Below are positions 1 through 64,000 of a stretch of DNA of 64,000 bases, piece by piece. The first letter of the stretch is position 1. Each line of letters opens with the position of its first letter. The stretch covers positions 10,303 through 74,302 of the forward strand of contig CAYOJK010000010.1 in NCBI GenBank assembly GCA_964404285.1. Reading direction: 5' to 3'. A program made the position numbers and the translations under genes. The DNA is from an uncultured bacterium. Lineage in GTDB: Bacteria > CSSED10-310. The notes under the pieces are model-generated. The model was not told the origin of the DNA. It made no database searches and saw nothing but the letters and a program-made list of their open reading frames with translations.

Positions 1-30
1 GAGGGATGAGGCCTCTCCGGGCGCCGATAT

Positions 31-2241
31 TTATACTTGTATAAAATGTTTTCCGATCTGGTACATAAGGGTCGTCAGTATCCATCCTAACATGGTTAAC
101 GCCGTCCATTGGAACAGCCCCCAATACCAGCCGCCGGCTTCTTTGGCGGTCAGCACGATCGTCGCGACGCAAGGCGTAGCGACCAAGGCGAACAAAATGA
201 TACACAGACCTGTCAACGGGCTGGGATAATTTCTTCGCAGCGCATCCCGCAATGAAGCGCCGGCAAGTCCATGTTCCAATGAATCATCAACGGACATGTC
301 GCCTTGAGCCAGGATGATGCTCATCTGAGAAACGAACAGTTCCTTTGCGGGAAACGCGCTTAAAAATGCCGTGCCGATTTTCCAATCAAATCCCATCGGT
401 CGAATGATCGGTTCGACAAAGCGCCCGATACGACCAGTGATCGAATAATGCAGGTTTTCTATCTGCACATATCGATCGATTTGTTCAGCGCTGATCACTT
501 CACCTGGTTGAAGCACGGCAGCAATGTCTTTAAGTCCCGCTTTTTCGAACGCAGCCTGATGAGTCGTATTGACGACAGTCCCCGGTGTAAGAATTTCAGT
601 TGAATCATGGCGGCTTTTCTGCGGAAAATTCAGCAGACCCCATAACACGATAGAGACGCCCAAAATGATCGTGCCCGCTTTTTTCAGATACATCCACGAT
701 CGTTCCCACATGTGGCGCATCACCATGTTGAAGGAAGGAAGCCGATACGGCGGTAATTCCATAACGAAAGGCTCGTTTTCGCCCTTGAAAAGGGTTTTAC
801 GCAACAGGATCGCCGACCCGAACGCCAGCAATACGCCGACCAGATAGGTGCACCACAGCAGCGGTGTGTGCCAATGATTCGGAAAAAACGCGGGGATCAC
901 CATCAAATAGATGGGCAGCCGGGCGCCGCAAGACATCAGCGGTAAAATCATCATCGTCGTCAACCGGCCGCGGCGGTCGCGGATCGTACGCGTTGCCATG
1001 ATCGCCGGCACCGTGCAGCCGAACCCGATCATCAAGGGTATAAAACTGCGACCGTGCAGACCCATGCGGTGCATCACGTTGTCCATGATGAAGGCGATAC
1101 GCGCCATGTATCCGGTATCTTCCAAGAAGGCAATACACATGAAAAGCAGGACGATATTCGGTAAAAATACGATTACACCTCCAACCCCGGCAATAACACC
1201 GTCTATCAACAGCGACCGAAACCAGGTGTCGGGCATAATCATGGTGATCAGCATGGAAAGCCGATCAAAACCGAGTTCGATCCAGTTCATTGGCGGCGTT
1301 CCCAAAGTAAAAGTTATCCAGAACGTCAAATACATACTCAAAGCAAATATCGGTAGGCCGAAAAATCTGTTGGTGACGACGGAATCGACTATTTCGGTGA
1401 CGGTGAACCGGATTTTTTCCTGACTTTTAACGGTGATTTCTCTGACAAGACCAGCCGCGAACCCGTAGCGTTTATCGCCAAGAACAATTGCTGACGAAAA
1501 CCCTGTTTGCTGTTCGATTCGTTGCATACTCGCCGCGACTTCATCGAAAATGGTCTCGGCATTGTCCAGACCGCGTATCTCATCGGCAACTTCCTGGTCA
1601 TCCTCCAAAAGTTTTACGGCGGCAAACGATGGACTGTAATCGGTTTTACCACTGATCAACGGTGTCAACCGCGACACCTCTTCACCCAAAACGCCGATAT
1701 ACTCAACCGACAGCCTGTCTTTTCGTTCGGCGGCTTTGACGATCGCATCTTTCAGCTCAGCAATTCCAATGCCCTGGCTGGCAACGGTTTCGACCACCGG
1801 ACACCCCAGACGCTGGGACAGCATATCGACATCGTAAACGATGCCTTTTTTGCGCACTTCATCCATCATGTTTAACGCAACGACAAGGTTCAGACCCATT
1901 TCCAACAGTTGAACCGTCAAATACAAATTCCGTTCAAGGTTGCCCGCATCGACGACGTCAACTACGACATCCGGCGCATCTCTGATCAAAGATCGACGCG
2001 CAATGACCTCTTCCTGTGAATACGATGTCAGGCTGTACGTTCCGGGTAAATCCGTGACATCCAACTCCTTACCGTTATGTTTGGTGACACCTTGGTATTT
2101 TTCGACGGTGACACCGGGATAATTGCCGATATGCTGGCTGCTGCCGATCAACTTGTTGAACAACGACGTTTTACCGGAATTCGGATTACCGGCAAGAGCA
2201 ACTTTTATGATGGTTTTTTCGTTGGATTCGGACATAATCAA
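31..2241 (-). CDS. feoB: Ferrous iron transport protein B
   Basis: 736 aa. N-terminal GTPase motifs GNPNSGKT, GNYPGVT, DLPGTYSL, followed by a polytopic membrane domain with gate motifs (PLMIGFGCTVPAIMATR, PLMSCGARLP, LVATPCVAT). Lies 4 bp downstream of the DtxR-FeoA gene. Confidence 0.97.
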   Translation of the reverse strand: MIMSESNEKTIIKVALAGNPNSGKTSLFNKLIGSSQHIGNYPGVTVEKYQGVTKHNGKELDVTDLPGTYSLTSYSQEEVIARRSLIRDAPDVVVDVVDAGNLERNLYLTVQLLEMGLNLVVALNMMDEVRKKGIVYDVDMLSQRLGCPVVETVASQGIGIAELKDAIVKAAERKDRLSVEYIGVLGEEVSRLTPLISGKTDYSPSFAAVKLLEDDQEVADEIRGLDNAETIFDEVAASMQRIEQQTGFSSAIVLGDKRYGFAAGLVREITVKSQEKIRFTVTEIVDSVVTNRFFGLPIFALSMYLTFWITFTLGTPPMNWIELGFDRLSMLITMIMPDTWFRSLLIDGVIAGVGGVIVFLPNIVLLFMCIAFLEDTGYMARIAFIMDNVMHRMGLHGRSFIPLMIGFGCTVPAIMATRTIRDRRGRLTTMMILPLMSCGARLPIYLMVIPAFFPNHWHTPLLWCTYLVGVLLAFGSAILLRKTLFKGENEPFVMELPPYRLPSFNMVMRHMWERSWMYLKKAGTIILGVSIVLWGLLNFPQKSRHDSTEILTPGTVVNTTHQAAFEKAGLKDIAAVLQPGEVISAEQIDRYVQIENLHYSITGRIGRFVEPIIRPMGFDWKIGTAFLSAFPAKELFVSQMSIILAQGDMSVDDSLEHGLAGASLRDALRRNYPSPLTGLCIILFALVATPCVATIVLTAKEAGGWYWGLFQWTALTMLGWILTTLMYQIGKHFIQV

Positions 2242-2245
2242 AACC

Positions 2246-3007
2246 TCATTCCCGAGCCAAAACGGCTTCTTCAGGACTGTCCATCAACAGAATAGCCGCT
2301 GCCTCATTTTTACGTAAAGACAGATTGTATCCCCGTAATTTGATCTCGATTGGGTCCCCTAACGGCGCTACACGTAAAAGCGTCACTTCCACGTTCGGCA
2401 AAACCCCCATGTCAATCAACCGCTGCCGAATAAGAGGTGACGCGATTATCCTACCGACGACCCCCGATTCACCCTGTTTCAAATCCATCAAACTCCGGAT
2501 CGGCCTTTTACGACCGTGACGATGCCGAAAACAATGGCCTGGATCACAGGTGCCCATTTTGGCTTTCGACGTCGTACACGTCCGGTAGTCATCAAACAGT
2601 TTCTGGATATTCAATGAACAGGTCGTGATAAACTCAAAAAATATGATCATGCGATCAAACGTTTCACGACTCATGAAGTGTTCAAAACTACAGGCATCTT
2701 TTTCTGCAACTTCCGGTGACACCCGCAAAATCGAAATCAAAAATTCCCGTATGAATTCATGACGACGGATAATCGTTCTGGCAAGCTCCTCACCTTCAGC
2801 CGTCAACAAAACAACTCCACGTGAAGCATGCTCGACCAACCCATCCCGCGCCAGCCGTTTCATGGCGCTGTTGACGGAAGCCATCGATACCTTGCGGGCT
2901 TCCGCAATATCTTTGACTCTGGCGACACGCTGTTTTTCGATAAGATGATAGATGGTTTCCAGGTAATCTTCCTGAGATTCCGTGAATGAGCCTATTGAAT
3001 GGTTCAT
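2246..3007 (-). CDS. DtxR/MntR-family metal-dependent repressor fused to a C-terminal FeoA domain
   Basis: N-terminal wHTH (TESQEDYLETIY...ARVKDIA), dimerisation/metal motif RRHE...DACSFEH, C-terminal FeoA signature (RQRLIDMG...RVAPLGDPIEIKLRGYNLSLRKNEA). GGAGG ribosome-binding site upstream (3018-3022). Confidence 0.92.
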   Translation of the reverse strand: MNHSIGSFTESQEDYLETIYHLIEKQRVARVKDIAEARKVSMASVNSAMKRLARDGLVEHASRGVVLLTAEGEELARTIIRRHEFIREFLISILRVSPEVAEKDACSFEHFMSRETFDRMIIFFEFITTCSLNIQKLFDDYRTCTTSKAKMGTCDPGHCFRHRHGRKRPIRSLMDLKQGESGVVGRIIASPLIRQRLIDMGVLPNVEVTLLRVAPLGDPIEIKLRGYNLSLRKNEAAAILLMDSPEEAVLARE

Positions 3008-3034
3008 GACAAATTTTCCTCCAGAGCCGCGTCC

Positions 3035-3077
3035 AGTTAGGCGAGGCTAACTATAGTCCGTTTAGCCGTGTTGTCAA
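3035..3077 (-). promoter_or_regulatory. Sigma70-type promoter of the dtxR-feoA/feoB operon overlapped by a DtxR-family-like operator palindrome
   Basis: Minus strand TTGACA (3077-3072), N16, TATAGT (3055-3050). The palindrome AGTTAG-GCGAGG-CTAACT (3035-3052) overlaps the -10 and resembles TTAGG-N4-CCTAA-type DtxR/IdeR boxes. Confidence 0.65.
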
Positions 3078-3197
3078 TAGCCGAAATCAGTGTTTTTTTG
3101 TTGAACCTCGAAATGAAGAAAGTACAGATGTCTTTCCCCAACGCCAACGCCCTCTCTCGGCACTGTAAGCGCTCGCTTCGCTCGCACAACACCGCCG

Positions 3198-3309
3198 GTC
3201 TCTCCCATGAAGGGAGAGACATTTTTCAGCGATACGAAATAAACCCAGCGGGTGAAAAGAAAAACATTGTCCTCAACTGCAAAAAAACCTCTCCCTCTAT
3301 GGGAGAGGT
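3198..3309. repeat. Two CTCTCCC-N5-GGGAGAG palindromic hairpin repeats
   Basis: GTCTCTCCC-ATGAA-GGGAGAGAC (3198-3220) and ACCTCTCCC-TCTAT-GGGAGAGGT (3287-3309), each a perfect 9-bp stem. Half sites lie near 3150 and 3388. Confidence 0.8.
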
Positions 3310-3485
3310 CGATCCTGTCGGCAGCGCCGGCCTCGTGAGCCCTTTAGAATGACAGATTCCTATGGCCGACGATGCCCTACAGGATCGGGAGAGGGTTCTT
3401 GATGGCGAAGGGGCCGGGTTATAGATGTGTTTTAAAAACAAGCTGCGGAAGTTGAGAGTGTATTTTTTTTAGTCTCAGTGTTACG

Positions 3486-5021
3486 ATGCTGCCGATGGAA
3501 ACGACGACGGACAAAAAAACTATTTTATTGATCAATCCCCATTACCATAACAATTGGAATTATGGCGTTGATCGCACATCGTTTCCGATCAATGTGCTTT
3601 CATTGGGATCAGTTCTGAAGCAAGCTGGTTTCAACCCAATCATCATCGATACCTGTGTCGATCAAAACTATTTCGACGCAATCAACACCGGGTTATCTGA
3701 CACGCTGTTTGTCGGCATATCGGCAATGACCCCACAGGTCCCCCACGCACTGGCCATAGCCCGACGGATACGGGAAAAGTCCCCGGAAACTCCAATTGTT
3801 TGGGGTGGTGTTCATCCGACCCTGTATCCTGACACGTGTTTGCATCCCTGCTGTGACGCAGTGGCAGTCGGGGAAGCCGACGAAACAGTTGTTGAACTGG
3901 CCGAAGCGCTTCGATCAAACCGGGAAATACCGCTTTTACCTGGGTTGGTTCTGAACCGTGACGGCAGGACTACTCCAGGCCCGATTCGCTGTCTTCCAGA
4001 TGTTCGCCGCCTACCCTGGCCGGATTACAGCCTGATCGATCCGGAAAAATATATTTGTTCCTGGTCACTCCAGGAAATGCAGATGGTGCGGGTAATGCCG
4101 ATACTCAGCGCCCGCGGGTGCCCGTGGCACTGCACATTTTGTATCAATACCACTTTGAACGATACGCACCGACATCGAACACGTCAGGCAGAAGATCTTT
4201 TAGATGAAATCGAAGCTCTTGTTCAAAAATACGATTTGGAGATGATCATTTTCTCCGATGAAGAATTTTTTGCCGACCGTCATCGTGTTGAAGCCTTGTT
4301 GAGTGGTATTGAAAAACGTGGACTCGACAAAATCCGTTTCAATGCAACCTGTCGGATCAATCATTTCAGAAAAGGGTATATCGATACTGCATTTTTGAAA
4401 CGCCTGAAACAGGCCGGATTTGTCAATCTGGTGTTCGGATTCGAATCCGGTTCACCGCGATGTCTTGAGATTATCCGGAAGGAAATTCGGGTCGAAGAGG
4501 GCTTATACACTGCTCGACTATTGGCCAGTGAAGGTTTCATGGCAGTGTGGGGTTTTATCATGGGTATCCCGGGCGAAACACCGGCTGATTTGATCAAAAC
4601 CCTTCACGTCATGAACAAAATCCGAAAACTTGGCACAGGAAATTACTTTATCGGACCACAGATTTTCCGTCCGTATCCCGGATCGGCGCTTTACCGAAAA
4701 GCTCTGGAAGCCGGGTTGACCGAGCCCGAATCATTGGATGAATGGGCGTCTCAGACGTTTACCGGCGAAGGATGGATCGGCGTGGAAGGCTTGAAATGGA
4801 TTCCATCCCCGCACCGACAACTGGTTGAATACGTGAATACCATCGCACCGGTATTTTATAATCGTCAGTTCATCGCGGCATCCGGCCCGAAACGCCTGTA
4901 TCACATTTTCCTGCGTCTGATGTTTTCGCTGCGCCTGGCAACCGATTTCTATGCTTTTCCGATTGAACACCAGCTCAAAAACCTTTTTGTCGGTCGCCAC
5001 CAAACAGAAAGCGGAGGATAA
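3486..5021 (+). CDS. Cobalamin (B12)-binding radical SAM protein
   Basis: 511 aa. N-terminal B12-binding Rossmann domain (VGISAMT...IVWGGVHPTL...VGEAD), radical SAM motif RGCPWHCTFC, and GFESGS downstream. Confidence 0.93.
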   Translation: MLPMETTTDKKTILLINPHYHNNWNYGVDRTSFPINVLSLGSVLKQAGFNPIIIDTCVDQNYFDAINTGLSDTLFVGISAMTPQVPHALAIARRIREKSPETPIVWGGVHPTLYPDTCLHPCCDAVAVGEADETVVELAEALRSNREIPLLPGLVLNRDGRTTPGPIRCLPDVRRLPWPDYSLIDPEKYICSWSLQEMQMVRVMPILSARGCPWHCTFCINTTLNDTHRHRTRQAEDLLDEIEALVQKYDLEMIIFSDEEFFADRHRVEALLSGIEKRGLDKIRFNATCRINHFRKGYIDTAFLKRLKQAGFVNLVFGFESGSPRCLEIIRKEIRVEEGLYTARLLASEGFMAVWGFIMGIPGETPADLIKTLHVMNKIRKLGTGNYFIGPQIFRPYPGSALYRKALEAGLTEPESLDEWASQTFTGEGWIGVEGLKWIPSPHRQLVEYVNTIAPVFYNRQFIAASGPKRLYHIFLRLMFSLRLATDFYAFPIEHQLKNLFVGRHQTESGG

Positions 5022-5024
5022 CAG

Positions 5025-6305
5025 ATGAAAACCCTGCGTTTAATCGCTGTTTTTTTGGCGCCGTTGTCTATGCTGTTTTTAGGGTATCTGTTTCTGATGC
5101 CGCCGATCCGACCCAACCCGGCATCGCCCGGTGTCATTGCCGTCGTGATCCTGGACCCCGTCTCCCGATCGATCATCGATGATTTTCCTGATGCCATACC
5201 GACTCTAGCGAAACTGAGAGGAACCGGTATGTGCGGGACAGTTCTACCGGGAGGCGCTTTATCGATGGAAGAAACCCTGTGCGAAATTTTAAGCGGAAAA
5301 GACCCCGGCAAACTCGCTGAGGTTCCACGCATGTACAATCCGAATACCAATTCGTTTCAAACAATTGAAATCACCGATAAACAAGAAGGTTTTCTACCGG
5401 ATATTTTAAATCGATACGGCCGCGTCACGACGCGCGTTATGACTTCCGATGAAAACCAATCGACAAACAAGACCGAAATCGCCGCGATAAAACCTGATCT
5501 GCTTTTATTTTACATACAAAACAATAACCAATCGGATAGTGATTATTTTAAGTCTATCAATACAACACTCCAGGAATATACGGATATCATCGGCACATGG
5601 TTGGTGATCAGCCCAATGCATAAAAGCCCTGTTACCTGGCGCTTTCATATCAATCACTGGCTGTTACAGAACGGCTATCTGACCACCAATCCGGATGGAT
5701 CGATCGACTATTCTCAAACCCAAGCGTTTTATCCCGGGGAAAATGAATCCGGTGTACGTGTCAATCGACATCTAACTTATGCAATCGGATCAGTGCCAAG
5801 AGAAGATCATGAAAATTTGATGAAAGAACTCGGCAAAGAACTGCGCCATTTGAGAATACCGATGGATGACCGTGAAATTGGCGGCACTTTGGTGTTTAAC
5901 GGTATATTTCGTGGTGCGGATCATCATACGCAAAGACATGAGGGTTGGTATCCGGATATCGAATGGGAGATGAAAAACGAATCGATCGAAATCGTGGCAG
6001 ACCTACTGGATGATTTGTCCGGCAGTCCCTGGGTTACACCGGAAGAGGGTGCGGAAATACAGCGCCCGGGTGGATGGATGTGCCTGTGGGGACCACCGTT
6101 CGATATCATAGTCGACAATGAAGCGGATCTGGATATGCTGCTGGCGGCAGATATCGCTCCCACGGTTTTATTTCTGCTGAACCTGCCGACGGCTAAAGAT
6201 ATGCAAGGTCGAATCCTTCAACCATTGATGGTCAACTCATTGCAAATTCAAGCGCCGAAAGTCGTGAACAGCTTCACGTTCAGCGATCCGTTTGTTGAGC
6301 AATAG
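5025..6305 (+). CDS. Membrane-anchored alkaline phosphatase/nucleotide pyrophosphatase-superfamily protein with apparently degenerate catalytic motifs
   Basis: N-terminal TM helix, then VILDP...PTLAKL...G..SGKDPGK and C-terminal ADIAPTVLFLLNLP...DMQGRIL, typical of type I phosphodiesterase-like proteins. The SDHG motif appears as SPMH. Starts 3 bp after the radical SAM gene. Confidence 0.7.
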   Translation: MKTLRLIAVFLAPLSMLFLGYLFLMPPIRPNPASPGVIAVVILDPVSRSIIDDFPDAIPTLAKLRGTGMCGTVLPGGALSMEETLCEILSGKDPGKLAEVPRMYNPNTNSFQTIEITDKQEGFLPDILNRYGRVTTRVMTSDENQSTNKTEIAAIKPDLLLFYIQNNNQSDSDYFKSINTTLQEYTDIIGTWLVISPMHKSPVTWRFHINHWLLQNGYLTTNPDGSIDYSQTQAFYPGENESGVRVNRHLTYAIGSVPREDHENLMKELGKELRHLRIPMDDREIGGTLVFNGIFRGADHHTQRHEGWYPDIEWEMKNESIEIVADLLDDLSGSPWVTPEEGAEIQRPGGWMCLWGPPFDIIVDNEADLDMLLAADIAPTVLFLLNLPTAKDMQGRILQPLMVNSLQIQAPKVVNSFTFSDPFVEQ

Positions 6306-6343
6306 GCATTCTCAAACCCTACATTTCATTTGATGATAAATAA

Positions 6344-6369
6344 AAAACAGCGGAACAGTCCGCTGTTTT
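6344..6369. terminator. Bidirectional intrinsic terminator between convergent operons
   Basis: AAAACAGCGGA-ACAG-TCCGCTGTTTT: 11-bp stem, 4-nt loop, A/T tracts on both sides. Confidence 0.85.
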
Positions 6370-6422
6370 ATGTTTTGCAAAATAAGGCTGTGTTTTTCCG
6401 GATGACGGCTTAACAATCAAAT

Positions 6423-7796
6423 TTATCGTTTTGCCGCCGCCATCAGAGGAATCAGGCCGCCTCCAGCGCTGATATTGATGATCGAGCTGTCGCTGACACG
6501 AGCCATACCGCCGGCATAGACGCCATTGAACGCAAAGAAGTTGATGTTGACTTTTTTGTTTTCAAAACGTAGTCCGTTCTGATCATAAACCGGCAAGCTG
6601 ATTTCAGGTATCGGGATATATTCTTGAGCTACATAGCGTTCTTTGACCGCTGTTTCCAGTGCTTCCTGCCACTCCCGGTCACTCATTTCATGCCCGATCG
6701 CAACATTTTTACCTCCAAATAAACCGACTGGTTTCAGCACCATACCCGCTCGATTCTCACGCAGAAAATCCAGAAGATTGACCGGTTTGCCGTCATAGGT
6801 AGTTTTTTCATCGATGACGATACGTGTCCAGGGGATATGTTTTCTGACGATATCTTTTTCTTCATCAGTAAGTTTGTCTTTCATCGCATCGGATTGCAGT
6901 ACGGCCATCAGCGATTTTTTTCCGGCCAGTTTAGAATTCAACGGATTGGCCATACAGATAGCGCCGGCTTTATAGGCGTTCCACAGGGCGGTATATTCTT
7001 TTGCATGGCTGATCCACCACGTCGTGGCGCCTCGTCGATAAACCAGTTCCACCGGCGCCCCTTCGACGATTAATGACCTGTTTTCAAAGGCACAATCCTG
7101 TGGTTGAGCAATCACACAGTCGTATCCACGATTACGGAAATATTTCTGTAATACTTCCAGTTCATTCATCGTCGGGTCCAGATCGAACAGTGTGTGAATC
7201 AATATGCGGGGTTTACCTTTGCCATCCCAGCCGTATTCTCTGTAGCAGGCCAACAACCCCTGCAGCACATTTTCCATGAACGTGTCCTGTTCTATAACAT
7301 AGGTCTTCTGAATTTCTTTCAAAGGCTCGGTTTCCATCAGCAGCGACACTTGTATATCGCTGTATCCGGGGCCTCCCGGAGTATCGCAATTGAACTCACA
7401 AAATTTCAGGTCATCCCCATACATAAACGCATCCAGGCGTGCATGTTGCACCTTGTTTGCAAACGGAGGCCGCACCGAAGCCAGCTCAATTTCCCCTGGA
7501 GCCATTTCGAATAACGGCAAGTATTTAGGATCTTCATAATACAGGTTCGAAACCTTTTCCAGACATTTCATCGTACTGTCGGTGACCCGTTTGACCATCG
7601 CGAATTGCTCCGGTGACATGAACGCCGGCTTCAAAAATGTCGGGAACGGTTTACCACTCGACAAGCAGCGTTCCTCAATATAACGCTTTGTCAAATGATC
7701 CATCAGATCGCGTCCGGAAACACCGCGATCTTCCATCTGTTGAAGAATAGCGTCAAAAGCTTGTTCAATTTCCACTACAAAAGGATGTTGTTTCAT
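6423..7796 (-). CDS. Circularly permuted ATP-grasp (glutathionylspermidine synthase-like) amide/peptide ligase
   Basis: 457 aa. Motifs ARLDAF, FCEFNCDTPGGPGYSD, VLKPVGLFGGKNVAIG, YVAQEY and C-terminal INISAGGG match the circularly permuted ATP-grasp fold. Confidence 0.8.
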   Translation of the reverse strand: MKQHPFVVEIEQAFDAILQQMEDRGVSGRDLMDHLTKRYIEERCLSSGKPFPTFLKPAFMSPEQFAMVKRVTDSTMKCLEKVSNLYYEDPKYLPLFEMAPGEIELASVRPPFANKVQHARLDAFMYGDDLKFCEFNCDTPGGPGYSDIQVSLLMETEPLKEIQKTYVIEQDTFMENVLQGLLACYREYGWDGKGKPRILIHTLFDLDPTMNELEVLQKYFRNRGYDCVIAQPQDCAFENRSLIVEGAPVELVYRRGATTWWISHAKEYTALWNAYKAGAICMANPLNSKLAGKKSLMAVLQSDAMKDKLTDEEKDIVRKHIPWTRIVIDEKTTYDGKPVNLLDFLRENRAGMVLKPVGLFGGKNVAIGHEMSDREWQEALETAVKERYVAQEYIPIPEISLPVYDQNGLRFENKKVNINFFAFNGVYAGGMARVSDSSIINISAGGGLIPLMAAAKR

Positions 7797-7800
7797 GATT

Positions 7801-9117
7801 TTAATCTCCTGCTATGTTTCCACGTTCAAATCGTATGCCGCGAGGCCCGAAATATCCAAAAAACGTTTCACGCTCCCGGCATAACCGACAGTCCATCATA
7901 CCCTTGACGACGTTCCCGGTAACACTCCCCCCGCGAAGAGGAACGACCGAACCGTCCGCTCTGAATTCATACCCAACTCGAATTTCACCCAAGTAATTTC
8001 CTGCAACCGGTTGCGGATCGAACGTCGAAAACTGATTGACCAAAATAACTCGATCATCGCTTTCAAACAATTTATCCCACGGTGTCGAGCCTTCAGGAAT
8101 CTCTATATTACCAAATGCGCCGGTCGGCGAAAATCCCAAATACCGGGAATACTGGGATGTGCCCCAAAACTGTTTCAACACACCGTTTTCAATCAACTGA
8201 ACACGTTGTCCCGGCAGCCCTTCGGCATCAAATCGATAGGACGAGGCGCCGCCCGGATGAAGCGCGTTGGAATAAAAGCTCAATTGGTCGCCACGCACCG
8301 GTTCCGGAAAAACCGGCTTGCCGATTTCAAACAGGGATGTGTTGTTGTATTTTGCCGAGCAACCGGAATGATTAATAAAGTATTGAAGCAAAATATGCAG
8401 GTGATCACCGGTCAACACCACCGGGCAGACACCGCTTTTCGGTGTTTTGGCGATCGCGGCGTCGCGGGCAAATTGTGCGTAACGGGCAATATCACGTTTG
8501 ATATCCACATATTGGGACCCTGTTCGGGAAGTGACTTCCCAGAATTCGGTATCGGCTTTCCCATCACGGAACAGCAGACAAATATCCCAAGTCAATTCAG
8601 ACTCTTCGGATTCAAGATCAAGACCATTGGAGTTGATCAGGCGATGGCCGATATGGTTCAAAAAAAGCTCCGAGCCGGCCAGCTCAATATGTTTTTCCGC
8701 ATCGACGGCTTCCTGAATCATGTCGTTCAAGCGATCTAATGTCTCCCAGGGACGATCCCGTATATCAGGGTCCGTATCGTCGAAATCTGGGAATTTTACT
8801 CCTTCTGGAGCCGGCAGGTCATACACCGGGCTACCGTGTAACGTTGCCTGCTCAACAGCGGCATCGACGCGCTTTTCGATATTCTGCTCCCCTTCAACAA
8901 TTTCAAAAGAGGTATCACCAGCCAAAGACACATCCTCCGATTCAGGGGGCAGAGGCGTCAGGATTTTAACGCGCTGAACGTTTTGCATGACGCGGCGGAT
9001 CGCTTCACGCCCTTGTCGTCCGGTATAAATCTGATGACTTGACCGGATCAGAGAATGGATTGACCAGGCCGAAATCCGCGGGTCTTTGTCCAGTATCGAT
9101 TTCAGATTATCCAACAT
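7801..9117 (-). CDS. pmbA: PmbA/TldE-family metallopeptidase subunit
   Basis: 438 aa. FDAEGLP...LIENGVL, FSTFDP...GNY.GEI, and SVTGN motifs. No HExxH motif. Directly downstream of tldD. Confidence 0.85.
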   Translation of the reverse strand: MLDNLKSILDKDPRISAWSIHSLIRSSHQIYTGRQGREAIRRVMQNVQRVKILTPLPPESEDVSLAGDTSFEIVEGEQNIEKRVDAAVEQATLHGSPVYDLPAPEGVKFPDFDDTDPDIRDRPWETLDRLNDMIQEAVDAEKHIELAGSELFLNHIGHRLINSNGLDLESEESELTWDICLLFRDGKADTEFWEVTSRTGSQYVDIKRDIARYAQFARDAAIAKTPKSGVCPVVLTGDHLHILLQYFINHSGCSAKYNNTSLFEIGKPVFPEPVRGDQLSFYSNALHPGGASSYRFDAEGLPGQRVQLIENGVLKQFWGTSQYSRYLGFSPTGAFGNIEIPEGSTPWDKLFESDDRVILVNQFSTFDPQPVAGNYLGEIRVGYEFRADGSVVPLRGGSVTGNVVKGMMDCRLCRERETFFGYFGPRGIRFERGNIAGD

Positions 9118-9128
9118 GTCCCGTCTCC

Positions 9129-10523
9129 TTATCCTACCCTGGCCTTCATTTTTAAGGCAGGTCCCCCTATAGCGACCCGAACCTGTTCCTTATGCCCCTT
9201 TTGACAGGTTCCCAAACCCATGAACCCTAAAGTATCCCCAACCATTGTGATCGATTTCAGCAGGTCAGGAACGAAACCAGTTATGACGACCGGGGAATAA
9301 ATCTTGCCGGTCAGTTTCCCGTTTTTGATTTCCTCCGCAAACGGTGATTCGACTTGAATACCCCAGCTTTTAGGGTCTTCCATACCATTGCTCCCATCCG
9401 GCATATATAAACCGTTGTCGATTGAAGCGATCATCTCCTCGATCGTGTGTTTTCCCGGCGCAAAATAAGTGTTGCTCATCCGTGCATACACTTTATTGGC
9501 ATAGGATTCACGTCTTCCGTTAGCTGTGCGAGGCATATTCAGCAACATGGCGGAACGTTGATCCGTCAACACCCGTCTCAACACGCCTTTTTCCAATATA
9601 TGTGTTTCCGAAGCCGGAAAACCCTCATCATCGAAAAAGTAGCTGGCTGACCAGCCCGGTAAAGCCGGGTTGTCAATCAAATCGACGATAGGAGATGCGA
9701 CGGTCTGATTCATGAAATGCGCCGCCATGGCTCTTTTGTTGACAAACATATCGGCTTCAACACCGTGTCCAAACGCTTCATGAGCGATAACTCCGGCTAA
9801 TGCCGGCCCACCCGCAACATCGTAAACGCCGGGTTCGACATGTTGAGCATGCAGCAATTTCTCAGCGTTCACCACGATCTGATTCAGATCATCATCGGAA
9901 ATTCGAGCGACTTCGAATCCACCCTGAATTCCGTTGCCTCCATGATAGACCTTGGAGGTTTTCCCGTCTGTGACTATCACTCCTGGAACACAAATAGCGC
10001 TGACCAATTCCTGGAAGAGCTGTTTGTTGCGATTGACATAGACCTTTCGATCGATTCGTTCACCATATCGGATATACGCTGAAGCAATCTTCGGACTCAT
10101 TTGCGACAACCGAGCTTGCATCGATTTCAAATGGTCCAATTTGTCCTGGTTCGACAACAGGCGCGGATCTTCTTGGCTAAACGAAAAGAAATCGCCTTCC
10201 CAGGAATCACCGGGTTCCGGCGCTGGACCTTTTTGGACCGGTATAGCGGTTTTAAGCCGCTCAACCAGCGCTTTCAAATTGGTTCGACTGATATCGGAAG
10301 ATGCCAGCTCAGCGTAATACATCCCATTGAAAACCGATAAAACGGCGCCTCGACGAGGCGGCTGAGATCCAATGGAAACAAATTTGCTGGAAAGTGATAT
10401 TCCTATGCCGTCTTGCTCTGTAAACAATGCTTGAGCAAAAGGAAATTTCGTTTCCAAGGCTTCCACCGCTTCCGCCAGGTCAATTTTGATTGACTGCAGG
10501 TATTCAGGAACGGATTGTTTCAT
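9129..10523 (-). CDS. tldD: TldD-family metallopeptidase (catalytic subunit)
   Basis: 464 aa. HEAFGH zinc motif, FDDEG, TANGRRESY...RMSNTY, C-terminal CQKG...V.IGGP. Confidence 0.92.
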   Translation of the reverse strand: MKQSVPEYLQSIKIDLAEAVEALETKFPFAQALFTEQDGIGISLSSKFVSIGSQPPRRGAVLSVFNGMYYAELASSDISRTNLKALVERLKTAIPVQKGPAPEPGDSWEGDFFSFSQEDPRLLSNQDKLDHLKSMQARLSQMSPKIASAYIRYGERIDRKVYVNRNKQLFQELVSAICVPGVIVTDGKTSKVYHGGNGIQGGFEVARISDDDLNQIVVNAEKLLHAQHVEPGVYDVAGGPALAGVIAHEAFGHGVEADMFVNKRAMAAHFMNQTVASPIVDLIDNPALPGWSASYFFDDEGFPASETHILEKGVLRRVLTDQRSAMLLNMPRTANGRRESYANKVYARMSNTYFAPGKHTIEEMIASIDNGLYMPDGSNGMEDPKSWGIQVESPFAEEIKNGKLTGKIYSPVVITGFVPDLLKSITMVGDTLGFMGLGTCQKGHKEQVRVAIGGPALKMKARVG

Positions 10524-10752
10524 TCAATAATCCTCTTTTTATAAAAAAATTGGGGTTTTATTTTCTCGCGAAAGCCGATCGATCTCGGTTCGCAGAAAAA
10601 GCAGTGTATTCAGGCGCGACAGTGAAGTCAAACAGGGGTGACAGGCAAATCGACGCCGATATTTTTGCAAAGCCTTGTTTCTTTCAGATAAGCTCCGGCC
10701 AGTGAAATCGTTTTCACTTAGAAAAAGTAAGGGGACTTGAGCAGCGTATAAT

Positions 10753-11763
10753 ATGAGCAAAGCAGAATTCATCAACGGGTTGACGGCTTCGATAGACGGC
10801 ATAGCGCAGATGGGTCTGCTGGTATTGATCGGATACCTGATCGTCAGACGCAAATGGATTTCGAATGAGACGCTGACAGATCTGATTCGGATATTGATCG
10901 ACGTAGTCGTTCCTTGCACGTTGATCCTGGCCATGGCGCGAACGTTTACGGTGGATTATTTTCGACAGAGTCTGATTCCGGCCACAATCGGAACTGCCTG
11001 GATTCTTGCGGCCTGGCTGTTCGGCTGGGTATGGTTTAGGTTTTTTCCGGGCGACACGGTTCAACAAGAACGGTCCGTTACCGCGATGATGATGGTCTCA
11101 AATACCATCTATCTGCCGCTGCCGGTGATTCTGGCGGTGACTCCGCCGGAACTGCACGACCCGGCAACCGTCTATATCTCCATAACCGCTATACCCTCCA
11201 TCATCCTGATGTGGACCGTCTGTGTGCTGTTGCTGGCCGGATCGAAGCGCCCCACCCGACGTGAACAGCTCAAAATGACGCTGAATGCGCCGATTCTGTC
11301 GCTGATCTTTGGAATTTTGTTGACTTTTATTCCGGGTATCAGGGAAGCCGCCCGCATGGAACCGGGTTCCTCAACATTGCTAAAAACTCTGTTTTCAGTG
11401 ATGAATCATGTGAACGGAATGTTTTCACCGTTGGCGATGATGATTTTAGGGGGGTTGATCGCCGCCAGCCGTGGAACAGGCAGACCCAAGTGGCGTTACG
11501 TGGTTCCGCTGGTCAGCGTCCGCCTGATTTTGGTTCCAGCAACCGTATATTTGCTGCTCCGCTGCTGCCTGCCGCCGTTGCCGGCGCCGGCACATACCAT
11601 CCTCATCCTGGTTTCGGCCACCCCATCAGCCGTCAATCATTCATTGGCATCACGTCGGTATAACGGGGAGTGGGAACTGGTTTCCGCCCTTCAACTCGTG
11701 ATACATATCGCAGCGCTGTTCACGCTGCCGCTCTGGTTGAGCCTGGGGTTGGCGCCGTTCTAG
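10753..11763 (+). CDS. AEC (auxin efflux carrier)-family membrane transporter
   Basis: 336 aa, about 10 hydrophobic helices. Motifs IDVVVPC, SNTIYLPLPV, LNAPILS, PLAMMILG, ATPSAVN. Confidence 0.85.
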   Translation: MSKAEFINGLTASIDGIAQMGLLVLIGYLIVRRKWISNETLTDLIRILIDVVVPCTLILAMARTFTVDYFRQSLIPATIGTAWILAAWLFGWVWFRFFPGDTVQQERSVTAMMMVSNTIYLPLPVILAVTPPELHDPATVYISITAIPSIILMWTVCVLLLAGSKRPTRREQLKMTLNAPILSLIFGILLTFIPGIREAARMEPGSSTLLKTLFSVMNHVNGMFSPLAMMILGGLIAASRGTGRPKWRYVVPLVSVRLILVPATVYLLLRCCLPPLPAPAHTILILVSATPSAVNHSLASRRYNGEWELVSALQLVIHIAALFTLPLWLSLGLAPF

Positions 11764-11884
11764 AGTGGGTGGATCCTACGTAAAAAGCTGCTTAGCCTGT
11801 TCTATGTGAGAGTGACAAACCGGCGGATAACGCGCATTTGAAAAAATCGGCTTTGGAGATTATAGTTACGGTGGAGTTACTAAA

Positions 11885-12736
11885 ATGCGGCTTACGGCAG
11901 AAATTTATCAAGGTGACTGCAGGGAGCTATTAAAATCGCTTTCTGATAATTCTATTGATTTGATCGTGACATCGCCGCCTTATGCCGATCAGCGCAAACA
12001 GACTTATGGAGGCGTTCATCCAGACAAATATGTAGAATGGTTTCTACCTATTTCCGAGCAGCTTTTACGTGTTCTCAAGCCGACGGGAACATTTATCTTG
12101 AATATAAAAGAAAAAGTCGTCAACGGCGAAAGATCCACATATGCCATCAATCTTATTTTAGAGATGCGCAAACAGGGATGGCTGTGGACGGAAGAATTTA
12201 TCTGGCATAAAAAGAATTGCTATCCCGGAAAATGGCCGAATCGTTTTCGAGATGCCTGGGAAAGACTTCTACAATTTAATAAAAATAAAAAATTCAACAT
12301 GTACCAGGAAGAAGTGATGGTGCCTATGGGAGATTGGGCGAATTCAAGGCTCAGGAATCTGTCCGAAACAGATAAAATCCGAGATATTTCAAAGGTGGGT
12401 AGCGGATTCGGTAAAAACATTTCAAACTGGCTTTCGAGAGATAAAGCTTACCCAACCAATGTATTGCACCTTGCGACTGAATGCGCCAATAAGAATCACA
12501 GCGCTGCTTTTCCGGAAGAATTACCGGAATGGTTCATTAAACTGTTCACAAAAGAGAACGATACGGTTCTTGACCCGTTTATGGGTTCCGGAACAACATT
12601 GATTGTTGCGAATCGTATGAACCGTTATTCAATAGGAATTGAAATTATTTCGGAGTATTGCGAAATGGTTCAAAAACAATTGAAACCTGTTCAACTCCAC
12701 TTATTCAAGGCCGGAGGCAATAGTGAAAAAACTTGA
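11885..12736 (+). CDS. Beta-class amino (probably N4-cytosine) DNA methyltransferase of a type II R-M system
   Basis: Motif IV DLIVTSPPY precedes motif I VLDPFMGSGTT (beta arrangement). HSAAFPEELPEWFI is also present. SPPY is characteristic of N4-mC enzymes. Confidence 0.93.
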   Translation: MRLTAEIYQGDCRELLKSLSDNSIDLIVTSPPYADQRKQTYGGVHPDKYVEWFLPISEQLLRVLKPTGTFILNIKEKVVNGERSTYAINLILEMRKQGWLWTEEFIWHKKNCYPGKWPNRFRDAWERLLQFNKNKKFNMYQEEVMVPMGDWANSRLRNLSETDKIRDISKVGSGFGKNISNWLSRDKAYPTNVLHLATECANKNHSAAFPEELPEWFIKLFTKENDTVLDPFMGSGTTLIVANRMNRYSIGIEIISEYCEMVQKQLKPVQLHLFKAGGNSEKT

Positions 12737-13472
12737 TAGAAATATCGTTATACAATACGTTGAGCAGAATATAAGTGTTTTTCATGAAAAACGGATCAAA
12801 AACCTTGACAAGCTGAAATTGTCACAAGTTTTAAAACGGAAAAATCCTTATTTATTCAAAGCAAAAAATGTAATGACAGCAGAACAAATTATAAAAGGAT
12901 TGGTTGATGCACATATTTCATCAAACGAGGAAACTATTTTTGGAGATTGGCTTGAGGGACTTGCTATCTTCATCAATGCGGAAGTTTTTAATGGCCGCAA
13001 ATCAGGTATTACGGGTATTGATCTAGAATTTGACTATGAAAACATAAGATATATTGTCACGATAAAATCAGGACCCAATTGGGGTAATAGTTCTCAAATT
13101 CGAAAAATGATATCGGATTTTCGGACTGCGAAAAAAACCTTGAGAACAAGTAATTCGCAACTGAAAGTTGTTGCTGTAAATGGGTGCTGTTATGGCAGAG
13201 ACAACAAGCCGGACAAAGGCTATTATTTTAAGTATTGCGGTCAGCGATTTTGGGAATTTATTTCCGGAGATTCGAATTTGTTTACGGACATCATCGAGCC
13301 GCTGGGGCATGATGCCAAAAAAAAGAATGATGTTTTTTTTGAATCATATTCACAAATGATCAATAAGTTCACGATGGAGTTTTCAAAGGAGTTTTGCAAG
13401 ACAAATGGTGCGATTGATTGGAACAAGCTGGTTTGTTTCAATTCAGCCGAAAACCCAATCCAGACAAGGTAG
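12723..13472 (+). CDS. Type II restriction endonuclease (PmeII/EcoO109I-like family)
   Basis: Overlaps the MTase 3' end by 14 bp. KRKNPYLFKAK, ETIFGDWLEGL and PD-(D/E)xK-like GIDLEF...IKSGPNWGNSSQ motifs. AT-rich. The family call is from recalled motif similarity. Confidence 0.75.
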   Translation: MKKLDRNIVIQYVEQNISVFHEKRIKNLDKLKLSQVLKRKNPYLFKAKNVMTAEQIIKGLVDAHISSNEETIFGDWLEGLAIFINAEVFNGRKSGITGIDLEFDYENIRYIVTIKSGPNWGNSSQIRKMISDFRTAKKTLRTSNSQLKVVAVNGCCYGRDNKPDKGYYFKYCGQRFWEFISGDSNLFTDIIEPLGHDAKKKNDVFFESYSQMINKFTMEFSKEFCKTNGAIDWNKLVCFNSAENPIQTR

Positions 13473-13575
13473 AAATCACCCATTTCTGCAATTTGGTTTG
13501 GGAATCGTGTCGTCAAAAAAACTACTTTTTACGCTTGTTTGGATGTTTGTCAGGGAAAGCTATTATCTAGCGACT

Positions 13576-13878
13576 TTAAGCTGCAACATCCTTGATCTCT
13601 ACTGCAAGTTTGAATCCCAGTGAATCAAGAAGCGCTTTTAAACTTGAAAATTGGGGATTGCCCTTCTTGGACAAGATTCTGTAGAGATTTTCCCGGTTTA
13701 GTGATGACTCATGAGCCAAGCGTGATATCCCTCTGGCTTCTGCAACATCACGCAGCGCCAATAAAAAAATCTCCTGAGAACCATCTTCTAGCGCTGCATT
13801 CAGATAGGCAACAGCTTCTTGGGGATCTTTAAGCGACAGCTTCAATCCATCCTCATATTTCACAAATGCTTTTCTCAT
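13576..13878 (-). CDS. Putative addiction-module antidote protein (HI1420/HigA-like Xre HTH antitoxin)
   Basis: 100 aa. LKDPQEAVAYLNAALEDG...FLLALRDVAEARGISRLA...LNRENLYRILS.KGNP.FSSL..LL..LG.KL is the typical pattern. AAGGAG ribosome-binding site upstream. Confidence 0.9.
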   Translation of the reverse strand: MRKAFVKYEDGLKLSLKDPQEAVAYLNAALEDGSQEIFLLALRDVAEARGISRLAHESSLNRENLYRILSKKGNPQFSSLKALLDSLGFKLAVEIKDVAA

Positions 13879-14013
13879 GACATTCTCCTTTTATAATCTT
13901 ACACGGATCCGTGCACGAAAAACGACATCATCAATATCTTTCAGCCATTCCCGAAAAGGGTTCACTCCATTTTCCGTTACATACTCGAACACCGTTTGCG
14001 GTACAGCTTCCAT
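13875..14013 (-). pseudogene. Internally deleted RelE/HigB-like (HI1419-type) addiction-module toxin
   Basis: Not in the ORF track. ATG at 14013 reads MEAVPQTVFEYVTENGVNPFREWLKDIDDVVFRARIRVRL* (40 aa, TAA at 13893-13891), the typical N-terminus of HI1419-type killer proteins. A C-terminal-like remnant DYKRRMS* follows in another frame, and its TGA overlaps the antitoxin ATG. Confidence 0.8.
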
Positions 14014-14048
14014 ATATTATATTGTAGCTTATGTACAACGTTTGTCAA
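14014..14048 (-). promoter_or_regulatory. Promoter/operator of the TA operon, probably leaderless
   Basis: Minus strand TTGACA (14048-14043), N16, TACAAT (14026-14021), N7, ATG (14013). The palindrome TTGTA-N7-TACAA (14022-14038) overlaps the spacer and -10. Confidence 0.6.
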
Positions 14049-14052
14049 GCGT

Positions 14053-15183
14053 TTATTGGGCAATCCACCCTTTTCCAAGGACTCTATCACCCCGATAAAA
14101 AACTGCTGCTTGGCCGGGCGTGATCGCTCGAACAGGCTCGTGAAAAATAACCTCTATAGTTTTGTCCGGGAGACGCTTGACTCCAGCGAGTTGAGCTTTG
14201 TGAGTGGAACGAATCTGGACATGGCATTCCAGGGTCTCATTGCCAAGATCGTCAGCGAGCCAGTTGATATTGTCGGCAATAAATTTACGACGACAGAGCG
14301 CATCACGATTGCCGGTCAAAACGATCGCCGCGTCATTACTGCGAATTTCCTTGACCCACATTGGCCCGGAAGATGCAATTCCAAACCCGCGGCGCTGCCC
14401 TATGGTATATTTATGGATGCCTTCATGATACCCCAGTAGGCGGTCATTTTCGTCCACGACTTTTCCGGGCCGGGCAACACCATCGAACCGCTCACGCAGG
14501 ATTTCCGAAAATTCCAGACCAGACACGGCAAGGCAGGCATCCTGACTGTCGGAGGTTTCCGCTGTCGATAATCCCAGTGATGATGCCAAGTCCCGCACCT
14601 CGTTTTTGGTCATTTCACCAAGAGGAAATTCGATCGATGCCAATTGCTTCAATGTCAGACCAGCCAGAAAATACGACTGGTCTTTTCGAGTGTCGATTCC
14701 ACGCCAAAGTTCCTGCTCACCGGATTTTCCGGCGACAATACGCGCATAATGGCCGGTTACCAATTTCGCCGCTCCCATGTGTTTCGCCCAATCCAGCAAC
14801 AGACCAAATTTTATCCGCTCATTGCATACCAAACAGGGGCTTGGTGTCCGGCCCGAAGCATACTCGTCCCAGGCTGGGCGAAGCGCCAGCGATTCAAACT
14901 CCTGTGAACAGTCCACGATGTGGTGTGGTATGCCCAATTGATTCGCGACGAGTCGCGCACGTTCTTCTCCGGCAGAGCCACCGCAGGCTGAACGATATGC
15001 CGCCGCTTCATCTGAGCGGTGCATTCGTAGCGTCACCCCAATGACCTGACGGCCTTTCCGACACTGTTCCGCCGCGGCAACACTGCTGTCCACGCCCCCA
15101 CTCATCGCGACCACAACAGTATCGATGCCTCCACCGATGGGGATGGAATTAAAAGAATTAAGTGTCGAGTATGATGGTATCAT
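14053..15183 (-). CDS. mnmA: tRNA-specific 2-thiouridylase MnmA
   Basis: PP-loop AMSGGVDSS, TPSPCLVCN, TGHYARI, KDQSYFL, SQDAC, YTIGQRRG, ITPGQAAVFY. Confidence 0.96.
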   Translation of the reverse strand: MIPSYSTLNSFNSIPIGGGIDTVVVAMSGGVDSSVAAAEQCRKGRQVIGVTLRMHRSDEAAAYRSACGGSAGEERARLVANQLGIPHHIVDCSQEFESLALRPAWDEYASGRTPSPCLVCNERIKFGLLLDWAKHMGAAKLVTGHYARIVAGKSGEQELWRGIDTRKDQSYFLAGLTLKQLASIEFPLGEMTKNEVRDLASSLGLSTAETSDSQDACLAVSGLEFSEILRERFDGVARPGKVVDENDRLLGYHEGIHKYTIGQRRGFGIASSGPMWVKEIRSNDAAIVLTGNRDALCRRKFIADNINWLADDLGNETLECHVQIRSTHKAQLAGVKRLPDKTIEVIFHEPVRAITPGQAAVFYRGDRVLGKGWIAQ

Positions 15184-15238
15184 GGTTTCAATTTTGACAA
15201 CTCAGATTTGTTTATTCAAGCTCGGAAGCCATCGATGT

Positions 15239-16735
15239 TTATACCGTCGTCTGCTTAGGGCGGCGGAATAACCCAACAAAGGACACCAGCGCCCTGCGGG
15301 TTTTGTGCAGAAAAACCCTGACACCCTGCTCCCAAATTTGATCATAGGCGACGATCATGAATTTTCCGAAGGGTTTATTATCGTGATGCCGCAATAGAAA
15401 ACCGACAATAGCAGGATGGTTCAAACGCGTCAGGCGCATCAGCCTGTTTAGAGGTGTTTGTTCGTGCTGTATAAAATCTTTGTTCATACATAACAGATGG
15501 GGAGGAATTTCTTTACCGGATTCTTTATAGTCTTCATACAAACGTGTGCCCGGATAGAGCGTCAGAGAAAAAAGATCGATATTGAACGGTTTTTTAAGGT
15601 TCATCAAAACACGCACCGTTTCGGCGCGATCCTCATCGGTTTCGTATGGGTTATCAACGATCACATCGTATGTTCTGGCATGGAGCTTATTGGTAAAATC
15701 ATCCAGCACTGCGGCGGCTCTTTTAAAATCTGCGATGCTTTCAACACGTTTGAAGACACCTTGACTGATACGCTCGGATCCCGATTGAAGCCCCATTTGG
15801 ATACCTATCAAGCCAGCGTCCACCAACATGGCGATGTTTTCGTGAGTGACTTTTTTAGGATGTAATAACACGCCGAAATAGGCGCCGGTCTTTTTGAATT
15901 CTTGGCAAAACTCTTCGATCCAACCGGCCGGCTTGAAGAAAAAGGTGTCATCCATGATGGCGATAGTGTTCACAAATGGATAGGCAGATAATACCTCACG
16001 AATTTCCGTCATAAAATGCTCAACCGACCTGAATCTGTTGGCCCAAGATGTTCCGAACAAGCGTTTCAGCGCATCGCTGCAACAGTAGGTACAGTGGTAT
16101 GGACATCCACGACCGCTCATGATGATATGACGCTGCTCACTCCACGGAAATCCCTGTCGAAACAGTTCTTGCGTAGCCGGTAAAACAGCGTTTTGAACCA
16201 GTATCGAATGATCTTGGATCGAATTGTCCGGCATCGGCAAAGAATTTAAGTCTTCGATCATTTCCGGTGAATTTTTATACAGAGTACCGTTCACGGAATA
16301 CCAGAAATTATGTAAATCGCCGGGAATATTGCCGGATTGTATCGCCGCCATCAATGGCGCTATGGATTCTTCACCTTCGCCGACACAGACAAAATCCGCA
16401 TATTGCAGACATTCTTCCGGTTCAAGGATGCAGTGAATACCACCCCAAATAATCGGAATATTCAGATTTTGTTTTATGATCTGAGTGACTTGTCGCGCCA
16501 GAGCCAAATGAACCGACATGACATTGATGCCGACAGCCAAACATTTTGATTGTTTTACCCACTGAACAACAGCCTTTTCTTGAGTTACAGTCAACAGATC
16601 GAGCGGTTCACGATTCAACCATAAAACCTGTGTCGGTATATTTTGGGCTCGACAGCAGGCCGATATTTGCCTGATACCAAGATCGATAAATGAATTCTGA
16701 ATCGAAATCAGGGCAAGCATAATAGTTTTAACCAA
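15239..16735 (-). CDS. Cobalamin (B12)-binding radical SAM protein
   Basis: 498 aa. B12-binding domain (IIWGGIHCIL...VGEGE), radical SAM motif RGCPYHCTYC, GLQSGS. True start may be the ATG at 16720. Confidence 0.92.
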   Translation of the reverse strand: MVKTIMLALISIQNSFIDLGIRQISACCRAQNIPTQVLWLNREPLDLLTVTQEKAVVQWVKQSKCLAVGINVMSVHLALARQVTQIIKQNLNIPIIWGGIHCILEPEECLQYADFVCVGEGEESIAPLMAAIQSGNIPGDLHNFWYSVNGTLYKNSPEMIEDLNSLPMPDNSIQDHSILVQNAVLPATQELFRQGFPWSEQRHIIMSGRGCPYHCTYCCSDALKRLFGTSWANRFRSVEHFMTEIREVLSAYPFVNTIAIMDDTFFFKPAGWIEEFCQEFKKTGAYFGVLLHPKKVTHENIAMLVDAGLIGIQMGLQSGSERISQGVFKRVESIADFKRAAAVLDDFTNKLHARTYDVIVDNPYETDEDRAETVRVLMNLKKPFNIDLFSLTLYPGTRLYEDYKESGKEIPPHLLCMNKDFIQHEQTPLNRLMRLTRLNHPAIVGFLLRHHDNKPFGKFMIVAYDQIWEQGVRVFLHKTRRALVSFVGLFRRPKQTTV

Positions 16736-16974
16736 TCATATCAGAGAACAAATCTCAAGCATATTCTGACACTTCATCTTCAATTATTTGCCGATAGAGA
16801 ACATCTGATCGGTTGTTCTTATAACTATACCATATCAAATTTTGATTTTAAAACGTCTCTTTTATTGTTATTGAACATTTTCGATAGATAACAAATCTTT
16901 TAAATTTTCCAACTTGTGAGAAACACTGGAAAAAAACGTTTTGAATAGGATAATGTAAAAAGACGGGAGGACCT

Positions 16975-17397
16975 TTGGTGCGCAATACAGTATTTCGAGT
17001 AATCGCTATTCTGATTTCTGTTCTGACAGCTCTATTATTGACAGAAGCCCTTTTATGGCTTCTGTTTCCGCTGCCGTTCGGCAAAAGTGTTCGGGTGACC
17101 CTGGAACAAGATCTGCCAGGGTTATCTCCGGTCATAACCTATGATCGGAATGAAATCGGCTTACGATCCATCAGTATGCGTTCAAGGCAAAAACCCACGG
17201 ATACATTTCGAATTTTGTGCCTGGGCGCTTCGACAACCGATCAGCCGACACAAAACACGTCGGATACCTGGTCAGGCATCTTGGAAACCATGCTGAATCA
17301 AAGGTATGCCGATACAAAATACCACATCGAAGTCGGCGCATACGGACGGGGAGGCGATATAATTCTTCATCTTAAATGCCTATGCCTGTCGAAGTGA
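16975..17397 (+). pseudogene. Truncated membrane-anchored SGNH/GDSL hydrolase (N-terminal fragment only)
   Basis: TM helix, NEIGLR, block I RILCLGASTT and block II (VGAYGRGG), then an abrupt stop at 140 aa. Blocks III (GxND) and V (DxxH) are absent, and I saw no continuation in other frames. Confidence 0.7.
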
Positions 17398-17547
17398 AAA
17401 AGACGGCCACATGTATGTCGCGAAAATAGTGTTTCCCGTTGTAAGCGAAATGATAGATGCTGTTTTTATAAAAAAAGAAAACGTCACGCAATAAACGGGG
17501 TGGCATTGCTTAAAGAATGTTTCAATTATTGATTGATTTTATGAAGA

Positions 17548-19809
17548 TTACTCCACGTCAGGAGCATAACGTGGCGGCTTCGGCTCAAAGAATGTATTGA
17601 ATATTTTCAACAATCGCAGGATTTGCTTCGTGATCATCAAATAATTTCCAAGGATCGCGAAAAACAAAATATTCAACTGTGTTTTTGATTGTCCCGACCA
17701 AATACGCTCAACCTCAAATTCATTTAAAGTCTTAGCCAGTTTTTGCAGTTCCGAATACTTGTGAATCAACTTGTCCGGGCTGACTTTGCGCTTGCTGCTG
17801 AACGCTGTAATGACACTTTCAAATATCTGATCGACCTGGTTTTTGACTTTATTCAAATCCTCAATTTGAACAGGAGTAAAACCTTCATGTTGGTTGCTGA
17901 CATGCTTATGGGCCCGTGCAACGATATCACGGTGACCATCACTCAGTTTTTGTAGGCAGCGGACAGTTTGGCTGTATTCATAACTATATAGAGCATTTTC
18001 TTTCTGCAGAAGACGAAGAGCCTCAAAGACGTTGGCAGAAATAACATTGACCCATGATTGGATTTTTCTGACGTTTCGCCTTTCTTCGTTCAAGGCGATT
18101 TCCTGTTGCCTGAATAGCGCCGCCAAGGCGCTATTCAAGGAAAGTCGAACTTCCTGATGCAAATAACTCATCTGATGAAAAATCGTTGGAACGACGGCTT
18201 CGGCGCTGTTGATCGTTCCTAAGTTAAAAATCTGATTTTCTTCGAAAGAAGACTCTTTTTTTACGTGATGTCGATGGTTTTTCCATAGTATCAGCCCGGC
18301 AAGCAACAGTAATTGCGCAAGGCCGAAAAATTTGAAATTGAATAGGGTAGATGCAAATGCAAACGCAAATGAAGAGGCTAAGAGGGCGGTCAGGAACCAG
18401 CCGCCGATAACGGTCAAAACACCAGTGACACGATAAACGGCGCTTGCCCGGCCCCAGGCGCGATCGGCAAAGGATGATCCCATAGCGACCATAAACATGA
18501 CATAGGTGGTGGACAGCGGGAGCTTGTTGGATGTCGCATAAGATATAATGACACTTGATACCATCAGGTTGACCGAGGCGCGAACCAGATCGAAAGAATG
18601 TTGTCTTGTAAGGGTTCCGTCCCCAACAACCGTCGTATCTAGCCGTCGATCGACTTTCTGAAGCAATGAATCCGGCAGAATAAATTTGATCGTGTCAATA
18701 AAGCTGATGGACATCCTGACGATCGTACGAGCTAAAAGCGTCGATTCGGCATGCTCAAACCGTTCCGATTGACTGCTCAACCCTAACTCCGTCCGTGAAA
18801 GAGCCCGGGCTTTACTGGAAAACCACAGTGTCGCTACCATAATCGCGCCTGCGCCTATCAGAAGATACCATTCTGTTTGGAATGGGGCGCCAAGCTGTTC
18901 CATAGTGGCTGTCATTGGATTGGGTAAAGATTTGGCAATTTTCAATGAGTGAAAACCTGCTAATGGAACACCGATGAAATTGACCAAGTCATTAGCAGCA
19001 AATGACATAGCGATAGCAAACGTGCCAACCAAAATAACAGGTTTGAAAACATTGACTTTAAAGAAAATAAGACACTGAAGAATAAACCCGGAAGCAAGAG
19101 CCATGAAGAAAAGAATCGTCATGGTATTGGACTCAATCCAAGCAAGCCTTTCCGGAGTCACGAAAACAGATCCTCGAGTTCCCCTTATCAAGATAAAATA
19201 AGAGATAAAACTCAATGCGATTCCACCCCAAATCGCTCCATACCGTTTCATCCGGATGCGATAATCAAACGTGAAAATCATTCGAGTTATAAACTGAATA
19301 ATAGAGCCGGCAATAAATGCGATCAGGATCGACAACAAAATGCCCAGAATCATCGTGATGGCTTTGTTGGTATTGATGTATTGACCCAATAGAGCAAAAT
19401 CGCCGTTTTGCTTTTTGATTTTCCAGATCGATACGGCCACGGTTGAGCCGAGCAGTTCAAAAACGATCGAAACGGTTGTAGAGGTAGGAAGGCCGAATGT
19501 ATTGAACAAATCTAACAAGATAATATCCGAAATCATTACCGCTACAAACAATACAAGCAGCTCCGGCATTGTAAAAAATTCTGGATGAAAAACACCCTTT
19601 CGAGCGATTTCCATCATTCCGCTACTAAATGTGACGCCAGCAAATATGCCCAGGCTGGCAACCGTCATGACGACATAACGGGGGGCAGCTCGGGAACCAA
19701 TAGCGGCATTCATGAAATTGGCAGCGTCATTACCGATGCCGACAATCAGGTCTATAGACGCGAAAATCATTAAAAACGCAACTGTTGGATAAAAAAGCTC
19801 CAAACTCAT
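17548..19809 (-). CDS. PiT-family inorganic phosphate transporter, long form with a C-terminal PhoU-like helical domain
   Basis: 753 aa. PiT signatures GIGNDAANF and FAANDLVN, PTSTT and PLSTTY, about 12 TM helices, then a soluble helical C-terminal ~230 aa. Confidence 0.85.
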   Translation of the reverse strand: MSLELFYPTVAFLMIFASIDLIVGIGNDAANFMNAAIGSRAAPRYVVMTVASLGIFAGVTFSSGMMEIARKGVFHPEFFTMPELLVLFVAVMISDIILLDLFNTFGLPTSTTVSIVFELLGSTVAVSIWKIKKQNGDFALLGQYINTNKAITMILGILLSILIAFIAGSIIQFITRMIFTFDYRIRMKRYGAIWGGIALSFISYFILIRGTRGSVFVTPERLAWIESNTMTILFFMALASGFILQCLIFFKVNVFKPVILVGTFAIAMSFAANDLVNFIGVPLAGFHSLKIAKSLPNPMTATMEQLGAPFQTEWYLLIGAGAIMVATLWFSSKARALSRTELGLSSQSERFEHAESTLLARTIVRMSISFIDTIKFILPDSLLQKVDRRLDTTVVGDGTLTRQHSFDLVRASVNLMVSSVIISYATSNKLPLSTTYVMFMVAMGSSFADRAWGRASAVYRVTGVLTVIGGWFLTALLASSFAFAFASTLFNFKFFGLAQLLLLAGLILWKNHRHHVKKESSFEENQIFNLGTINSAEAVVPTIFHQMSYLHQEVRLSLNSALAALFRQQEIALNEERRNVRKIQSWVNVISANVFEALRLLQKENALYSYEYSQTVRCLQKLSDGHRDIVARAHKHVSNQHEGFTPVQIEDLNKVKNQVDQIFESVITAFSSKRKVSPDKLIHKYSELQKLAKTLNEFEVERIWSGQSKTQLNILFFAILGNYLMITKQILRLLKIFNTFFEPKPPRYAPDVE

Positions 19810-19946
19810 TGAGTTCCCTCAGACAAAGGAAAAAAACCTTTTTCTGAATATCATAAAAATGAAAAATGTAAAAGAGAACTGGGAAAAATATCGATGGAAA
19901 TAAAAAAAATGGCCACCAACAACCACAAGACAACGTGTTTTCGATT

Positions 19947-22900
19947 TTAGGCTATTCTTTGTCCTTTCAATCTCGCCCCAACAAGCTTCGATACTCCAGG
20001 CTCTTCCATTGTGACCCCGTACAGCGTATCAGCGACTTCCATCGTCATCGGGTTATGAGTGATCAGCACAATTTGGGTTGTTTCCGCCAAGGATTGTAAA
20101 AAATTCGTGAAGCGAGCTATGTTATGCTCATCCAACGGAGCGTCCACTTCATCCAGAAAAAGCAACGGTGACGGCCGATATTTGAAGCCGGCCAGCAGCA
20201 GAGCCAGCGCAGAAAGCGCTTTTTCGCCCCCTGACAGCAAGTCGATAGACCTGGCGCGTTTTCCCGGCGGTTTACAAACAATATCGACACCGGATTCCAA
20301 CGGGTCATTCGGATCCGTCATCTCCAACATGGCCTCCCCACCCCCAAACAAACCTTGAAAAATAATTCCAAAATGTTCTGTTACAACATCGAATGCTTCG
20401 ATAAAGCGTGTTTTGCTGGTTCGATTGATTTGTAGAATAGTCGTTCTCAACGATTGAACAGCATGTTCCAAATCCTGTAACTGTTCATCCAGAAATCGGC
20501 TTCGTTCAACCATTTCGCGGTGTTCCTGTTCCGCGCCTAGATTGACATCAGAAAACAGTGAAACACTTTGCTGGAGAACCTCGATCCGCTGTTTCCAATC
20601 CTCTATTTCCGTATCATCGGGAAGGCGCCCCAAGTTTTCAGCTTCTTCCACGGGATTCCAAGCCAGACCTTCAAACAGGGATTCCTGAGCAGATTCCAAT
20701 GACGCTCGTTTTACACGAATATCGGCAAGCTCACGTTCCAACGCACGGTCCGCCTGCTCCAACTCAGCCAACTGCGCTGCGGTGTCCTGCCTGGCTTGAT
20801 TGCTCTGCTCCAATTGCGATTTCAACGTTTCCAATCGGGTTTTACGAACCGGCGCATCAGCAACTAATGCTTCCAATTCCGTCAACAATTCCTTGCGCCG
20901 AGCCTCCTCAACAATAACCTGCTCATGCTTCGCTTTGGCCTGACGCCGGTGCTGGTCAGCTATCTTTTCCAGTCGACCGATTTCATTCTGCAAACGTGCC
21001 TGCTCCCGCTGCACAAATTCAGCTCTGTCAGCAGTCGATCGAGCCGCTATCCGCTTTTCCGTCACCTCATCGCGAAGAGCCACACTCGCCTTGTCCGCCT
21101 GTTCCAATATCGACTCAAGTTTGTTGAGATTCTCCGATATATCCGTTTGCGCCCCCAATTTTTCCAAAGTCTGCCGCCACGTTTCAAGCCTCTGCTCAAT
21201 GCCGCTCATTTCTTCGATTAAATTCTTTTTTTCCTTTGTTACAGCAGCCTGACGACGGGAAATCTCATCCAATGCGTTTCTTCTATGCGATAACTCACCA
21301 TTGGCAATAGCCAGTTGTTGAGTTGTATAGGCAGATTTTTGCTGAATATCCGTCCAGACCGCGACGACTTTCTGAAGTTGGCCGTCGCAATTTTGATAAA
21401 TCTCTATCGCCGTTTGCTCATTATGTAACCTATCGGCCACCTTGTTTTTCAGATCGATAATTTCTTTTCGCCTGCGTCGATATATCGGTCTATTGTCGAT
21501 CGATCTGCCAAAAGTGCGCACCCTTCCCGGTCCCCATAGCAAGCCATCAGGCGTTACAATTATTGTCTCGGGATTATCTGCCGCCGCTCCGGCAGCGGTT
21601 TCAGCATCCGGCGCCCAAAAGACTCCCGCCAATAAATCGTCAAATATCGGCTTAAACTCATCCGCTGTTGAAACACAATCAACCAGAGCTTTCAGCCCCA
21701 ACGGCGCCTGCACAATTTTGCCTGGAAAAACATTGGCTTCCGACACGTGTCTTACCGTAACACGTCCGGGTGGCATTTCAGCCAAAAAACGACAGATTTC
21801 ATCAAATTCGGCTGCACCGGAAACGATGATATCCTGTAAACGCGAATACAATGCAGCAGTGACGGCTTCTTCGTATTCATCAGGAGTGTCGTAGATGTCT
21901 GCTAGTGTGCCAACGATGGAAGCAATTTCTGGTTTGGCATTAGACGAGCGTGGAAACCGCTTTAAAACATGTTTTACACCGGCGTCCAATCCTTCGCCGA
22001 CAGCATCGATTTCCTGTAACGACTCAAGGCGCGATTGCAGAGAAAGGCGCTCTTTTTCAATGCTTCGCACGCGATCACCGGCTTCTTTTAGAGCCTGTGT
22101 CGCCTTGTCTTTATCAACTGCGACAACCTGACAGTGTTCGTGCAAAGCGCTCATTTCCGTTTCAAGCCGCGCTATCTTCTCCTTCAGGTCAGCTAATCCT
22201 CTAGACGCGTCCTGCTGATTTCCGATCAGATGTTCATTTTCCTGGACCAACTCCGTTTGACGTTGCATAAGATAGTGTAATCTCTCAGTTCCTCCCTGTA
22301 TTTTATTGCGCAAATCGGAGCTTTCAGTGATTTGTTTCAGACGTCTTGCCCGCGCATTCACCAGTTGTTCACGAAGTTGACGAATCTGAGCATCTTTGTC
22401 CCGGCGTTTTGTCTCGAGCGTGTCCACTTCATCCGCAACGACCTGGGCTCGATCCGCCAGCACATTTAGTTCTTGGTCAAGATTGGTGGCTTGTTTCTTT
22501 AAATCAACGTACTGGCGATCCAGCAAGAGCGCCTCGGCCTGCTCTGTCTCGATTTCCAATTTGAGTTCTTGTTGTCGATCATCAAAATCTTTGATCCTGT
22601 TTTCAAGATAATCGATTCGATTCTCGATTTGATCAAAGGATTCTGCAGTCTTGCGCAACGTATTCTGCGCCGTGTCGACACCTTTATGGCATTCCTGAAG
22701 CGCCGCCGACTGCAGAGCGATCTGCGCCGCGGTGCGGGCTGAGACATTTTCCAGATGCTCGGTTTGAGTTGACAAATCGTTTAATTCTCGTTGAATTTTG
22801 GCATAACGGGCGCCGGAAAGCACTTTTTGAAGATCTTCGAGTTCCGTTTTAAGTGTTCGATATTTTATGGCTTTCCGAGCTTGGCGTGCGAGCGAAGCTC

Positions 22901-23594
22901 GTCTTGAATGAACCTCGGAAATAATATCCCTGACTCGAGAAAGATTGTTTTCTGTTGAGGCCAACTGAGATAAAGCCTCTTTTTTCCGAACTTTGAACTT
23001 TTCAATGCCGGCAATCTGTTCGATAAACCCCCGCCGTTCTTCCGGCCGTGCCGTTACCAAAGCATCCACTCGCCCTTGCTCAATAAGGGAATAAGCTCCT
23101 CTGCCAACACCGGTATCCAGAAAAAGATCAGTAATATCTTTTAAGCGACAAGGAACACGATTGATCAGATATTCACTCTCACCACTACGATACAGCCGCC
23201 GCGTGACGGCAATTTCTTCATACGTTAAGGGAAGAAGCCCAGCCGGCGTATCGATGGTCAATGTCACTTCAGCCATTCCGACCGGTTTTCGTTTTGCAGA
23301 ACCATTAAAAATGACATCCGACATGGAACGTGCCCGCATTTGACTAGGCCCTTGCTCACCTAAAACCCAGCGTAACGCATCCAATATATTCGATTTGCCG
23401 CAACCATTCGGCCCGACAATAGCACAAATCGCGTCTTCAAAAGACAATTGCGTACTGTCAGAAAACGATTTAAAGCCCTGTAATGACAGCTTTTTAAATC
23501 GAATTGTCCGGACAGGCGCTAGCTCCCTATCATTTGCCGAGGCTTCGGCGCTGATTGGTTGGTTCAAAGAATTATTTCCCTCACAAGCTTGCAA
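19947..23594 (-). CDS. smc: Chromosome segregation ATPase SMC
   Basis: Walker A GPNGCGKSN, long coiled coils with a hinge (GTLAD...AALYSRLQDIIV), signature LSGGE, Walker B LFLDEVDAPLD. The true start is probably somewhat downstream of 23594. Confidence 0.96.
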   Translation of the reverse strand: MQACEGNNSLNQPISAEASANDRELAPVRTIRFKKLSLQGFKSFSDSTQLSFEDAICAIVGPNGCGKSNILDALRWVLGEQGPSQMRARSMSDVIFNGSAKRKPVGMAEVTLTIDTPAGLLPLTYEEIAVTRRLYRSGESEYLINRVPCRLKDITDLFLDTGVGRGAYSLIEQGRVDALVTARPEERRGFIEQIAGIEKFKVRKKEALSQLASTENNLSRVRDIISEVHSRRASLARQARKAIKYRTLKTELEDLQKVLSGARYAKIQRELNDLSTQTEHLENVSARTAAQIALQSAALQECHKGVDTAQNTLRKTAESFDQIENRIDYLENRIKDFDDRQQELKLEIETEQAEALLLDRQYVDLKKQATNLDQELNVLADRAQVVADEVDTLETKRRDKDAQIRQLREQLVNARARRLKQITESSDLRNKIQGGTERLHYLMQRQTELVQENEHLIGNQQDASRGLADLKEKIARLETEMSALHEHCQVVAVDKDKATQALKEAGDRVRSIEKERLSLQSRLESLQEIDAVGEGLDAGVKHVLKRFPRSSNAKPEIASIVGTLADIYDTPDEYEEAVTAALYSRLQDIIVSGAAEFDEICRFLAEMPPGRVTVRHVSEANVFPGKIVQAPLGLKALVDCVSTADEFKPIFDDLLAGVFWAPDAETAAGAAADNPETIIVTPDGLLWGPGRVRTFGRSIDNRPIYRRRRKEIIDLKNKVADRLHNEQTAIEIYQNCDGQLQKVVAVWTDIQQKSAYTTQQLAIANGELSHRRNALDEISRRQAAVTKEKKNLIEEMSGIEQRLETWRQTLEKLGAQTDISENLNKLESILEQADKASVALRDEVTEKRIAARSTADRAEFVQREQARLQNEIGRLEKIADQHRRQAKAKHEQVIVEEARRKELLTELEALVADAPVRKTRLETLKSQLEQSNQARQDTAAQLAELEQADRALERELADIRVKRASLESAQESLFEGLAWNPVEEAENLGRLPDDTEIEDWKQRIEVLQQSVSLFSDVNLGAEQEHREMVERSRFLDEQLQDLEHAVQSLRTTILQINRTSKTRFIEAFDVVTEHFGIIFQGLFGGGEAMLEMTDPNDPLESGVDIVCKPPGKRARSIDLLSGGEKALSALALLLAGFKYRPSPLLFLDEVDAPLDEHNIARFTNFLQSLAETTQIVLITHNPMTMEVADTLYGVTMEEPGVSKLVGARLKGQRIA

Positions 23595-23600
23595 AAAACC

Positions 23601-23629
23601 TTGACGCTAACTATATATATACTTATATA
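23601..23629 (+). promoter_or_regulatory. Possible sigma70-type promoter in the smc/cpoB divergent region
   Basis: TTGACG (23601-23606), N17, TATATA (23624-23629) in an AT-rich intergenic region. Confidence 0.35.
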
Positions 23630-24017
23630 GTGCCTAAAACTCAATATGATGTGGTTGTTGAGCCGATTATTTCCTTCATTGAATAATTCGTATATCTCTG
23701 TAATGCGCACCTCATGCCTTAGAAAACTCGAAACAGTATCCTGTTCTTCTTCATCGTTCTTTTCTGCAGTAATATTTTTTTATGAATCGAGCGGTTTTTA
23801 TGTCAATATCGATATATTTTGAAGCATGGTTATTTCTCTTGATTGCGCAGATTTTCGCGAGATTGTGGGTTGTTTGTTATTTTTTTTTTTGAGATTGCCG
23901 TATATGTTTAAGATAAAAAGCCTTAGCTTCTTTAAAACAAACATTGCCGCTTATCTTTTTGCCTTTTGAAATCAGCATAATATTTGACTCTTATTCGTGT
24001 AATCGTTAAGTTAAGGA

Positions 24018-24749
24018 GTGATGGAAAGAAAAATAACCTCACAGTTACGGATCGTTTCAATGGTAGTAGCGACAGTGTTATGTGCGGGGTGTGTATCGAC
24101 TGATTTAGTGCAAACGATGATGAAAGATATTGATCGTTTAAAGGCTCAGAATGCATCGTTGCGCCAGGACGTGAGTGCATTGAGCCTTGAAGTCGAGGCT
24201 TTAAAAGAACGTTCTGAGGACGAAGTTGAGGTCGAAGATACTGGTTCAACAGAAGAGAGTGTCACAGAAGATCCGGTGGACTTGGATAGTGTTGTTGAAG
24301 AAGTTGAGGTGATGGAGGAAGAAAAGGCGTCTCCCGGAAGGCTGAATGCGGAAGAAGTTTATGCAACAGCTCAAGGATTATATGCTCAAAGCCGCTATCG
24401 AGAGGCTTATCAGGCGTTCAATCAAGCATCATTTTTGGATCAGGACGAAGAGTTTTTGGGACGTTGTCATTATTGGATGGGTGAGTGCATGTTCGCTCAA
24501 GGAGCATATCAACGTGCCTTGGATCATTTTGGTATGGTTTTTGGAAAACACAGCCAATCGTCGAAGGCATCGGACGCTTTGCTGAAAATTGGGTTTACAT
24601 ATTATGAGATGAACAATTATAATGGAGCAAGGCAGGCGCTGAACGAGTTTTTGAGCCGTTATCCGGATCATCGCGCAGCGTCTCTTGCAAAGGAACGGTT
24701 GAATCGGATGTCATATAAGGAGTCCGATAAGGCCGGAAGAGATCATTAA
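24018..24749 (+). CDS. cpoB: CpoB/YbgF-like TPR lipoprotein
   Basis: Lipobox-like VLCAGC, coiled coil, acidic linker, C-terminal TPRs (YWMGEC...KASDALLKIG...YPD). Confidence 0.75.
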   Translation: MMERKITSQLRIVSMVVATVLCAGCVSTDLVQTMMKDIDRLKAQNASLRQDVSALSLEVEALKERSEDEVEVEDTGSTEESVTEDPVDLDSVVEEVEVMEEEKASPGRLNAEEVYATAQGLYAQSRYREAYQAFNQASFLDQDEEFLGRCHYWMGECMFAQGAYQRALDHFGMVFGKHSQSSKASDALLKIGFTYYEMNNYNGARQALNEFLSRYPDHRAASLAKERLNRMSYKESDKAGRDH

Positions 24750-25891
24750 TGGGAAGAGGAGAATCGATTATGAGATCCTTTATAAAGATGTTGGTTATTC
24801 TGCTTGTGGTTGTCGGTGTGGTTGGAATTCACGCCGAAGAAAAGACATGGACGTATGGCGGTGTTGAGTACCGGGTTCCAATATCGGCAGAACAGTTGCC
24901 GTCGGATATTCCCGATGCTCATACAGTGGTCAGTGGTGATACGTTATGGGGCATATCAAGAGCTTATTTGACCGACCCATACTTGTGGCCTCTGGTTTGG
25001 GAAGAAAATCTCGATACGATTAAAAATCCTCACCGGATTTATCCCGGTGATATTGTCAGATTACCCGGTGGCATGTTGATAGCCACAGATGCTGTTCCAC
25101 CCAGGCCTGCCAGAATCGACGGTATGGGAGAAGATCTGTTTGACGAGGGTGATGAAAGCAGTGATGAATTAAAGAAATTCGGAGAGAAAAGAAGATATTC
25201 GGTTATTACGGAAGCTGACTTGATCGCCTCCGGACGAATTTCTGAAAAGAAACTTTCCGGGCCAGAAATCATTGCCGCAGAAACCACAGCTTTCGATCTT
25301 TCATCATACGATGTTATATTTGTTAAAGGCAGCTCCGGTGTAAATCTTCGAGCAGGGGAACACTACTTCATCATGCGGGATATGCATAAGGTCAAACACC
25401 CCATTTCCGGTCGCAACATGGGTAGAATGTATCATGTTGTCGGTGAGGCTGAAATACTGTGTACTGGGGAAGAAGTTACCAGTGCAATGATTACCAAAAG
25501 CTACCGTGCAATAGAACGTGGTGATTTCCTTGTTCCATGGGAAAATATCCCCATGCCGATGACAACGGGATCACCCCCATTCGACCGCTGCAATCCCTCC
25601 ACCAAAACATTGCCGGGACACATCATCGATGCTTACATCGGAATTCCTGATTTTAACGATGCTGTCATTATTGCAAGAGGTGATGTCGCTTATATTGATC
25701 TGGGTGGTCAAGACGGCGTTGCCCCTGGTGACTATTTCACGATATTCACCCGAGATACCGTTGATCATCAGTTGCCCAAATACGTTTCCGGAGAGCTTAT
25801 GGTTGTCAAGGTTATGGAAGAGACTTCTGTTGTTGTTATAACACAAAGCAACACCGCTGTTTTCTTAGGGGATACTATCGAGCTGAAATAA
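24749..25891 (+). CDS. Secreted LysM-domain protein, TsaP-like
   Basis: Signal peptide, LysM HTVVSGDTLWGIS...PYLWP.VWEEN...KNPHRIYPGD, C-terminal beta domains (YIDLGGQDGVAPGDYF). Directly upstream of dprA. Likely start 24770. Confidence 0.75.
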   Translation: MGRGESIMRSFIKMLVILLVVVGVVGIHAEEKTWTYGGVEYRVPISAEQLPSDIPDAHTVVSGDTLWGISRAYLTDPYLWPLVWEENLDTIKNPHRIYPGDIVRLPGGMLIATDAVPPRPARIDGMGEDLFDEGDESSDELKKFGEKRRYSVITEADLIASGRISEKKLSGPEIIAAETTAFDLSSYDVIFVKGSSGVNLRAGEHYFIMRDMHKVKHPISGRNMGRMYHVVGEAEILCTGEEVTSAMITKSYRAIERGDFLVPWENIPMPMTTGSPPFDRCNPSTKTLPGHIIDAYIGIPDFNDAVIIARGDVAYIDLGGQDGVAPGDYFTIFTRDTVDHQLPKYVSGELMVVKVMEETSVVVITQSNTAVFLGDTIELK

Positions 25892-25911
25892 CGTTTTACT
25901 TAGTGGTATTG

Positions 25912-25951
25912 ACGGGGAGGAGATCATTCTGGTTTCATCCCCGTTTTTTTT
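25912..25951 (+). terminator. Putative intrinsic terminator between the LysM gene and dprA
   Basis: ACGGGGA...TCCCCGT stem followed by a T8 run. Confidence 0.5.
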
Positions 25952-27119
25952 GTCTTGTTTTTCGTGTATAAGCAAAGGGATGAAACACGAAGCTTTCAGA
26001 GATTGGTTGGCATTATCGTTGTGGGAAAACATCGGTCCTGGGGGTCTGGCACAAATTCGTCTGTCATTGCCGGAACCTTGGCGGGTTTTAAATGAAACAG
26101 AATTACTCGATGTTATATTCACAGGGAAAAGGCATCCAGGACTCCCTCCAGGAACGGCCTTAAAAAAGCAGGCTGACACCCTGATAGAATTATCTGAAAA
26201 GGGCTATTTTGGGATTTTATCGATACTGGATCCGGAATATCCCACCATGCTGGCCAATACGCATTCGCCTCCGGCAGCGCTGTTTTATAAAGGAGACCAC
26301 ACGCTGTTCAAGCGCCATGCGCTGGGTATTGTAGGGACTCGTAAGCCCAGTCGGTATGGAAGAGATGTCACTCGGTTATTCGCAGGAACGCTTGCTGAAA
26401 AAGGGATTGTCATAACCAGTGGCCTGGCGGTTGGAATCGATGCTATCGCACATTCTGCAGCAATCGAAGTCAAAGGTAAAACTGTCGCAGTTTTAGGCTG
26501 TGGTCTCGATATTGATTATCCTAAATCCAACCGAGATCTCAGAGCCAAAATTGAAACCGATGGCTGTGTGATAACGGAGTTTCCCTGGGGTAAACCGCCT
26601 AATCCAGGCCAATTTCCCCGCAGAAACAGAATTATAAGTGGCCTGTCCAGGGGAGTGCTGATCATCGAATCAACAGAACGAAGCGGTGCACTGATAACTG
26701 TTCGGCATGCTATTGACCAAAACAGAGATGTTTTTGCTGTTCCTGGACAAATTTTTTCACCGGGTAGTCAAGGGCCGATTCGTGTACTGCAGAATGGTGG
26801 ATATCCGGTGATTCATCCCGATGATATACTTGAACATTATGCCTTGCAGACAAAAATTCCGTTCCCGCAAAAAGTGATTGCAGATGATGATTTAGAAATT
26901 GATCCTGAGCTCCGACCTATATGGGACCTGCTTGATGCCACACCAATTTCCGGAGATGATTTGGTTGGAGCTCTTCGTTGGAAAACATCTGATATTCAGG
27001 CTGCACTATTGAAAATGGAATTGCTCGGACTGGTCAAACAACTTCCTGGACAGCGATTTGTTCGCGCTGTTATCAGGGAAAAACGAAAAGAATCAGATAG
27101 ATCGGAAGAAAAAGAATGA
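25950..27119 (+). CDS. dprA: DNA processing protein DprA (Smf)
   Basis: GIVGTRKPS, ITSGLAVGIDA.AH, FPRRNRIISGLS, ESTERSGALIT, C-terminal winged helix. Likely ATG start 25980. Confidence 0.95.
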   Translation: MSCFSCISKGMKHEAFRDWLALSLWENIGPGGLAQIRLSLPEPWRVLNETELLDVIFTGKRHPGLPPGTALKKQADTLIELSEKGYFGILSILDPEYPTMLANTHSPPAALFYKGDHTLFKRHALGIVGTRKPSRYGRDVTRLFAGTLAEKGIVITSGLAVGIDAIAHSAAIEVKGKTVAVLGCGLDIDYPKSNRDLRAKIETDGCVITEFPWGKPPNPGQFPRRNRIISGLSRGVLIIESTERSGALITVRHAIDQNRDVFAVPGQIFSPGSQGPIRVLQNGGYPVIHPDDILEHYALQTKIPFPQKVIADDDLEIDPELRPIWDLLDATPISGDDLVGALRWKTSDIQAALLKMELLGLVKQLPGQRFVRAVIREKRKESDRSEEKE

Positions 27120-29404
27120 CAAAAAAATTGATTATAGTGGAATCACCGGCAAAAGCTCGCACGATAAAAAGCATACTTGGAGCAGATTTTATTGTCGAGT
27201 CATCTATTGGACACATTCGTGACCTGCCAAGATCCCGGTTTGGTATAGATGTAAAAAACAATTTTGAACCCGAGTATGTGACGATAAGTGGAAAACAGAA
27301 AGTCGTCAATCGGTTGATAAAAATAGGAAAATCTGTTCAGGAAATTTACTTGGCCGCTGACCCTGACAGGGAAGGTGAGGCGATTTGTCGGCACCTGGAA
27401 TTCTATCTTCAAAAAGAAACATCAGCGTCAATAAGCCGGATTTTATATTATGAAATAACTCGCCAAGCCGTTCAAAACAGCCTGAAAAACCCTATGGCTA
27501 TCGATGAAAACAAAGTCGATGCGCAGCAGGCAAGACGCGTGCTGGACAGGATTGTCGGCTACAAATTGAGTCCATTTCTGTGGAAAAAGGTTAAAGGTGG
27601 ACTGTCTGCAGGTCGGGTTCAATCTGTTGCGCTAAGACTAATTGTTGATCGTGAGCGCGAGATAGAAGCATTCAAGCCTGAAGAATTCTGGACTATTACT
27701 TTGGAGTTAGAGGGTGGTAACCCACCTGTTTTCAAGGCATCGTGGTACGGCACACCTAAGAAAAAGCAGCGTATTTCGGATAAAACGGCTTGTGACTCAA
27801 TCGTCAGCAGCATTTCAAAGCGACCATTTATTGTGACGGATATCGAACGAAAAAAAACGCAACGGAAACCTCCACCGCCATTCATCACTAGCACACTTCA
27901 GCAGGAAGCTTCCCGCCGTTTGCGATTTCCTGCCCAAAAAACCATGCGCATAGCCCAATCACTCTATGAGGGAAAAGATATGGGCGGCTCCGATGTACAT
28001 GGACTGATCACGTATATGCGAACGGATTCGCCCCGTATCAGCTCCAGCGCACAAGCCCAGACAGGGTCATTCATCGAAACGACTTTCGGCTCCGATTACA
28101 GACCAGCAAAACCTCCCGTTTATAGAGCTCGAAAAAGCGCCCAGGAAGCCCATGAAGCAATACGACCAACCGATGTCACACTCACACCTGAAAAAGCGAA
28201 ACATTTTCTTACCGGTGATGAGTTGAAGTTATATTCGCTGATTTGGGAACGATTTGTTGCCAGTCAAATGTCGGCAGCATCGATCAATGTCACAACAATC
28301 AAAATCGGCGCTGGTGAGAATAATACGTATGAGTTTCGCGCAACAGGATCGGAAGTCATCTTTGATGGTTTTTTCCGATTGACCGGGCTTCCCAGAGATA
28401 TCAAACCGTCTCAAAAAAACGATGATGACCCGGATGCCGAAAATCTTGAAGCCAATCAACAGCTTCCTGCTCTAGATAAAGGCGAACAGTTGACCTGTCA
28501 TTCTATCGAACCAGCCCAAAATTTTACCCGACCACCCACCCGTTATTCTGAAGCAACACTGGTCAAAGAACTTGAATCTCGCGGGATCGGCCGTCCCAGC
28601 ACGTATGCCGCTATCATGGCTACAATACGTTCTCATGACTATGCGGAAATACGGGAACGTCGATTTCATCCAACGGAGCTGGGGATGGTCGTCAGTGATA
28701 TTCTGGTTAAAAGTTTTCCAGATATTTTGAGCGTAAAATTTACAGCAGATATGGAAAATCGTCTGGACGATATCGAACAGGGCAAAACACAATGGCGGGA
28801 TACAATCGCCGATTTTTATCAACCATTTGAAAAACGCCTTCGGGAAGCAGAAAAAGATATCGAAGCGCTCAGCCGAACACGCCAACCTGTCGAAAATGTG
28901 TTTTGTCCGATATGTAACAGCGAAATGGTGATCCGGTGGGGAAAAAAAGGCTATTTTCTGTCGTGCAGCAAATATCCAAAATGCAAAGGCATTCTCCCCT
29001 ACAATTCTGGTAATAAAAAACCAGAAAAGCCGAAAACCCTACACATTGAACTGGCAGCTCCCTGTCCGGAATGTGGGGCATCGCTGGCTCTTAAAAAAGG
29101 AAGATACGGCCTGTTTGTTTCATGCTCGACCTATCCAAAATGCAAAGGAAAGGGACCCAAAGCAGAAGGGTTGCCTTGTGCCAGGGAAGGATGTGACGGA
29201 AAGCTGGTCAGAAAAAAAGGTCGAGGCGCCTTTTATGGCTGTTCAAATTATCCCGACTGCACATTCGTGTTCAACGCGGCGCCTGTGCCGGTGCGATGCA
29301 CAGTCTGCGGTAACTCTTATCACGGTGCAACAGAAAAAAGCGGGGAGATTGATATTGTATGTCCTCGCTGCAAAAATAAACTCGAGATTGGCAGCCGGAA
29401 CTGA
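27116..29404 (+). CDS. topA: DNA topoisomerase I
   Basis: LIIVESPAKA, GHIRDLP, AADPDREGE, SAGRVQS, LITYMRTDS (catalytic Tyr), GIGRPSTY, four C-terminal Cys4 zinc ribbons. Confidence 0.97.
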   Translation: MTKKLIIVESPAKARTIKSILGADFIVESSIGHIRDLPRSRFGIDVKNNFEPEYVTISGKQKVVNRLIKIGKSVQEIYLAADPDREGEAICRHLEFYLQKETSASISRILYYEITRQAVQNSLKNPMAIDENKVDAQQARRVLDRIVGYKLSPFLWKKVKGGLSAGRVQSVALRLIVDREREIEAFKPEEFWTITLELEGGNPPVFKASWYGTPKKKQRISDKTACDSIVSSISKRPFIVTDIERKKTQRKPPPPFITSTLQQEASRRLRFPAQKTMRIAQSLYEGKDMGGSDVHGLITYMRTDSPRISSSAQAQTGSFIETTFGSDYRPAKPPVYRARKSAQEAHEAIRPTDVTLTPEKAKHFLTGDELKLYSLIWERFVASQMSAASINVTTIKIGAGENNTYEFRATGSEVIFDGFFRLTGLPRDIKPSQKNDDDPDAENLEANQQLPALDKGEQLTCHSIEPAQNFTRPPTRYSEATLVKELESRGIGRPSTYAAIMATIRSHDYAEIRERRFHPTELGMVVSDILVKSFPDILSVKFTADMENRLDDIEQGKTQWRDTIADFYQPFEKRLREAEKDIEALSRTRQPVENVFCPICNSEMVIRWGKKGYFLSCSKYPKCKGILPYNSGNKKPEKPKTLHIELAAPCPECGASLALKKGRYGLFVSCSTYPKCKGKGPKAEGLPCAREGCDGKLVRKKGRGAFYGCSNYPDCTFVFNAAPVPVRCTVCGNSYHGATEKSGEIDIVCPRCKNKLEIGSRN

Positions 29405-29425
29405 AATAGCTTGATGAGGAGACAT

Positions 29426-30325
29426 ATGGATAAGGGACTGAACCAGTTTCTAACATATTTAAAGATCGAGCGAAATGTCTCTCCCCATACCTTACGCGCT
29501 TATGAAAGTGATATTGAGGAGTTAATAGCTTTTCTCGAGCGAACAGGTCAAGACCCTTCAGAACCCACCAGAAATGCCGTAGGTTCATTTGTTAGCTTCT
29601 TACACACTCATAGAAAAGCTCGCACCACTATCGAGCGAAAAATATCGTCTCTTCGTTCTTTTTTTCGTTTTTTAAAAACCAGAAATATGATTTCGCATAA
29701 CCCCGCCGCTGGAATACCGTTACCTCGTAAACAACGCAAACTGCCCGGGTTTCTGACTGTCGGCGAAGCTAAAAAACTGTTGGAAGAAAGTGTGAAAGAA
29801 GAAAACTTAAAAACTCTGCGGAATTTGGCAATGGCTGAACTAATGTACGGAACCGGCATACGGGTCGGAGAGTTGACAAATCTGGCGATGAAAGACATCG
29901 ATTTATCAGAAATGGAAGTCAGAGTCAGCGGTAAGGGCAATAAAGAAAGAATCGTCCCGATGACCCGCCATGCAGCAGAAAGGATAGAAAAATATCTGCG
30001 CCAACGTCGGATCGATTTAAAAGACAATACAATGATTGGTGGGCTAGACCCGTTGTTTATCAATTTACGTGGAACACGTCTGACCGCTCGGAGCGTTCAT
30101 AGAATAATGAGGGGTATGGGACGTGACGCCAATTTGGGTAAACGGGTGCATCCACATGAGCTCAGACACAGTTTTGCAACCCATCTTCTGGATTCCGGCG
30201 CGGATTTGCGGGCAATCCAGGAATTGCTGGGACATGCCAATTTGACAACGACCCAAAAATATACCCATATCAGTTTGGAAAAATTATTGAGGATTTATAA
30301 TGACAAACACCCAAGAGCCAAGTGA
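29426..30325 (+). CDS. xerC: Tyrosine recombinase XerC
   Basis: R-K-H-R-H-Y catalytic set (GIRVGEL, GKGNKER, HELRHSFATH, LGHANL, TQKYTH). Housekeeping position between topA and hslU. GAGGAG ribosome-binding site precedes ATG 29426 (ORF track start 29411). Confidence 0.88.
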   Translation: MDKGLNQFLTYLKIERNVSPHTLRAYESDIEELIAFLERTGQDPSEPTRNAVGSFVSFLHTHRKARTTIERKISSLRSFFRFLKTRNMISHNPAAGIPLPRKQRKLPGFLTVGEAKKLLEESVKEENLKTLRNLAMAELMYGTGIRVGELTNLAMKDIDLSEMEVRVSGKGNKERIVPMTRHAAERIEKYLRQRRIDLKDNTMIGGLDPLFINLRGTRLTARSVHRIMRGMGRDANLGKRVHPHELRHSFATHLLDSGADLRAIQELLGHANLTTTQKYTHISLEKLLRIYNDKHPRAK

Positions 30326-31769
30326 TTTTTCGGCAATTGAAACGTTGACACCACCGGATATCGTCGATTACCTGAACCGATTCATTATCGGCCAAAAAAA
30401 AGCGAAGCGCGCTGTTGCCGTAGCTCTCCGGAACAGATGGCGCCGCCGCCAACTACCTCCGGATATCGCTGAGGAAATCATACCAAAAAACATCCTGATC
30501 ATTGGGCCGACCGGTGTCGGTAAAACCGAGATAGCCCGGCGTATTGCCCGTCTTACCGGATCGCCGTTTATTAAAGTCGAAGCATCGAAATTCACCGAAG
30601 TTGGATATGTGGGCCGTGATGTTGAATCGATCATACGCGATCTGACGGAGCTTTCGGTAAATATCGTAAAAGAAGAACATAAAAAAATGGTTCATGATAA
30701 AGCGCTTGTTATTGCCCGAGAAAAAGTATTGGACCTCCTGATACCTAAGCCGGAAATACAGCAGTCATCGTCTGCATATGACGATGAAAAAGACTTTGAA
30801 TCCGGGAAAGATGAAGACACCGAGATAATGACATCTACTCAGGATTTTGAACAAGCTCAAAGCAGCTATCAACGCACCCGTGAAAAATTTCGCCAAATGC
30901 TCGAGCAAGGAAAACTTGAAGATAAATTGATCGAAATCGATATCCAAGAACGACACGGTGGATTGATAGAGGTCTTTTCGTCTTCCGGAGTCGAAGAAAT
31001 CGGTATGCAAATTAGAGATATGATGCCGGGATTTTTCAACCAACAGAAAAAACGACGGAAAATGACTGTGGAACAGGCAATGAGAGTGATTACTGATCAA
31101 GAAGAAACCAAGCTTGTAGATATGGATAAAATTATCCAAGATGCGATTCAACGTGTTGAGCAAAGCGGGATCGTCTTCCTGGATGAAATCGATAAAATCG
31201 CCGGCCGAGAAGGCGGTTCCGGCCCAGATGTCTCCCGCGAAGGCGTTCAGCGAGACCTGTTGCCTATTGTCGAAGGCTCAACCGTCGCCACAAAATACGG
31301 CATGGTCAAAAGCAATCATATTCTGTTTATTGCCGCCGGAGCATTCTCCGTAACAAAACCATCGGAACTCATCCCGGAATTACAAGGCCGATTCCCAGTA
31401 AAAGTAGATGTTCAAAGCCTGTCAAAAGAAGAAATGAGACGTATTCTGGTTGAACCGGAAAATTCTCTGGTTAAACAATATCAATATCTGCTCGGAACAG
31501 AAGGACTTACACTACAATTTGAAACAGATGCGCTCGACGCTATCGCCGACTTGGCGGAACAGGCGAATGATTGTTGTGAGGATATCGGCGCACGCCGACT
31601 GCACACGATAATGGAAATACTGCTTGAAGACGTGTCGTTCAATGCATCACAAATGGGGGAACGAACAATACCAATTACTGAAAATTACGTCCGAGAAAGA
31701 GTATCGATACAAGATATTGAAAAAGCGGAAAACGTTAGAAAGAAAGGAAAAGTCGGTTTTACGGGATGA
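30300..31769 (+). CDS. hslU: HslU (ClpY) AAA+ unfoldase with a non-canonical C-terminal tail
   Basis: LTPPDIV...IIGQ..AK.AVAVALRNRWRR, Walker A GPTGVGKT, KVEASKFTEVGYVGRDVES, I-domain, IVFLDEIDKI, SREGVQRDLLPIVEG, PELQGRFP, GARRLHTIME. Confidence 0.95.
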   Translation: MTNTQEPSDFSAIETLTPPDIVDYLNRFIIGQKKAKRAVAVALRNRWRRRQLPPDIAEEIIPKNILIIGPTGVGKTEIARRIARLTGSPFIKVEASKFTEVGYVGRDVESIIRDLTELSVNIVKEEHKKMVHDKALVIAREKVLDLLIPKPEIQQSSSAYDDEKDFESGKDEDTEIMTSTQDFEQAQSSYQRTREKFRQMLEQGKLEDKLIEIDIQERHGGLIEVFSSSGVEEIGMQIRDMMPGFFNQQKKRRKMTVEQAMRVITDQEETKLVDMDKIIQDAIQRVEQSGIVFLDEIDKIAGREGGSGPDVSREGVQRDLLPIVEGSTVATKYGMVKSNHILFIAAGAFSVTKPSELIPELQGRFPVKVDVQSLSKEEMRRILVEPENSLVKQYQYLLGTEGLTLQFETDALDAIADLAEQANDCCEDIGARRLHTIMEILLEDVSFNASQMGERTIPITENYVRERVSIQDIEKAENVRKKGKVGFTG

Positions 31770-33196
31770 TATCGATAAAAAAAACATACAACTGGCTGCG
31801 AACACTAGCCACAGGAATAATCCTTTGTAGCGTATTGTTCGGATGTGGTTATAAAACAGGCCTGAAACCACCGGAACCACGTCGTGTCGAAATCGTTACC
31901 GACCTAAAATTTGACCTTGCCTGCAAGGGAATTGAACTAAACTGGGCGCCTGCGTTATTCGACTCACGAGGTAATCCGCTGGACGAACCCGCGACTTATC
32001 TGGTTTATAGAAAACGAGGTCTCCCTTTTGACCAAAAAACGGAAAAAGTCAAAAAAACAATAAAACCGGAACAAGCATCAAAAAGTGAGGACACTGAAAC
32101 AAGTGCGCTTGAAGGCGATATCGATGATCGGCTGGAACCCGATAACCTTGAACCTGTTGCCAATGAAACAGGAAATGAAAATTCTAAGAAAGAAGAAATC
32201 GATGAACCGGAATATGGTCAAAAAAACGATATCGACGATTCATCGGAAACCGTTGATCTCGACGGCGCTTTAGTGTCTCCAAAACCTCCAGATATTTTAC
32301 ATCAGGAGTTTGCATTCAGCTTGGTTGCTGTTGTGCCCGGCAGACCGGTGACACTGACAACAGCAGCTATTGCCGATGAGCGTATCGAATGGACTGATAC
32401 CGGAGCACCGGCAGGACCGACTTATCTTCCCGGTAAGATAAAGTATCGAATCCCCTCGCGTTTACCCGAAAAGGCAGCAGATAGTTCTGATGGCTTGGTA
32501 GCCGGGTATGTCTATACATATTTTGTCATTGCTTTGGATGCAGTCGGAGTGTCATCCGCACCCTCTACGCCTATTGAGTGCCCATGGGTGGCCATACCTG
32601 CAGCGCCGGAAAATCCAATTGTTCAAGTGTCTAAAAACAACGTGCACGTGTCCTGGACGAAACCGTCCGAAAATTGTTTGGGAAAACCTTTGGACGATAT
32701 TTCATCCTATGAAATTTTTCGGTCTGAAGCTTTGACGCCTGAAGTCTTCAAGCATGTATTCACTGTTGATGGTAACAAGCTTGAAAAGATTGATAATACC
32801 GTAGTGATGGACTCTGTATATCAGTATAAAATCCGAGCTGTCATTTTTAAATCAATACCAGGTGAATTTTCTAATAGCGTGACAGCGGACACTGCTAATG
32901 TGTATCCGCCATCTCCACCGACCCAACTGACCGGCGCCGTGCGTCCGGCAGGCGTATTTTTGAATTGGAGAGCAAGCGAAGATAAAGACATCGCGGGATA
33001 TCGGGTTTATAGGCGATCTTCGAAACAGGTGGATTTTAAATTGCTGAATCCGGAAAATTTGGTTATCAGCACAACGTATATTGACGAAACCGTTAAAAAA
33101 GATGAAACATATAGTTACAGATTGACATCTGTGGACAAATCAGCCAATACGAATGAATCTGAGCCGGGAAATACCTGGACAGTGACAGTCCGTTGA
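31766..33196 (+). CDS. Fibronectin type III repeat lipoprotein with an LptM/YifL-like N-terminal motif
   Basis: Lipobox LFGC followed by GYKTGLKPP, an acidic insertion, and three FN3-like repeats (W..P...Y.VYR, YTYFV.A, YQYKIRAV, YSYRLTSVD). Confidence 0.75.
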   Translation: MISIKKTYNWLRTLATGIILCSVLFGCGYKTGLKPPEPRRVEIVTDLKFDLACKGIELNWAPALFDSRGNPLDEPATYLVYRKRGLPFDQKTEKVKKTIKPEQASKSEDTETSALEGDIDDRLEPDNLEPVANETGNENSKKEEIDEPEYGQKNDIDDSSETVDLDGALVSPKPPDILHQEFAFSLVAVVPGRPVTLTTAAIADERIEWTDTGAPAGPTYLPGKIKYRIPSRLPEKAADSSDGLVAGYVYTYFVIALDAVGVSSAPSTPIECPWVAIPAAPENPIVQVSKNNVHVSWTKPSENCLGKPLDDISSYEIFRSEALTPEVFKHVFTVDGNKLEKIDNTVVMDSVYQYKIRAVIFKSIPGEFSNSVTADTANVYPPSPPTQLTGAVRPAGVFLNWRASEDKDIAGYRVYRRSSKQVDFKLLNPENLVISTTYIDETVKKDETYSYRLTSVDKSANTNESEPGNTWTVTVR

Positions 33197-33212
33197 TTTA
33201 TGGAGGTGGAAA

Positions 33213-34103
33213 ATGTTTGAAGGATCAACAACAGCTATGGTTACTCCGTTCAAGGGGGGAGAATTGGATGAGACAGCGTTTCGCCAACTTGTTCGTCACC
33301 AGCTTAACTGTGGCACAAGCGGTATTTTGGTAGCAGGCTGTACAGGTGAAGCGGCTTCATTGAGCTGGGAGGAGTTGAAAAGCTTGATCATTTGGGCGGG
33401 AGAAGAAATAAGGCATCACACTAAAAGCGCTTTTCTTCTGGCCGGAACAGGCACTAACAACACCAAGGAAACAGTGGAAAAAACTGCCGCCGCTCGATCT
33501 TTGGGAGTAGATGGAGTTCTTTTGATCACTCCCTATTACAACAAACCAACACAGGAAGGACTGTATCAGCATTACCGCGCTGTAGCACAAAATACGGATG
33601 TGCCGATCATCCTGTACAATGTGCCGGGGCGAACCAGTGTACGATTGATGCCGGATACCGTAGCCAGGTTGAGTGAGCTGGAAAACATTGTTGCTATCAA
33701 AGAAGCCGGAGGCAACCTGGATGATGTCAGCGCATTACTGAACAAGACCAATCAGGTCACTGTTTTGTCCGGTGATGATACGTTGACGTTGCCGATGATG
33801 GCAATTGGGGGCAGAGGGGTTATTTCCACCACATCCAATGTCGATCCGACGCGAATGGCCAGGATGTGTGAATATTGGTTTGCCGGCAAAATCGAAGAGG
33901 CACGACAGATGCACAACGAATTGTTCCAGTTATGCAAAGCGATGTTTGTCGAAACCAATCCGATGCCTGCCAAAGCAGCTTTATCCATAATGGGTATAAT
34001 AGAAAATGAATTGAGATTGCCGTTAGTTCCTGTCAAACAGGAATCAATACCGGTAATTGAAAAAGCGCTGTTAGGGGCGGGCTTGTTGGAGATACGGTCA
34101 TGA
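33213..34103 (+). CDS. dapA: 4-hydroxy-tetrahydrodipicolinate synthase
   Basis: TAMVTPF, GCTGEA, TPYYNKPTQ, YNVPGRT, AIKEA (Schiff-base Lys), LSGDD, ETNPMPAK. Confidence 0.97.
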   Translation: MFEGSTTAMVTPFKGGELDETAFRQLVRHQLNCGTSGILVAGCTGEAASLSWEELKSLIIWAGEEIRHHTKSAFLLAGTGTNNTKETVEKTAAARSLGVDGVLLITPYYNKPTQEGLYQHYRAVAQNTDVPIILYNVPGRTSVRLMPDTVARLSELENIVAIKEAGGNLDDVSALLNKTNQVTVLSGDDTLTLPMMAIGGRGVISTTSNVDPTRMARMCEYWFAGKIEEARQMHNELFQLCKAMFVETNPMPAKAALSIMGIIENELRLPLVPVKQESIPVIEKALLGAGLLEIRS

Positions 34104-34846
34104 TTCCGGTGGTGATATGGGGAGCCGGTGGGCGTATGGGTAAACGCCTGATCAAGTTGGTCAGTCAGGAGAAAAATCTGGAACTGGTTGGAGCAGTGGA
34201 AAACGAGGGGCATCAAGGCATATTTCAAGATGCCGGATTTTACCATGGTTTGCCAGAAACAGGGGTTTTGTTGAGTATGACATGCGATCTCAAACCCGAA
34301 CCGGCTAAAGGAATTGTGCTGGATTTTTCGCTACCGGGAGGCCTTGCCAAAGCGGCGGAGTGGGCACAAAAGTATGGGTGGTCACTGGTTTCTGGCACAA
34401 CTTCGTTAAATGATAGAGATAGGTTAGCCTTAAGCTCAGCTTCAGAAAAAATTCCGGCTATGTATTCACCCAATTACAGTCTGGGCACACAACTATTGTT
34501 CCATCTGGTGTCCAAGGCGGCGACTATTCTTCCAGAAACGTTCGATGCCACTATCCACGAAACACACCATAGAGCCAAACGGGACCGCCCCAGCGGAACA
34601 GCTCTTGCGTTTGAACAGCGTTTAAAAAACAGCGGCATCATGCGTCATTTCGAAACGACGTCCCATCGTGCAGGACTTGTGTTTGGTGAGCATACTATAC
34701 GATTTATTTCTCCGATGGAGGAAATTGTGTTGTCTCACAAAGCCTTGGATAGAGATGTTTTCGCGTCAGGCGCCATTATGGCCGGAAAATGGCTGATGAA
34801 AAAACCACCCGGCTTATACGCTTTTACAGATATGTTGGAACTGTAA
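34100..34846 (+). CDS. dapB: 4-hydroxy-tetrahydrodipicolinate reductase
   Basis: GAGGRMG NAD(P)-binding motif, DFSLP, SGTT, SPNYSLG, ETHHRAKRDRPSGTA, GEHTIRF. Confidence 0.95.
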   Translation: MIPVVIWGAGGRMGKRLIKLVSQEKNLELVGAVENEGHQGIFQDAGFYHGLPETGVLLSMTCDLKPEPAKGIVLDFSLPGGLAKAAEWAQKYGWSLVSGTTSLNDRDRLALSSASEKIPAMYSPNYSLGTQLLFHLVSKAATILPETFDATIHETHHRAKRDRPSGTALAFEQRLKNSGIMRHFETTSHRAGLVFGEHTIRFISPMEEIVLSHKALDRDVFASGAIMAGKWLMKKPPGLYAFTDMLEL

Positions 34847-36603
34847 TGCGAAATCGTTTGACATCGGTCACCATTCTGTTTGTCATCAGTTTGGCATCGG
34901 CTGGAATATCGGCATTTGAATACATGCCTTTGCAAGATATCCAACCGGGCATGAAATGCTACGCATATTCAAGTTTTTCACCCAATACACTTGAAAAAAT
35001 GGATGTAGAAATTATCGGAGTTATAGAAGGCCTGACTCGTGATAACGATTTTATTTTGGCTCGAGTCAGCAGTCCGGAAGTTCAACGTGGAGGCATCAGC
35101 TCAGGTATGAGCGGGTCACCTGTATATTACGAAGACCGACTCGTCGGCGCCATGTCCATGGCCTTTATGTACGCCACTGAACCTATTTGCGGCATAACTC
35201 CGATCGAAATCATGAATCAGTTAGAGGACTTTGTGGTTGCATCAGGGAGATGCTCAGCACAACGACGACCAAGACGAGATCTCCTCAAAAAAACTGAAGA
35301 CCCGCTATCGCCCGGATTGAAACCAATCGGCTTGTCACTGGGAATCAATGGTATCTCCAGCTTTAACGACACGTTTCCAGACACGTTTTTTTTGCCTTCA
35401 AACGCATCTACTCATTCGTTTCAAAAACAAGCCGACAAAAAAAATGACAGCGATAAACCTGAAATTGTTCCAGGCTGCTCAGTTGGAGTCGGACTCGTTT
35501 CCGGGGATGTCTCTATTATAGCATATGGAACTGTGACAGATGTGAGGGAAAAACAAATCCTCGCTTTCGGTCATTCCATGTTCGGACTCGGAGAATGCTG
35601 TTTGCCGTTGCACGCGTCTGAAGTTGTATCGATAGTGCCGACACGATATTTATCCTTTAAACTTGCCAATTCCGGGCCTGTTATCGGTGCGGTTACCTTT
35701 GATGCGGAATCGGGTATTCTTGCTGAACTGGATAAAATCCCCCCTGTTATCCCAGTCTCTATTACGATAGAAGGACTTACACTTCATCCTGTTACATATA
35801 AGATCGATGTTGTGGACAGTGAATATTTGACCACGACCATGATTGTTCAATCTTTGACCGGATTGATCAACAATCTTGGAGGCTTACAAGGTGATCTCAG
35901 CCTGGATTTCGATCTGACTGCTGAACTGTCGAACGGCCTATCATTGCATTTGACAGATTGTTACGGCGCCGTTTCGCTTCTTCGTCAAGCAATCAATAAC
36001 AGCATGAAAACAATCGAAACAATTCATCATAATCCGCTTGAACCAGTAACATTCAAATCAATTGGCATTATGTGTCGATTAGCTGAAACTACGCGCTTGG
36101 CAACACTTGATGCCGTCACAATGGTCGAGCGATGCTATCGCCCCGGCGAAACAATCCGAGTTCAACTACTATTTCACGGTGATCGAATCGAGCCGTTTTC
36201 AAGGATTATTAACGTGCCGATACCGCCAACCTGTGCTCCTGGAAAATATGTCTTAAAAATCCTTGATGCCGACCTATATGCTCGTGACGTTTCAGCAAGA
36301 CAATTGCCGACTCATCGATACAGTTCATTTGAAAAATGGTTTGATACGCTGAGCGATAGAATTTCAGGAAATCAATTACAAGTGATGCTAGCTGCAGGCG
36401 GGAAAGATATTCAGACACAGGATACTATTTTGCCGTCAGCGCCGCCGGTTTTGCGGGGTTTACTGGCGATGCCGGGTTTGGATCATCGAGTGCTGGGGTC
36501 TACACGGGTTCTTTCATCTGAGACCCTTTCGTTGGATGTTCAAGTGGTTGGAGGCAAACAACTGCCGATTTATATAGACATTTTACCGGAGAAAAACAGA
36601 TGA
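34846..36603 (+). CDS. Secreted SpoIVB/S55-family serine peptidase-domain protein
   Basis: Signal peptide after the ATG at 34846 (overlapping the dapB stop; ORF track start 34789). GISSGMSGSPVY catalytic motif, GITPIE.M, YGTVT...AFGH. Confidence 0.82.
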   Translation: MRNRLTSVTILFVISLASAGISAFEYMPLQDIQPGMKCYAYSSFSPNTLEKMDVEIIGVIEGLTRDNDFILARVSSPEVQRGGISSGMSGSPVYYEDRLVGAMSMAFMYATEPICGITPIEIMNQLEDFVVASGRCSAQRRPRRDLLKKTEDPLSPGLKPIGLSLGINGISSFNDTFPDTFFLPSNASTHSFQKQADKKNDSDKPEIVPGCSVGVGLVSGDVSIIAYGTVTDVREKQILAFGHSMFGLGECCLPLHASEVVSIVPTRYLSFKLANSGPVIGAVTFDAESGILAELDKIPPVIPVSITIEGLTLHPVTYKIDVVDSEYLTTTMIVQSLTGLINNLGGLQGDLSLDFDLTAELSNGLSLHLTDCYGAVSLLRQAINNSMKTIETIHHNPLEPVTFKSIGIMCRLAETTRLATLDAVTMVERCYRPGETIRVQLLFHGDRIEPFSRIINVPIPPTCAPGKYVLKILDADLYARDVSARQLPTHRYSSFEKWFDTLSDRISGNQLQVMLAAGGKDIQTQDTILPSAPPVLRGLLAMPGLDHRVLGSTRVLSSETLSLDVQVVGGKQLPIYIDILPEKNR

Positions 36604-38726
36604 GATACAAACCGGTTTTATTGTTTTTGTGTATAATTGTTTTGTTATCACCTAATGGTTTTGCAGGGTTTGAAATACGGGATATTGCCGGTCAATCGGA
36701 TTATCTTGGAGGCAAACCTAATGGGATAAGTATTGATCCGGATGGTCGTCTGGCATTATCAGGAGCACTGAAATCGGTATGGAGATCAGAAAACGATGCT
36801 GCTTGCTGGACAGTTGCCTGCCAGGACGGTGTTGTTTATGCGGCCACAGCAGACGAAGGCAGAGTTTACAGGTATAGAAGTCAGTCGATGGAACTGTTGC
36901 TAGACACACCTCAAGTAGCCATTCTAAGTCTGTTGACGTTACCACGAGGGCGTTTATTGGCGGGAAGCGCCCCGGATGGAATCATTTATTCCGTCGATGG
37001 ATCTGGAGCCGCTTCTGTGTTTGCCCGTACAGACACTTCATATATCTGGAAAATGCTCTTACTCCCCGATGACACAATTCTGGTTGCGACAGGTGTTCCA
37101 GCCTCATTGATACAACTGGATTTATCAGGAAAAACAATAAAAAACATTGATATCAAAGCCTCCCATGTCCGATCGATGGCTCGAGATTCACACGGTAGAA
37201 TCTGGCTCGGCACGGCAGAACCGGCACGGATTTATTGTCTTGAGAAAGATGACCTTCACTTGGTTCATGAAGCTCGTGCTATGGAAATCACCGCTATAGC
37301 ATCCGGAAATGGTGGTGTCTGGTTTACCACAGCAGCCTCTTCGGCAATAACCAACATTCAATCTGAGCGTGCCGATAAGCTTAGACCTCAAAAAACAGCT
37401 TTGGCTAAAGGAGGTGAAAAGGGTGAATTATGGCTTATCGATACGAACCAATCGATCTACAGGGTCTGGACAACATCGGCTATTCCAATTTTTGATATGA
37501 TTGTCGCCGATAACGCGCCCTATCTGGTATGTGGCGCTGATGGTCTTTTGTTCCGCATAGACGATATTGATCGCAGCACACTTTTAGCCTCACGTCAATT
37601 TGAGCCGCTAACCTGCCTGGCTGTAGATTCCGCCGGTATAATCTGGGTTGGAGGCGCAACGGATGCTGAGTTGATGCATTACGATTTTAAGCAAGGAAAT
37701 ACAGGTGTACTGGAATCCGCTGTGATGGACGCTGGGACTAGAGCGGTTTGGGGGAGATTATTGGTAGCAGGCGCACATATTACTGAGAAAACGGTGATAT
37801 TTGAATCCAGGACAGGAAACACGCCGGAACCGGACGATGAATGGTCAGACTGGCGCTCTGCAGAGTCGGAAGGTAAAATTCAAAGCCCGCCTGCCCGATA
37901 TTTTCAATGGAAAACAACGTTGAAAAAAGACAAGAGTCCGTCACCTGTTATAGATAAAATTTCTATTTCGATGAAATCAACTAATTGTCCCCCTTATATA
38001 ACTCGAGTTACCGTACATCCTGTAGTAAAAGGTGAAATAGTGGATTTACCGGGAAGAGGGCGGGTTTTTCAGCAGACGATGCCCGACGGCTTGCGGATAG
38101 AGTATACGTTGCCGGCAGGGACATTCAATGGTATGTCCAAAGGACAATGGATGCAATTACGGGGTATGCGGACAGTGTCTTGGGATGCTGGAGACGCAGA
38201 CAATGATTCGCTTTTATTTAACCTGGACATCGCGAAAGCAATGGGAGAACCGGAATGGTTTCCAATTGCTCGAAATCTGGATCAACCCCTACATTCTTTT
38301 GATTCAACTGTATATTCTGACGGTCTGTATCGTATTAAGGTCACAGCATCGGATGCTCCCGACAATCCGCATGGAGAAAACCTGACAGCAGAACAGACCA
38401 GTTTGGCTTTTGAAATCGACAATACGCCCCCAACTTTTAAAAACATGAAAGCCGGCAAACAAAAAACAGAATCGACTCATTCTTGGTGTATCGTAATTAC
38501 CGGGCAGGCTGTTGACAATGGTCGAAGAATCAGTCGCTTGGAATACTCAGTGGATACAAAACAGTGGTTTGATTTCACTTCATGTGATAGTATGCTTGAT
38601 CAGCCTGAGGAACAGTTTGAGTTGTTACTCGAAGGAGACGCTATTGAGCTTGTTCCAACACAGGTTTTTCTCAGGGTCACAGATGACCATGAGAATATTA
38701 CAACATCAACGGTATCCGTTGATTAA
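36600..38726 (+). CDS. Secreted beta-propeller plus Ig/FN3-like domain protein
   Basis: Signal peptide, repeated propeller blades (LLAGSAPDGIIY, YIWKMLL, IWLGTAEP), ESRTGNTPEPDDEWSDW, WDAGDADND...DG.YRIKVTASD, DNTPP. Coupled to the S55 gene by an ATGA overlap. Confidence 0.7.
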   Translation: MRYKPVLLFLCIIVLLSPNGFAGFEIRDIAGQSDYLGGKPNGISIDPDGRLALSGALKSVWRSENDAACWTVACQDGVVYAATADEGRVYRYRSQSMELLLDTPQVAILSLLTLPRGRLLAGSAPDGIIYSVDGSGAASVFARTDTSYIWKMLLLPDDTILVATGVPASLIQLDLSGKTIKNIDIKASHVRSMARDSHGRIWLGTAEPARIYCLEKDDLHLVHEARAMEITAIASGNGGVWFTTAASSAITNIQSERADKLRPQKTALAKGGEKGELWLIDTNQSIYRVWTTSAIPIFDMIVADNAPYLVCGADGLLFRIDDIDRSTLLASRQFEPLTCLAVDSAGIIWVGGATDAELMHYDFKQGNTGVLESAVMDAGTRAVWGRLLVAGAHITEKTVIFESRTGNTPEPDDEWSDWRSAESEGKIQSPPARYFQWKTTLKKDKSPSPVIDKISISMKSTNCPPYITRVTVHPVVKGEIVDLPGRGRVFQQTMPDGLRIEYTLPAGTFNGMSKGQWMQLRGMRTVSWDAGDADNDSLLFNLDIAKAMGEPEWFPIARNLDQPLHSFDSTVYSDGLYRIKVTASDAPDNPHGENLTAEQTSLAFEIDNTPPTFKNMKAGKQKTESTHSWCIVITGQAVDNGRRISRLEYSVDTKQWFDFTSCDSMLDQPEEQFELLLEGDAIELVPTQVFLRVTDDHENITTSTVSVD

Positions 38727-38747
38727 AAAACTTTAAGGAGGAAAACC

Positions 38748-39479
38748 ATGAAATTTTACGCGAAATGTTTCTTGGGGTGTATGGTTATTGCGCTAGCAAC
38801 ATCTATGGTCTTTGCTGATCTATATTCTGAATCCATCGTCACCGGTGGCCCGGGACGCGATGCTCCAGAAACAAGCAAAGCATACCTGTCGGAACATGGA
38901 ATGCGCATCGAGGCTGGTGATGAGACAGCTATGATTGTCAACTATAAGGAAGAGAAATTTTACCAGCTCAACCTGAAAGATAAAACGTATACGGAGACGA
39001 AGTTCGAAGATTTCTTGAAACCCCAAGATGAAAAAGATGCTCAAATGCTGGAACAAACCCAGAAAATGTTGGATCAAATGCTAAACTCGATGGAAGTGAC
39101 AAAAACAGAAGAAACACAAGAAATAAATGGATTTAACTGTACAAAATACATGGTTTCCATCATGGGTTCTTCTTCTGTGTATTGGGTAACAAAAGATGTC
39201 CCGGAACATGAAGCAATGATAAATATTGCTGATAAATACAAAGATCATTTCAAAAAGAGCCCCGTCTTGCGCAGCTTTACCACAGGATTTGACATGCAGA
39301 AAAAAATAGATGGGTTTCCAATCAAAATTGTTAATAAACTGATGAATATGGAAATTGTCCAAGAAGTACAAAAAGTAGAAACTAAGGCTCTCGATAAAGC
39401 CCTATTTCAAGCGCCCGAAGGCTTCAAGAAAATTGAAGAAGACACCAAAGGCGAAACTGAGACGACCCAGGAAAAATAA
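38748..39479 (+). CDS. Secreted DUF4412-like protein
   Basis: Signal peptide, MRIE...MIVNYKEEKFYQLN...KTY, T.ETQEINGFNCTKY...YWVT, GFPIK, LDKALFQAPEGFKK. Confidence 0.7.
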   Translation: MKFYAKCFLGCMVIALATSMVFADLYSESIVTGGPGRDAPETSKAYLSEHGMRIEAGDETAMIVNYKEEKFYQLNLKDKTYTETKFEDFLKPQDEKDAQMLEQTQKMLDQMLNSMEVTKTEETQEINGFNCTKYMVSIMGSSSVYWVTKDVPEHEAMINIADKYKDHFKKSPVLRSFTTGFDMQKKIDGFPIKIVNKLMNMEIVQEVQKVETKALDKALFQAPEGFKKIEEDTKGETETTQEK

Positions 39480-39541
39480 CTACTCTGAGTATTCCGAATA
39501 CGGAGACAGTTCTGGTGATTTCACCATCTGTCTCCGCTTTT

Positions 39542-39742
39542 TTATCCCCCATGATGAATATGAATCGCACGAACCAAAGCATTATCCGGAACTAAATACG
39601 TATCATATTCGTTTTCGTTTACTAGCTGACCGTTTACAGTAACGATGATCAACACGTAAATGTATCCCATTTCATTTAAGACATCCCTAACCGTCATACC
39701 CGGTTTCCATTCCAGAACATCTCTGTTGTTAATGGTTATCAC
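39542..39742 (-). CDS. thiS: ThiS/MoaD-family ubiquitin-like sulfur carrier protein
   Basis: 66 aa beta-grasp-sized protein ending in IHHGG. GTG start overlaps the thiF stop (GTGA). Confidence 0.88.
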   Translation of the reverse strand: MITINNRDVLEWKPGMTVRDVLNEMGYIYVLIIVTVNGQLVNENEYDTYLVPDNALVRAIHIHHGG

Positions 39743-40344
39743 GTCGCTTTTCCTTCTAGGACCAATTGGATCACGGCATTTGCCTGCATAGCGGCTACAA
39801 TCATCACGCGCGGCGCCGTCATACCTATAGCCATGTCACTGACCATGTCGCCACATAGTACCAAGTTGCCGATTTTCTCTACCTGAAGTGTTCCTGAAGA
39901 GCCATAGCCGGCTAAACCATTTGCCGATATAAGTGGTCTTTGGGGAAATAGGCCGCACCATGTCTGAATTAACCAGATTTTGGATTCCGCTCGATCAAAC
40001 GCTTCAACCAGCATATCTGCTCCATTAAAAACTGAGGCCATGTTATGGCGATCCAAGGTGATATTATGAACATCAAGAGTAACCGATGAGTTAATTGTTT
40101 TGAGGTGTGCAGCCAGAGCTTCAGTTTTGGGCTTACCCAGATCGCTCAGAAAAAAATGTTGGCGGTTCAAATTGGAAGGCTCAACCACATCAAAATCTGC
40201 CAGAATCAGTTTTCCGATACCTGTCCGTGTCAGCATTACGGCCACATTGGAACCCAGGCCCCCGCACCCGGCAATGCCGACACATGCTTTCTGTAACCGT
40301 TCCAATATACCAGGAACATTTCGCTCAAAAATATCTTGGTTCAT
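39739..40344 (-). CDS. thiF: ThiF-family (E1-like) sulfur-carrier adenylyltransferase
   Basis: VGIAGCGGLGSN, ADFDVVEPSNLNRQ, VEAFDRAESK, LCGD...APRV. Confidence 0.9.
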   Translation of the reverse strand: MNQDIFERNVPGILERLQKACVGIAGCGGLGSNVAVMLTRTGIGKLILADFDVVEPSNLNRQHFFLSDLGKPKTEALAAHLKTINSSVTLDVHNITLDRHNMASVFNGADMLVEAFDRAESKIWLIQTWCGLFPQRPLISANGLAGYGSSGTLQVEKIGNLVLCGDMVSDMAIGMTAPRVMIVAAMQANAVIQLVLEGKAT

Positions 40345-40379
40345 GGTAATCGAGAAAAAAGAATCACCTTCACCCTATC

Positions 40380-42380
40380 TCAAGTTAAGGGGGTGTGATG
40401 GTCTTCAAGGACAGCGACAATTTCCGGTAAATCGATACCCAGCTCTTTTAGCCTTGCCTTTGTCGGCACTCCTTGTTGGTCCCAACCCCGTCGTCGATAG
40501 ACCACATCCAGTGTCTTCTCATATTGTTCTTCTCGGTATTCACGAATCAACGCCATTTTTTCTTCAACGGTTTTTCCCTCAGGATCAATGCCTAGGATTT
40601 CCTTTAGTTGCTTGTCATAGCGTTCCATCCGGCTTTCATATTCAACTTTAGTTACTGGCCCGATTCCTCGATACGGCATGTAATCCTCATTTCGTTGTCC
40701 TTTACCAAACATCAAACTCATGATGCGTTGCAGGTTGTGAACACGCGCGCTTTCTTCGAGCATACCGGCTTCATCCAATTTTCGACCCAGCATACCTTCG
40801 ACGAATTTGAAGTAATTTCTGACGTGATCAGGAACTTTCTGGGGTTCGGCTGTGAGCTTGTTATCGGCAGGGGTTACGTCGTTCCAGAGAAGTTTACACA
40901 GTCCATAAAGCCCAAACCACGTTCTCCACAGAGGAAAATAATACAGCGCTTCGGCTTTGTCTTCGTAAGTTGGAATCTCATTATTGACCATATCCATAAA
41001 AATGAGCCATGCTTCATCGTGCTGAGGGCCTTTTACCGCCATGCCATAACCGATTTGCTGGGCAATGGATTCTTTTGTCATGTATTCACTAACTTCCAGA
41101 CCTTTGACTTCCATACCGATATCTTGCAGAAACGCTTTTTGCTCAGTCGTCAGATTCAAGGTTTTACCCCAGTGATTTTTTAACCACCGAATTCCCATCC
41201 CGACATCTACGCCAAAGCCTTCACCGCGAGACATTTGATGCAAAAGCTCCAGCACGGAACCGGACTGACCGAAATGCAAGTCCATACCACCGGTGACAAC
41301 ATCATCAATAACACCGGCTTCATAAGCTTCCATGACAAAAGCGATAGTGGTTGCGGCGGAAATTGTGTCGACACCGTACGTGTCACAATAAAAGTTGAAT
41401 TCAGCGATGGCGTCCATATTGAACAGACCCATGTTAGAGCCACCGGCTGCGGTTTCATATTCCGGTCCTTCTACCGTCACGACATGACCCTTATAAGGGC
41501 CGGTTTTCAACGTGAAATTTTCAATGGTTTTAGCACAGGCCATTGTACAGCCTTTCCAGCATCCGTCCGGCATATTTTGAGTAAAGTATTTTTCTTTCAG
41601 AATACCACCATCGATTTTGTACACTTCTTCATGGGTTCCAAACCGATAATTCATGACAGGCAGCAAATCATAAGCATCCATAACTGCAACAATATTGGTC
41701 GTCCCAATTTCACGCATACGGCACTGATATTGATCGAGATTGGCCATTTCAGAGTTCACCTTCATTCCATAGTTTCTGATCAACATCGGGTTTATCGGAT
41801 TGTTCAAGTCATCAACAATATGCAAAGCGCCGGTCGGGCAAACATAGGCACAACTGGTACAGCCGATACAGTGGGGATCGACTTTTTGAAAAGGCATAGC
41901 AACATGGCGTTCGATTCCACGTCCGGCAAAATCAATAATGTGTTCTTGAGCGAATTCAGCACATGCTCGTATACAGTGTCCACACAATACACAAGATTTG
42001 GGATTTGAATCTGTCAATGGACTTGTAAAACGACTCTCTGATACACCACATTGCCGTGCAATTTTTTTGATTATTGGAACGTCGGGCCAACGTCCTAAAA
42101 GTAGTTCCACCAGCATTTTTCTGTGTTTTTTTACCGTGTCTGTATCTGTGTAAACTTTTATTGGTTTGTTAACAATATAATCACAGCTAGTGACCAGTTC
42201 ACGCTGACCGTCACACTCGATCTCAACCGAACACAGGCGGCAAGCGCCTTCCGGTTTCAGGTCTTTATGACTGCACAGTGTCGGAACAGTGATTTTTTGA
42301 TTGGTTAAAACCTTTAACAGAACAGTTCCAGCGTCAACTTGTATAGGTTTATCATTCACTAAAACATCGATTTTTGCCAT
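40380..42380 (-). CDS. Fusion: NuoG/HydA-like [2Fe-2S] plus 2x[4Fe-4S] module (aa 1-190) joined to aldehyde:ferredoxin oxidoreductase domains 2-3 (aa 191-666)
   Basis: C36/C47/C50/C66 (PTLC...GACRLC...TSC), C130xxC133xxC136xxxC140 and C171xxC174xxC177xxxC181P. Then AOR motifs GTT...LLPVMNY, GCWKGCTMAC, EGPEYET, CDTYGVDTIS, RGEGFG, VKGLE, YYRRGWD-like VYRRRGWDQQGVP. Confidence 0.88.
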   Translation of the reverse strand: MAKIDVLVNDKPIQVDAGTVLLKVLTNQKITVPTLCSHKDLKPEGACRLCSVEIECDGQRELVTSCDYIVNKPIKVYTDTDTVKKHRKMLVELLLGRWPDVPIIKKIARQCGVSESRFTSPLTDSNPKSCVLCGHCIRACAEFAQEHIIDFAGRGIERHVAMPFQKVDPHCIGCTSCAYVCPTGALHIVDDLNNPINPMLIRNYGMKVNSEMANLDQYQCRMREIGTTNIVAVMDAYDLLPVMNYRFGTHEEVYKIDGGILKEKYFTQNMPDGCWKGCTMACAKTIENFTLKTGPYKGHVVTVEGPEYETAAGGSNMGLFNMDAIAEFNFYCDTYGVDTISAATTIAFVMEAYEAGVIDDVVTGGMDLHFGQSGSVLELLHQMSRGEGFGVDVGMGIRWLKNHWGKTLNLTTEQKAFLQDIGMEVKGLEVSEYMTKESIAQQIGYGMAVKGPQHDEAWLIFMDMVNNEIPTYEDKAEALYYFPLWRTWFGLYGLCKLLWNDVTPADNKLTAEPQKVPDHVRNYFKFVEGMLGRKLDEAGMLEESARVHNLQRIMSLMFGKGQRNEDYMPYRGIGPVTKVEYESRMERYDKQLKEILGIDPEGKTVEEKMALIREYREEQYEKTLDVVYRRRGWDQQGVPTKARLKELGIDLPEIVAVLEDHHTPLT

Positions 42381-42382
42381 GA

Positions 42383-44758
42383 TTATTTATCCTCCTTTGT
42401 GTGTGAGGGGCATTGGCCAGTACGGACATGTGTCATGAAATCTTCATAAAAATAACGCAGTCCTGTCAGAATAGGATTCGGAGCCATTTTTCCAAAATGA
42501 CACAAGCTTGTTGCGGCAACGGTCTCAGCGAGCTCTTTAAGAGTTTCCAGATCTTCTATCGATCCTTTTTTGTCTTTAATTTTTGTCAGGATAGCAGCCA
42601 AATGCTGAAGACCTTCACGGCACGGTACACATTTGCCACAGCTTTCACCGGCTAGATATCGTGTGTAACTTTCAATCACTTCAACCATACAGGTTGACTG
42701 ATCTAAAACGGTTATATCGCCGGAGCCTATCGTGCTCCCAGCATCTGTCAAGGATTTGAAATCCAGCGGTATATTCAGTTTTGTCGCTGGTATAAAACCG
42801 CCGGACGGTCCCCCTATCAAAACCGCTTTTATCGATTTTCCTGTCTGAATACCCTTTCCCCAGGTATCCAAAACTGTCTGAAGAGGGGTGCCAAGAGACG
42901 CCTCAGCAAGGCCGGTTTGATTAAGCGCTCCTGAAATCATGAACACTTTTGTGCCGGCAGAAAAACCACTTTGCGGATTTAGAGATTTAAACCAGTCAGC
43001 TCCTTTTCGAACGATCGCTGGAATAGTAACCCATGTTTCTGCGTTGTTCAGAATTGTCGGCGCTTTTTTGAAACCTGATTCCAGGTGATTCAATGAGTTC
43101 AAATGGGGCTCACCCGGTCTTCCGGATATCGCCTCGATAACGGCTGATGGTTCACAATCGACTGCAGAACCGGGACCTCGATGTACAAAAAGATCAAATT
43201 TGAAATCCAATCCATCGATGGTATTACCCAGCCGCCCTTTTAAATACATTTTTTCGACCGCTTTATTCAGCTTATCAATCACTCGATGATATCGCTGATG
43301 GATATAAATATGTCCCTCGCTTGCACCAAGCGCATACGCCCCTAATATCAAGCCTTCGATGAGCCCATAAGGATCGTTTTCAACTATCGTGCTATCAATA
43401 CAGGCCCCGGGGCTGGTTTCCGTGATTGTGCAAATCACAACAGGTTGAACCATTTGGTTTTCTGCAGCAAGACGAGCAGTTTGCCAAGCTTGCCCGACAG
43501 AAATACCATTTCTCTCTCGCGCACGTAGGTTTGAATCTATTATGATTTGTCTTATCTGTTCCGATGTAACCGCTTTGAGGTTTTTTGCCAACCCCTGGCA
43601 AACCTCATCGAGTCTGATATCATCGTTATTCTGCTGTTGATCGGAGCCTGGTTTTCGCAGAGTAACCGATATTTTTCCGGGTAATATTCGTGCATCAGCG
43701 GCTGACGTTTCTGGATATTTGCTTATTTTATCGCGAGGTTCCAATGTGAAGGAGGGATAGAAGGTTGCGATGTGATAGAGATGTGATTTGGGTATACGGA
43801 TCAATTCATTTATTCCGTCGATAACTTCCTTTGAAATGAAGCCTTGTTGGTTTTGGGCATCCAGAAGCATATCCAATATAAATTCTTTTTTATTTTGCCA
43901 TTTAGCGACAATTTGATGGACATCTTGGATTGTGAGAGTTTTGGCTGCATCCGGTACATTGATTTTGAATTTATCAGCAAAGGGTTGCGCAGAAATTGAC
44001 CAAGCAGGTGTAAAATATTTGTTTTTTATGACAAGAGCTTTAATCTTTTTATTACGGAACACGGTTCCCAAGCCACCTCGGCCTGCCTGCTTGATCCGGG
44101 CGACTTTACGTCTCCAGTCATAAAACGAAAAATTCAAAACACCCATCCAAACATGGTCGGCTGCGCTGCCAGCGGTCACCACAGAGATGTTTCGTTTGTC
44201 TTCTTCGTTATCGGCATACATTTCCGTCAATTGTTCACAGATAATGTGGGCGTCCAGCGCTTCATCCGGCGCTTTTTCGATCGTGATCATCTGTTTGGGG
44301 ACATCGATGACGACGATGACTTCATCTTGAGCCTTTCCAGCAACAACCATGGCATCGAAGCCGGCAAATTTCAGGTATGGACCAAAATAGCCGCCGACAT
44401 TGGAATCCATGATGGATTGCGTTGCAGGCGATATCGATGTCACGATTGTTTTACCCGATCCCGGAAACGATGTCGTGCCGCCCAAAGGACCAGATGCTAG
44501 ACAGATCACGTTTTCCGGGCTGTCCCATTTGGTATCTTTGTTAATCTCTTGAAACATCAGCCAAAGGTCAAAACCTTTACCGCCAATCCACAAGTCTTTC
44601 ATTTGCTGGGTAACCGGAAGAATATCAATAGTTTTCTTTCCAAGTTCCACTCTCAGAACCCGGTCTGCATACCCGCGCATCAGCGTTCCAGGCTCATAGG
44701 CAAGTTCAGCTAGAACCGTATGTTTTTGACGCATTTGCTGGATAGGAGAATCCGACAT
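42383..44758 (-). CDS. Fusion: aldehyde:ferredoxin oxidoreductase domain 1 (aa ~30-247), NuoE N-terminal helical domain (aa ~278-342) and NuoF/HydB-like domain (aa ~385-785)
   Basis: AOR-N motifs WIGGKG, SPEN...SGPLGG, SISPAT...DSNVGGYFGPYLKFAGFD, QAGRGGLG.VF..K.IKALVI. NuoE-like LLDAQNQQGFI...IATFYPSFTLEPR. NuoF-like DPYGLIEG, NNAETW, GTKVF.ISG, IGGPSGG, ESCGKCVPCREG...SLCHFG. AAGGAGGT ribosome-binding site upstream. Confidence 0.88.
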   Translation of the reverse strand: MSDSPIQQMRQKHTVLAELAYEPGTLMRGYADRVLRVELGKKTIDILPVTQQMKDLWIGGKGFDLWLMFQEINKDTKWDSPENVICLASGPLGGTTSFPGSGKTIVTSISPATQSIMDSNVGGYFGPYLKFAGFDAMVVAGKAQDEVIVVIDVPKQMITIEKAPDEALDAHIICEQLTEMYADNEEDKRNISVVTAGSAADHVWMGVLNFSFYDWRRKVARIKQAGRGGLGTVFRNKKIKALVIKNKYFTPAWSISAQPFADKFKINVPDAAKTLTIQDVHQIVAKWQNKKEFILDMLLDAQNQQGFISKEVIDGINELIRIPKSHLYHIATFYPSFTLEPRDKISKYPETSAADARILPGKISVTLRKPGSDQQQNNDDIRLDEVCQGLAKNLKAVTSEQIRQIIIDSNLRARERNGISVGQAWQTARLAAENQMVQPVVICTITETSPGACIDSTIVENDPYGLIEGLILGAYALGASEGHIYIHQRYHRVIDKLNKAVEKMYLKGRLGNTIDGLDFKFDLFVHRGPGSAVDCEPSAVIEAISGRPGEPHLNSLNHLESGFKKAPTILNNAETWVTIPAIVRKGADWFKSLNPQSGFSAGTKVFMISGALNQTGLAEASLGTPLQTVLDTWGKGIQTGKSIKAVLIGGPSGGFIPATKLNIPLDFKSLTDAGSTIGSGDITVLDQSTCMVEVIESYTRYLAGESCGKCVPCREGLQHLAAILTKIKDKKGSIEDLETLKELAETVAATSLCHFGKMAPNPILTGLRYFYEDFMTHVRTGQCPSHTKEDK

Positions 44759-44980
44759 GTTTACCTCCTTGGTGAGTTATGCAATGAAAAAAGGATATGA
44801 AGCTTGCTGGTCACTTCAATATCGCCAAAAAAATGCTATTAAAAAAATAGTAATTAGTCAAAGCAGTAAATAGTAAGTATTTCTGAATGAAGGAGTAATT
44901 TTATTCTTGCTTTTTATAATCAAAACACTTTATATTCCCGTAAGTAACTGGGTATCAACTGTTAAAACAAGGGGGAAAAT

Positions 44981-45607
44981 ATGAAAAAGCTATTGTTAAC
45001 ATTGATTTTTATTATCGCGGTTCCCGCATTTGCCGGAACACATTACTTCACGGATGGTATCATTCCGGATGGAATGGAATTCAGCATAGGGTATGTAGAT
45101 ATTGATGATGATGGTTGGCTTGATATCTATTTCATACCAATGCGACTGGAAGCGCCGATCGCTGATAACATAAGTCTATTTGGTGAATTCCAATATAACG
45201 ACTATGATTTTGAATCGACTTTCAGCATTGGCGGTGGCGCCATGTTAAGACTAATTGAAGATGGCACAACACTTCCTTTCAATGTTTCGCTGCGGGGAGC
45301 GCTCTTTTACGGTTTTGAGAAAAAAGAAGATGGCTGGACTTTGATTCCATCGATTTTCAGTTTTGAAGGTCGCGCCATCATTTCTAAACAATTTGACCAC
45401 GCAGTCGATTGGACACCGTACGCCAACTTGGTTTTTTCGCGGAGTAAATACAGCTACAACTTTGGAGGCTATAATGCTAGTGAAAGCGATTCCTACCTGG
45501 ATTTCGTTCTCGGTGTAAAACTCCGATTCGATCAATTCGGTATATTCGCCGAAGGCGTGTTCGGTGATCAAGATGCCTTTGGCATAGGTGGTTCATTCAC
45601 GTTTTAA
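44981..45607 (+). CDS. Putative outer-membrane beta-barrel protein
   Basis: Signal peptide, alternating hydrophobic beta-strands rich in aromatic residues, C-terminal GSFTF with terminal Phe (BAM signal-like). Confidence 0.75.
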   Translation: MKKLLLTLIFIIAVPAFAGTHYFTDGIIPDGMEFSIGYVDIDDDGWLDIYFIPMRLEAPIADNISLFGEFQYNDYDFESTFSIGGGAMLRLIEDGTTLPFNVSLRGALFYGFEKKEDGWTLIPSIFSFEGRAIISKQFDHAVDWTPYANLVFSRSKYSYNFGGYNASESDSYLDFVLGVKLRFDQFGIFAEGVFGDQDAFGIGGSFTF

Positions 45608-45707
45608 CACGCTGGATTCGAATACAACATTAGCATTGGTGCCGGTAGGAATAGCAGTTTTTATAAGATTGCCATGCTTACCGGCACAACTATTTCAGAA
45701 AATATAG

Positions 45708-45738
45708 AACGGAGTATATTTCTATACTCGTTTTTTTT
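45708..45738 (+). terminator. Intrinsic terminator after the beta-barrel gene
   Basis: GAGTATA-TTTC-TATACTC stem extended by AAC/GTT, followed by T8. Confidence 0.7.
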
Positions 45739-45948
45739 GAGAAGAATTATTTTTTGATAAACTAAGAAAGCTCTAGTTTTTTTCCTTTTATAAAAGAACA
45801 TCATGAAATTAAATAGTTCTCAAAAAAAGATGTTGACAAAAAACACCATAGGAAACAAAGGGTTGCGGATACTCCAACACATAATTAAAAAAATGAAAAC
45901 CTTCGATCAAGCAGCGACGGAAAGTGTATTCGCACGAATAAAAGAGAA

Positions 45949-45977
45949 TTGCAGAATGTTTTATTAAAGGTTATACT
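45949..45977 (+). promoter_or_regulatory. Sigma70-type promoter for the acidic repeat protein gene
   Basis: TTGCAG, N17, TATACT. AGGAGG ribosome-binding site before ATG 46044. Confidence 0.5.
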
Positions 45978-46043
45978 GTTTACCCTTGGTGATATAGGTA
46001 CCGAGGAAAGGGCAGGTTTCAAAAAAAACAGGAGGTATTTTAA

Positions 46044-46454
46044 ATGATTAAAATAACACGGTTTCTGCTAGTAGCTCTGTTGGTCTGCATGGGAAGCATA
46101 TCCGTTTACGGCGCTGATCAGGTAGAAAACACTGAAGAGCTGGAAGCGCCTGAAACGGCGCTTGAATTGTCTGAAGAAGTTGCACCGGATGCGGAAGAAC
46201 CCATTCAGGAAGCTGAACAGCTAATCGAAGATGCTGTTGAGCAAGTGGAAGAACAAAAAAAGGAAGATGTTGTACAAAAGGAACTTGATAAAGCCACCGC
46301 TAAAATAACTGATAAAGCCATTGAGACAGTTGAAGAAACAGTCGAAGATGCTGTTGAGACAGTTGAAGATGCTGTTGAGCAAGTAGAAGAAGCAGTGGAA
46401 GACGCCGTAGAAAAAGCGACTGACAAGGTTGCTGACGAACTTCCCATTAATTGA
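46044..46454 (+). CDS. Small secreted, highly acidic low-complexity protein with EDAVE(T/Q)V repeats
   Basis: Signal peptide, E/D/A/V-rich mature part. GAAGATGCTGTTGAG occurs at 46227, 46344 and 46365 (21-nt tandem unit). Confidence 0.8.
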   Translation: MIKITRFLLVALLVCMGSISVYGADQVENTEELEAPETALELSEEVAPDAEEPIQEAEQLIEDAVEQVEEQKKEDVVQKELDKATAKITDKAIETVEETVEDAVETVEDAVEQVEEAVEDAVEKATDKVADELPIN

Positions 46455-46525
46455 TCTTACACTTTCAATACGTTTGGATTGATTAACCACTGAAATCCAA
46501 GCTAAAAACTCACGTTGATTGATAA

Positions 46526-46549
46526 AAAGACGCCTGGTCAGGCGTCTTT
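46526..46549. terminator. Bidirectional intrinsic terminator
   Basis: AAAGACGCCTG-GT-CAGGCGTCTTT between convergent genes, flanked by A and T tracts. Confidence 0.85.
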
Positions 46550-46614
46550 ATTTATTGATTAGCAAGAATAACATATTAAACGGGTGAACTATGATTTGAC
46601 GGCACACTCACCAA

Positions 46615-47310
46615 TTACGTCTTTATATCCTCAGAAATCTTACCATCTCGTAACGTAATCCGCCGCCGGGCATAAGCGGCGATATCATCTTCATGGGTCA
46701 CCAAGATGATCGTTTGCCCCTCTTTTTCCAGACCGATCAGGATATCCATAATTTCATAGCTTGTTTTCGTGTCCAGATTTCCTGTCGGTTCATCAGCAAG
46801 AATAACCGATGGGTGATTGACAAGAGCCCGGGCTATTGCAACACGCTGCTTTTCACCACCGCTCATCTCGCTCGGCCGGTGATGACCACGGCGACCAAGA
46901 CCAACCTTTTCCAGCATTTTTTCGGCTTGAGAGCGCCGTTCCTTTGGGCTCATCCCTGCATATACCAATGGAACTTCCACGTTTTCGCGAGCTGTCATAC
47001 GTGGTAAAAGGCTGAAGTTTTGAAAAACGAACCCTATACGCTGATTTCGTATCCGACTCAAGGCGCCGTCATCCAATCCGGATATGTTTTGACCGTCAAA
47101 AAGGTAATCACCTGAAGTCGGCTGGTCCAATCCTCCCAATATGTTCATCAATGTCGATTTACCGCTCCCCGACGGCCCCATGATGGCAACGAATTCATTG
47201 TGCTGAACCGTCAAATTGATATCGAATAGAACCTGCAAAGTCAGCGCTCCCATACGGTAAACCTTATTAATATTTTTTAATTCAATAACAGATTTGTTAC
47301 GGTTACTCAT
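46615..47310 (-). CDS. ABC transporter ATP-binding protein, MacB/LolD-type
   Basis: Walker A GPSGSGKST, signature MSGGEKQRVAIARAL, ILADEPTGNLD, VTHE. Likely start 47310 (ORF track start 47325). Confidence 0.95.
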   Translation of the reverse strand: MSNRNKSVIELKNINKVYRMGALTLQVLFDINLTVQHNEFVAIMGPSGSGKSTLMNILGGLDQPTSGDYLFDGQNISGLDDGALSRIRNQRIGFVFQNFSLLPRMTARENVEVPLVYAGMSPKERRSQAEKMLEKVGLGRRGHHRPSEMSGGEKQRVAIARALVNHPSVILADEPTGNLDTKTSYEIMDILIGLEKEGQTIILVTHEDDIAAYARRRITLRDGKISEDIKT

Positions 47311-48547
47311 AACGCAACGCCTCAATCGGGTTCAGGCCGGCAGCTCTTCGAGCCGGGAAAAAGCCGGCCGCCACGCCGACTGTGCCTGCAACCATAACAC
47401 TCATAACCACCGCCCCGAGCGAAAAAATCGTTTTCCAGCCGGCATAGTGAGATATGACGGCTCCTAATGAGAATCCCGTCACGATACCGAAGACACCGCC
47501 AACAAGGCTCAAGACGACGGCTTCCAGAAGAAACTGTGCCAGTATATCGTTTCGGGTGGCGCCTAAAGCACGGCGTATGCCGATTTCGCGAGTGCGTTGA
47601 GTGACGCCGGCCAGCATGATATTCATGATGCCGATACCACCGACTAACAATGATATGGCGGCAATTGCAGCCAACACCATGTTGAAGCGCCGTTGAGTTG
47701 CCAGGGCCTCCCGAAGCAAATCCAGCGGCACAACCATATCGTAATCGTTCACATTGTTATGCATGCGTTTCAAAATCGTATCGATTAAATCTGCTGCCTG
47801 CTTGACAGTGTTTCGATCAGATGCCTGTACGACAAGCTCAGACAGTTCGTGATGAGTGGCTGTATCTGAAATTCGGCGGCCGACAACACTTAACGGCACA
47901 TAGATATCCCGATTGAGATTTCTCATGCTGATCGCAGATGTGCCGGCTTCCGCTAACCGTTTATCTTCCATTATACCAATAACGGAAAACATCGAATCAC
48001 CAATTTGAAACCATTTACCAGAGACTTGCTGCCAGGGCGCTGAGCCGAAGATTTCCTGATGGATTTCCGCTCCAATAACACATACGGGTTGCGCGGTTTC
48101 CATGTCCATTTCGGCTAGAAAACGACCCTTCGCCGAATGAAAGTTCATAACAGCTACATAATCCGGTGTTGCCCCGATTACGGCTGCATTCACCGTGCGG
48201 CCTTCAAAAACGGGTTTTTCCACAAGTTCTTTCACGGGAGCCATCCGCTCGACAAATGGGCAGTTCGCTTCAATTGCCGTCATATCCATCCGCGCTAATC
48301 CTTTTGGATTCTGTTGAATCGCAGTAATCCGTTCGTGTCCGGAAAGGTCAACAGCCTGGATACGGATATTGGTCAATCCTAATTGCGACACCTGCTCCAT
48401 GGCCTGCTGTTTGGCGCCTTCGCCGATAGCCACGCTGGCAATGACGGCGGCCACGCCGAAAATAACGCCCAACATCGTCAAAAACGAGCCCAACTTGTTG
48501 TTGCGCATTTCCAGCAATCCAATTTTGATGGTTTGGCCTAATAGCAT
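47303..48547 (-). CDS. MacB/FtsX-family ABC transporter permease
   Basis: SFLTMLGVIFGVAAVIA, large periplasmic domain, ISLLVGGIGIMNIMLA.VTQRTREIGIRRALGA, FFPARRAA.LNPIEALRYE. Confidence 0.95.
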   Translation of the reverse strand: MLLGQTIKIGLLEMRNNKLGSFLTMLGVIFGVAAVIASVAIGEGAKQQAMEQVSQLGLTNIRIQAVDLSGHERITAIQQNPKGLARMDMTAIEANCPFVERMAPVKELVEKPVFEGRTVNAAVIGATPDYVAVMNFHSAKGRFLAEMDMETAQPVCVIGAEIHQEIFGSAPWQQVSGKWFQIGDSMFSVIGIMEDKRLAEAGTSAISMRNLNRDIYVPLSVVGRRISDTATHHELSELVVQASDRNTVKQAADLIDTILKRMHNNVNDYDMVVPLDLLREALATQRRFNMVLAAIAAISLLVGGIGIMNIMLAGVTQRTREIGIRRALGATRNDILAQFLLEAVVLSLVGGVFGIVTGFSLGAVISHYAGWKTIFSLGAVVMSVMVAGTVGVAAGFFPARRAAGLNPIEALRYE

Positions 48548-48550
48548 TCG

Positions 48551-49894
48551 CTAAAATCCTTTATCGTTTATCCCTGATTCCGGAGCTGTTTTCGCCGCTA
48601 AGCTAAATAAAGCGACTCTCATTCCAGGTTCTAAACCATGAGTAACAACCGCTTCTAAACGATTCCGCGGGCCGAGCTCGATCGGGCGATACGTGAAGCG
48701 ACCGTTTTTATAGACAAACACATGCGAGCCGGACTGGTCATGCCCGATGGCGCTGATCGGAATGGTCAATACATCCGATATACGCTCTTCGACAAATACA
48801 ACCGATACATTCATGCCGGTCCGAAGTCGTTCATCTTGTGTTGTCAGTCGAACAGCTATTTCAAAAACCTTCCCATGAGAATTATCGCCGTCAGCTCCTG
48901 TATAAACTGTTCCACGACTTTGTCCTCTTGGCATCGCCAGCCAACTTATTGAATCGACCACACCTTCCAAGACGGCATTCTCCAGTGCCGGGACGCGTAT
49001 CCAAACCGGTTGGTCTTCAAATACTCTACCTAAATGAGCTTCGGATACCTGTGTCCAAATCATCATTTCAGACATATCCGGTATTTCCAAAAGTGTCGTC
49101 CCAGAACCGACGCTATCCCCAACTTTGAACGGCTCTTTGTTCCACTGGCGTCTGATAATGACAATACCATCCGCCGCGGCATAACCAACGTGATAACCTA
49201 GATACTTCTCATAAAACGCTTTCAAAGCGCTACTTTGCTCATAGTCATGACGAGCAATTTCCGATTCGAGCTCGACACTCTTCCGACGGGATTCATATTC
49301 CAGTTCAGCTCGTTCCAAAGCCAGTCGAGAAGCCGTTTCCGTCAATCGCAATTGTTCCAATCGCGCTTCAGTGTCAAGCACCTCTGTTTCAGATATCAAC
49401 TGTCGAGCAAATCGATCTCGAAGCTGCTCCAGTTCCCGTTCTATGCGTTCGACATTCAGCTTGTCAAAAGCATAAACCGCGGTTGTTTCCTTAAGCGCCT
49501 GTTCCAGGTTGAATTTTTCTTCTGCAAGAGCTTCAACAGCCCGCTCATAATTCGAAAGTGTCTGACGCAGCTTGATCGTTGTCTTTTCGATCAACTGCTC
49601 CATATTTTCAGTATCGAGCCAGAAGACCGGATCACCCTTTCGGACAAATGAGCCTTCCGGCGCCAATCGTGCGATTTTACCTCTTGTCACCGTCGATACT
49701 GTTGCATTGCGAACGGCTTTGAGCAGACCGACATCATCGATCCCAGAAACGAATACACCTTGTTGAACACGCACGGTATCGGAATCAGGTGGCGGAGCCA
49801 GGGGGTGCGGTCGAGAGCAGGCTCCAAGCAACACAAACAGGCCTCCAGCAACCATGTTAAGGACGAAGATGTTTTTATTGGCTTGTCGACTCAT
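48551..49894 (-). CDS. Periplasmic adaptor (MacA/HlyD-family membrane fusion protein) 2, lipoprotein-like
   Basis: Lipobox LLGAC, lipoyl halves (GKIARLAPEGSFVRKGDP, VGDSVGSG..LLEIPD), long alpha-hairpin, beta-barrel and MP domains. Confidence 0.88.
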   Translation of the reverse strand: MSRQANKNIFVLNMVAGGLFVLLGACSRPHPLAPPPDSDTVRVQQGVFVSGIDDVGLLKAVRNATVSTVTRGKIARLAPEGSFVRKGDPVFWLDTENMEQLIEKTTIKLRQTLSNYERAVEALAEEKFNLEQALKETTAVYAFDKLNVERIERELEQLRDRFARQLISETEVLDTEARLEQLRLTETASRLALERAELEYESRRKSVELESEIARHDYEQSSALKAFYEKYLGYHVGYAAADGIVIIRRQWNKEPFKVGDSVGSGTTLLEIPDMSEMMIWTQVSEAHLGRVFEDQPVWIRVPALENAVLEGVVDSISWLAMPRGQSRGTVYTGADGDNSHGKVFEIAVRLTTQDERLRTGMNVSVVFVEERISDVLTIPISAIGHDQSGSHVFVYKNGRFTYRPIELGPRNRLEAVVTHGLEPGMRVALFSLAAKTAPESGINDKGF

Positions 49895-49905
49895 TGTAAA
49901 CTCAA

Positions 49906-51201
49906 TTACAAACTATCAGGACGCGTCAACAAAATTCGTTGTCCTGGCTGAACACCCTCGTGTATTACAATATATTGGGCGTTCCAAGCGCCGGTTTTAA
50001 CCATTTGTTTTTCAGCCCCCCCCAAACCAGCCAAATAGACGATTCGATTTTCACCATCGGTAAAAACAGAGTCTATCGGCACATAAATATTATTATCCGA
50101 TTCGTATAATAACACAGCGACTCTAGCAGTGATTCCCGGACGCAGATCGTCCGGATTATCCGAAATGCGGACACTGACCTCAAAAACCTTACGACCACCG
50201 CCGCTATCTCGATTTCTAGGCTCGCGCGAGGAGGGAGCTTCGTCGGCCAGAGCTGCAATTTTGTGTATGTCTCCGTGTAGTACAAGACTCGGAAAGGCGT
50301 CCAGATATATCTTTGCCGTTTGATTTTCTTTCACACGAGAAATATCGACTTCGTCAACAAAAGCAATGGCCTCTAATTCGGATAGATCAGGGATTTCAAG
50401 AAACGGCTGCCAGGGCCCGACCTGATCGCCGATAGCTACTTTTTCCGTGTTACCTCCACCTTTCCAAACATTTTTATACATAACCATACCGGACGTAGGG
50501 GCTCGTATTATCGCTTCATTCAAGTTTGTTTGAACTTTTGTCAGCTCCGCCTGATTTTGGTCAACTTCGATGGAGGCCGTCGTCACATCCGCTTTTTGAA
50601 GTTCACGTTGAGATTCCCGGTTTTTTAGCGCTTTTTCGAGCGCCAGAGTGGCATTTTCCACTTGAAGAGTCTGGCTTAAAACTTCCAATTCGGCATCATC
50701 GAGCGCTTTTCGGGGAGAAATATCGGCATCGACTAAACGTTGCGTTTTCTCCAGACGTGATCGTGCCGCTGCGAGCTGGGTTCGTTGATGTTCCAAGCGC
50801 GATTTGGCTTCCTCGATCGCTAGAAGGTTCAAGCGGTCTTGTAGCTGAGCGTTCTCTTCAGCCTTGAGCAATTTTTTTTTCGCGATTTCCAACGCATTCA
50901 CCATCTGCTCTACGTCCTCTTCCAACTCCTCGGTTTCAAACCAACAGATCGGTTGGCCTTTTTCGACAATAGAGCCTTCCGGAATGAGATTCGCTATTTT
51001 TCCATACGTGCGTGGCGTGATATTGGTTGAATTGACCGCACGAATTTCACCGATCAGCATCAATTCCGACTTAAACGGGCCTTCCTGGACAGTCACAACG
51101 ATATCACCGGGAATGATGGCGCGTCTGCTGAATTTCAAGCCGATCACAAAAAGCACAACCAAACCGATACCGATCAATACCCACCGTTTTTTATTCGTCA
51201 T
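49906..51201 (-). CDS. Periplasmic adaptor (MacA/HlyD-family membrane fusion protein) 1
   Basis: N-terminal TM anchor, GKIANLIPEGSIVEKGQ, IRAPTSGMV, VDEVDISRVKENQ, LRPGITARV. Likely start 51201 (ORF track start 51243). Confidence 0.9.
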   Translation of the reverse strand: MTNKKRWVLIGIGLVVLFVIGLKFSRRAIIPGDIVVTVQEGPFKSELMLIGEIRAVNSTNITPRTYGKIANLIPEGSIVEKGQPICWFETEELEEDVEQMVNALEIAKKKLLKAEENAQLQDRLNLLAIEEAKSRLEHQRTQLAAARSRLEKTQRLVDADISPRKALDDAELEVLSQTLQVENATLALEKALKNRESQRELQKADVTTASIEVDQNQAELTKVQTNLNEAIIRAPTSGMVMYKNVWKGGGNTEKVAIGDQVGPWQPFLEIPDLSELEAIAFVDEVDISRVKENQTAKIYLDAFPSLVLHGDIHKIAALADEAPSSREPRNRDSGGGRKVFEVSVRISDNPDDLRPGITARVAVLLYESDNNIYVPIDSVFTDGENRIVYLAGLGGAEKQMVKTGAWNAQYIVIHEGVQPGQRILLTRPDSL

Positions 51202-52741
51202 TCCTATTGTCTCCACTGTGTCTATTAATCGGGTTATCTTCATGCTGTGTTGTATATGACTGATCTGAAGAATGAGGATTCAAACGCAGGTTTTCCGGAT
51301 CGAGGTCACGACCTAAAGCATGAATGATCCGTGCTTTTGCCACTGCCAAATCCAAAATATCGGAATAATAATTATTGCCCGCATCGATTAAGTCATCCTG
51401 AGAACGAATCAGGTCCAAATTTCCAGTCAACCCTTCCTGGTAACTCTGGCCTGCCAACTGAAAATTCATTTCAGCAACAGCCAGCGCTTTTTCAGATACT
51501 TTCAACGCCTCCACAAGCGCCTGATAGTGGCGAATTTCATCGCGAACATCTTTTTCAACCGCAAGACCGGCGTTCATCAGGTTGTTTTCCAGTTTTTTCA
51601 ATCGTATCCGAGCCTGATTCCAGTTTTCTCTGTTTGTTCTGTCCCCTAACACATACGAAAATCCAATGCGAATCGAACGGGTATCATCGTCAAATCGAAA
51701 GCTATCACCAAACCTGTCGCTCCGTTGAACAGATTCAGCATTTAAAAGCAAATCCAAAGCCGGCAACCGCTGGTTCATAGCATGGGTCACCGCTATTTCT
51801 GCGCTGAAAATATCGTTTTTCAAAATGCGCAGATCGAGTCTTTGTTCCAAAGCTTCATCGATGGCGGCGTCGAGTGATATTTCTTCAGGAATATGCTCCG
51901 GCGCATCGGCAAACACCAAAGAGCTATCCAATGGAATACTCAGGGTGAGTTTTAATGAATCAACCTGTGATGCGGCAGCCTGTTGAATCCGAATGAGCGT
52001 GGTCTGCTGGCGTGCCAGTTGCAGCTCCGCCTGAGACACATCCATCTGTGCAACCAGCCCTTCCTCTAGCTTGATCTGGGAGTTTTTCAAGTGCACCATA
52101 GCATCTTCTACGCCACGCAAAGCAACCTCTACCAGTTTTTCCTGTTTTAAAGCAGTAAAATACTGAATGATGACATCCAGAATCAGTCGTCTTTGAGCTT
52201 GAACAAATCGAAAACGCGCGTTTTCTCGTGCCAATCGGTTCTGCCTGACCGTAATATGATCACCCCATAAACCGGCATTTTTCAAAAGCGGCTGCTGAAA
52301 TCGTAAACCTAACGTATTTGAATAAATTCCATAATCACTATCGAAATATTCATCGTATCTACTTTCACTCTCATCATAGCGAATTACATTCGAATATAGT
52401 GACAGAGAACCGCCACTCGTGCTGAACTGTTTGCTGATATCCGCGCGAAAGTGATCATTACGGGAAGATTCATCTGTGTTATCACCGTTATCGATCTGAG
52501 TATGGACAGAATCGGCTTCAAAGGACAGGCGTGGGAAATACGGCGCCATTCCAGACCGATAGACCGACTCGTTTAATTCCAGATCCAACCCATCATTCTG
52601 AAAATCGAAATTGTTTTCCAGAGCCAATTTAACGGCATCCGACAATGCCAACGGGCGTGATTGGGATTCGGAAAAACAGCGAGTGGTGAGAAGCTCACAA
52701 ATAAACAATAAGGAAAGAATATACTTTTTGGAGATTTTCAT
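51191..52741 (-). CDS. TolC-family outer membrane efflux protein
   Basis: Signal peptide, LSDAVKLALENN, two OEP repeats (QPLLKNAG...YF.AL; QRLPALDL...SYQEGL...LDL). First gene of the exporter operon. Confidence 0.9.
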   Translation of the reverse strand: MKISKKYILSLLFICELLTTRCFSESQSRPLALSDAVKLALENNFDFQNDGLDLELNESVYRSGMAPYFPRLSFEADSVHTQIDNGDNTDESSRNDHFRADISKQFSTSGGSLSLYSNVIRYDESESRYDEYFDSDYGIYSNTLGLRFQQPLLKNAGLWGDHITVRQNRLARENARFRFVQAQRRLILDVIIQYFTALKQEKLVEVALRGVEDAMVHLKNSQIKLEEGLVAQMDVSQAELQLARQQTTLIRIQQAAASQVDSLKLTLSIPLDSSLVFADAPEHIPEEISLDAAIDEALEQRLDLRILKNDIFSAEIAVTHAMNQRLPALDLLLNAESVQRSDRFGDSFRFDDDTRSIRIGFSYVLGDRTNRENWNQARIRLKKLENNLMNAGLAVEKDVRDEIRHYQALVEALKVSEKALAVAEMNFQLAGQSYQEGLTGNLDLIRSQDDLIDAGNNYYSDILDLAVAKARIIHALGRDLDPENLRLNPHSSDQSYTTQHEDNPINRHSGDNRNDE

Positions 52742-52904
52742 TGTCGAATATTTCCTCCAGAAACTTATATACTAAACTGATTCTAAAATTAAAGCCTTTA
52801 TTCAAAAATTGCAGATAAATACCGATATCTTAGCACACATAAAAAGGAATCTTTATAACCATACTTTATGAGAATAAAACCATTCTCTTGATGTAATGGA
52901 CGTA

Positions 52905-54086
52905 TTATTCTTGGGCTTTTTGAGACATTTGTGAGAATATCATCTGCCCAATTTCATGAATGACATCGTGCCGTTTCAGTCCTTTGGCCAGACGCGCAGC
53001 CATGCCGACTCGAATTTCAGGAAATTCGTTACGGGCAAGAGATATTTCCGCTAAATCGTGAATGATTATGTGTTGTAGCATATCTTTTTCAGTGAACTGA
53101 TTTTCCTTGAACCAGGTAAAATGTGAGTTGAAAATCATAAGATGTCTGTAGGATTCTTCCCACGATAGCCATTTTTCATAATCTATTTTGGAATTAGGGT
53201 CATATCCATCGCGTAGAGGAAAATCGGTATAGTGGTTGAAATGCACATATGGATCGATAGGGTATCCTCTGAAATCGTCATCTGTGAGTGGGTAGGAGTT
53301 ACCGGTAAGCTGCTGAAGATTGTAACGCACTCCTGCTGGATCTTGAGGCATCAGGCGGTATATTTTTTTATACAGAGCGATCGCTTCCTCTTTTTGGTTC
53401 GAACTTTCAAAAAAATTTGCCAGTGAATGCAGGCAGCTCATATAAATACTGTTCCTCATATTTCTGTAATTTAAAATAAAATCATCCGTATCCGGCAAAA
53501 TAGATTCAGACAACAGAATTCCGAACTGAAAATATTTACGGGCAGTTGCCAGCCTCTGCCCTGCAAGAGACAACATGCCCATCACATGATAGAGGTCCAG
53601 CAACCATGGAATTTTTCCCAGCACAGGGCTGATTGTCTTTTGAGCCTCATCGAAACGCTTTTCACTGAACAATACGGATGCTTTATGAAGTGTTTCCTGG
53701 TCTTCATCAGGAACTGAAGATGTAAAATCATAGGCAAGCAACCGCCATTTTTTTGAGTGGTGTTCAGGAAAAAAATCTTTTGCGGCGGTCGGCCCGTATA
53801 ACCAGACAGGGTCCCAGATACCGTTATCCTCTAGTGTCGCAGGTAAATTTATCGTATCCGTCAATTTTAATTCTTCTGCTACAACTACACCCAGCAAACG
53901 ATCTTTCTTGCCGATCTCCAAGCCACGATCCAGACCTGTAACGCGTACGGATAGTGTTTCATTCTCGATGTATTGGTTGTCTTCCGAATGAAATTCGTAT
54001 TCTGTGCCATCTTTTTCAGCAACAATAAAAATATTGTCATCTCTTTGTTTAACAGTCAGTTCTATAACGGAATCGATAAGCGGCAT
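52905..54086 (-). CDS. Hypothetical TPR-containing protein with a probable DUF1841-like C-terminal domain
   Basis: LED.GIWDP, TPR-like helices (LDLYHVMG...YMSCLHSLA...PQDPAGVRYNL), C-terminal YDP...WL...H...H...E...RL..GL.RHDVIHEIG. AAGGA ribosome-binding site before ATG 54086 (ORF track start 54140). Confidence 0.55.
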   Translation of the reverse strand: MPLIDSVIELTVKQRDDNIFIVAEKDGTEYEFHSEDNQYIENETLSVRVTGLDRGLEIGKKDRLLGVVVAEELKLTDTINLPATLEDNGIWDPVWLYGPTAAKDFFPEHHSKKWRLLAYDFTSSVPDEDQETLHKASVLFSEKRFDEAQKTISPVLGKIPWLLDLYHVMGMLSLAGQRLATARKYFQFGILLSESILPDTDDFILNYRNMRNSIYMSCLHSLANFFESSNQKEEAIALYKKIYRLMPQDPAGVRYNLQQLTGNSYPLTDDDFRGYPIDPYVHFNHYTDFPLRDGYDPNSKIDYEKWLSWEESYRHLMIFNSHFTWFKENQFTEKDMLQHIIIHDLAEISLARNEFPEIRVGMAARLAKGLKRHDVIHEIGQMIFSQMSQKAQE

Positions 54087-54180
54087 AGTCTGTTCCTTTC
54101 CCAGATCAATCAATGATGGCCTGGGCAGCGTAACCATCAAGCTGCCGGGCTTTCACACAGGACAGCACGGTATCAGGTTG

Positions 54181-54462
54181 TTATCGGGTCAGCAACAGAA
54201 GCACAAAAATACTTATTCGTAGGAAAAGCTTCAATAGCTCGCAAAAAGAACAAATGGAAATTGAACTGAAATCTGGCCTGTTCTTAACCGATATCCCACA
54301 AATTTTGGACAACTCGATTATCACCGCCTATTGGGCAACCGATTGAAGGTGACTTAAGGATATGGATAGACTATCGGCTGCTGCCACTATCCCATCTGGA
54401 ACTCTCATCGTAACTACGCACACTACCTCGATCTCATGTAAGAAAGCACAATGCGACTCCAT
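54181..54462 (-). pseudogene. Possible decayed Ntn-hydrolase / proteasome-subunit-like gene fragment
   Basis: Short ORF 54462-54328 (44 aa, below the track cutoff) reads ...VCVVTMRVPDGIVAAADSLS..., resembling the xxxGIVLAADS N-terminus of proteasome-like Ntn hydrolases. It is followed by stops and apparent frame disruption. Confidence 0.35.
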
Positions 54463-54564
54463 TAGGAACGCTAAAGTAAAAGGAACCCGATAATCAGGTC
54501 AGTAAAAGAGCAGCACATCCAACGATCTTCGTTTATCAGGTTTGGAGATGTATCAACAGAAGCG

Positions 54565-55980
54565 CTACGGATATCCTTCAAAAACCTTGTAGAGATGCAC
54601 CTCGTTTTTTTGAAAAAGCAAGGTGAATTTATCACCAGTATCTCGAATTCGAGCCCATTCATCATGAAATTGCTCTTGTGTTAAAGGCCAGGGTCTATCC
54701 GATAGACACAGCAAAATGTATTCACATTCCTCATATCGGATTCCGTTTTGTAATGATTTCGGGAAAACCCATGCTGTCTGATCTCTGTGGAGATGTGGAA
54801 TAAAATTATTTTGTGCGGAAATAGTCGCTCCTTCCGGTATCAGGTTGATTGCTTCACGTTTTGCCTGATGGACATTTTGAATAGCATGGAATTTATAACG
54901 TGAACTAAATGTGCTGAAGCACAAGACAAAGAGACCTACTATGACGAGTCTCTTATGGATGATCTTTAATTTGTTGAATAGTCGTATTTCGATTTTGGCT
55001 ATTGAGTTGATAAACGGCCAGATAACAAATGGCAACACAGGGGCAGAGTAATATTGAACAAGTTGCTTTTGAGCAGAATGGGAACTCATCGAATTCAGAA
55101 TCATCCCGGGTATAGCAACAAGGAAAGAATATGGAGATAGAATTGGTAGAAACAAGAAACTTTTTGTTACGCTCCATATTGTTTTCCATTGGACTTCGGT
55201 TGTCAATGCCGGTGTACTGAGAAATGTCCAGATTATGTTTTTCATATTGTTTCCCAGATGTGCCAAACGAACGCTTGCAACAATCGGAGTTCCATCATTC
55301 AGTGCCGGTAAGACAAAGCCAAGAACCAGTGATCCGACCGTGACCGACAGGATCATAAGGCTTGTTCCAATTCTCCATTTTCTTTTCACTAGGGTAAGAT
55401 ATACGCCGAAGAAGAAGATATAAAGAAACATGTCTTCCTTTACTGTGAAAGATAAAGCGGCCATGATAAACATCAAGGTGAAGTTTTCCTTTTTATATGC
55501 GCAGATCATAATGAGAAAGATCGCTATAACGAATATTTCATGATGAAAATCGAACATCAAGCAGCGGGAAAAATATGAATTTCCAACCACAAACATGGCA
55601 CAAAAAGCAGAAATCGAAGTTGAAACCCCTGAGTATTTAGCCAGGAAATAAACGGAAATAATGGCTGAAGCGCCTGCAAATGCGAGTAGAATTAAAAGGA
55701 CAATGGGTGTATCGAGAATCCAATAAAACGGGATAAATATCAGGATAAAGGGCGCAAAATGTTCAGCAAGAAAGTTTCTTTGTAACTGGTGGGAAAACAA
55801 GAATTTTCCTTTCAAAGTATTTGAAATGGCTGTGTCGTACATCGACAGATCGTAAGCCCCTGTATTAAAAGAATAGTGTTGATTGAGTTTAATGCTGACG
55901 AGGAATAGGAATGAACCGATAAAAATGATAATGGCCGTGTTTCTGGCTGTAAAAAATTTTTGAGTAGCTCGTATAAGCAT
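54565..55980 (-). CDS. DUF2079-like polytopic membrane protein (GT-C-fold-like)
   Basis: YDLSMYD...LAEHFAPFI, FDFHHE, VKED, QYYSAP.LPF motifs, about 11 TM helices. AT-rich. Confidence 0.75.
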   Translation of the reverse strand: MLIRATQKFFTARNTAIIIFIGSFLFLVSIKLNQHYSFNTGAYDLSMYDTAISNTLKGKFLFSHQLQRNFLAEHFAPFILIFIPFYWILDTPIVLLILLAFAGASAIISVYFLAKYSGVSTSISAFCAMFVVGNSYFSRCLMFDFHHEIFVIAIFLIMICAYKKENFTLMFIMAALSFTVKEDMFLYIFFFGVYLTLVKRKWRIGTSLMILSVTVGSLVLGFVLPALNDGTPIVASVRLAHLGNNMKNIIWTFLSTPALTTEVQWKTIWSVTKSFLFLPILSPYSFLVAIPGMILNSMSSHSAQKQLVQYYSAPVLPFVIWPFINSIAKIEIRLFNKLKIIHKRLVIVGLFVLCFSTFSSRYKFHAIQNVHQAKREAINLIPEGATISAQNNFIPHLHRDQTAWVFPKSLQNGIRYEECEYILLCLSDRPWPLTQEQFHDEWARIRDTGDKFTLLFQKNEVHLYKVFEGYP

Positions 55981-56127
55981 TGCTTTCTTCTTAGGATTTG
56001 ATAACCAATAATAGTTGTTTTTTCCCTTCCTTAAATGTTATAGAAAAACTTCTTTTTTTCAAAACTGGTCTGAAAACACTGGGAAAATTGTTTTTGATTG
56101 ACCTATACCTTCAAACTAGTAATTCCA

Positions 56128-56397
56128 GGGACAGACATCAATTTTTTCGGAAAATAAAAGAAATTCCTAACCCGGAAAGACCTCATCCCCCAGCCCCTTC
56201 TCCATGAATAGAGAAGGGGGGGTTGTTTTTCGGGGACACGGATCGATGTTTATTCAGGGGGACAGACATCCAAAAATAACAAAACGAACCATCTTTTATT
56301 TCTGTATATCAAACCCGTAAGGCCGAAACACCTGCGGCCGGCACATATCTGCGCCATCTGCGTCATCTGGACATTCGGGGGACAGACTTCCAATTTT
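56128..56397 (+). repeat. GGGGACAGAC(A/T)TC direct-repeat cluster upstream of pckA
   Basis: Copies start at 56128, 56232 (degenerate), 56257 and 56377, all in the same orientation with irregular spacing. Confidence 0.85.
56194..56219. repeat. CCCCTTCTC-N8-GAGAAGGGG hairpin of the CCCTCTCCC-type repeat family
   Basis: Perfect 9-bp stem preceded by CCTCATCCCCCAG. The loop contains CATGAA, as does the 3198-3220 copy. Confidence 0.7.
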
Positions 56398-56583
56398 AAA
56401 TCCTATTGTAGATTTAGATGTTATTGGCGTTCATTCGCGTTCATTTGCGGTTAATAAAAAATGGCTACAGCTTAAATAGCTCATCAAATCAACTTGCCTT
56501 ATCGATTGAATTTATTATAATGATCTATTTCCCAACGGATATCCCGTTGGTCTTGAAAATACGTCAGTGAAAGGAAGAGTGCC

Positions 56584-58239
56584 ATGGATAATACAAAAGA
56601 GCTGAAAACAATTCACTCAATGTTGCACTACCATGCAGGGCGACATACAAATGTTCCTAGAGAAACCATGATCAGACTTATTTTGGATAGGCGAGAAGCT
56701 ATCGAGTCTGCTTGTGGCGCTTTGGCGGTTTGGACTCGACCCGAATCAAGCGGTCGAAGCCCCAAAGATACCGTTATCGTCAAACGATCTATCAGCGAAG
56801 CCGATATCGATTGGGATTCACCGAACAATATTGGAATCACAGCGGATACATTCGATATGATACTGGAAGACGCGCTGGAGACGATGGCCGATCATCCTGA
56901 AATTTTTGAAGTCAACCGAGTTGTCGGCGCCGATTCAAGAATGGCGTTGCCGATCCATTTGGTATCGACCCACTGTATCACTGCTCTGTTTGCTGATAAC
57001 ATGTTCCGACCCGTCCCCGACGATATCGAAAAAAGCTGTTTTTACTCTAAACCCTTTACGCTTTTGGTTCTGCCGCTCGACCGCGTAAATCCTGAGCGTT
57101 ATGATGGTCGGTTAAGAAAACTGCCATCCGGCCGAACAACCGATATGGCTATCGCTATGGATTTGGATCGCCGTATAGGTATCGTATTCGGCTCCGCCTA
57201 TTGTGGCAGCGTGAAAAAACTTATCTTCACCGTGATGAACTATTACCTGCCGGCAGAAGGTATTTTACCCTTGCATTGCTCCGCCAACGAAGGAAAGAGT
57301 GGCGACATTGCGCTTCTGTTAGGATTGAGCGGCACCGGAAAAACAACATTGTCAGCAGTTCCAGATAGAGCGCTGTTAGGGGATGATGAACATGCCTGGT
57401 CTAAACACGGTATTTGCAATTTTGAAAATGGCTGTTATGCAAAATTGATCAATCTGGATCCTGAAAAAGAACCGGAAATATACAACGCATGTTTTCATGA
57501 GGATTACACTCTCTATCATGGAGCGATCATCGAAAATGCGATGATGTATCCAGACGGCGAATTCGATCTGGACGATGAAAGATTTACGCCGAACTCTCGA
57601 GGTTCATATCCGCTTCGTTATTTGACCAATATCAAAGAATCGTCGATGGGGGGCCACCCCAGTGTTATCCTATTTTTGACTGCTGACGCCAACGGTGTTT
57701 TGCCTCCTGTTGCCAAGCTGAATCCGGAGCAAGCCATGTTGTGGTTCTTGATGGGATACACCAGCAAACTCGCCGGAACAGAAACCGGTATCGTTGAGCC
57801 AAGAACCACGTTTTCCAGATTTTTTGGTGAACCCTTCATGCCCAGAAATCCGGATGTGTATGCATCGATGTTGGGTAAAATGATGAAAAAACATAAAACC
57901 CAGGTTTATTTGGTCAACACGGGATGGAGCGGCGGCCCGTACGGTGTCGGAAAACGTATGGATATCACGCTGACAAGAAAATTGGTGGATGCGGCGCTAA
58001 ACGGTGATCTGAAATCCGTCAAATATACTGTCGATCCCTTGTTCCACGTTGAAATCCCGCTGGAAGTGCCTGGTCTGAAAGATCAATCGCTGCTTCAACC
58101 GAAAAATACATGGAAAGACAAAGCAGCATTCGACGAACGCGCGCAGAAATTGGCCGCCCAATTCGCCGCTCACTTCGACAAAGCTTATGGCGACAAGGGA
58201 ATCGACCCCTCTGTTGCCGCGCAGTGCCCAGGAAAATAA
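56584..58239 (+). CDS. pckA: Phosphoenolpyruvate carboxykinase (ATP)
   Basis: SGRSPKD, YCGSVKK, LHCSAN, GLSGTGKTTLS, LGDDEH.W, NFENGCYAK, NSRGSYP, GYTSKLAGTE, VNTGWSGG. Confidence 0.97.
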   Translation: MDNTKELKTIHSMLHYHAGRHTNVPRETMIRLILDRREAIESACGALAVWTRPESSGRSPKDTVIVKRSISEADIDWDSPNNIGITADTFDMILEDALETMADHPEIFEVNRVVGADSRMALPIHLVSTHCITALFADNMFRPVPDDIEKSCFYSKPFTLLVLPLDRVNPERYDGRLRKLPSGRTTDMAIAMDLDRRIGIVFGSAYCGSVKKLIFTVMNYYLPAEGILPLHCSANEGKSGDIALLLGLSGTGKTTLSAVPDRALLGDDEHAWSKHGICNFENGCYAKLINLDPEKEPEIYNACFHEDYTLYHGAIIENAMMYPDGEFDLDDERFTPNSRGSYPLRYLTNIKESSMGGHPSVILFLTADANGVLPPVAKLNPEQAMLWFLMGYTSKLAGTETGIVEPRTTFSRFFGEPFMPRNPDVYASMLGKMMKKHKTQVYLVNTGWSGGPYGVGKRMDITLTRKLVDAALNGDLKSVKYTVDPLFHVEIPLEVPGLKDQSLLQPKNTWKDKAAFDERAQKLAAQFAAHFDKAYGDKGIDPSVAAQCPGK

Positions 58240-58321
58240 ACCCGGAGAGCGTTAATTAGCGAGTCTTTTAAAAAGATTATGCGCTGACTCAACGACTATA
58301 AAATTTTTGATAATGATTTTT

Positions 58322-58352
58322 ATACACCTCTGTTTAGGAGGTGTATTTTTTT
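58322..58352 (+). terminator. Intrinsic terminator after pckA
   Basis: ATACACCTC-TGTTTAG-GAGGTGTAT stem followed by a T run. Confidence 0.8.
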
Positions 58353-58420
58353 AATCTTTTCCATCTTGTAATCTTTGGAATCGTGTTCAGACATCCACTG
58401 AAGCGCCTAATTAGTAATTA

Positions 58421-58513
58421 GGGGACAGACATCTGTACTTTTTGGGGGACAGACTTCCAATTTTGTATCTTCGGATATTTTTACGATATTCCGGGGGACA
58501 GACTTCTAATTTT
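58421..58513 (+). repeat. GGGGACAGAC(A/T)TC direct-repeat cluster downstream of pckA
   Basis: Copies at 58421, 58444 and 58493. The 58444-58464 copy is identical over 21 nt to 56377-56397. Confidence 0.85.
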
Positions 58514-58771
58514 ATCCAGAGGATAATAGATGCTGAACTCTAACACTTGATGATTGGACATTGGATATTAGACATTGAAAACTCCCGCTGCTTCTGCCCA
58601 AGCTAATGAAATTCTGAAGCGAAGGCGAGTGTTTGAACACGATTATCACGATTACGGGATTAGATATCTTTTGCTATCCCAGGGATGCGGAACTTGAGTC
58701 AGGATATTTAAATCAACCGAAACCGCAAAAATGTTGATAGAAACGTCGTAGTCCTTGGAAAGCAATTCTCA

Positions 58772-60247
58772 TTAGATCGGATCGACGACAACAACCGGAC
58801 CGATCGTTTCCAACTCGGGCAGCAATGTCTCAGCCGGTCCTACAACAGCAATGACCATATCGTCGGGATGAAGATATTTTTGTGCAACCCTTTGAACATC
58901 GGATATCGACACCTTTTCAACCTGATCGGCAAAATGAGTGACCTCTGTCAAAGGTAAACCATAGAAGGTATTGTGTACCAGTGTCTGAGCAATATCCTCA
59001 TATTCTTCAAACTGAAGTGGGTGACTGGCTATCAATGTCATTTTAGCATTTTCCAGCTCTTCCTGTGTGACCGACTCGTGTCGAATTTTGGCAATTTCCT
59101 GCAGACATACCCTGATCGTTTCTACCGCAGATTCCGCTCGCGTAAACGTGCTCAATAAAAACTCACCCGTGTAATCACGCCTGGCAAAATAACTGTAAAT
59201 ACTATAAGTCAGTCCCCGTTTGACCCGCACCTCTTCGGCAAGACGCGTATATAACCCGCCGCCTCCAAGAATTTTATTCATAACCAGAAGATCGAATCTA
59301 TCCGGATTGGTGCGATTGATACCGATATGACCCATCATGATCTGTGCCTGTGTCACCGGCTTGTCAACCAGTAATACTCTGATGCCTTCAATTGGCCGAG
59401 GAACACCAACGATCGGAAGCGGCTTGGTCGATACCGGCCAGGAACCAAGATACGTTTCACACATTTCAACAGCATTTTCCTTGGAAATATTTCCGACCAC
59501 TACAAGCACTGCACGATCCGGGCAATAGTGATCTTTCCAAAATTGCCTGACATCTTTGCCGGTTATCGCTTTAAGGCCATCGAGTGTTCCATTCATTTGT
59601 TTCTGATAAGGGTGACCTTCAAAAACGGCATCTCGAAATACTCTATCGCAGACATCGCCGACATCATCTTGTTTTCGCATTAAATCTCCGATCAAATATC
59701 GCTTACTCTCTTCTATCACCTGTTCATCAAACGCCGGTCGCGCGATTATTTCGGCAAAATACGGAAACAAAGTCGTCACATCCTCTGTCAGGCACGTGAG
59801 CGTAACAATACAGGATTCATTGTAGGCAACAGATGATACATAAGCGCCATGAGAATCCATGACGGCATCGATTTCTTCGTTTGGGTACGACTCTGTTCCT
59901 TCGGTCAACACCCATCCGGTCAGATAAGCCAGACCGCTTTGTTCAGCGGGATCATAAATCGAGCCACCTCGTATTTGTGCTCTAGCATAAACCATCGGCA
60001 CATCGAGTTTTTGCACCAGGATAACTTGCAGACCATTCGAAAGACGGAATTCTGTTGTTTCTGGAAAATCAAACGATGATCCGGTATCCCATTTTGTCTG
60101 TGTGAGATAATCTGCAAGGTCAGTTGTTTTTGAATCCGGTTTCCGTAAAAACGACAATGGGCCAAGAGAACAACCTGTCAGACAAACCATTATTCCAATT
60201 GCCGATAATATGAAATTTCTGTGTCGTCGGTTAGTCATCGAGGACAT
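58772..60247 (-). CDS. M16 (pitrilysin) family peptidase, non-catalytic subunit, lipoprotein
   Basis: Lipobox VCLTGC, LSNGLQVI, GLAYLTGWVL.EGT in place of HxxEH, ILGGGG..TRL..EVRVKRGLTY. Likely start 60247 (ORF track start 60385). Confidence 0.9.
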   Translation of the reverse strand: MSSMTNRRHRNFILSAIGIMVCLTGCSLGPLSFLRKPDSKTTDLADYLTQTKWDTGSSFDFPETTEFRLSNGLQVILVQKLDVPMVYARAQIRGGSIYDPAEQSGLAYLTGWVLTEGTESYPNEEIDAVMDSHGAYVSSVAYNESCIVTLTCLTEDVTTLFPYFAEIIARPAFDEQVIEESKRYLIGDLMRKQDDVGDVCDRVFRDAVFEGHPYQKQMNGTLDGLKAITGKDVRQFWKDHYCPDRAVLVVVGNISKENAVEMCETYLGSWPVSTKPLPIVGVPRPIEGIRVLLVDKPVTQAQIMMGHIGINRTNPDRFDLLVMNKILGGGGLYTRLAEEVRVKRGLTYSIYSYFARRDYTGEFLLSTFTRAESAVETIRVCLQEIAKIRHESVTQEELENAKMTLIASHPLQFEEYEDIAQTLVHNTFYGLPLTEVTHFADQVEKVSISDVQRVAQKYLHPDDMVIAVVGPAETLLPELETIGPVVVVDPI

Positions 60248-61577
60248 CTCCGTTCCTTTCGTTGACGTCATTGTCCGCCAGTGCAATACCAACGGTACGA
60301 TTAGTAGGCGCCAAATATTTTCGAGCAACCTCCCGAAGCATTTCCGGGGTAATGGCTGCCAGATTATCCGCCAGCTGAATACCATCCTGCCAGGAGCTGA
60401 CCATTTCGTTTTCTCCTACATATTTCGCTATTCCCATACAAGATTGCATCTGATAGACATCTGCAGCAAGAATTTGTGTGCAAGCCATTTGCAATTGATC
60501 GCCTGAAATCCCGTTTTGGATTACATCATCGATGATGGTATCGACTTTTTCCATCACAACTTCTGTCGATACGCCCGGCAGCGTCAGACCGACTATTGTG
60601 AACAACCCCGGCTCAAGCAAAGGTCTGAACCATGCTGTCACGTACATGGCTATAGGGTTCGCTCCATGAGCCAGTCGGCCGAAAGGTGAGGTTTTTCCAC
60701 GAGCCAACACGGTGGCCAACACATTCAGCGGCAGGCTGTCCGGATGAGACGCTGGTGGAACATGATAACCGGCCCAAATCATGCTTCGTTGAACCGGCGA
60801 ATCTATTTCAAAGCGTTTTTCTGCGCTCTGTGGTGGTTCGACAGGGAATGAGCGGACAACTTTTCGGCCTCGTTTGATCGCTCCAAAATGAGTCTCCATC
60901 AAATTCAGGAGTTGCTGAGTTTTAAAGTGACCTATGACGACAGCAACAGCGTTGTTTGGGACATAATACGTGCGATAAAAATTCATTATGTCATCATAGG
61001 TGAACGTTTCGACATCTTCGAGCTTGCCGATAGTAATCGTTTTATAAGGGTGAACATCATAAGCATTCTGATGAAGAAGAAAACGCATTTTTCCTTGAGG
61101 ATTATCAAGATAATTCAAGCGGAGCTCCTCTTTGACAACCTCCAATTCTGCCATTGTTTCCTCGTGTGTCGGAGATAGATTGGCCATTCTTTCCGCCTCA
61201 AGTCGTATGACGAACTCTAAGCGATCTGGAGCAACTGTTTGATGGTAACAGGTTCTATCAAAAGAAGTATTGGCGTTCGAATGCCCGCCCCCGATAGTGG
61301 CCATGAGCCGGGCAAACGATTCACCCTGAAGATGCGTAGTCGATTTGAACATCATATGCTCACAAAAATGCGCCAGCCCTGTTTTTCCAGGCTTTTCATC
61401 GACAGAACCGACCCTGTAATACAGCGCAAACGCCACCACAGGCGAATCCTGTCTTTCGACGGAAATCACTTTCATGCCGTTTGACAGGGTGTGCTCAACG
61501 ACAGGTAAATCAAACTCAGCTGAAACACTGCAAATTATCCACAGTAATCCCAATAGTAATACAAATAGTTTTCTCAT
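60231..61577 (-). CDS. M16 (pitrilysin) family zinc peptidase, catalytic subunit
   Basis: Signal peptide, LSNGMKV, GLAHFCEHMMF (HxxEH), NANTSFDRTCY, EAERM, VVKEELR, YYVPNNA. Confidence 0.93.
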   Translation of the reverse strand: MRKLFVLLLGLLWIICSVSAEFDLPVVEHTLSNGMKVISVERQDSPVVAFALYYRVGSVDEKPGKTGLAHFCEHMMFKSTTHLQGESFARLMATIGGGHSNANTSFDRTCYHQTVAPDRLEFVIRLEAERMANLSPTHEETMAELEVVKEELRLNYLDNPQGKMRFLLHQNAYDVHPYKTITIGKLEDVETFTYDDIMNFYRTYYVPNNAVAVVIGHFKTQQLLNLMETHFGAIKRGRKVVRSFPVEPPQSAEKRFEIDSPVQRSMIWAGYHVPPASHPDSLPLNVLATVLARGKTSPFGRLAHGANPIAMYVTAWFRPLLEPGLFTIVGLTLPGVSTEVVMEKVDTIIDDVIQNGISGDQLQMACTQILAADVYQMQSCMGIAKYVGENEMVSSWQDGIQLADNLAAITPEMLREVARKYLAPTNRTVGIALADNDVNERNGDVLDD

Positions 61578-61590
61578 ATTGATCTGACTC

Positions 61591-62931
61591 TCAAGGTTTT
61601 CTGGTCGTGATATTCCAGGTGATTGTATCGTCTTTCAGTTTTCCGATAACCTCGACATCATAACCCCATCTATTCCACGTATAGCGACGCAACTGACGTT
61701 GGTTGTCCGATGCGACATAGATTTCGTCGATACCATCATCATTCAAGTCCGCCAAGAACGTGGCATGTTCAAAACCTGAGGTTTGGGTGGCTATCAGTGT
61801 TTTTTTCCACGGATCGCTTTCTTTTTTTGGAGGATCCAGTCTCCAGATACCGTTTTTGCTGGTCGATGCGATCACTTCACGCTTGCCGTCTCCGTCCGTG
61901 TCACCGATTGTCAGGAACCTGCACAACTCACCGGGCAAACTGGCAATATCAGTTGAAACAAATTGATTATCGACATATCGGTACATACGAATTCGCGTGG
62001 TGTCCCCGGCAACGTCGCCACCGATATTTTCCCCTTCCAGCGAGGCGAACACTGCGGGTCGATCTTCGCCGGTCAATGTAGCGACCATAATTTCTTTCGC
62101 ATGCCGAGTTGTCAATATATCCACGACTGACTGATGCCATTTTTTCCCATCGAACGCAAACATGTCAATTTCGCCGGGCTGAATCGATCCGTCCATTTTG
62201 TTCGGCATACTTGGAGTAGTAAACAGTTCCATGTAGCCGTTTCCTGTTACGTCACCAATCTCCATTTCATGGACGAAAGTCTCAGTTGTTTTTCGATTGA
62301 GTTCTTCCACAACATAGCGATCCTGTTGCCATTTTGCAATCGCCACGACTCCTTGGTCATGGGTGGCGATACAGATTTCTTTGTGACCGTCATTTGTGAT
62401 ATCGGCAATTTCAAAATCCCGCAATCGATCAAATTTTCCGCCAAATGTGGGATTCCATAGGCTTTCACCTTTCCATTCCCCATTTTCGTCTTTTCGCCAG
62501 ATTTTTAATTGTGCTTGTTGTGCTCCAATTGTCAAGATACCGGGTTCTCCTTCAACCGGTTCAAACCATTCGGCTTTGTGAAACACGTTACTATCTGGAT
62601 CCTCCAGCGCTTCCTCGCGCCAACCCCCTTTTTCAAACGTCCATATATTCAACAGGGCCGGCCCGGGAACAATCTTGGTGTCATCGGTTCCAGGAATGGG
62701 TTCCTTGATAAACTGTGCCTGGGCAAGATAAAGCGTGGCGCCTTCTACTGGTGGAGCGACTTGTTGTGTTTCTACCGGTGCTTTGGTGGCCGTTTCTTCC
62801 TGCAAAGGCGCCTGGGAACCACAACCAACCAGGACACCCGTTATAATGATAAAAATCGCCAGGGAACTCATGGCTACCCCGACTCGATTGCGATGTTGTT
62901 CTATCCACATAGTATTTCTCCTTGATAACAC
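61591..62931 (-). CDS. FG-GAP/VCBS repeat lipoprotein (beta-propeller)
   Basis: Lipobox LVGC, repeated Ca-binding blades (IADITNDGHKEI, IGDVTGNG, IGDTDGDGKREV, LADLNDDGIDEI). Confidence 0.8.
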   Translation of the reverse strand: MLSRRNTMWIEQHRNRVGVAMSSLAIFIIITGVLVGCGSQAPLQEETATKAPVETQQVAPPVEGATLYLAQAQFIKEPIPGTDDTKIVPGPALLNIWTFEKGGWREEALEDPDSNVFHKAEWFEPVEGEPGILTIGAQQAQLKIWRKDENGEWKGESLWNPTFGGKFDRLRDFEIADITNDGHKEICIATHDQGVVAIAKWQQDRYVVEELNRKTTETFVHEMEIGDVTGNGYMELFTTPSMPNKMDGSIQPGEIDMFAFDGKKWHQSVVDILTTRHAKEIMVATLTGEDRPAVFASLEGENIGGDVAGDTTRIRMYRYVDNQFVSTDIASLPGELCRFLTIGDTDGDGKREVIASTSKNGIWRLDPPKKESDPWKKTLIATQTSGFEHATFLADLNDDGIDEIYVASDNQRQLRRYTWNRWGYDVEVIGKLKDDTITWNITTRKP

Positions 62932-63064
62932 AAGATTTTCTGAATCATTTTAACATGACCCGGCAACTCTTATAGCAAATTGAACAGAAGAAAACACCAT
63001 TGAACAAAAACAGTCAGCGCAAAGCGCTATCATAAAGATAAAAGGGGGAAAGCGCCATGCGTTA

Positions 63065-64000
63065 TCAATTGGCTGTTCTCAGAAGACGAAAACCTTGATA
63101 GTAGTAGCGGAAGTCGGGGTAGCCGCCGTTTCGAAACGCCGACCGACAGCCATACGCGATATTGTCCCAAGCGCCACCGCGTTGCACCCGGAACAGGCCC
63201 GTTGATGGTCCCCTTGGATCCGTTACAGGTCCCGATGGATAATCAGCATACCAGTCCCAGCACCATTCAAACACGTTGCCATGCATATCATACAATCCCC
63301 ACGGATTGGGAAGTCTCGTGCCCACCGGATGCGCTTCGTCCTCAGAGTTCCCGCACCACCAGGCAATGCTGTCCAGTGCGTCCAAGGGCGAACTCGGTGA
63401 ACAGGTATCACAATTAGCTGAACTGTAATTCGGCTCATCCGCTGAAAATGGCCCCGTTGTGCCTGCCCGGGCCGCATATTCCCATTCGGCTTCAGTCGGC
63501 AACCGATAACCATCAGCAGAAAAATCGCAGTAAAATTCGTTATCGATATCATGGTTCGTCGCATCCACAGGCGTCGTGAATCCCTCATCTTTGTAATAAC
63601 AGCGCGTATATCCATCCTGTAACGACATCAGATTCGCAAATAAGATTGCTTCATAGCATGTGAATCGATGACCCGGATGCTCCATCGTCCGGCAATAATT
63701 TTCGTTACTTGGATCGCCCGGCAGCGTTGGTTGCACCGCTTTCAGGTCCGCCCACATCTGCCGCGTCACCTCCGTCGTCATCATGTGGAATCCTCGTGTT
63801 AGGGTGACCTGGTGTTGTGGACCTTCTTCCGACAACCTGCATGGTTCATCTTCCGGTGACCCGCGCGTGTATGTTCCCGGGGGAATATAAGCAAAACTTG
63901 GCAGAGGCGGCGAAGGTGTGGGGGTTGGAGTGACGGTGGGAAGGGGGGTAGGTGTCCACTTGTGCGCGGAAGCCAGCCAGAATTCCTGGAAATCATAGCT
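63065..64000 (-). CDS. Formylglycine-generating enzyme (SUMF1/FGE-sulfatase) domain protein with a Pro/Thr linker; 5' end lies beyond the window
   Basis: The frame is open to position 64000 (SYDFQEF...WTPTPLPTVTPTPTPSPP...IPPGTYTRGSP..E...EGPQHQVTLT). RLPTEAEWEYAARAG, NPWGLYDMHGNVFEW, RVQRGGAW, GFRL. Confidence 0.9.
   Translation of the reverse strand, partial: SYDFQEFWLASAHKWTPTPLPTVTPTPTPSPPLPSFAYIPPGTYTRGSPEDEPCRLSEEGPQHQVTLTRGFHMMTTEVTRQMWADLKAVQPTLPGDPSNENYCRTMEHPGHRFTCYEAILFANLMSLQDGYTRCYYKDEGFTTPVDATNHDIDNEFYCDFSADGYRLPTEAEWEYAARAGTTGPFSADEPNYSSANCDTCSPSSPLDALDSIAWWCGNSEDEAHPVGTRLPNPWGLYDMHGNVFEWCWDWYADYPSGPVTDPRGPSTGLFRVQRGGAWDNIAYGCRSAFRNGGYPDFRYYYQGFRLLRTAN

Follow-up and report, generated by a model that had tools for sequence, protein, structure and literature searches.

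A predicted two-subunit aldehyde oxidoreductase with a split catalytic unit and a reduced Bfu-type electron-transfer module

Results

Two adjacent genes on a contig of an uncultured bacterium (CAYOJK010000010.1) divide between them the catalytic unit of an aldehyde-oxidising tungsten/molybdenum enzyme of the AOR/WOR type, which is ordinarily one protein. We consider it probable, if well short of certain, that they encode a two-subunit aldehyde oxidoreductase assembled in trans, which descends from a bifurcating WOR, no longer bifurcates, is probably not NAD-linked, and uses its NuoF-like remnant as a scaffold and Fe-S wire. The stretch analysed (the window) is 64,000 nt long. Both open reading frames of the preliminary description were confirmed on its minus strand, and a Pfam scan confirmed the domain order assigned to them. 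The genes and their parts are as follows.

42383..44758, minus strand: gene 1, 791 aa; AOR domain 1, BfuC/NuoE helical domain and reduced BfuB/NuoF-like domain (ORF, Pfam, NCBIfam)
44009..44758, minus strand: AOR (WorL) domain 1, gene 1 aa 1-250 (AFOR_N, E 2e-47; aligns to PfAOR 3-210)
43724..43930, minus strand: N-terminal helical domain of BfuC/NuoE type, aa ~277-345; [2Fe-2S] (C1) domain absent (partial PF01257 match)
43574..43723, minus strand: deletion scar/linker, aa 346-395 (gap map against P0017 residues 347-568)
42959..43573, minus strand: BfuB/NuoF-like FMN/NADH-domain remnant, aa 396-600 (degenerate ligand motifs)
42386..42958, minus strand: SLBB-like domain plus helical domain with the site of the B1 (N3-type) [4Fe-4S] cluster, aa 601-791 (NADH_4Fe-4S, E 1.5e-27)
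40380..42380, minus strand: gene 2, 666 aa; BfuA/WorA-type N-terminal Fe-S domain and AOR domains 2-3 (ORF, Pfam)
41811..42380, minus strand: BfuA/WorA N-terminal domain, gene 2 aa 1-190 (9mqx_A residues 5-188, E 2.5e-33)
40383..41810, minus strand: AOR (WorL) domains 2-3, gene 2 aa 191-666 (AFOR_C, E 4e-90; [4Fe-4S] ligands, pterin motifs, catalytic residues)

The split catalytic unit

AFOR_N matched gene 1 at aa 33-246 (E 2e-47) and AFOR_C matched gene 2 at aa 206-649 (E 4e-90). When aa 1-250 of gene 1 were joined to aa 191-666 of gene 2, a single HMMER alignment was obtained, from query 29-473 to residues 3-420 of PfAOR (1aor_A), and it crossed the artificial junction free of gaps, so that the two halves are complementary, as had been proposed. 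The split point is the boundary of domains 1 and 2, at about PfAOR residue 210, and the E-values of the domain matches and of the collinearity are far beyond chance. Domain 1 retains 85 of 86 family-invariant columns. The gene 1 equivalents of the PfAOR pterin-phosphate/Mg ligands (K103, N120, K223) were found to be invariant in 121/121 family members, as were C274, C278, C282, C495, T227, Y308, E309, Y433, H454, D333 and D338 of gene 2. Among close relatives, dN/dS is 0.065-0.084 for AFOR_N and 0.03-0.04 for AFOR_C. Since domain 1 lies on the gene 1 product and domains 2-3 on that of gene 2, the bis-pterin site is expected to form only in trans, upon association of both polypeptides, a claim of the preliminary description which the invariance of the ligands on both sides supports.

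The Fe-S domain of gene 2

Pfam placed Fer2_4 at aa 3-80 of gene 2 and a 2x[4Fe-4S] domain at aa 126-186. The A1 [2Fe-2S] ligands are C36, C47, C50 and C66, the two [4Fe-4S] sets are C130/133/136/140 and C171/174/177/181, and all 12 cysteines are 100% conserved in 121 sequences. The His-ligated A3 cluster motif was absent from gene 2 on direct reading of the sequence. An AF2 model of gene 2 (pLDDT 79) matched AOR chains and WorA (9mqx_A) in Foldseek. Both genes are under purifying selection, with dN/dS among close relatives of 0.03-0.055 for gene 2 (0.04-0.14 for its BfuA domain) and 0.11-0.19 for gene 1 (0.10-0.25 for its NuoF-like part).

Lost domains and degenerate motifs in gene 1

The 2Fe-2S_thioredx profile (PF01257) matched gene 1 at aa 281-344 over profile positions 2-65 of 145 only; by the profile, this is the helical N-terminal part without the cluster-binding part, and the stretch of gene 1 after it contains no cysteine. 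The scar at aa 346-395 stands for the ~217 aa of long relatives that hold the BfuC C1 and BfuB B5 domains. It is the least conserved segment of gene 1 (53-56% identity to L007), and its pLDDT falls below 50 at aa 345-354 and 370-377. At the C-terminus a 57-aa gap relative to the long form P0017 marks the missing B3/B4 ferredoxin domain. Cysteine ligands thus number 0/4 for C1, 0/4 for B5, 0/8 for B3/B4 and 4/4 for B1, whose ligands Cys707/710/713/753 are conserved in all 120 gene 1 homologs; NADH_4Fe-4S matched aa 694-777.

Complex1_51K (PF01512) matched aa 420-580 with 67.9 bits, as against 134-155 bits in relatives. In a motif alignment with HydB, WorB and NfnB, GRGGAGF was changed to ARERNGI, NADEGDPGAFMDR to TITETSPGACIDS and GAGAFVCGESTAL to GPGSAVDCEPSAV. 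The GRGGAGF loop loses three of its four glycines, to A, E and R, and in NADEG both Asn and Asp have become Thr. A motif aromatic (F/Y) has become Ala and the Gly after it Cys, and Ala stands in place of the conserved xKW Lys. What survives is NN..T (as LNNAET) and a single Glu from GE(E/S)T. Only 8 of 20 canonical FMN/NADH residues remain, counted at positions which we take to be ligand contacts by reference to the Nqo1/NuoF subunit of complex I and to the conservation of the motifs, rather than to a ligand-bound structure. Motif retention (21/43) was lower than in the short forms P0016 (37/43, p=4e-4) and P0006 (34/43, p=0.007). Within the window protein, formerly invariant residues were retained at 21/43 positions in the motifs against 97/157 outside them, with no significant concentration of losses (Fisher p=0.16). 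Since the entire NuoF-like domain has drifted, retaining 118/200 formerly invariant columns, the case for ligand loss rests on the identities of the residues and not on enrichment.

The fold itself is kept. The AF2 model of gene 1 (pLDDT 84, pTM 0.71) superposes with an RMSD of 1.6 Å on WorB (9mqx_B) and 1.6-2.1 Å on BfuB chains, which rank first in Foldseek with 37-40% identity, against 27-30% for NuoF and 27-32% for NuoF/FdsB together. The nuoEF-G-like cassette noticed originally is therefore an inserted C-B-A module, its E-F-G order upheld, and is of the Bfu type (HydCBA/WorCBA), not the complex I type. The window copy seems to be without the NADH-handling parts of this module. As C1, B5 and B3/B4 are deleted and the FMN/NADH motifs degenerate, the hard-wiring of the heterodimer to an electron-transfer chain, as stated earlier, applies only to an Fe-S wire and does not extend to an NADH-dehydrogenase module.

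A family of split enzymes

Hundreds of metagenome-assembled genomes, spanning many phyla, carry the operon of gene 1, gene 2, thiF and thiS. The gene boundary is identical in dozens of independent assemblies, and since separate samples and phyla yield independent contigs (some of 2.0-3.7 Mb) on which thiF and thiS follow the junction, an assembly chimera is excluded. The split inside an AOR gene is thus real, though not private to this genome. Sixty-eight GTDB loci could be scored: 33 are three-gene (AOR-dom1-BfuC / BfuB / BfuA-AOR-dom2/3, confirmed by Pfam), the commonest form, with BfuB separate; 24 are long two-gene forms, which carry every cofactor site of the electron-bifurcating Bfu core; 8 are short, a third arrangement that includes the window copy; and 3 are intermediate. 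In the long form P0017 the C1, B5, FMN/NAD, B1 and B3/B4 sites are all present, and every site is intact in 74/86 long homologs. Of the 20 FMN/NADH residues, 17-19 remain in other short forms (P0016, P0006 and the P0038 group). In L083 the FMN domain is deleted outright and B1 kept, a second route of reduction; the entire FMN domain is likewise deleted in the sister lineage L067, so the family tolerates loss of its function. On a midpoint-rooted NJ tree, which is prone to long-branch effects, decay proceeds from P0005-7 through P0003 and P0004 to P0002 and the window, and the direction and number of reductions therefore rest mainly on domain parsimony.

The split AOR-Bfu family is widespread in uncultured anaerobes and apparently undescribed: we found no description of the architecture in the literature, in agreement with the original impression, and the selection rule of the published WOR classification leaves out split proteins. 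Origin by a single cassette insertion, as first suggested, is reasonable; fission with rearrangement fits the data equally.

Comparison with known enzymes

The closest described system is the WorABCSL complex of Acetomicrobium mobile, an electron-bifurcating tungsten aldehyde oxidoreductase (PDB 9mqx, Class IV WOR; PMC12318220) in which Bfu A, B and C modules likewise accompany a catalytic unit of the AOR family. The N-terminal domain of WorA has A1, A2 and A4 without A3, exactly like gene 2 aa 1-190 (E 2.5e-33; Foldseek 30% identity), the C-terminal half of gene 1 has WorB among its top structural matches (40% identity), and the long and three-gene relatives of the window retain all WorB and WorC cofactor sites. 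However, WorL is one intact polypeptide connected via a separate polyferredoxin, WorS, with a (WorSL)3 nanowire on one WorABC, whereas the split family has no WorS and its WorL is cut in two, one half joined covalently to the C subunit and the other to the A subunit. The window enzyme differs further in lacking C1, B5 and B3/B4 and in its degenerate FMN/NADH site.

Once joined, the window halves share the three-domain fold of PfAOR (Pyrococcus furiosus, 1aor, Class I WOR) and FOR (1b25), with all their [4Fe-4S] ligands, pterin motifs and catalytic Glu, His, Tyr and Thr, at about 20-23% identity in structural alignment; both are single chains without extra Fe-S or NuoEF-like domains. Type 1 Bfu enzymes (HydABC [FeFe]-hydrogenase, NfnABC, Fdh-Bfu) carry the catalytic domain as a fusion with BfuA (PMC9304861), but none described has part of the catalytic unit on BfuC, unlike gene 1, and the Wor-Bfu described in print belongs to Type 2, its S and L subunits being separate. 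The non-bifurcating NuoEFG of complex I and the NAD-dependent formate dehydrogenase FdsABG share the E-F-G order, and FdsA, a NuoG-like N-terminus with a pterin catalytic domain, is analogous to gene 2. Like them, the short forms have no bifurcation-specific B3/B4 and B5 domains. FMN and NADH binding and the NuoE [2Fe-2S] cluster are features of NuoEFG and FdsABG, whereas gene 1 of the window has neither signature. AorABC of Aromatoleum aromaticum (PDB 8c0z, Class III WOR) is likewise an AOR of several subunits to which an electron-transfer module is added, but differs in its polyferredoxin AorA, its FAD subunit AorC, unrelated to NuoF, and its intact catalytic subunit.

Discussion

We propose that the four-gene operon would produce an AOR/WOR-family aldehyde oxidoreductase of two subunits, with a tungsten- or molybdenum-pyranopterin cofactor. 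The catalytic subunit of this enzyme would be split between domains 1 and 2, with domain 1 on the N-terminus of a BfuC-BfuB-derived polypeptide and domains 2-3 on the C-terminus of a BfuA/WorA-type Fe-S domain, and contacts between BfuC/B and BfuA would keep the halves together. The ancestor was presumably an electron-bifurcating aldehyde oxidoreductase of the Bfu type (HydABC/WorABC-like). Most members, three-gene and long two-gene, retain the full set of Bfu cofactor sites; our prediction is that they reduce NAD+ and ferredoxin simultaneously as they oxidise aldehydes, coupling these reactions without a WorS polyferredoxin. In the window enzyme, one deletion of ~217 aa would have taken the C1 and B5 [2Fe-2S] domains and a C-terminal truncation B3/B4, the FMN/NADH motifs having decayed. 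For this enzyme we predict no bifurcation and, probably, no use of NAD(H). Electrons would pass from the W/Mo-pterin to the AOR [4Fe-4S] cluster, to the two [4Fe-4S] and one [2Fe-2S] clusters of the BfuA domain, to B1 of the NuoF-like remnant, and on to an external one-electron carrier, e.g. ferredoxin. We know of no precedent for B1 as the point of electron exit. Cofactor roles of the Bfu clusters were taken from PMC12318220 and PMC9304861.

It is conceivable, though unlikely, that a remodelled pocket in the NuoF-like domain still binds flavin and NAD(P)H, which would make the enzyme a simple non-bifurcating aldehyde:NAD(P)+ oxidoreductase, akin in function to Class III WORs or NuoEFG-type modules. 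The fold is kept and under purifying selection, NN..T and one motif Glu remain, losses are not enriched in the motifs, and the less reduced short forms very plausibly operate so. However, the substitutions of the GRGGAGF glycines, of NADEG, of the aromatic and its neighbouring Gly and of the xKW Lys, the halved PF01512 score, the significantly lower motif retention than in other short forms, and the sister lineages living without an FMN domain all argue against it. A rather doubtful variant has ferredoxin take electrons straight from the clusters of the BfuA domain (A1 or A2/A4), with the BfuC/B remnant, B1 included, as a redox-silent clamp for AOR domain 1; the drift of the NuoF-like domain, the tighter constraint and invariant cysteines of the BfuA domain and the loss of bifurcation-specific clusters agree with this. 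Against it, the four B1 cysteines persist in 120/120 gene 1 homologs, including the most degenerate forms and L083, which argues that the cluster is still needed, though the need could be structural.

Action on a non-aldehyde substrate, as in BamB (benzoyl-CoA reductase) of the same superfamily, seems quite improbable. The AOR part is distant from characterised WORs (E about 1e-47 to PfAOR), and according to PMC13328260 most WOR clades lack a known physiological substrate; but the equivalents of Thr243, Glu313, Tyr427 and His448, which the same paper cites as four signature residues typical of aldehyde-oxidising WORs, are invariant in 121/121 members, BamB falls below AOR, FOR and WOR1 in sequence and fold searches, and the operon has no CoA-ligase or ring-reduction genes. 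That the split is an artefact (sequencing frameshift, chimeric assembly or decaying pseudogene) we regard as next to impossible: nothing was found in its favour, and the shared gene boundary, canonical Shine-Dalgarno sites on both genes, dN/dS of 0.03-0.19 and intact AOR and BfuA cofactor ligands rule it out.

Operon layout

The proposed two-subunit enzyme is accompanied by the following signals and genes.

44833..44861, minus strand: candidate promoter of sigma-70-like type, TTGACT-17-TAGCAT, upstream of gene 1 (consensus scan only; weak evidence)
44764..44770, minus strand: gene 1 Shine-Dalgarno AAGGAGG, 5 nt ahead of the ATG (direct reading)
42391..42397, minus strand: gene 2 Shine-Dalgarno AAGGAGG, within the last codons of gene 1 (direct reading)
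39739..40344, minus strand: thiF/moeB-type adenylyltransferase, 201 aa (NF006395, 242 bits, cutoff 159; PF00899)
39542..39742, minus strand: thiS/moaD-type sulfur carrier, 66 aa, C-terminal GG, 4-nt overlap with thiF (ORF)

The promoter candidate is the sole minus-strand match of the consensus scan in the 222-nt intergenic region. No gene for a ferredoxin or other acceptor was found in the operon or in the window. The junction reads AAG GAG GAT AAA TAA tc ATG: the TAA of gene 1 (42383-42385) and the ATG of gene 2 (42378-42380) are 2 nt apart, which together with the Shine-Dalgarno site in the end of gene 1 indicates translational coupling. The thiF/moeB-type gene, whose place is conserved in related operons, is predicted to activate the sulfur carrier for the pterin cofactor, and a ThiS-family gene of 65-66 aa occupies the equivalent place in related loci.

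The AOR fold is divided between two adjacent genes

ORF analysis and Pfam scanning bore out the two open reading frames and the domain order that the preliminary description had claimed.

Features of the split-AOR operon in the window (domains from Pfam)
42383-44758, minus strand: gene 1, ORF, 791 aa
gene 1, aa 33-246: AFOR_N (IPR013983), E 2e-47
gene 1, aa 281-344: 2Fe-2S_thioredx (PF01257, NuoE-type), first 65 profile positions only
gene 1, aa 420-580: Complex1_51K (PF01512)
gene 1, aa 694-777: NADH_4Fe-4S (PF10589), E 1.5e-27
40380-42380, minus strand: gene 2, ORF, 666 aa, adjacent to gene 1
gene 2, aa 3-80: Fer2_4
gene 2, aa 126-186: two-[4Fe-4S] domain
gene 2, aa 206-649: AFOR_C (IPR001203), E 4e-90
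39542-39742: thiS

Both AFOR_N and AFOR_C are present, but on separate gene products and not on one WorL polypeptide. The junction between the genes reads AAG GAG GAT AAA TAA tc ATG, which places the ribosome-binding site of gene 2 (AAGGAGG) within the final codons of gene 1, and an identical AAGGAGG site precedes the ATG of gene 1 itself. These are two real, translationally coupled genes. An assembly chimera at the junction, a concern raised in the preliminary description, was rejected because the same junction recurs on independent long contigs, and this recurrence together with the Shine-Dalgarno sites also rules out a frameshift. NCBIfam has no dedicated model for either protein; its nuoF, HoxU, NuoG and AOR models match below their cutoffs (325 bits against a cutoff of 559 for nuoF and gene 1), and database names are piecemeal: 'NAD(P)H-dependent oxidoreductase subunit E', 'AFOR N-terminal domain-containing protein' and '(2Fe-2S)-binding protein'.

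The two AOR halves are complementary

The preliminary description had proposed that the two halves, if joined, would align as a single AOR. On searching solved structures with gene 1 aa 1-250 joined to gene 2 aa 191-666, we obtained one collinear HMMER alignment of query 29-473 to residues 3-420 of PfAOR, the intact single-chain enzyme of Pyrococcus furiosus. The alignment passes uninterrupted through the artificial joint, and the cut falls at about PfAOR residue 210, which we take to be the domain 1/2 boundary of the 1aor structure. Gene 1 residues K103, N120 and K223 align with PfAOR Arg76, Asn93 and Arg182, through which domain 1 of PfAOR binds the pterin phosphates and the bridging Mg, and are invariant in 121/121 family members. 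The same invariance was observed in gene 2 for the proximal [4Fe-4S] ligands (C274, C278, C282 and C495), the pterin motifs (two DxxGxD/C; CDxxGxD; D333, D338), and T227, E309, Y433 and H454. These last four are the equivalents of Thr243, Glu313, Tyr427 and His448 (PfAOR numbering), the conserved pterin-site residues of aldehyde-oxidising WORs (PMC13328260). That a polypeptide with only part of the site should retain residues contacting the cofactor makes sense only if the gene 1 and gene 2 products assemble. The window enzyme is predicted to oxidise aldehydes at a W (or Mo) bis-pyranopterin.

The split recurs in uncultured bacteria in several gene arrangements

AFOR_N was found together with NuoE/NuoF domains in all of the closest 120 gene 1 homologues (120/120), and the closest 120 gene 2 homologues, of about 665 aa and 63-84% identity, all combine Fer2_4, Fer4 and AFOR_C. 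The operon order gene 1, gene 2, thiF, thiS is common to contigs from unrelated samples. We scanned GTDB, one genome per species, with two family-specific peptides (GGKG[FY]DLW and LNFSF[YW]DW). The scan returned at least 600 pattern matches, and 570 of 600 were confirmed as relatives. Two patterns having been used, the family comprises at least a few hundred loci. The genome search suggested in the preliminary description did recover the same split elsewhere. The best 80 of the at least 570 confirmed matches are all from MAGs, several of them on contigs of 2-3.7 Mb, and no cultured host appears among these 80 loci or the named matches of three protein searches. Within the best 80, the CSSED10-310 loci are nearest to the window (64-69%); the other hosts are Fermentibacteria, Aminicenantes, Cloacimonadota, Krumholzibacteriota, Sumerlaeota, Elusimicrobia, KSB1, Myxococcota, Eisenbacteria, Syntrophomonadaceae, Fibrobacteraceae, Acidobacteriota and others.

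ORF analysis of the GTDB loci, checked by Pfam, revealed three main arrangements. The 3-gene form consists of an AFOR_N-complete BfuC fusion (~430 aa), a separate canonical BfuB (~627 aa) and a BfuA-NTD-AFOR_C protein (~665 aa); in the long 2-gene form C and B are fused into a protein of ~1065 aa, as in the reference homologue P0017; and in the short, window-like 2-gene forms gene 1 measures 685-830 aa. The 68 scorable loci comprised 33 three-gene, 24 long, 8 short and 3 intermediate forms. All arrangements share the split itself, with domain 1 carried by the C subunit and domains 2-3 by the A subunit. A neighbour-joining tree unites the 3-gene and long forms in a compact, motif-perfect core and distributes the short forms, with their long branches, over several groups.

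Two CSSED10-310 loci, L009 and L010, carry respectively the fully equipped 3-gene form and a short form within one candidate phylum, and the 3-gene and long forms are intermixed on the tree; both observations point to repeated fusion/reduction events or to horizontal transfer. An ordinary one-piece AOR gene (domains 1-3 in one ORF) lies beside the split operon in two loci (L026 11540-13026 and L086 3897-5672), so both architectures coexist in some genomes. At another locus (L065 3628-8529) the gene 1 frame seems to run ~790 aa upstream of the AFOR_N match; possible causes are an additional fusion at the N-terminus and a frame that simply has few stops. In a Krumholzibacteria genome (L001/L002 1-4154, minus strand) a NuoF-like gene is divergent from the split-AOR operon and adjoins a formate-dehydrogenase-like catalytic subunit called as two genes of 353 aa and 540 aa; the probable cause is a UGA selenocysteine codon taken as a stop, as opposed to a true split.

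The Bfu module is complete in most relatives and reduced in the window

The bifurcating core is built from BfuC with the C1 [2Fe-2S] cluster; BfuB with B5 [2Fe-2S], FMN/NAD, B1 [4Fe-4S] plus a Zn site, and C-terminal B3/B4; and BfuA with A1, A2, (A3) and A4 (PMC12318220, PMC9304861). P0017 has the cysteines for all Bfu clusters, and 74/86 long homologues have every site intact, including 20/20 FMN/NADH motif residues. Since the majority (3-gene and long) forms keep all Bfu cofactor sites, they fall, at the level of sequence, within the definition of a Bfu enzyme. In the BfuA domain of the family, represented by gene 2 in the window, the 12 Cys for A1 [2Fe-2S] and A2/A4 [4Fe-4S] are invariant; it matches 9mqx_A residues 5-188 (E 2.5e-33) and, like WorA, has A1 and two [4Fe-4S] clusters and no His-ligated A3.

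The window's copy of the module is a reduced derivative. Its gene 1 retains 0/4 of the C1 cysteines, with only the helical N-terminal part of PF01257, as opposed to 4/4 in the long and 3-gene relatives, and the regions of B5 (0/4 cysteines) and B3/B4 (0/8) are both deleted. Relative to P0017 these losses amount to essentially one contiguous deletion of P0017 residues 347-568, spanning the C1 and B5 domains, and a 57-aa C-terminal truncation that removes B3/B4. The internal deletion crosses the C-B boundary and so may have been enough, on its own, to fuse the C and B genes of a 3-gene ancestor. The B1 [4Fe-4S] cysteines (Cys707/710/713/753) are intact, as in 120/120 homologues.

Alignment of window gene 1 with HydB, NiFe-HydB, WorB and NfnB indicated, at the level of sequence, that 8 of the 20 canonical residues of the FMN/NADH site are kept and that three signature motifs are altered: GRGGAGF to ARERNGI, (N/G)(A/G)DEGDPGAFMDR to TITETSPGACIDS, and GAGAFVCGE(S/E)TAL to GPGSAVDCEPSAV. 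The PF01512 score is 68 bits, compared with 134-155 bits in relatives. Of the positions that do not vary among intact long forms, 85/86 are retained by the window in AOR domain 1, as against 118/200 in the NuoF-like region (p=2e-14). Within the latter region the loss is not significantly concentrated in ligand motifs (kept 21/43, versus 97/157 outside; p=0.16), so the case for loss of FMN/NADH binding rests on the identity of the changed residues and on comparison with other short forms that have diverged to much the same extent overall, the homologues P0016 and P0006, which retain far more of the ligand-motif positions, 37/43 (p=4e-4) and 34/43 (p=0.007). Gene 1 homologues form a decay series on the neighbour-joining tree, running from P0005-7 through P0003 and P0004 to P0002 and the window. 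Two further loci carry gene 1 variants of 685 aa (L083 5339-7396) and 732 aa (L067 5830-8028). In L083, Pfam indicates that the FMN-binding domain is deleted outright and that the BfuC C1, SLBB and B1 cluster domains are kept. NAD(H) chemistry has thus been lost here in a second and independent way. On the tree L067 clusters with L083, and it too is without the motifs. Tightly coupled three-substrate (bifurcating) catalysis is predicted to be absent in the window enzyme and present in its long and 3-gene relatives.

Selection and predicted structures

We calculated dN/dS against L006 and L007, relatives of 95% and 83% identity with the same synteny. The AOR parts gave 0.065-0.084 (domain 1) and 0.03-0.04 (domains 2-3), and the BfuA domain gave 0.04-0.14. 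At 0.10-0.25 the NuoF-like part is relaxed, yet it remains clearly constrained. These values and the intact ligands rule out a pseudogene, and the split AOR remains a working protein.

The two chains were folded separately with AF2. The gene 1 model is of high confidence (pLDDT 84, pTM 0.71), with its low-confidence stretches at the two junctions, aa 249-263 and 345-377. Its NuoF-like half superposes on BfuB chains with an RMSD of 1.6-2.1 Å at 37-40% identity, compared with 27-30% identity for complex I NuoF. Of the module type put forward in the preliminary description, the C-B-A (E-F-G) domain order stands, and the NuoF-type identity gives way to BfuB, which ranks ahead. Nor does window gene 1 have the make-up of complex I NuoEF, as the NuoE [2Fe-2S] cluster (N1a) and the NuoF FMN/NADH site are missing or degenerate. 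The gene 2 model (pLDDT 79, low only near cluster loops) matches FOR, AmWOR1 WorL and PfAOR over ~470 columns and WorA over its first ~200 residues.

Proposed mechanism

We propose that the gene 1 and gene 2 products would form a heterodimer held together by contact between the BfuC-helical/BfuB-like remnant and the BfuA domain, in the manner of Bfu and complex I modules; AOR domain 1 would thereby be brought onto domains 2-3, closing the bis-pterin site. Aldehyde would be oxidised at W (or Mo), and electrons would pass from the AOR [4Fe-4S] cluster to B1 by way of the BfuA domain, with its two [4Fe-4S] and its [2Fe-2S] clusters. Full-length relatives would hand them on to FMN, where bifurcation would send them to NAD+ and, through C1 and B3/B4, to ferredoxin. 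In the window enzyme a one-electron acceptor such as ferredoxin is predicted to take them from B1 or a BfuA cluster, and the NuoF-like remnant is predicted to persist mainly as a clamp that also carries the cluster. In vivo the reaction may go either way. The most likely role of thiF and thiS is in sulfur transfer for the pterin cofactor, by analogy with the role suggested for thiF and worX beside other WOR genes (PMC13328260).

Relation to known systems

Structural work is actively being done on tungsten oxidoreductases and also on bifurcating enzymes of the Bfu type. To our knowledge the bifurcating tungsten aldehyde oxidoreductase WorABCSL is the sole characterised combination of the two, with an intact WorL wired through the WorS nanowire. 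WorABCSL (PDB 9mqx) is also the closest characterised system to ours; it consists of five separate subunits, whereas here WorL is split and WorS is missing. No WorS-like gene was found in the window operon or in related operons, which therefore lack the five-subunit composition of Class IV. The 3-gene and long forms resemble Type 1 Bfu enzymes, in which the catalytic domain is fused to BfuA, and differ in carrying a further part of the catalytic unit on BfuC. Fusion of a split WorL to both BfuC and BfuA would be a second, more direct coupling of the pterin site to the bifurcating core, and the cut at a domain boundary shows where the AOR fold is naturally divisible.

The 2026 survey that sorted 4,064 WOR sequences into 92 clades and five classes selected proteins with both IPR013983 and IPR001203 (PMC13328260). 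By that rule the split family lies outside its clades and classes by construction and, as published surveys took in only single proteins with the two AOR domains, cannot have been counted. A split or fused WorL goes unmentioned in PMC13328260, PMC9304861, PMC12318220 and the 2025 tungsten-enzyme review. The preliminary description did not recall this architecture as characterised, and in agreement with this we found no published description in the open full-text literature searched, including a Cloacimonadota preprint and a bioreactor metagenomics paper.

Taken tentatively, as a reading we hold to be possible and somewhat short of probable, split-WorL enzymes would be an unrecognised sixth architectural class of tungsten oxidoreductases, widespread in uncultured anaerobes, in which a pterin site spanning two polypeptides is covalently part of the Bfu bifurcating core with no polyferredoxin between. 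In window-type lineages a former NADH-dehydrogenase/bifurcation module without flavin chemistry would have been kept as a clamp of the catalytic halves, and could not be discarded because it now holds them together. If true, this would be a natural example of a function-to-scaffold ratchet. The aldehyde/acid redox capacity of these anaerobes is probably misjudged both by AOR/WOR inventories for many candidate phyla and by annotation pipelines, which name the proteins 'NADH oxidoreductase subunit E/F' and '(2Fe-2S)-binding protein'. The graded series from full Bfu forms, through forms without the bifurcation-specific domains, to those with a decayed or deleted flavin domain offers a comparative set for the Bfu parts needed for bifurcation, for NAD linkage, or for assembly only.

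Rest of the window

The remainder of the window is ordinary chromosome, with FeoAB, SMC, TopA, DprA, an XerC/D-type recombinase, HslU, DapAB and PEPCK, and synteny with L007 reaches beyond the operon on both sides. In this housekeeping context we found no redox partner, tungstate/molybdate transporter or aldehyde-producing pathway within the window. Neither a Moco/Tuco riboswitch nor any other RNA gave an Rfam match at the gathering threshold across the window, or at E<=1 in 44700-45050, and the window has no tRNAs.

FeoB adjoins a gene that fuses a DtxR-type iron-dependent repressor to a FeoA domain (31-3007, minus strand). A circularly permuted ATP-grasp gene lies next to a TldD/PmbA peptidase pair (6423-10523, minus strand) and, with two B12-binding radical SAM genes (3486-5021, plus strand; 15239-16735, minus strand), could make up a peptide-modification cluster. 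At 11885-13472 (plus strand) an N4/N6 DNA methylase gene is followed by an EcoO109I-type type II restriction endonuclease gene (PF14511, E 2e-92), the restriction-modification pair being complete-looking. A 136-aa protein encoded at 46044-46454 (plus strand) has a signal-peptide-like N-terminus and a very acidic, repetitive body with VE(D/E)AVE repeats, and was assigned to no family. The efflux cluster at 46615-52741 (minus strand) comprises a MacB-type ABC ATPase, an FtsX-type permease, two HlyD/YknX-type adaptors and an OEP/TolC gene, and is syntenic with L007.

Follow-up and report, generated by a model that had tools for sequence, protein, structure and literature searches.

WorABCSL of Acetomicrobium mobile is an electron-bifurcating tungsten aldehyde oxidoreductase (PDB 9mqx; PMC12318220). 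According to the Bfu survey, a bifurcating BfuB is defined by FMN together with clusters B1–B5, which include an N-terminal [2Fe-2S] cluster (B5) and two C-terminal [4Fe-4S] clusters (B3/B4) (PMC9304861). The criterion for classification as a tungsten oxidoreductase (WOR) is the presence of IPR013983/PF02730 and IPR001203/PF01314 on one polypeptide, and ThiF/ThiS genes go along with WOR genes (PMC13328260). A NuoF-like module can also outlive its cofactors: NqrA of the Na+-NQR is a cofactor-less structural descendant of the FMN/NAD subunit RnfC (PMC4014512). Here we describe a locus that combines these elements. It lies in a 64,000-nucleotide stretch of DNA from an uncultured bacterium (the window) and is a predicted two-polypeptide tungsten aldehyde oxidoreductase, in which the halves of WorL flank a BfuC-BfuB / BfuA module. 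Polypeptide 1 has the order WorL-dom1-BfuC'-BfuB', and polypeptide 2 the order BfuA'-WorL-dom2/3. The features are collected in Table 1.

Table 1. Features of the split WorL locus, in window coordinates.
Feature	Residues	Positions	Strand	Remarks
Gene 1		42383..44758	(-)	791-aa ORF: WorL domain 1, BfuC(NuoE) helical remnant, BfuB(NuoF)-like domain without FMN/NADH motifs
AFOR_N = WorL domain 1	27-250	44009..44680	(-)	Pfam E 2e-47
NuoE/BfuC N-terminal four-helix remnant, no [2Fe-2S] domain	277-344	43727..43930	(-)	Pfam 2Fe-2S_thioredx, partial
NuoF-like Rossmann-type (former FMN) domain	391-585	43004..43588	(-)	Complex1_51K 67.9 bits
Degenerate FMN-phosphate glycine loop and lost Lys	411-425	43484..43528	(-)	LRARERNGISVGQAW (canonical LRGRGGAGFPTGxKW)
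Degenerate NADE(G/S)(D/E)PG motif	444-456	43391..43429	(-)	TITETSPGACIDS
Degenerate GAGAYICGEETAL motif	528-540	43139..43177	(-)	now GPGSAVDCEPSAV
Degenerate adenine/pyrophosphate motif	549-559	43082..43114	(-)	GEPHLNSLNHL (canonical G-x-P-R-x-K-P-P-F/Y-P)
Four-helix [4Fe-4S] (N3/B1) domain	691-785	42404..42688	(-)	ligands C707/C710/C713/C753; Pfam NADH_4Fe-4S E 1.5e-27
Gene 2		40380..42380	(-)	666 aa; BfuA/WorA-like (NuoG/WorA) N-terminus fused to WorL domains 2-3 (AFOR_C, aa 206-649)
Operon gene 3, ThiF-family adenylyltransferase		39739..40344	(-)	conserved in L001, L004, L006, L007, L008
Operon gene 4, ThiS/MoaD-like 66-aa ORF		39542..39742	(-)	ends GG; GTG start overlaps thiF end

The initial annotation of gene 1 described a NuoF/HydB-like domain with three altered FMN/NADH motifs and intact [4Fe-4S] ligands, and both the ORF translation and the phmmer alignments bear this out. 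Residues 411–422 read LRARERNGISVG and residues 444–451 read TITETSPG; with the string at 528–540, they face, without gaps, lrgrggagfptg, icngdegdpga and egagafvcgestal in the alignments with the HydB/BfuB chains 8a6t_B, 7t2r_B and 9mqx_B (E 1e-94 to 1e-98). GGPSGG is found at residues 649–654, CGKCVPC at 707–713 and C753 inside TSLCHFG; in a 46-sequence alignment, at least 90% of the sequences have C713, and the other three ligands (C707, C710, C753) do not vary at all. The reported lack of [2Fe-2S] cysteines in the NuoE part also held. Position 43930 encodes residue 277, the first of this remnant, which covers positions 2–65 only of the 145-position Pfam model, and there is no cysteine between C174 and C387. 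Likewise, only 7 residues follow GQCP (residues 781–784), and the C-terminal ferredoxin domain with B3/B4 is missing, as had been noted. B1 is thus the sole cluster present in the BfuB-like part, which has no Cys-bearing N-terminal thioredoxin-like domain, and the NuoE remnant does not carry the C1 [2Fe-2S] cluster that marks BfuC. At the other end of the protein, WorL domain 1 aligns to residues 3–209 of the P. furiosus AOR.

The contact residues were scored against NuoF/HydB by mapping from A. aeolicus NuoF. Most were found to be replaced (14 of 23 mapped FMN/NADH contact positions), and 11 of the 14 replaced contacts are 100% conserved across 90 long forms of the family, described below. 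The FMN-phosphate loop G-R-G-G-A/G-G-F has become A-R-E-R-N-G-I, with all but one of its glycines replaced, and N-A-D-E-x-E-P-G has become T-I-T-E-T-S-P-G. K76, N92, Y180, G183, E185 and K202 (Aquifex numbering) are also replaced: the equivalent of K76 is A424, and the NADH contacts Y180, G183, E185, K202, Y205 and F71 have become A, C, P, N, N and I, respectively. A fourth motif, beyond those initially described, is gone as well, the adenine/pyrophosphate motif P-R-x-K-P-P-[FY]-P being P-H-L-N-S-L-N-H at residues 551–558. Seven contacts are retained, namely the equivalents of G70, E95, D103, E184, N219, N220 and T223. Two substitutions in the pocket introduce cysteines: C453 stands for the canonical F/Y and is shared with the relative P0003, and C535 stands for G183 and is confined to the clade of the window protein, P0001 and P0002.

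The losses are concentrated in the ligand motifs. As a reference set, we used the 79 columns conserved at 85% or more in 104 canonical NuoF/HydB representatives. The window protein keeps 61 of these columns and has lost 18, and 12 of the 18 losses fall inside the windows of the four ligand motifs (Fisher p = 1.8e-4). Profile scores are correspondingly low, with Complex1_51K at 67.9 bits here vs 135–150 bits in motif-intact relatives, and the NCBIfam model TIGR01959 (nuoF_fam) at 324.8 bits, under its cut-off of 558.65. We infer from these replacements that the NuoF-like domain holds no flavin. The replaced contacts and the missing C1, B3, B4 and B5 support the original suspicion that the module is neither a standard diaphorase nor a bifurcating unit. 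Current product names for such proteins are “NADH:ubiquinone oxidoreductase subunit F (NADH-binding)” or “NAD(P)H-dependent oxidoreductase subunit E”; both are probably wrong for this clade.

The loss of the binding residues is not accompanied by loss of the fold. The AF2 model and Foldseek searches showed that the NuoF/Nqo1-type three-domain fold (Rossmann-like, ubiquitin-like/SLBB and four-helix bundle) is retained. The mean pLDDT is 83 for gene 1, mostly above 85 in the NuoF-like domain and 82–94 in the NuoE-remnant helices (residues 277–333), and the Foldseek matches are NuoF/BfuB chains with TM(target) of 0.6–0.9 and an rmsd of ~2 Å over ~400 columns. The protein is under purifying selection. 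Over 400 codons and at dS ~1, the NuoF-like part has a dN/dS of ~0.11 and is free of stops and frameshifts; by part, the values are 0.055 for WorL domain 1, 0.12 for the Rossmann-type domain and 0.09 for the [4Fe-4S] domain. Gene 2 has a dN/dS of 0.03–0.04, with an omega of 0.04 in its BfuA-like part, and the WorL catalytic part is the most constrained region. Hypervariability is not seen in the degenerate motif windows (85% amino acid identity, omega ~0.05): 46 of their 54 residues are identical, compared with 269 of 341 at the other positions of the domain, a difference that is not significant. Even orthologues with as little as 58% identity have the same length of 791 residues. The motif substitutions are shared by the orthologues that are 95% and 83% identical, and the canonical motifs are kept not by close orthologues but by distant relatives with the full bifurcating architecture, so the comparison of orthologues and selection proposed with the initial annotation came out in its favour. 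The exact sequence is present in at least 20 DNA runs from ~10 studies, and pieces of it occur in two metatranscriptomes. The rate of the NuoF-like part relative to WorL domain 1 is 0.88 in long forms, 1.7–2.0 in short forms and 2.9 in this clade. This raised relative rate fits a loss of catalysis in which the structure was retained.

Gene 2 supplies the remainder of the enzyme. Its N-terminus contains the ligands of the [2Fe-2S] cluster A1 (C36/47/50/66) and of the [4Fe-4S] clusters A2/A4 (C130–140 and C171–181, two CxxCxxCxxxC motifs), and the A3 site (His/Cys motif) is absent from it, as in WorA; with A1, A2 and A4 present and A3 and A5 absent, it corresponds to a Type 2 BfuA. The best PDB matches are WorA, 9mqx_A, for the BfuA-like part (2.5e-33) and WorL, 9mqx_D, for AFOR_C. 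The two halves of WorL lie on adjacent polypeptides, and the break between them corresponds to residues 210–240 of the P. furiosus AOR. The equivalents of T243 and E313, at the catalytic/pterin site of PfAOR, align with P. furiosus AOR; the equivalent of His448 (GPQHDEAW) aligns with a histidine of P. furiosus FOR chain 1b25; and the WorL [4Fe-4S] cysteines C274, C278, C282 and C495 are present in the spacing CxxxCxxxC. Judged by these residues, the catalytic part of WorL is intact. Their conservation and the accompanying ThiF/ThiS genes suggest that the enzyme binds a tungsten-bis-pyranopterin and oxidises aldehydes. The 66-aa ThiS-like gene occupies the same place in all related loci, and the loci of long, short and degenerate relatives have the same four-gene operon, in which all A1/A2/A4 and WorL cluster cysteines of gene 2 are conserved. 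No added flavoprotein or ferredoxin gene was found near the operon in the relatives’ loci, degenerate clades included, and an upstream riboswitch or RNA element (e.g. Moco/Wco) was not detected, with zero Rfam matches at the gathering threshold in the entire window.

The architecture is that of a family. A split WorL with an inserted Bfu module occurs in all 120 of the 90%-identity clusters listed, with members from Krumholzibacteriota, Eisenbacteria, Aminicenantes/Acidobacteriota and unclassified bacteria of digesters and wastewater. At the level of 50%-identity representatives, the family collapses to two or three clusters, and the remainder, ordinary HydB/NuoF proteins, served as the canonical reference set. 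Some 90 long relatives have a complete bifurcating core and canonical motifs; one of them, P0017, carries the B1–B5 domains and the FMN motifs. Short relatives are without the C1, B5, B3 and B4 cluster domains; the motifs are intact in some of them, P0005 being one. In raw counts that ignore kinship, 15 of the 31 short forms but 0 of the 90 long forms have lost the FMN loop. There are at least three different changes of the loop by clade (ARERNG; DRDDDG, the D-D-D loop of P0004; and a one-residue deletion, GRSCGS-, in clade B), and as read from the alignments the loss of the FMN loop recurs independently within the family. The A1 and B1 ligands are invariant across every degenerate lineage. 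In a midpoint-rooted NJ tree of the whole protein, the short forms were basal; we distrusted this placement, given the faster evolution of the NuoF-like domain in these forms, and the tree was redone by NJ on WorL domain 1 (~220 columns) with unsplit WorL outgroups. In clade A the change would have been a truncation rather than the survival of an ancestral short form, a polarity that rests on the NuoE remnant and not on a robust root. Term searches of the Bfu survey (PMC9304861) gave no description of the split WorL family, and the searchable literature held nothing specific on a split or fused WOR-Bfu protein or on an FMN-less NuoF. Since both WorL domains are required in one protein, the family is invisible to the current WOR classification. 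Beyond the initial annotation, which concerned the NuoF-like module, the analysis thus brought in the split tungsten oxidoreductase context and the independent recurrence of the loss.

Taken as a whole, the data lead us to favour, at about even chances, a reading in which the enzyme has given up NAD(H) and the NuoF-like module serves it as a flavin-free scaffold, with an Fe-S side branch retained. Long forms probably couple aldehyde oxidation to the reduction of NAD+ and ferredoxin, as does A. mobile WorABCSL. In the lineage of the window, the C1, B5, B3 and B4 domains would have been lost first and the FMN/NADH residues of the BfuB-like domain second. The NuoF-NuoG-type interface and the NuoE helical remnant would then bind the two polypeptides, and hence the WorL halves, together. 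The B1 [4Fe-4S] cluster would be retained beside the A1 [2Fe-2S] cluster of the partner, the A1/B1 pair forming a side branch that serves as a structural cluster or, at most, as an electron reservoir. Electrons would pass to a ferredoxin-type acceptor via the WorL/A4/A2 clusters without reaction with NAD(P). The seven retained contacts and the pocket windows, where conservation is no lower than elsewhere in the domain, may point to a specific residual function of the pocket.

The initial annotation left open whether the module is a flavin-less Fe-S wire, a scaffold or a site for a different ligand, and we compared these possibilities with the preferred scaffold. As a wire, the module would extend the path from the W-pterin through the WorL [4Fe-4S] cluster, A4, A2 and A1 to B1, and from B1 to a one-electron acceptor (ferredoxin or flavodoxin) docked where the former NADH channel opens. 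The invariant ligands of A1 and B1 fit a productive path through B1 equally well, their full set being kept in all independently degenerate lineages, and the omega values of 0.04 in the BfuA-like part and 0.09 in the B1 domain, together with the conservation of former pocket residues within the clade, agree with it. The absence of the branch cluster A3 also leaves A1/B1 as the sole continuation of the chain past A2 (PMC12318220). On the other hand, the loop chemistry is opposite among clades (E-R-N here, D-D-D in P0004, a deletion in clade B), with no convergent surface for docking, and acidic ferredoxins would be repelled by the D-D-D version; moreover, the whole domain shows relaxed constraint. 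Fe-S clusters that receive no productive electrons are, furthermore, often kept for stability. Cluster N7 of complex I is conserved in this way and carries no productive electrons. The “evolutionarily remnant” A5 clusters held by BfuA subunits are a further example (PMC12318220). We therefore regard the wire as a tentative alternative that is rather unlikely.

A rebuilt pocket (E415-R416-N417, C453, D534-C535), serving as a ligand or metal site or as a docking port with B1 feeding an acceptor other than NAD(H), is improbable, and its narrower form, re-purposing for another ligand or metal at a candidate site formed by these residues near the canonical C443, is distinctly so. Constraint in the motif windows equals or exceeds that in the remaining domain (omega ~0.05 vs 0.12), and C453 and C535 lie in a pocket where canonical proteins carry no cysteine. 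However, the difference in constraint does not reach significance, C535 is confined to one shallow clade, and other degenerate clades are substituted differently. That the loop is lost in different ways among clades argues against a single convergent new ligand; two or three cysteines are insufficient for a cluster, and the operon is without accessory genes. We consider non-canonical binding of flavin or NAD(P)H with diaphorase activity very unlikely: the fold and the equivalents of N219/N220/T223, E184, E95 and D103 are kept, but the phosphate loop holds Glu, Arg and Asn, replacements affect all six further contacts from K76 to K202 as well as the adenine-stacking residues, and the nuoF and Complex1_51K scores are low (325 vs 559 and 68 vs 135–150 bits). 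Finally, neutral decay of a dispensable domain could be proposed on the ground that the NuoF-like domain, measured against the WorL part, evolves 2–3 times faster than it does in long forms. The low dN/dS at dS ~1, the constant length and the confident fold led us to reject a pseudogene, and the identical sequence in at least 20 independent runs led us to reject an assembly artefact; decay or sequencing artefact is almost certainly not the explanation. Among wire, scaffold and new ligand, we thus favour the scaffold, with its Fe-S side branch retained.

The split WorL with its Bfu insert represents a sizeable unclassified family of tungsten enzymes. The family is also a natural deletion series, from the full core to forms without C1/B5/B3/B4 and then to forms lacking FMN. 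What the flavin and the neighbouring clusters do in Bfu-type bifurcation is debated, and the natural variants are ready-made controls for each part. In addition, the locus documents, with selection data, a catalytic redox module becoming a structural part, an intermediate comparable to that between RnfC and NqrA. If the reading with a rebuilt pocket were true, the window protein would be the first NuoF-type module known to have a redox role that does not depend on flavin, and the family would span a series from bifurcating through NAD-linked to flavin-free enzymes.

Compared with WorABCSL, the locus shares the tungstopterin subunit WorL, the NuoG-like WorA (A1/A2/A4, no A3), the NuoF-like WorB and the NuoE-like WorC, and the predicted NuoF-like part superposes on WorB at 1.7 Å. 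It differs in that WorL is split over two polypeptides and covalently joined to the Bfu parts, a WorS polyferredoxin is absent, the WorC part is a helical N-terminus without C1, and the WorB part is without B5, B3, B4 and the FMN/NADH site. Clostridia have unsplit tungsten oxidoreductases of the WorSL type. In the example from Sedimentibacter saalensis DSM 13558, domain 1 is 58% identical to residues 6–245 of the window protein and has the same N-terminal extension, but WorL is one 718-aa polypeptide with both domains, accompanied by a separate 144-aa polyferredoxin WorS and no Bfu parts. According to the Bfu survey, B1/N3 alone, with no B2–B5, is likewise found in Nqo1/NuoF, FdsB of the NAD-dependent formate dehydrogenase, HoxF and the HydB homologue of Syntrophomonas wolfei (PMC9304861), the latter belonging to a non-bifurcating FeFe-hydrogenase. 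These non-bifurcating NuoF homologues share the fold but bind FMN and oxidise NADH, whereas the window protein has lost the residues needed. The likeness to NqrA is that of a Complex1_51K-type module whose substrate and flavin sites were lost after a change of electron partner and which was kept structurally, with a raised substitution rate (PMC4014512). NqrA, however, also lost its Fe-S cysteines, whereas the window protein keeps all [4Fe-4S] ligands, which suggests either an earlier or arrested NqrA-like stage or a domain with a remaining role in electron transfer. Thus, the window protein appears to resemble an early-stage NqrA rather than to be a member of that group.

The first 250 residues of the gene 1 product correspond to domain 1 of aldehyde:ferredoxin oxidoreductase (Pfam AFOR_N, E 2e-47) and were aligned with residues 3-209 of P. 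furiosus AOR. The gene 2 product begins with a NuoG-type stretch that has sites for two [4Fe-4S] clusters and one [2Fe-2S] cluster. Among solved structures, this stretch is closest to WorA from the bifurcating tungsten enzyme of A. mobile (9mqx_A, 2.5e-33), and the A3 cluster motif is absent from both (PMC12318220). The second part of gene 2 is AOR domains 2-3 (AFOR_C, E 4e-90; best solved relative WorL, 9mqx_D). All four cluster cysteines were found there, the equivalents of Thr243 and Glu313 align with P. furiosus AOR, and that of His448 lies opposite a histidine in the P. furiosus FOR chain 1b25. Thus, WorL is cut exactly at the boundary of domains 1 and 2, and a BfuC-BfuB / BfuA cassette occupies the gap with the reading frame kept at either end. 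Genes of the ThiF/ThiS type, such as the two that follow, accompany WOR genes (PMC13328260).

Features of the WOR operon and its surroundings in the window
Feature	Position	Strand	Remarks
Gene 1	42383..44758	minus	791 aa; single ORF with the altered motifs
Adenine-pocket columns	43082-43105		gene 1 aa 552-559
Gene 2	40380..42380		666 aa; begins three bases downstream of gene 1
WorL [4Fe-4S] motif	41535-41561		CWKGCTMAC, C-x3-C-x3-C; gene 2 aa 274-282
ThiF-family gene	39739..40344		after gene 2
ThiS-like ORF	39542..39742		66 aa, GG end; after ThiF-family gene
Acidic ORF	46044-46454	plus	136 aa; signal-peptide-like N-terminus, very acidic repetitive E/V/A/D-rich body (VEEAVEDAVE-type repeats)
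MacB-type ABC efflux operon	46615-52741	minus	OEP, two YknX-type adaptor proteins, MacB permease, ATPase
Lower G+C (0.39)	12001-14000		0.45-0.50 elsewhere
Lower G+C (0.42)	16001-18000		0.45-0.50 elsewhere

The WorL cluster spacing differs from that of P. furiosus AOR (C-x2-C-x3-C) by a one-residue insertion, kept in all aligned partner subunits. Sedimentibacter saalensis has an undivided WorL of 718 aa together with a WorS polyferredoxin, and domain 1 of this WorL is 58% identical to that of the window protein. On another metagenome contig (L089:5001-6090), a gene of its own encodes WorL domain 1 (P0133, 264 aa, 59% identical to aa 6-257 of the window protein), and two bases downstream lies a separate full NuoE-like gene with a CxxxxC [2Fe-2S] motif. 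The split thus also occurs without the fusion, and WorL splitting and BfuC/B fusion are separable events. At the locus of the relative P0005 (L008:9388-11386), gene calling divides the partner gene into two overlapping ORFs of 584 and 85 aa, both AFOR_C; a frameshift, from an assembly error or a broken gene, interrupts it close to where WorL domain 3 ends. The MacB-type operon adjoining the WOR operon is syntenic in the 83%-identical relative (L001:300-6419) and partly in the 55%-identical one (L008:1-2400); two small ORFs without an assigned function lie between the two operons.

The initial annotation had described a NuoF/HydB-like domain with lost FMN/NADH motifs and intact [4Fe-4S] ligands, and the translated ORF bears this out. 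The altered glycine loop, LRARERNGISVG, lies at aa 411-422, TITETSPG at aa 444-451 and the altered third motif, GPGSAVDCEPSAV, at aa 528-540; GGPSGG is intact at aa 649-654, as are C707/C710/C713 in CGKCVPC and C753. The NuoE-like part stops early (Pfam positions 2-65 of 145 matched) and contains no cysteine, and only seven residues follow GQCP (aa 781-784). In phmmer alignments to the PDB BfuB/HydB chains 8a6t_B, 7t2r_B and 9mqx_B (E 1e-94 to 1e-98), a comparison proposed earlier, the three strings lie without gaps opposite the canonical lrgrggagfptg, icngdegdpga and egagafvcgestal. Beyond what had been noted, a fourth motif is lost: P-R-x-K-P-P-[FY]-P, a stretch that binds the adenine and pyrophosphate of NADH, reads P-H-L-N-S-L-N-H.

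To score the ligand contacts, we mapped 23 positions, namely the NADH/FMN contacts listed for Aquifex aeolicus NuoF (PMC9299107) and the canonical FMN contacts of the same motifs. Fourteen are replaced (Aquifex numbering): G65 to A, G67 to E, G68 to R, A69 to N, F71 to I and K76 to A; N92 to T, D94 to T and E97 to S; Y180 to A, G183 to C and E185 to P; and K202 to N and Y205 to N. The equivalents of seven (G70, E95, D103, E184, N219, N220 and T223) are retained. Eleven of the replaced positions are 100% conserved across 90 long relatives. In an assumption-free test with 104 aligned canonical NuoF/HydB representatives, the window protein kept 61 and lost 18 of the 79 columns conserved at 85% or more, and 12 of the 18 fall inside the windows of the four ligand motifs (Fisher p = 1.8e-4). 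With the Pfam model Complex1_51K, motif-intact relatives reach 135-150 bits and the window protein 68 bits; its NCBIfam nuoF score of 325 bits is below the cut-off of 559. An AlphaFold2 model built from a 46-sequence alignment (mean pLDDT 83, mostly >85 over the NuoF-like part) was superposed by Foldseek on NfnB, HydB and WorB chains at ~2 Å rmsd over ~400 columns; the motif loss leaves the modelled fold intact.

The WorL-Bfu fusion was present in 120/120 clusters among the matches listed in the homologue search. The 90 long-form clusters (>=900 aa, mostly ~1060-1130 aa) comprise WorL domain 1, a full BfuC-like domain with [2Fe-2S], a second thioredoxin-like domain (B5), the FMN domain, B1 and a C-terminal 2x[4Fe-4S] domain; none of the 90 has lost the glycine loop or the Lys. 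Such a complete core is bifurcating by the definition of PMC9304861. The 31 short-form sequences (~770-830 aa), that of the window included, are without the BfuC [2Fe-2S] part, B5 and the C-terminal ferredoxin domain, and in 15 of them, counted regardless of kinship, the FMN loop is also destroyed. It reads A-R-E-R-N-G in the window's clade and D-R-D-D-D-G in P0004, and a second degenerate clade (P0055, P0081, P0102, P0104, P0112, P0114-P0120) has a one-residue deletion and S/C/L/D substitutions. In a neighbour-joining tree of WorL domain 1, built on a short alignment and rooted with unsplit WorLs, the split family is monophyletic. The window's clade, (P0002,(Q,P0001)), where Q is the window protein, adjoins P0003/P0004 and P0005-7, the FMN residues of the last being still canonical; the second degenerate clade branches within the long forms. 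This placement points to at least three independent loop losses and at least two truncations. Gene content of the four-gene operon does not differ between long, short and degenerate forms, and a comparison of related loci found no flavoprotein or ferredoxin gene added to degenerate-form operons.

Across the whole split family, canonical long forms included, the adenine-pocket columns read R-A-K-Y-[VI]-H-N-V, where NuoF/HydB have R-x-K-P-P-[FY]-P; this family-wide change is older than the motif loss in the window protein. Several relatives, including long forms, keep the FMN glycine loop with NADE(G)DPG shortened by 4-6 residues, so that the columns of window aa 444-451 read NS------, NI----SG or NA----AG (P0058, P0095, P0096, P0107, P0108; P0033, P0085; P0008, P0018, P0047, P0068, P0084, P0113). 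Nucleotide binding or specificity may be altered in these proteins despite an intact-looking flavin site.

The dN/dS check that had been proposed, by the Nei-Gojobori method against the 83%-identical orthologue (dS ~0.9-1.0), gave 0.11 for the whole of gene 1. The motif windows, 85% identical between the two proteins, are constrained at least as much as the remainder of the NuoF-like domain. As a measure of constraint release, we divided the protein divergence of the NuoF-like part by that of WorL domain 1 (divergence ratio).

Selection on the split WorL-Bfu proteins
Region or group	Measure	Value
WorL domain 1	dN/dS	0.055
Former FMN domain	dN/dS	0.12
Ubiquitin-like (SLBB) domain	dN/dS	0.09
B1 cluster domain	dN/dS	0.09
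Four degenerate motif windows, pooled	dN/dS	about 0.05
BfuA-like part of partner	dN/dS	0.04
WorL domains 2-3 of partner	dN/dS	0.03
Among long forms	divergence ratio	0.88
Among short forms with intact loop	divergence ratio	1.7
Among short forms without loop	divergence ratio	2.0
Window protein and its orthologue	divergence ratio	2.9

By these ratios, the NuoF-like domain has been freed from part of its constraint. Taken with the low dN/dS, the pattern fits loss of catalytic function with structural constraints retained and speaks against decay of the domain. The B1 cysteines are retained in degenerate forms, and those of A1, A2, A4 and the WorL cluster are conserved in all the partner subunits compared, from the window, L006, L001, L007 (second clade) and L004 (long form). 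The exact gene 1 sequence occurs in at least 20 DNA runs, which come from metagenomes of bioreactors, anaerobic digesters and wastewater. Two metatranscriptomes each hold one contig identical to part of the NuoF-like region, and a third RNA-labelled run spans most of the operon, a weak but positive indication of transcription. The RNA-labelled biogas-fermenter run X25 contains second-strain contigs, 95-99% identical across window 39885-44938, beside contigs with no difference, so digesters harbour closely related strains together.

In WorABCSL, electrons pass from the tungsten site through the WorL [4Fe-4S], A4, A2, A1 and B1 to FMN, from which the two electrons part, to NAD+ and, through C1/B3/B4, to ferredoxin (PMC12318220). 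The long forms have all parts for a bifurcation analogous to this. Short forms with intact FMN residues (P0005-7, P0016 and the P0038 group) resemble the non-bifurcating NuoF homologues, which carry B1 and FMN only (PMC9304861), and are probably NAD-linked. For the window's clade, we infer that neither flavin nor NAD(P)H is bound, because Glu, Arg and Asn side chains occupy the FMN phosphate loop and the nucleotide contacts are gone. The window locus lacks the features that define NuoF diaphorases and those that define the Bfu core, in line with the earlier view that either role was unlikely; what it retains are the B1 ligands and the cluster pattern of a Type 2 BfuA.

The electron chain of the window's clade would then end at B1. 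If B1 were its exit port, the domain would act as a wire, which we consider unlikely; the chemistry of the independent losses differs (E-R-N, D-D-D, a deletion), which argues against a common new docking site. The same differences speak against a common new ligand site, and a re-purposed pocket seems improbable. Because the losses differ in this way, we favour, at about an even chance, a scaffold with B1 as a retained side-branch cluster. Each WorL half would be tied to one side of the NuoF-NuoG-type interface, so the domain could not be lost without separating the halves, which would account for purifying selection on a domain that has no cofactor site. With the domain as a scaffold, the exit to ferredoxin would lie at the A2, A4 or WorL clusters.

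We found no description in the searchable literature of the split WorL form or of an FMN-less NuoF domain within it. The WOR classification of 2026 took only proteins with both WorL domains (PMC13328260), and the split family therefore cannot be in it; in the 2022 Bfu survey, term searches turned up Wor-Bfu solely in the form of separate ABCSL subunits, from Synergistetes and Firmicutes (PMC9304861). As far as these searches reach, the split WorL-Bfu family lies outside published surveys. WorABCSL is the closest characterised system to the window locus. Relative to it, the window locus has a split and fused WorL and no WorS, it has lost C1, B5, B3 and B4, and its FMN and NADH binding are predicted to be lost. 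Precedents for such cofactor-less or remnant redox parts are NqrA, which descends from the FMN/NAD subunit RnfC, serves a structural role without a cofactor and shows an elevated substitution rate (PMC4014512), and the remnant A5 clusters of BfuA subunits, which connect to A4 alone (PMC12318220).
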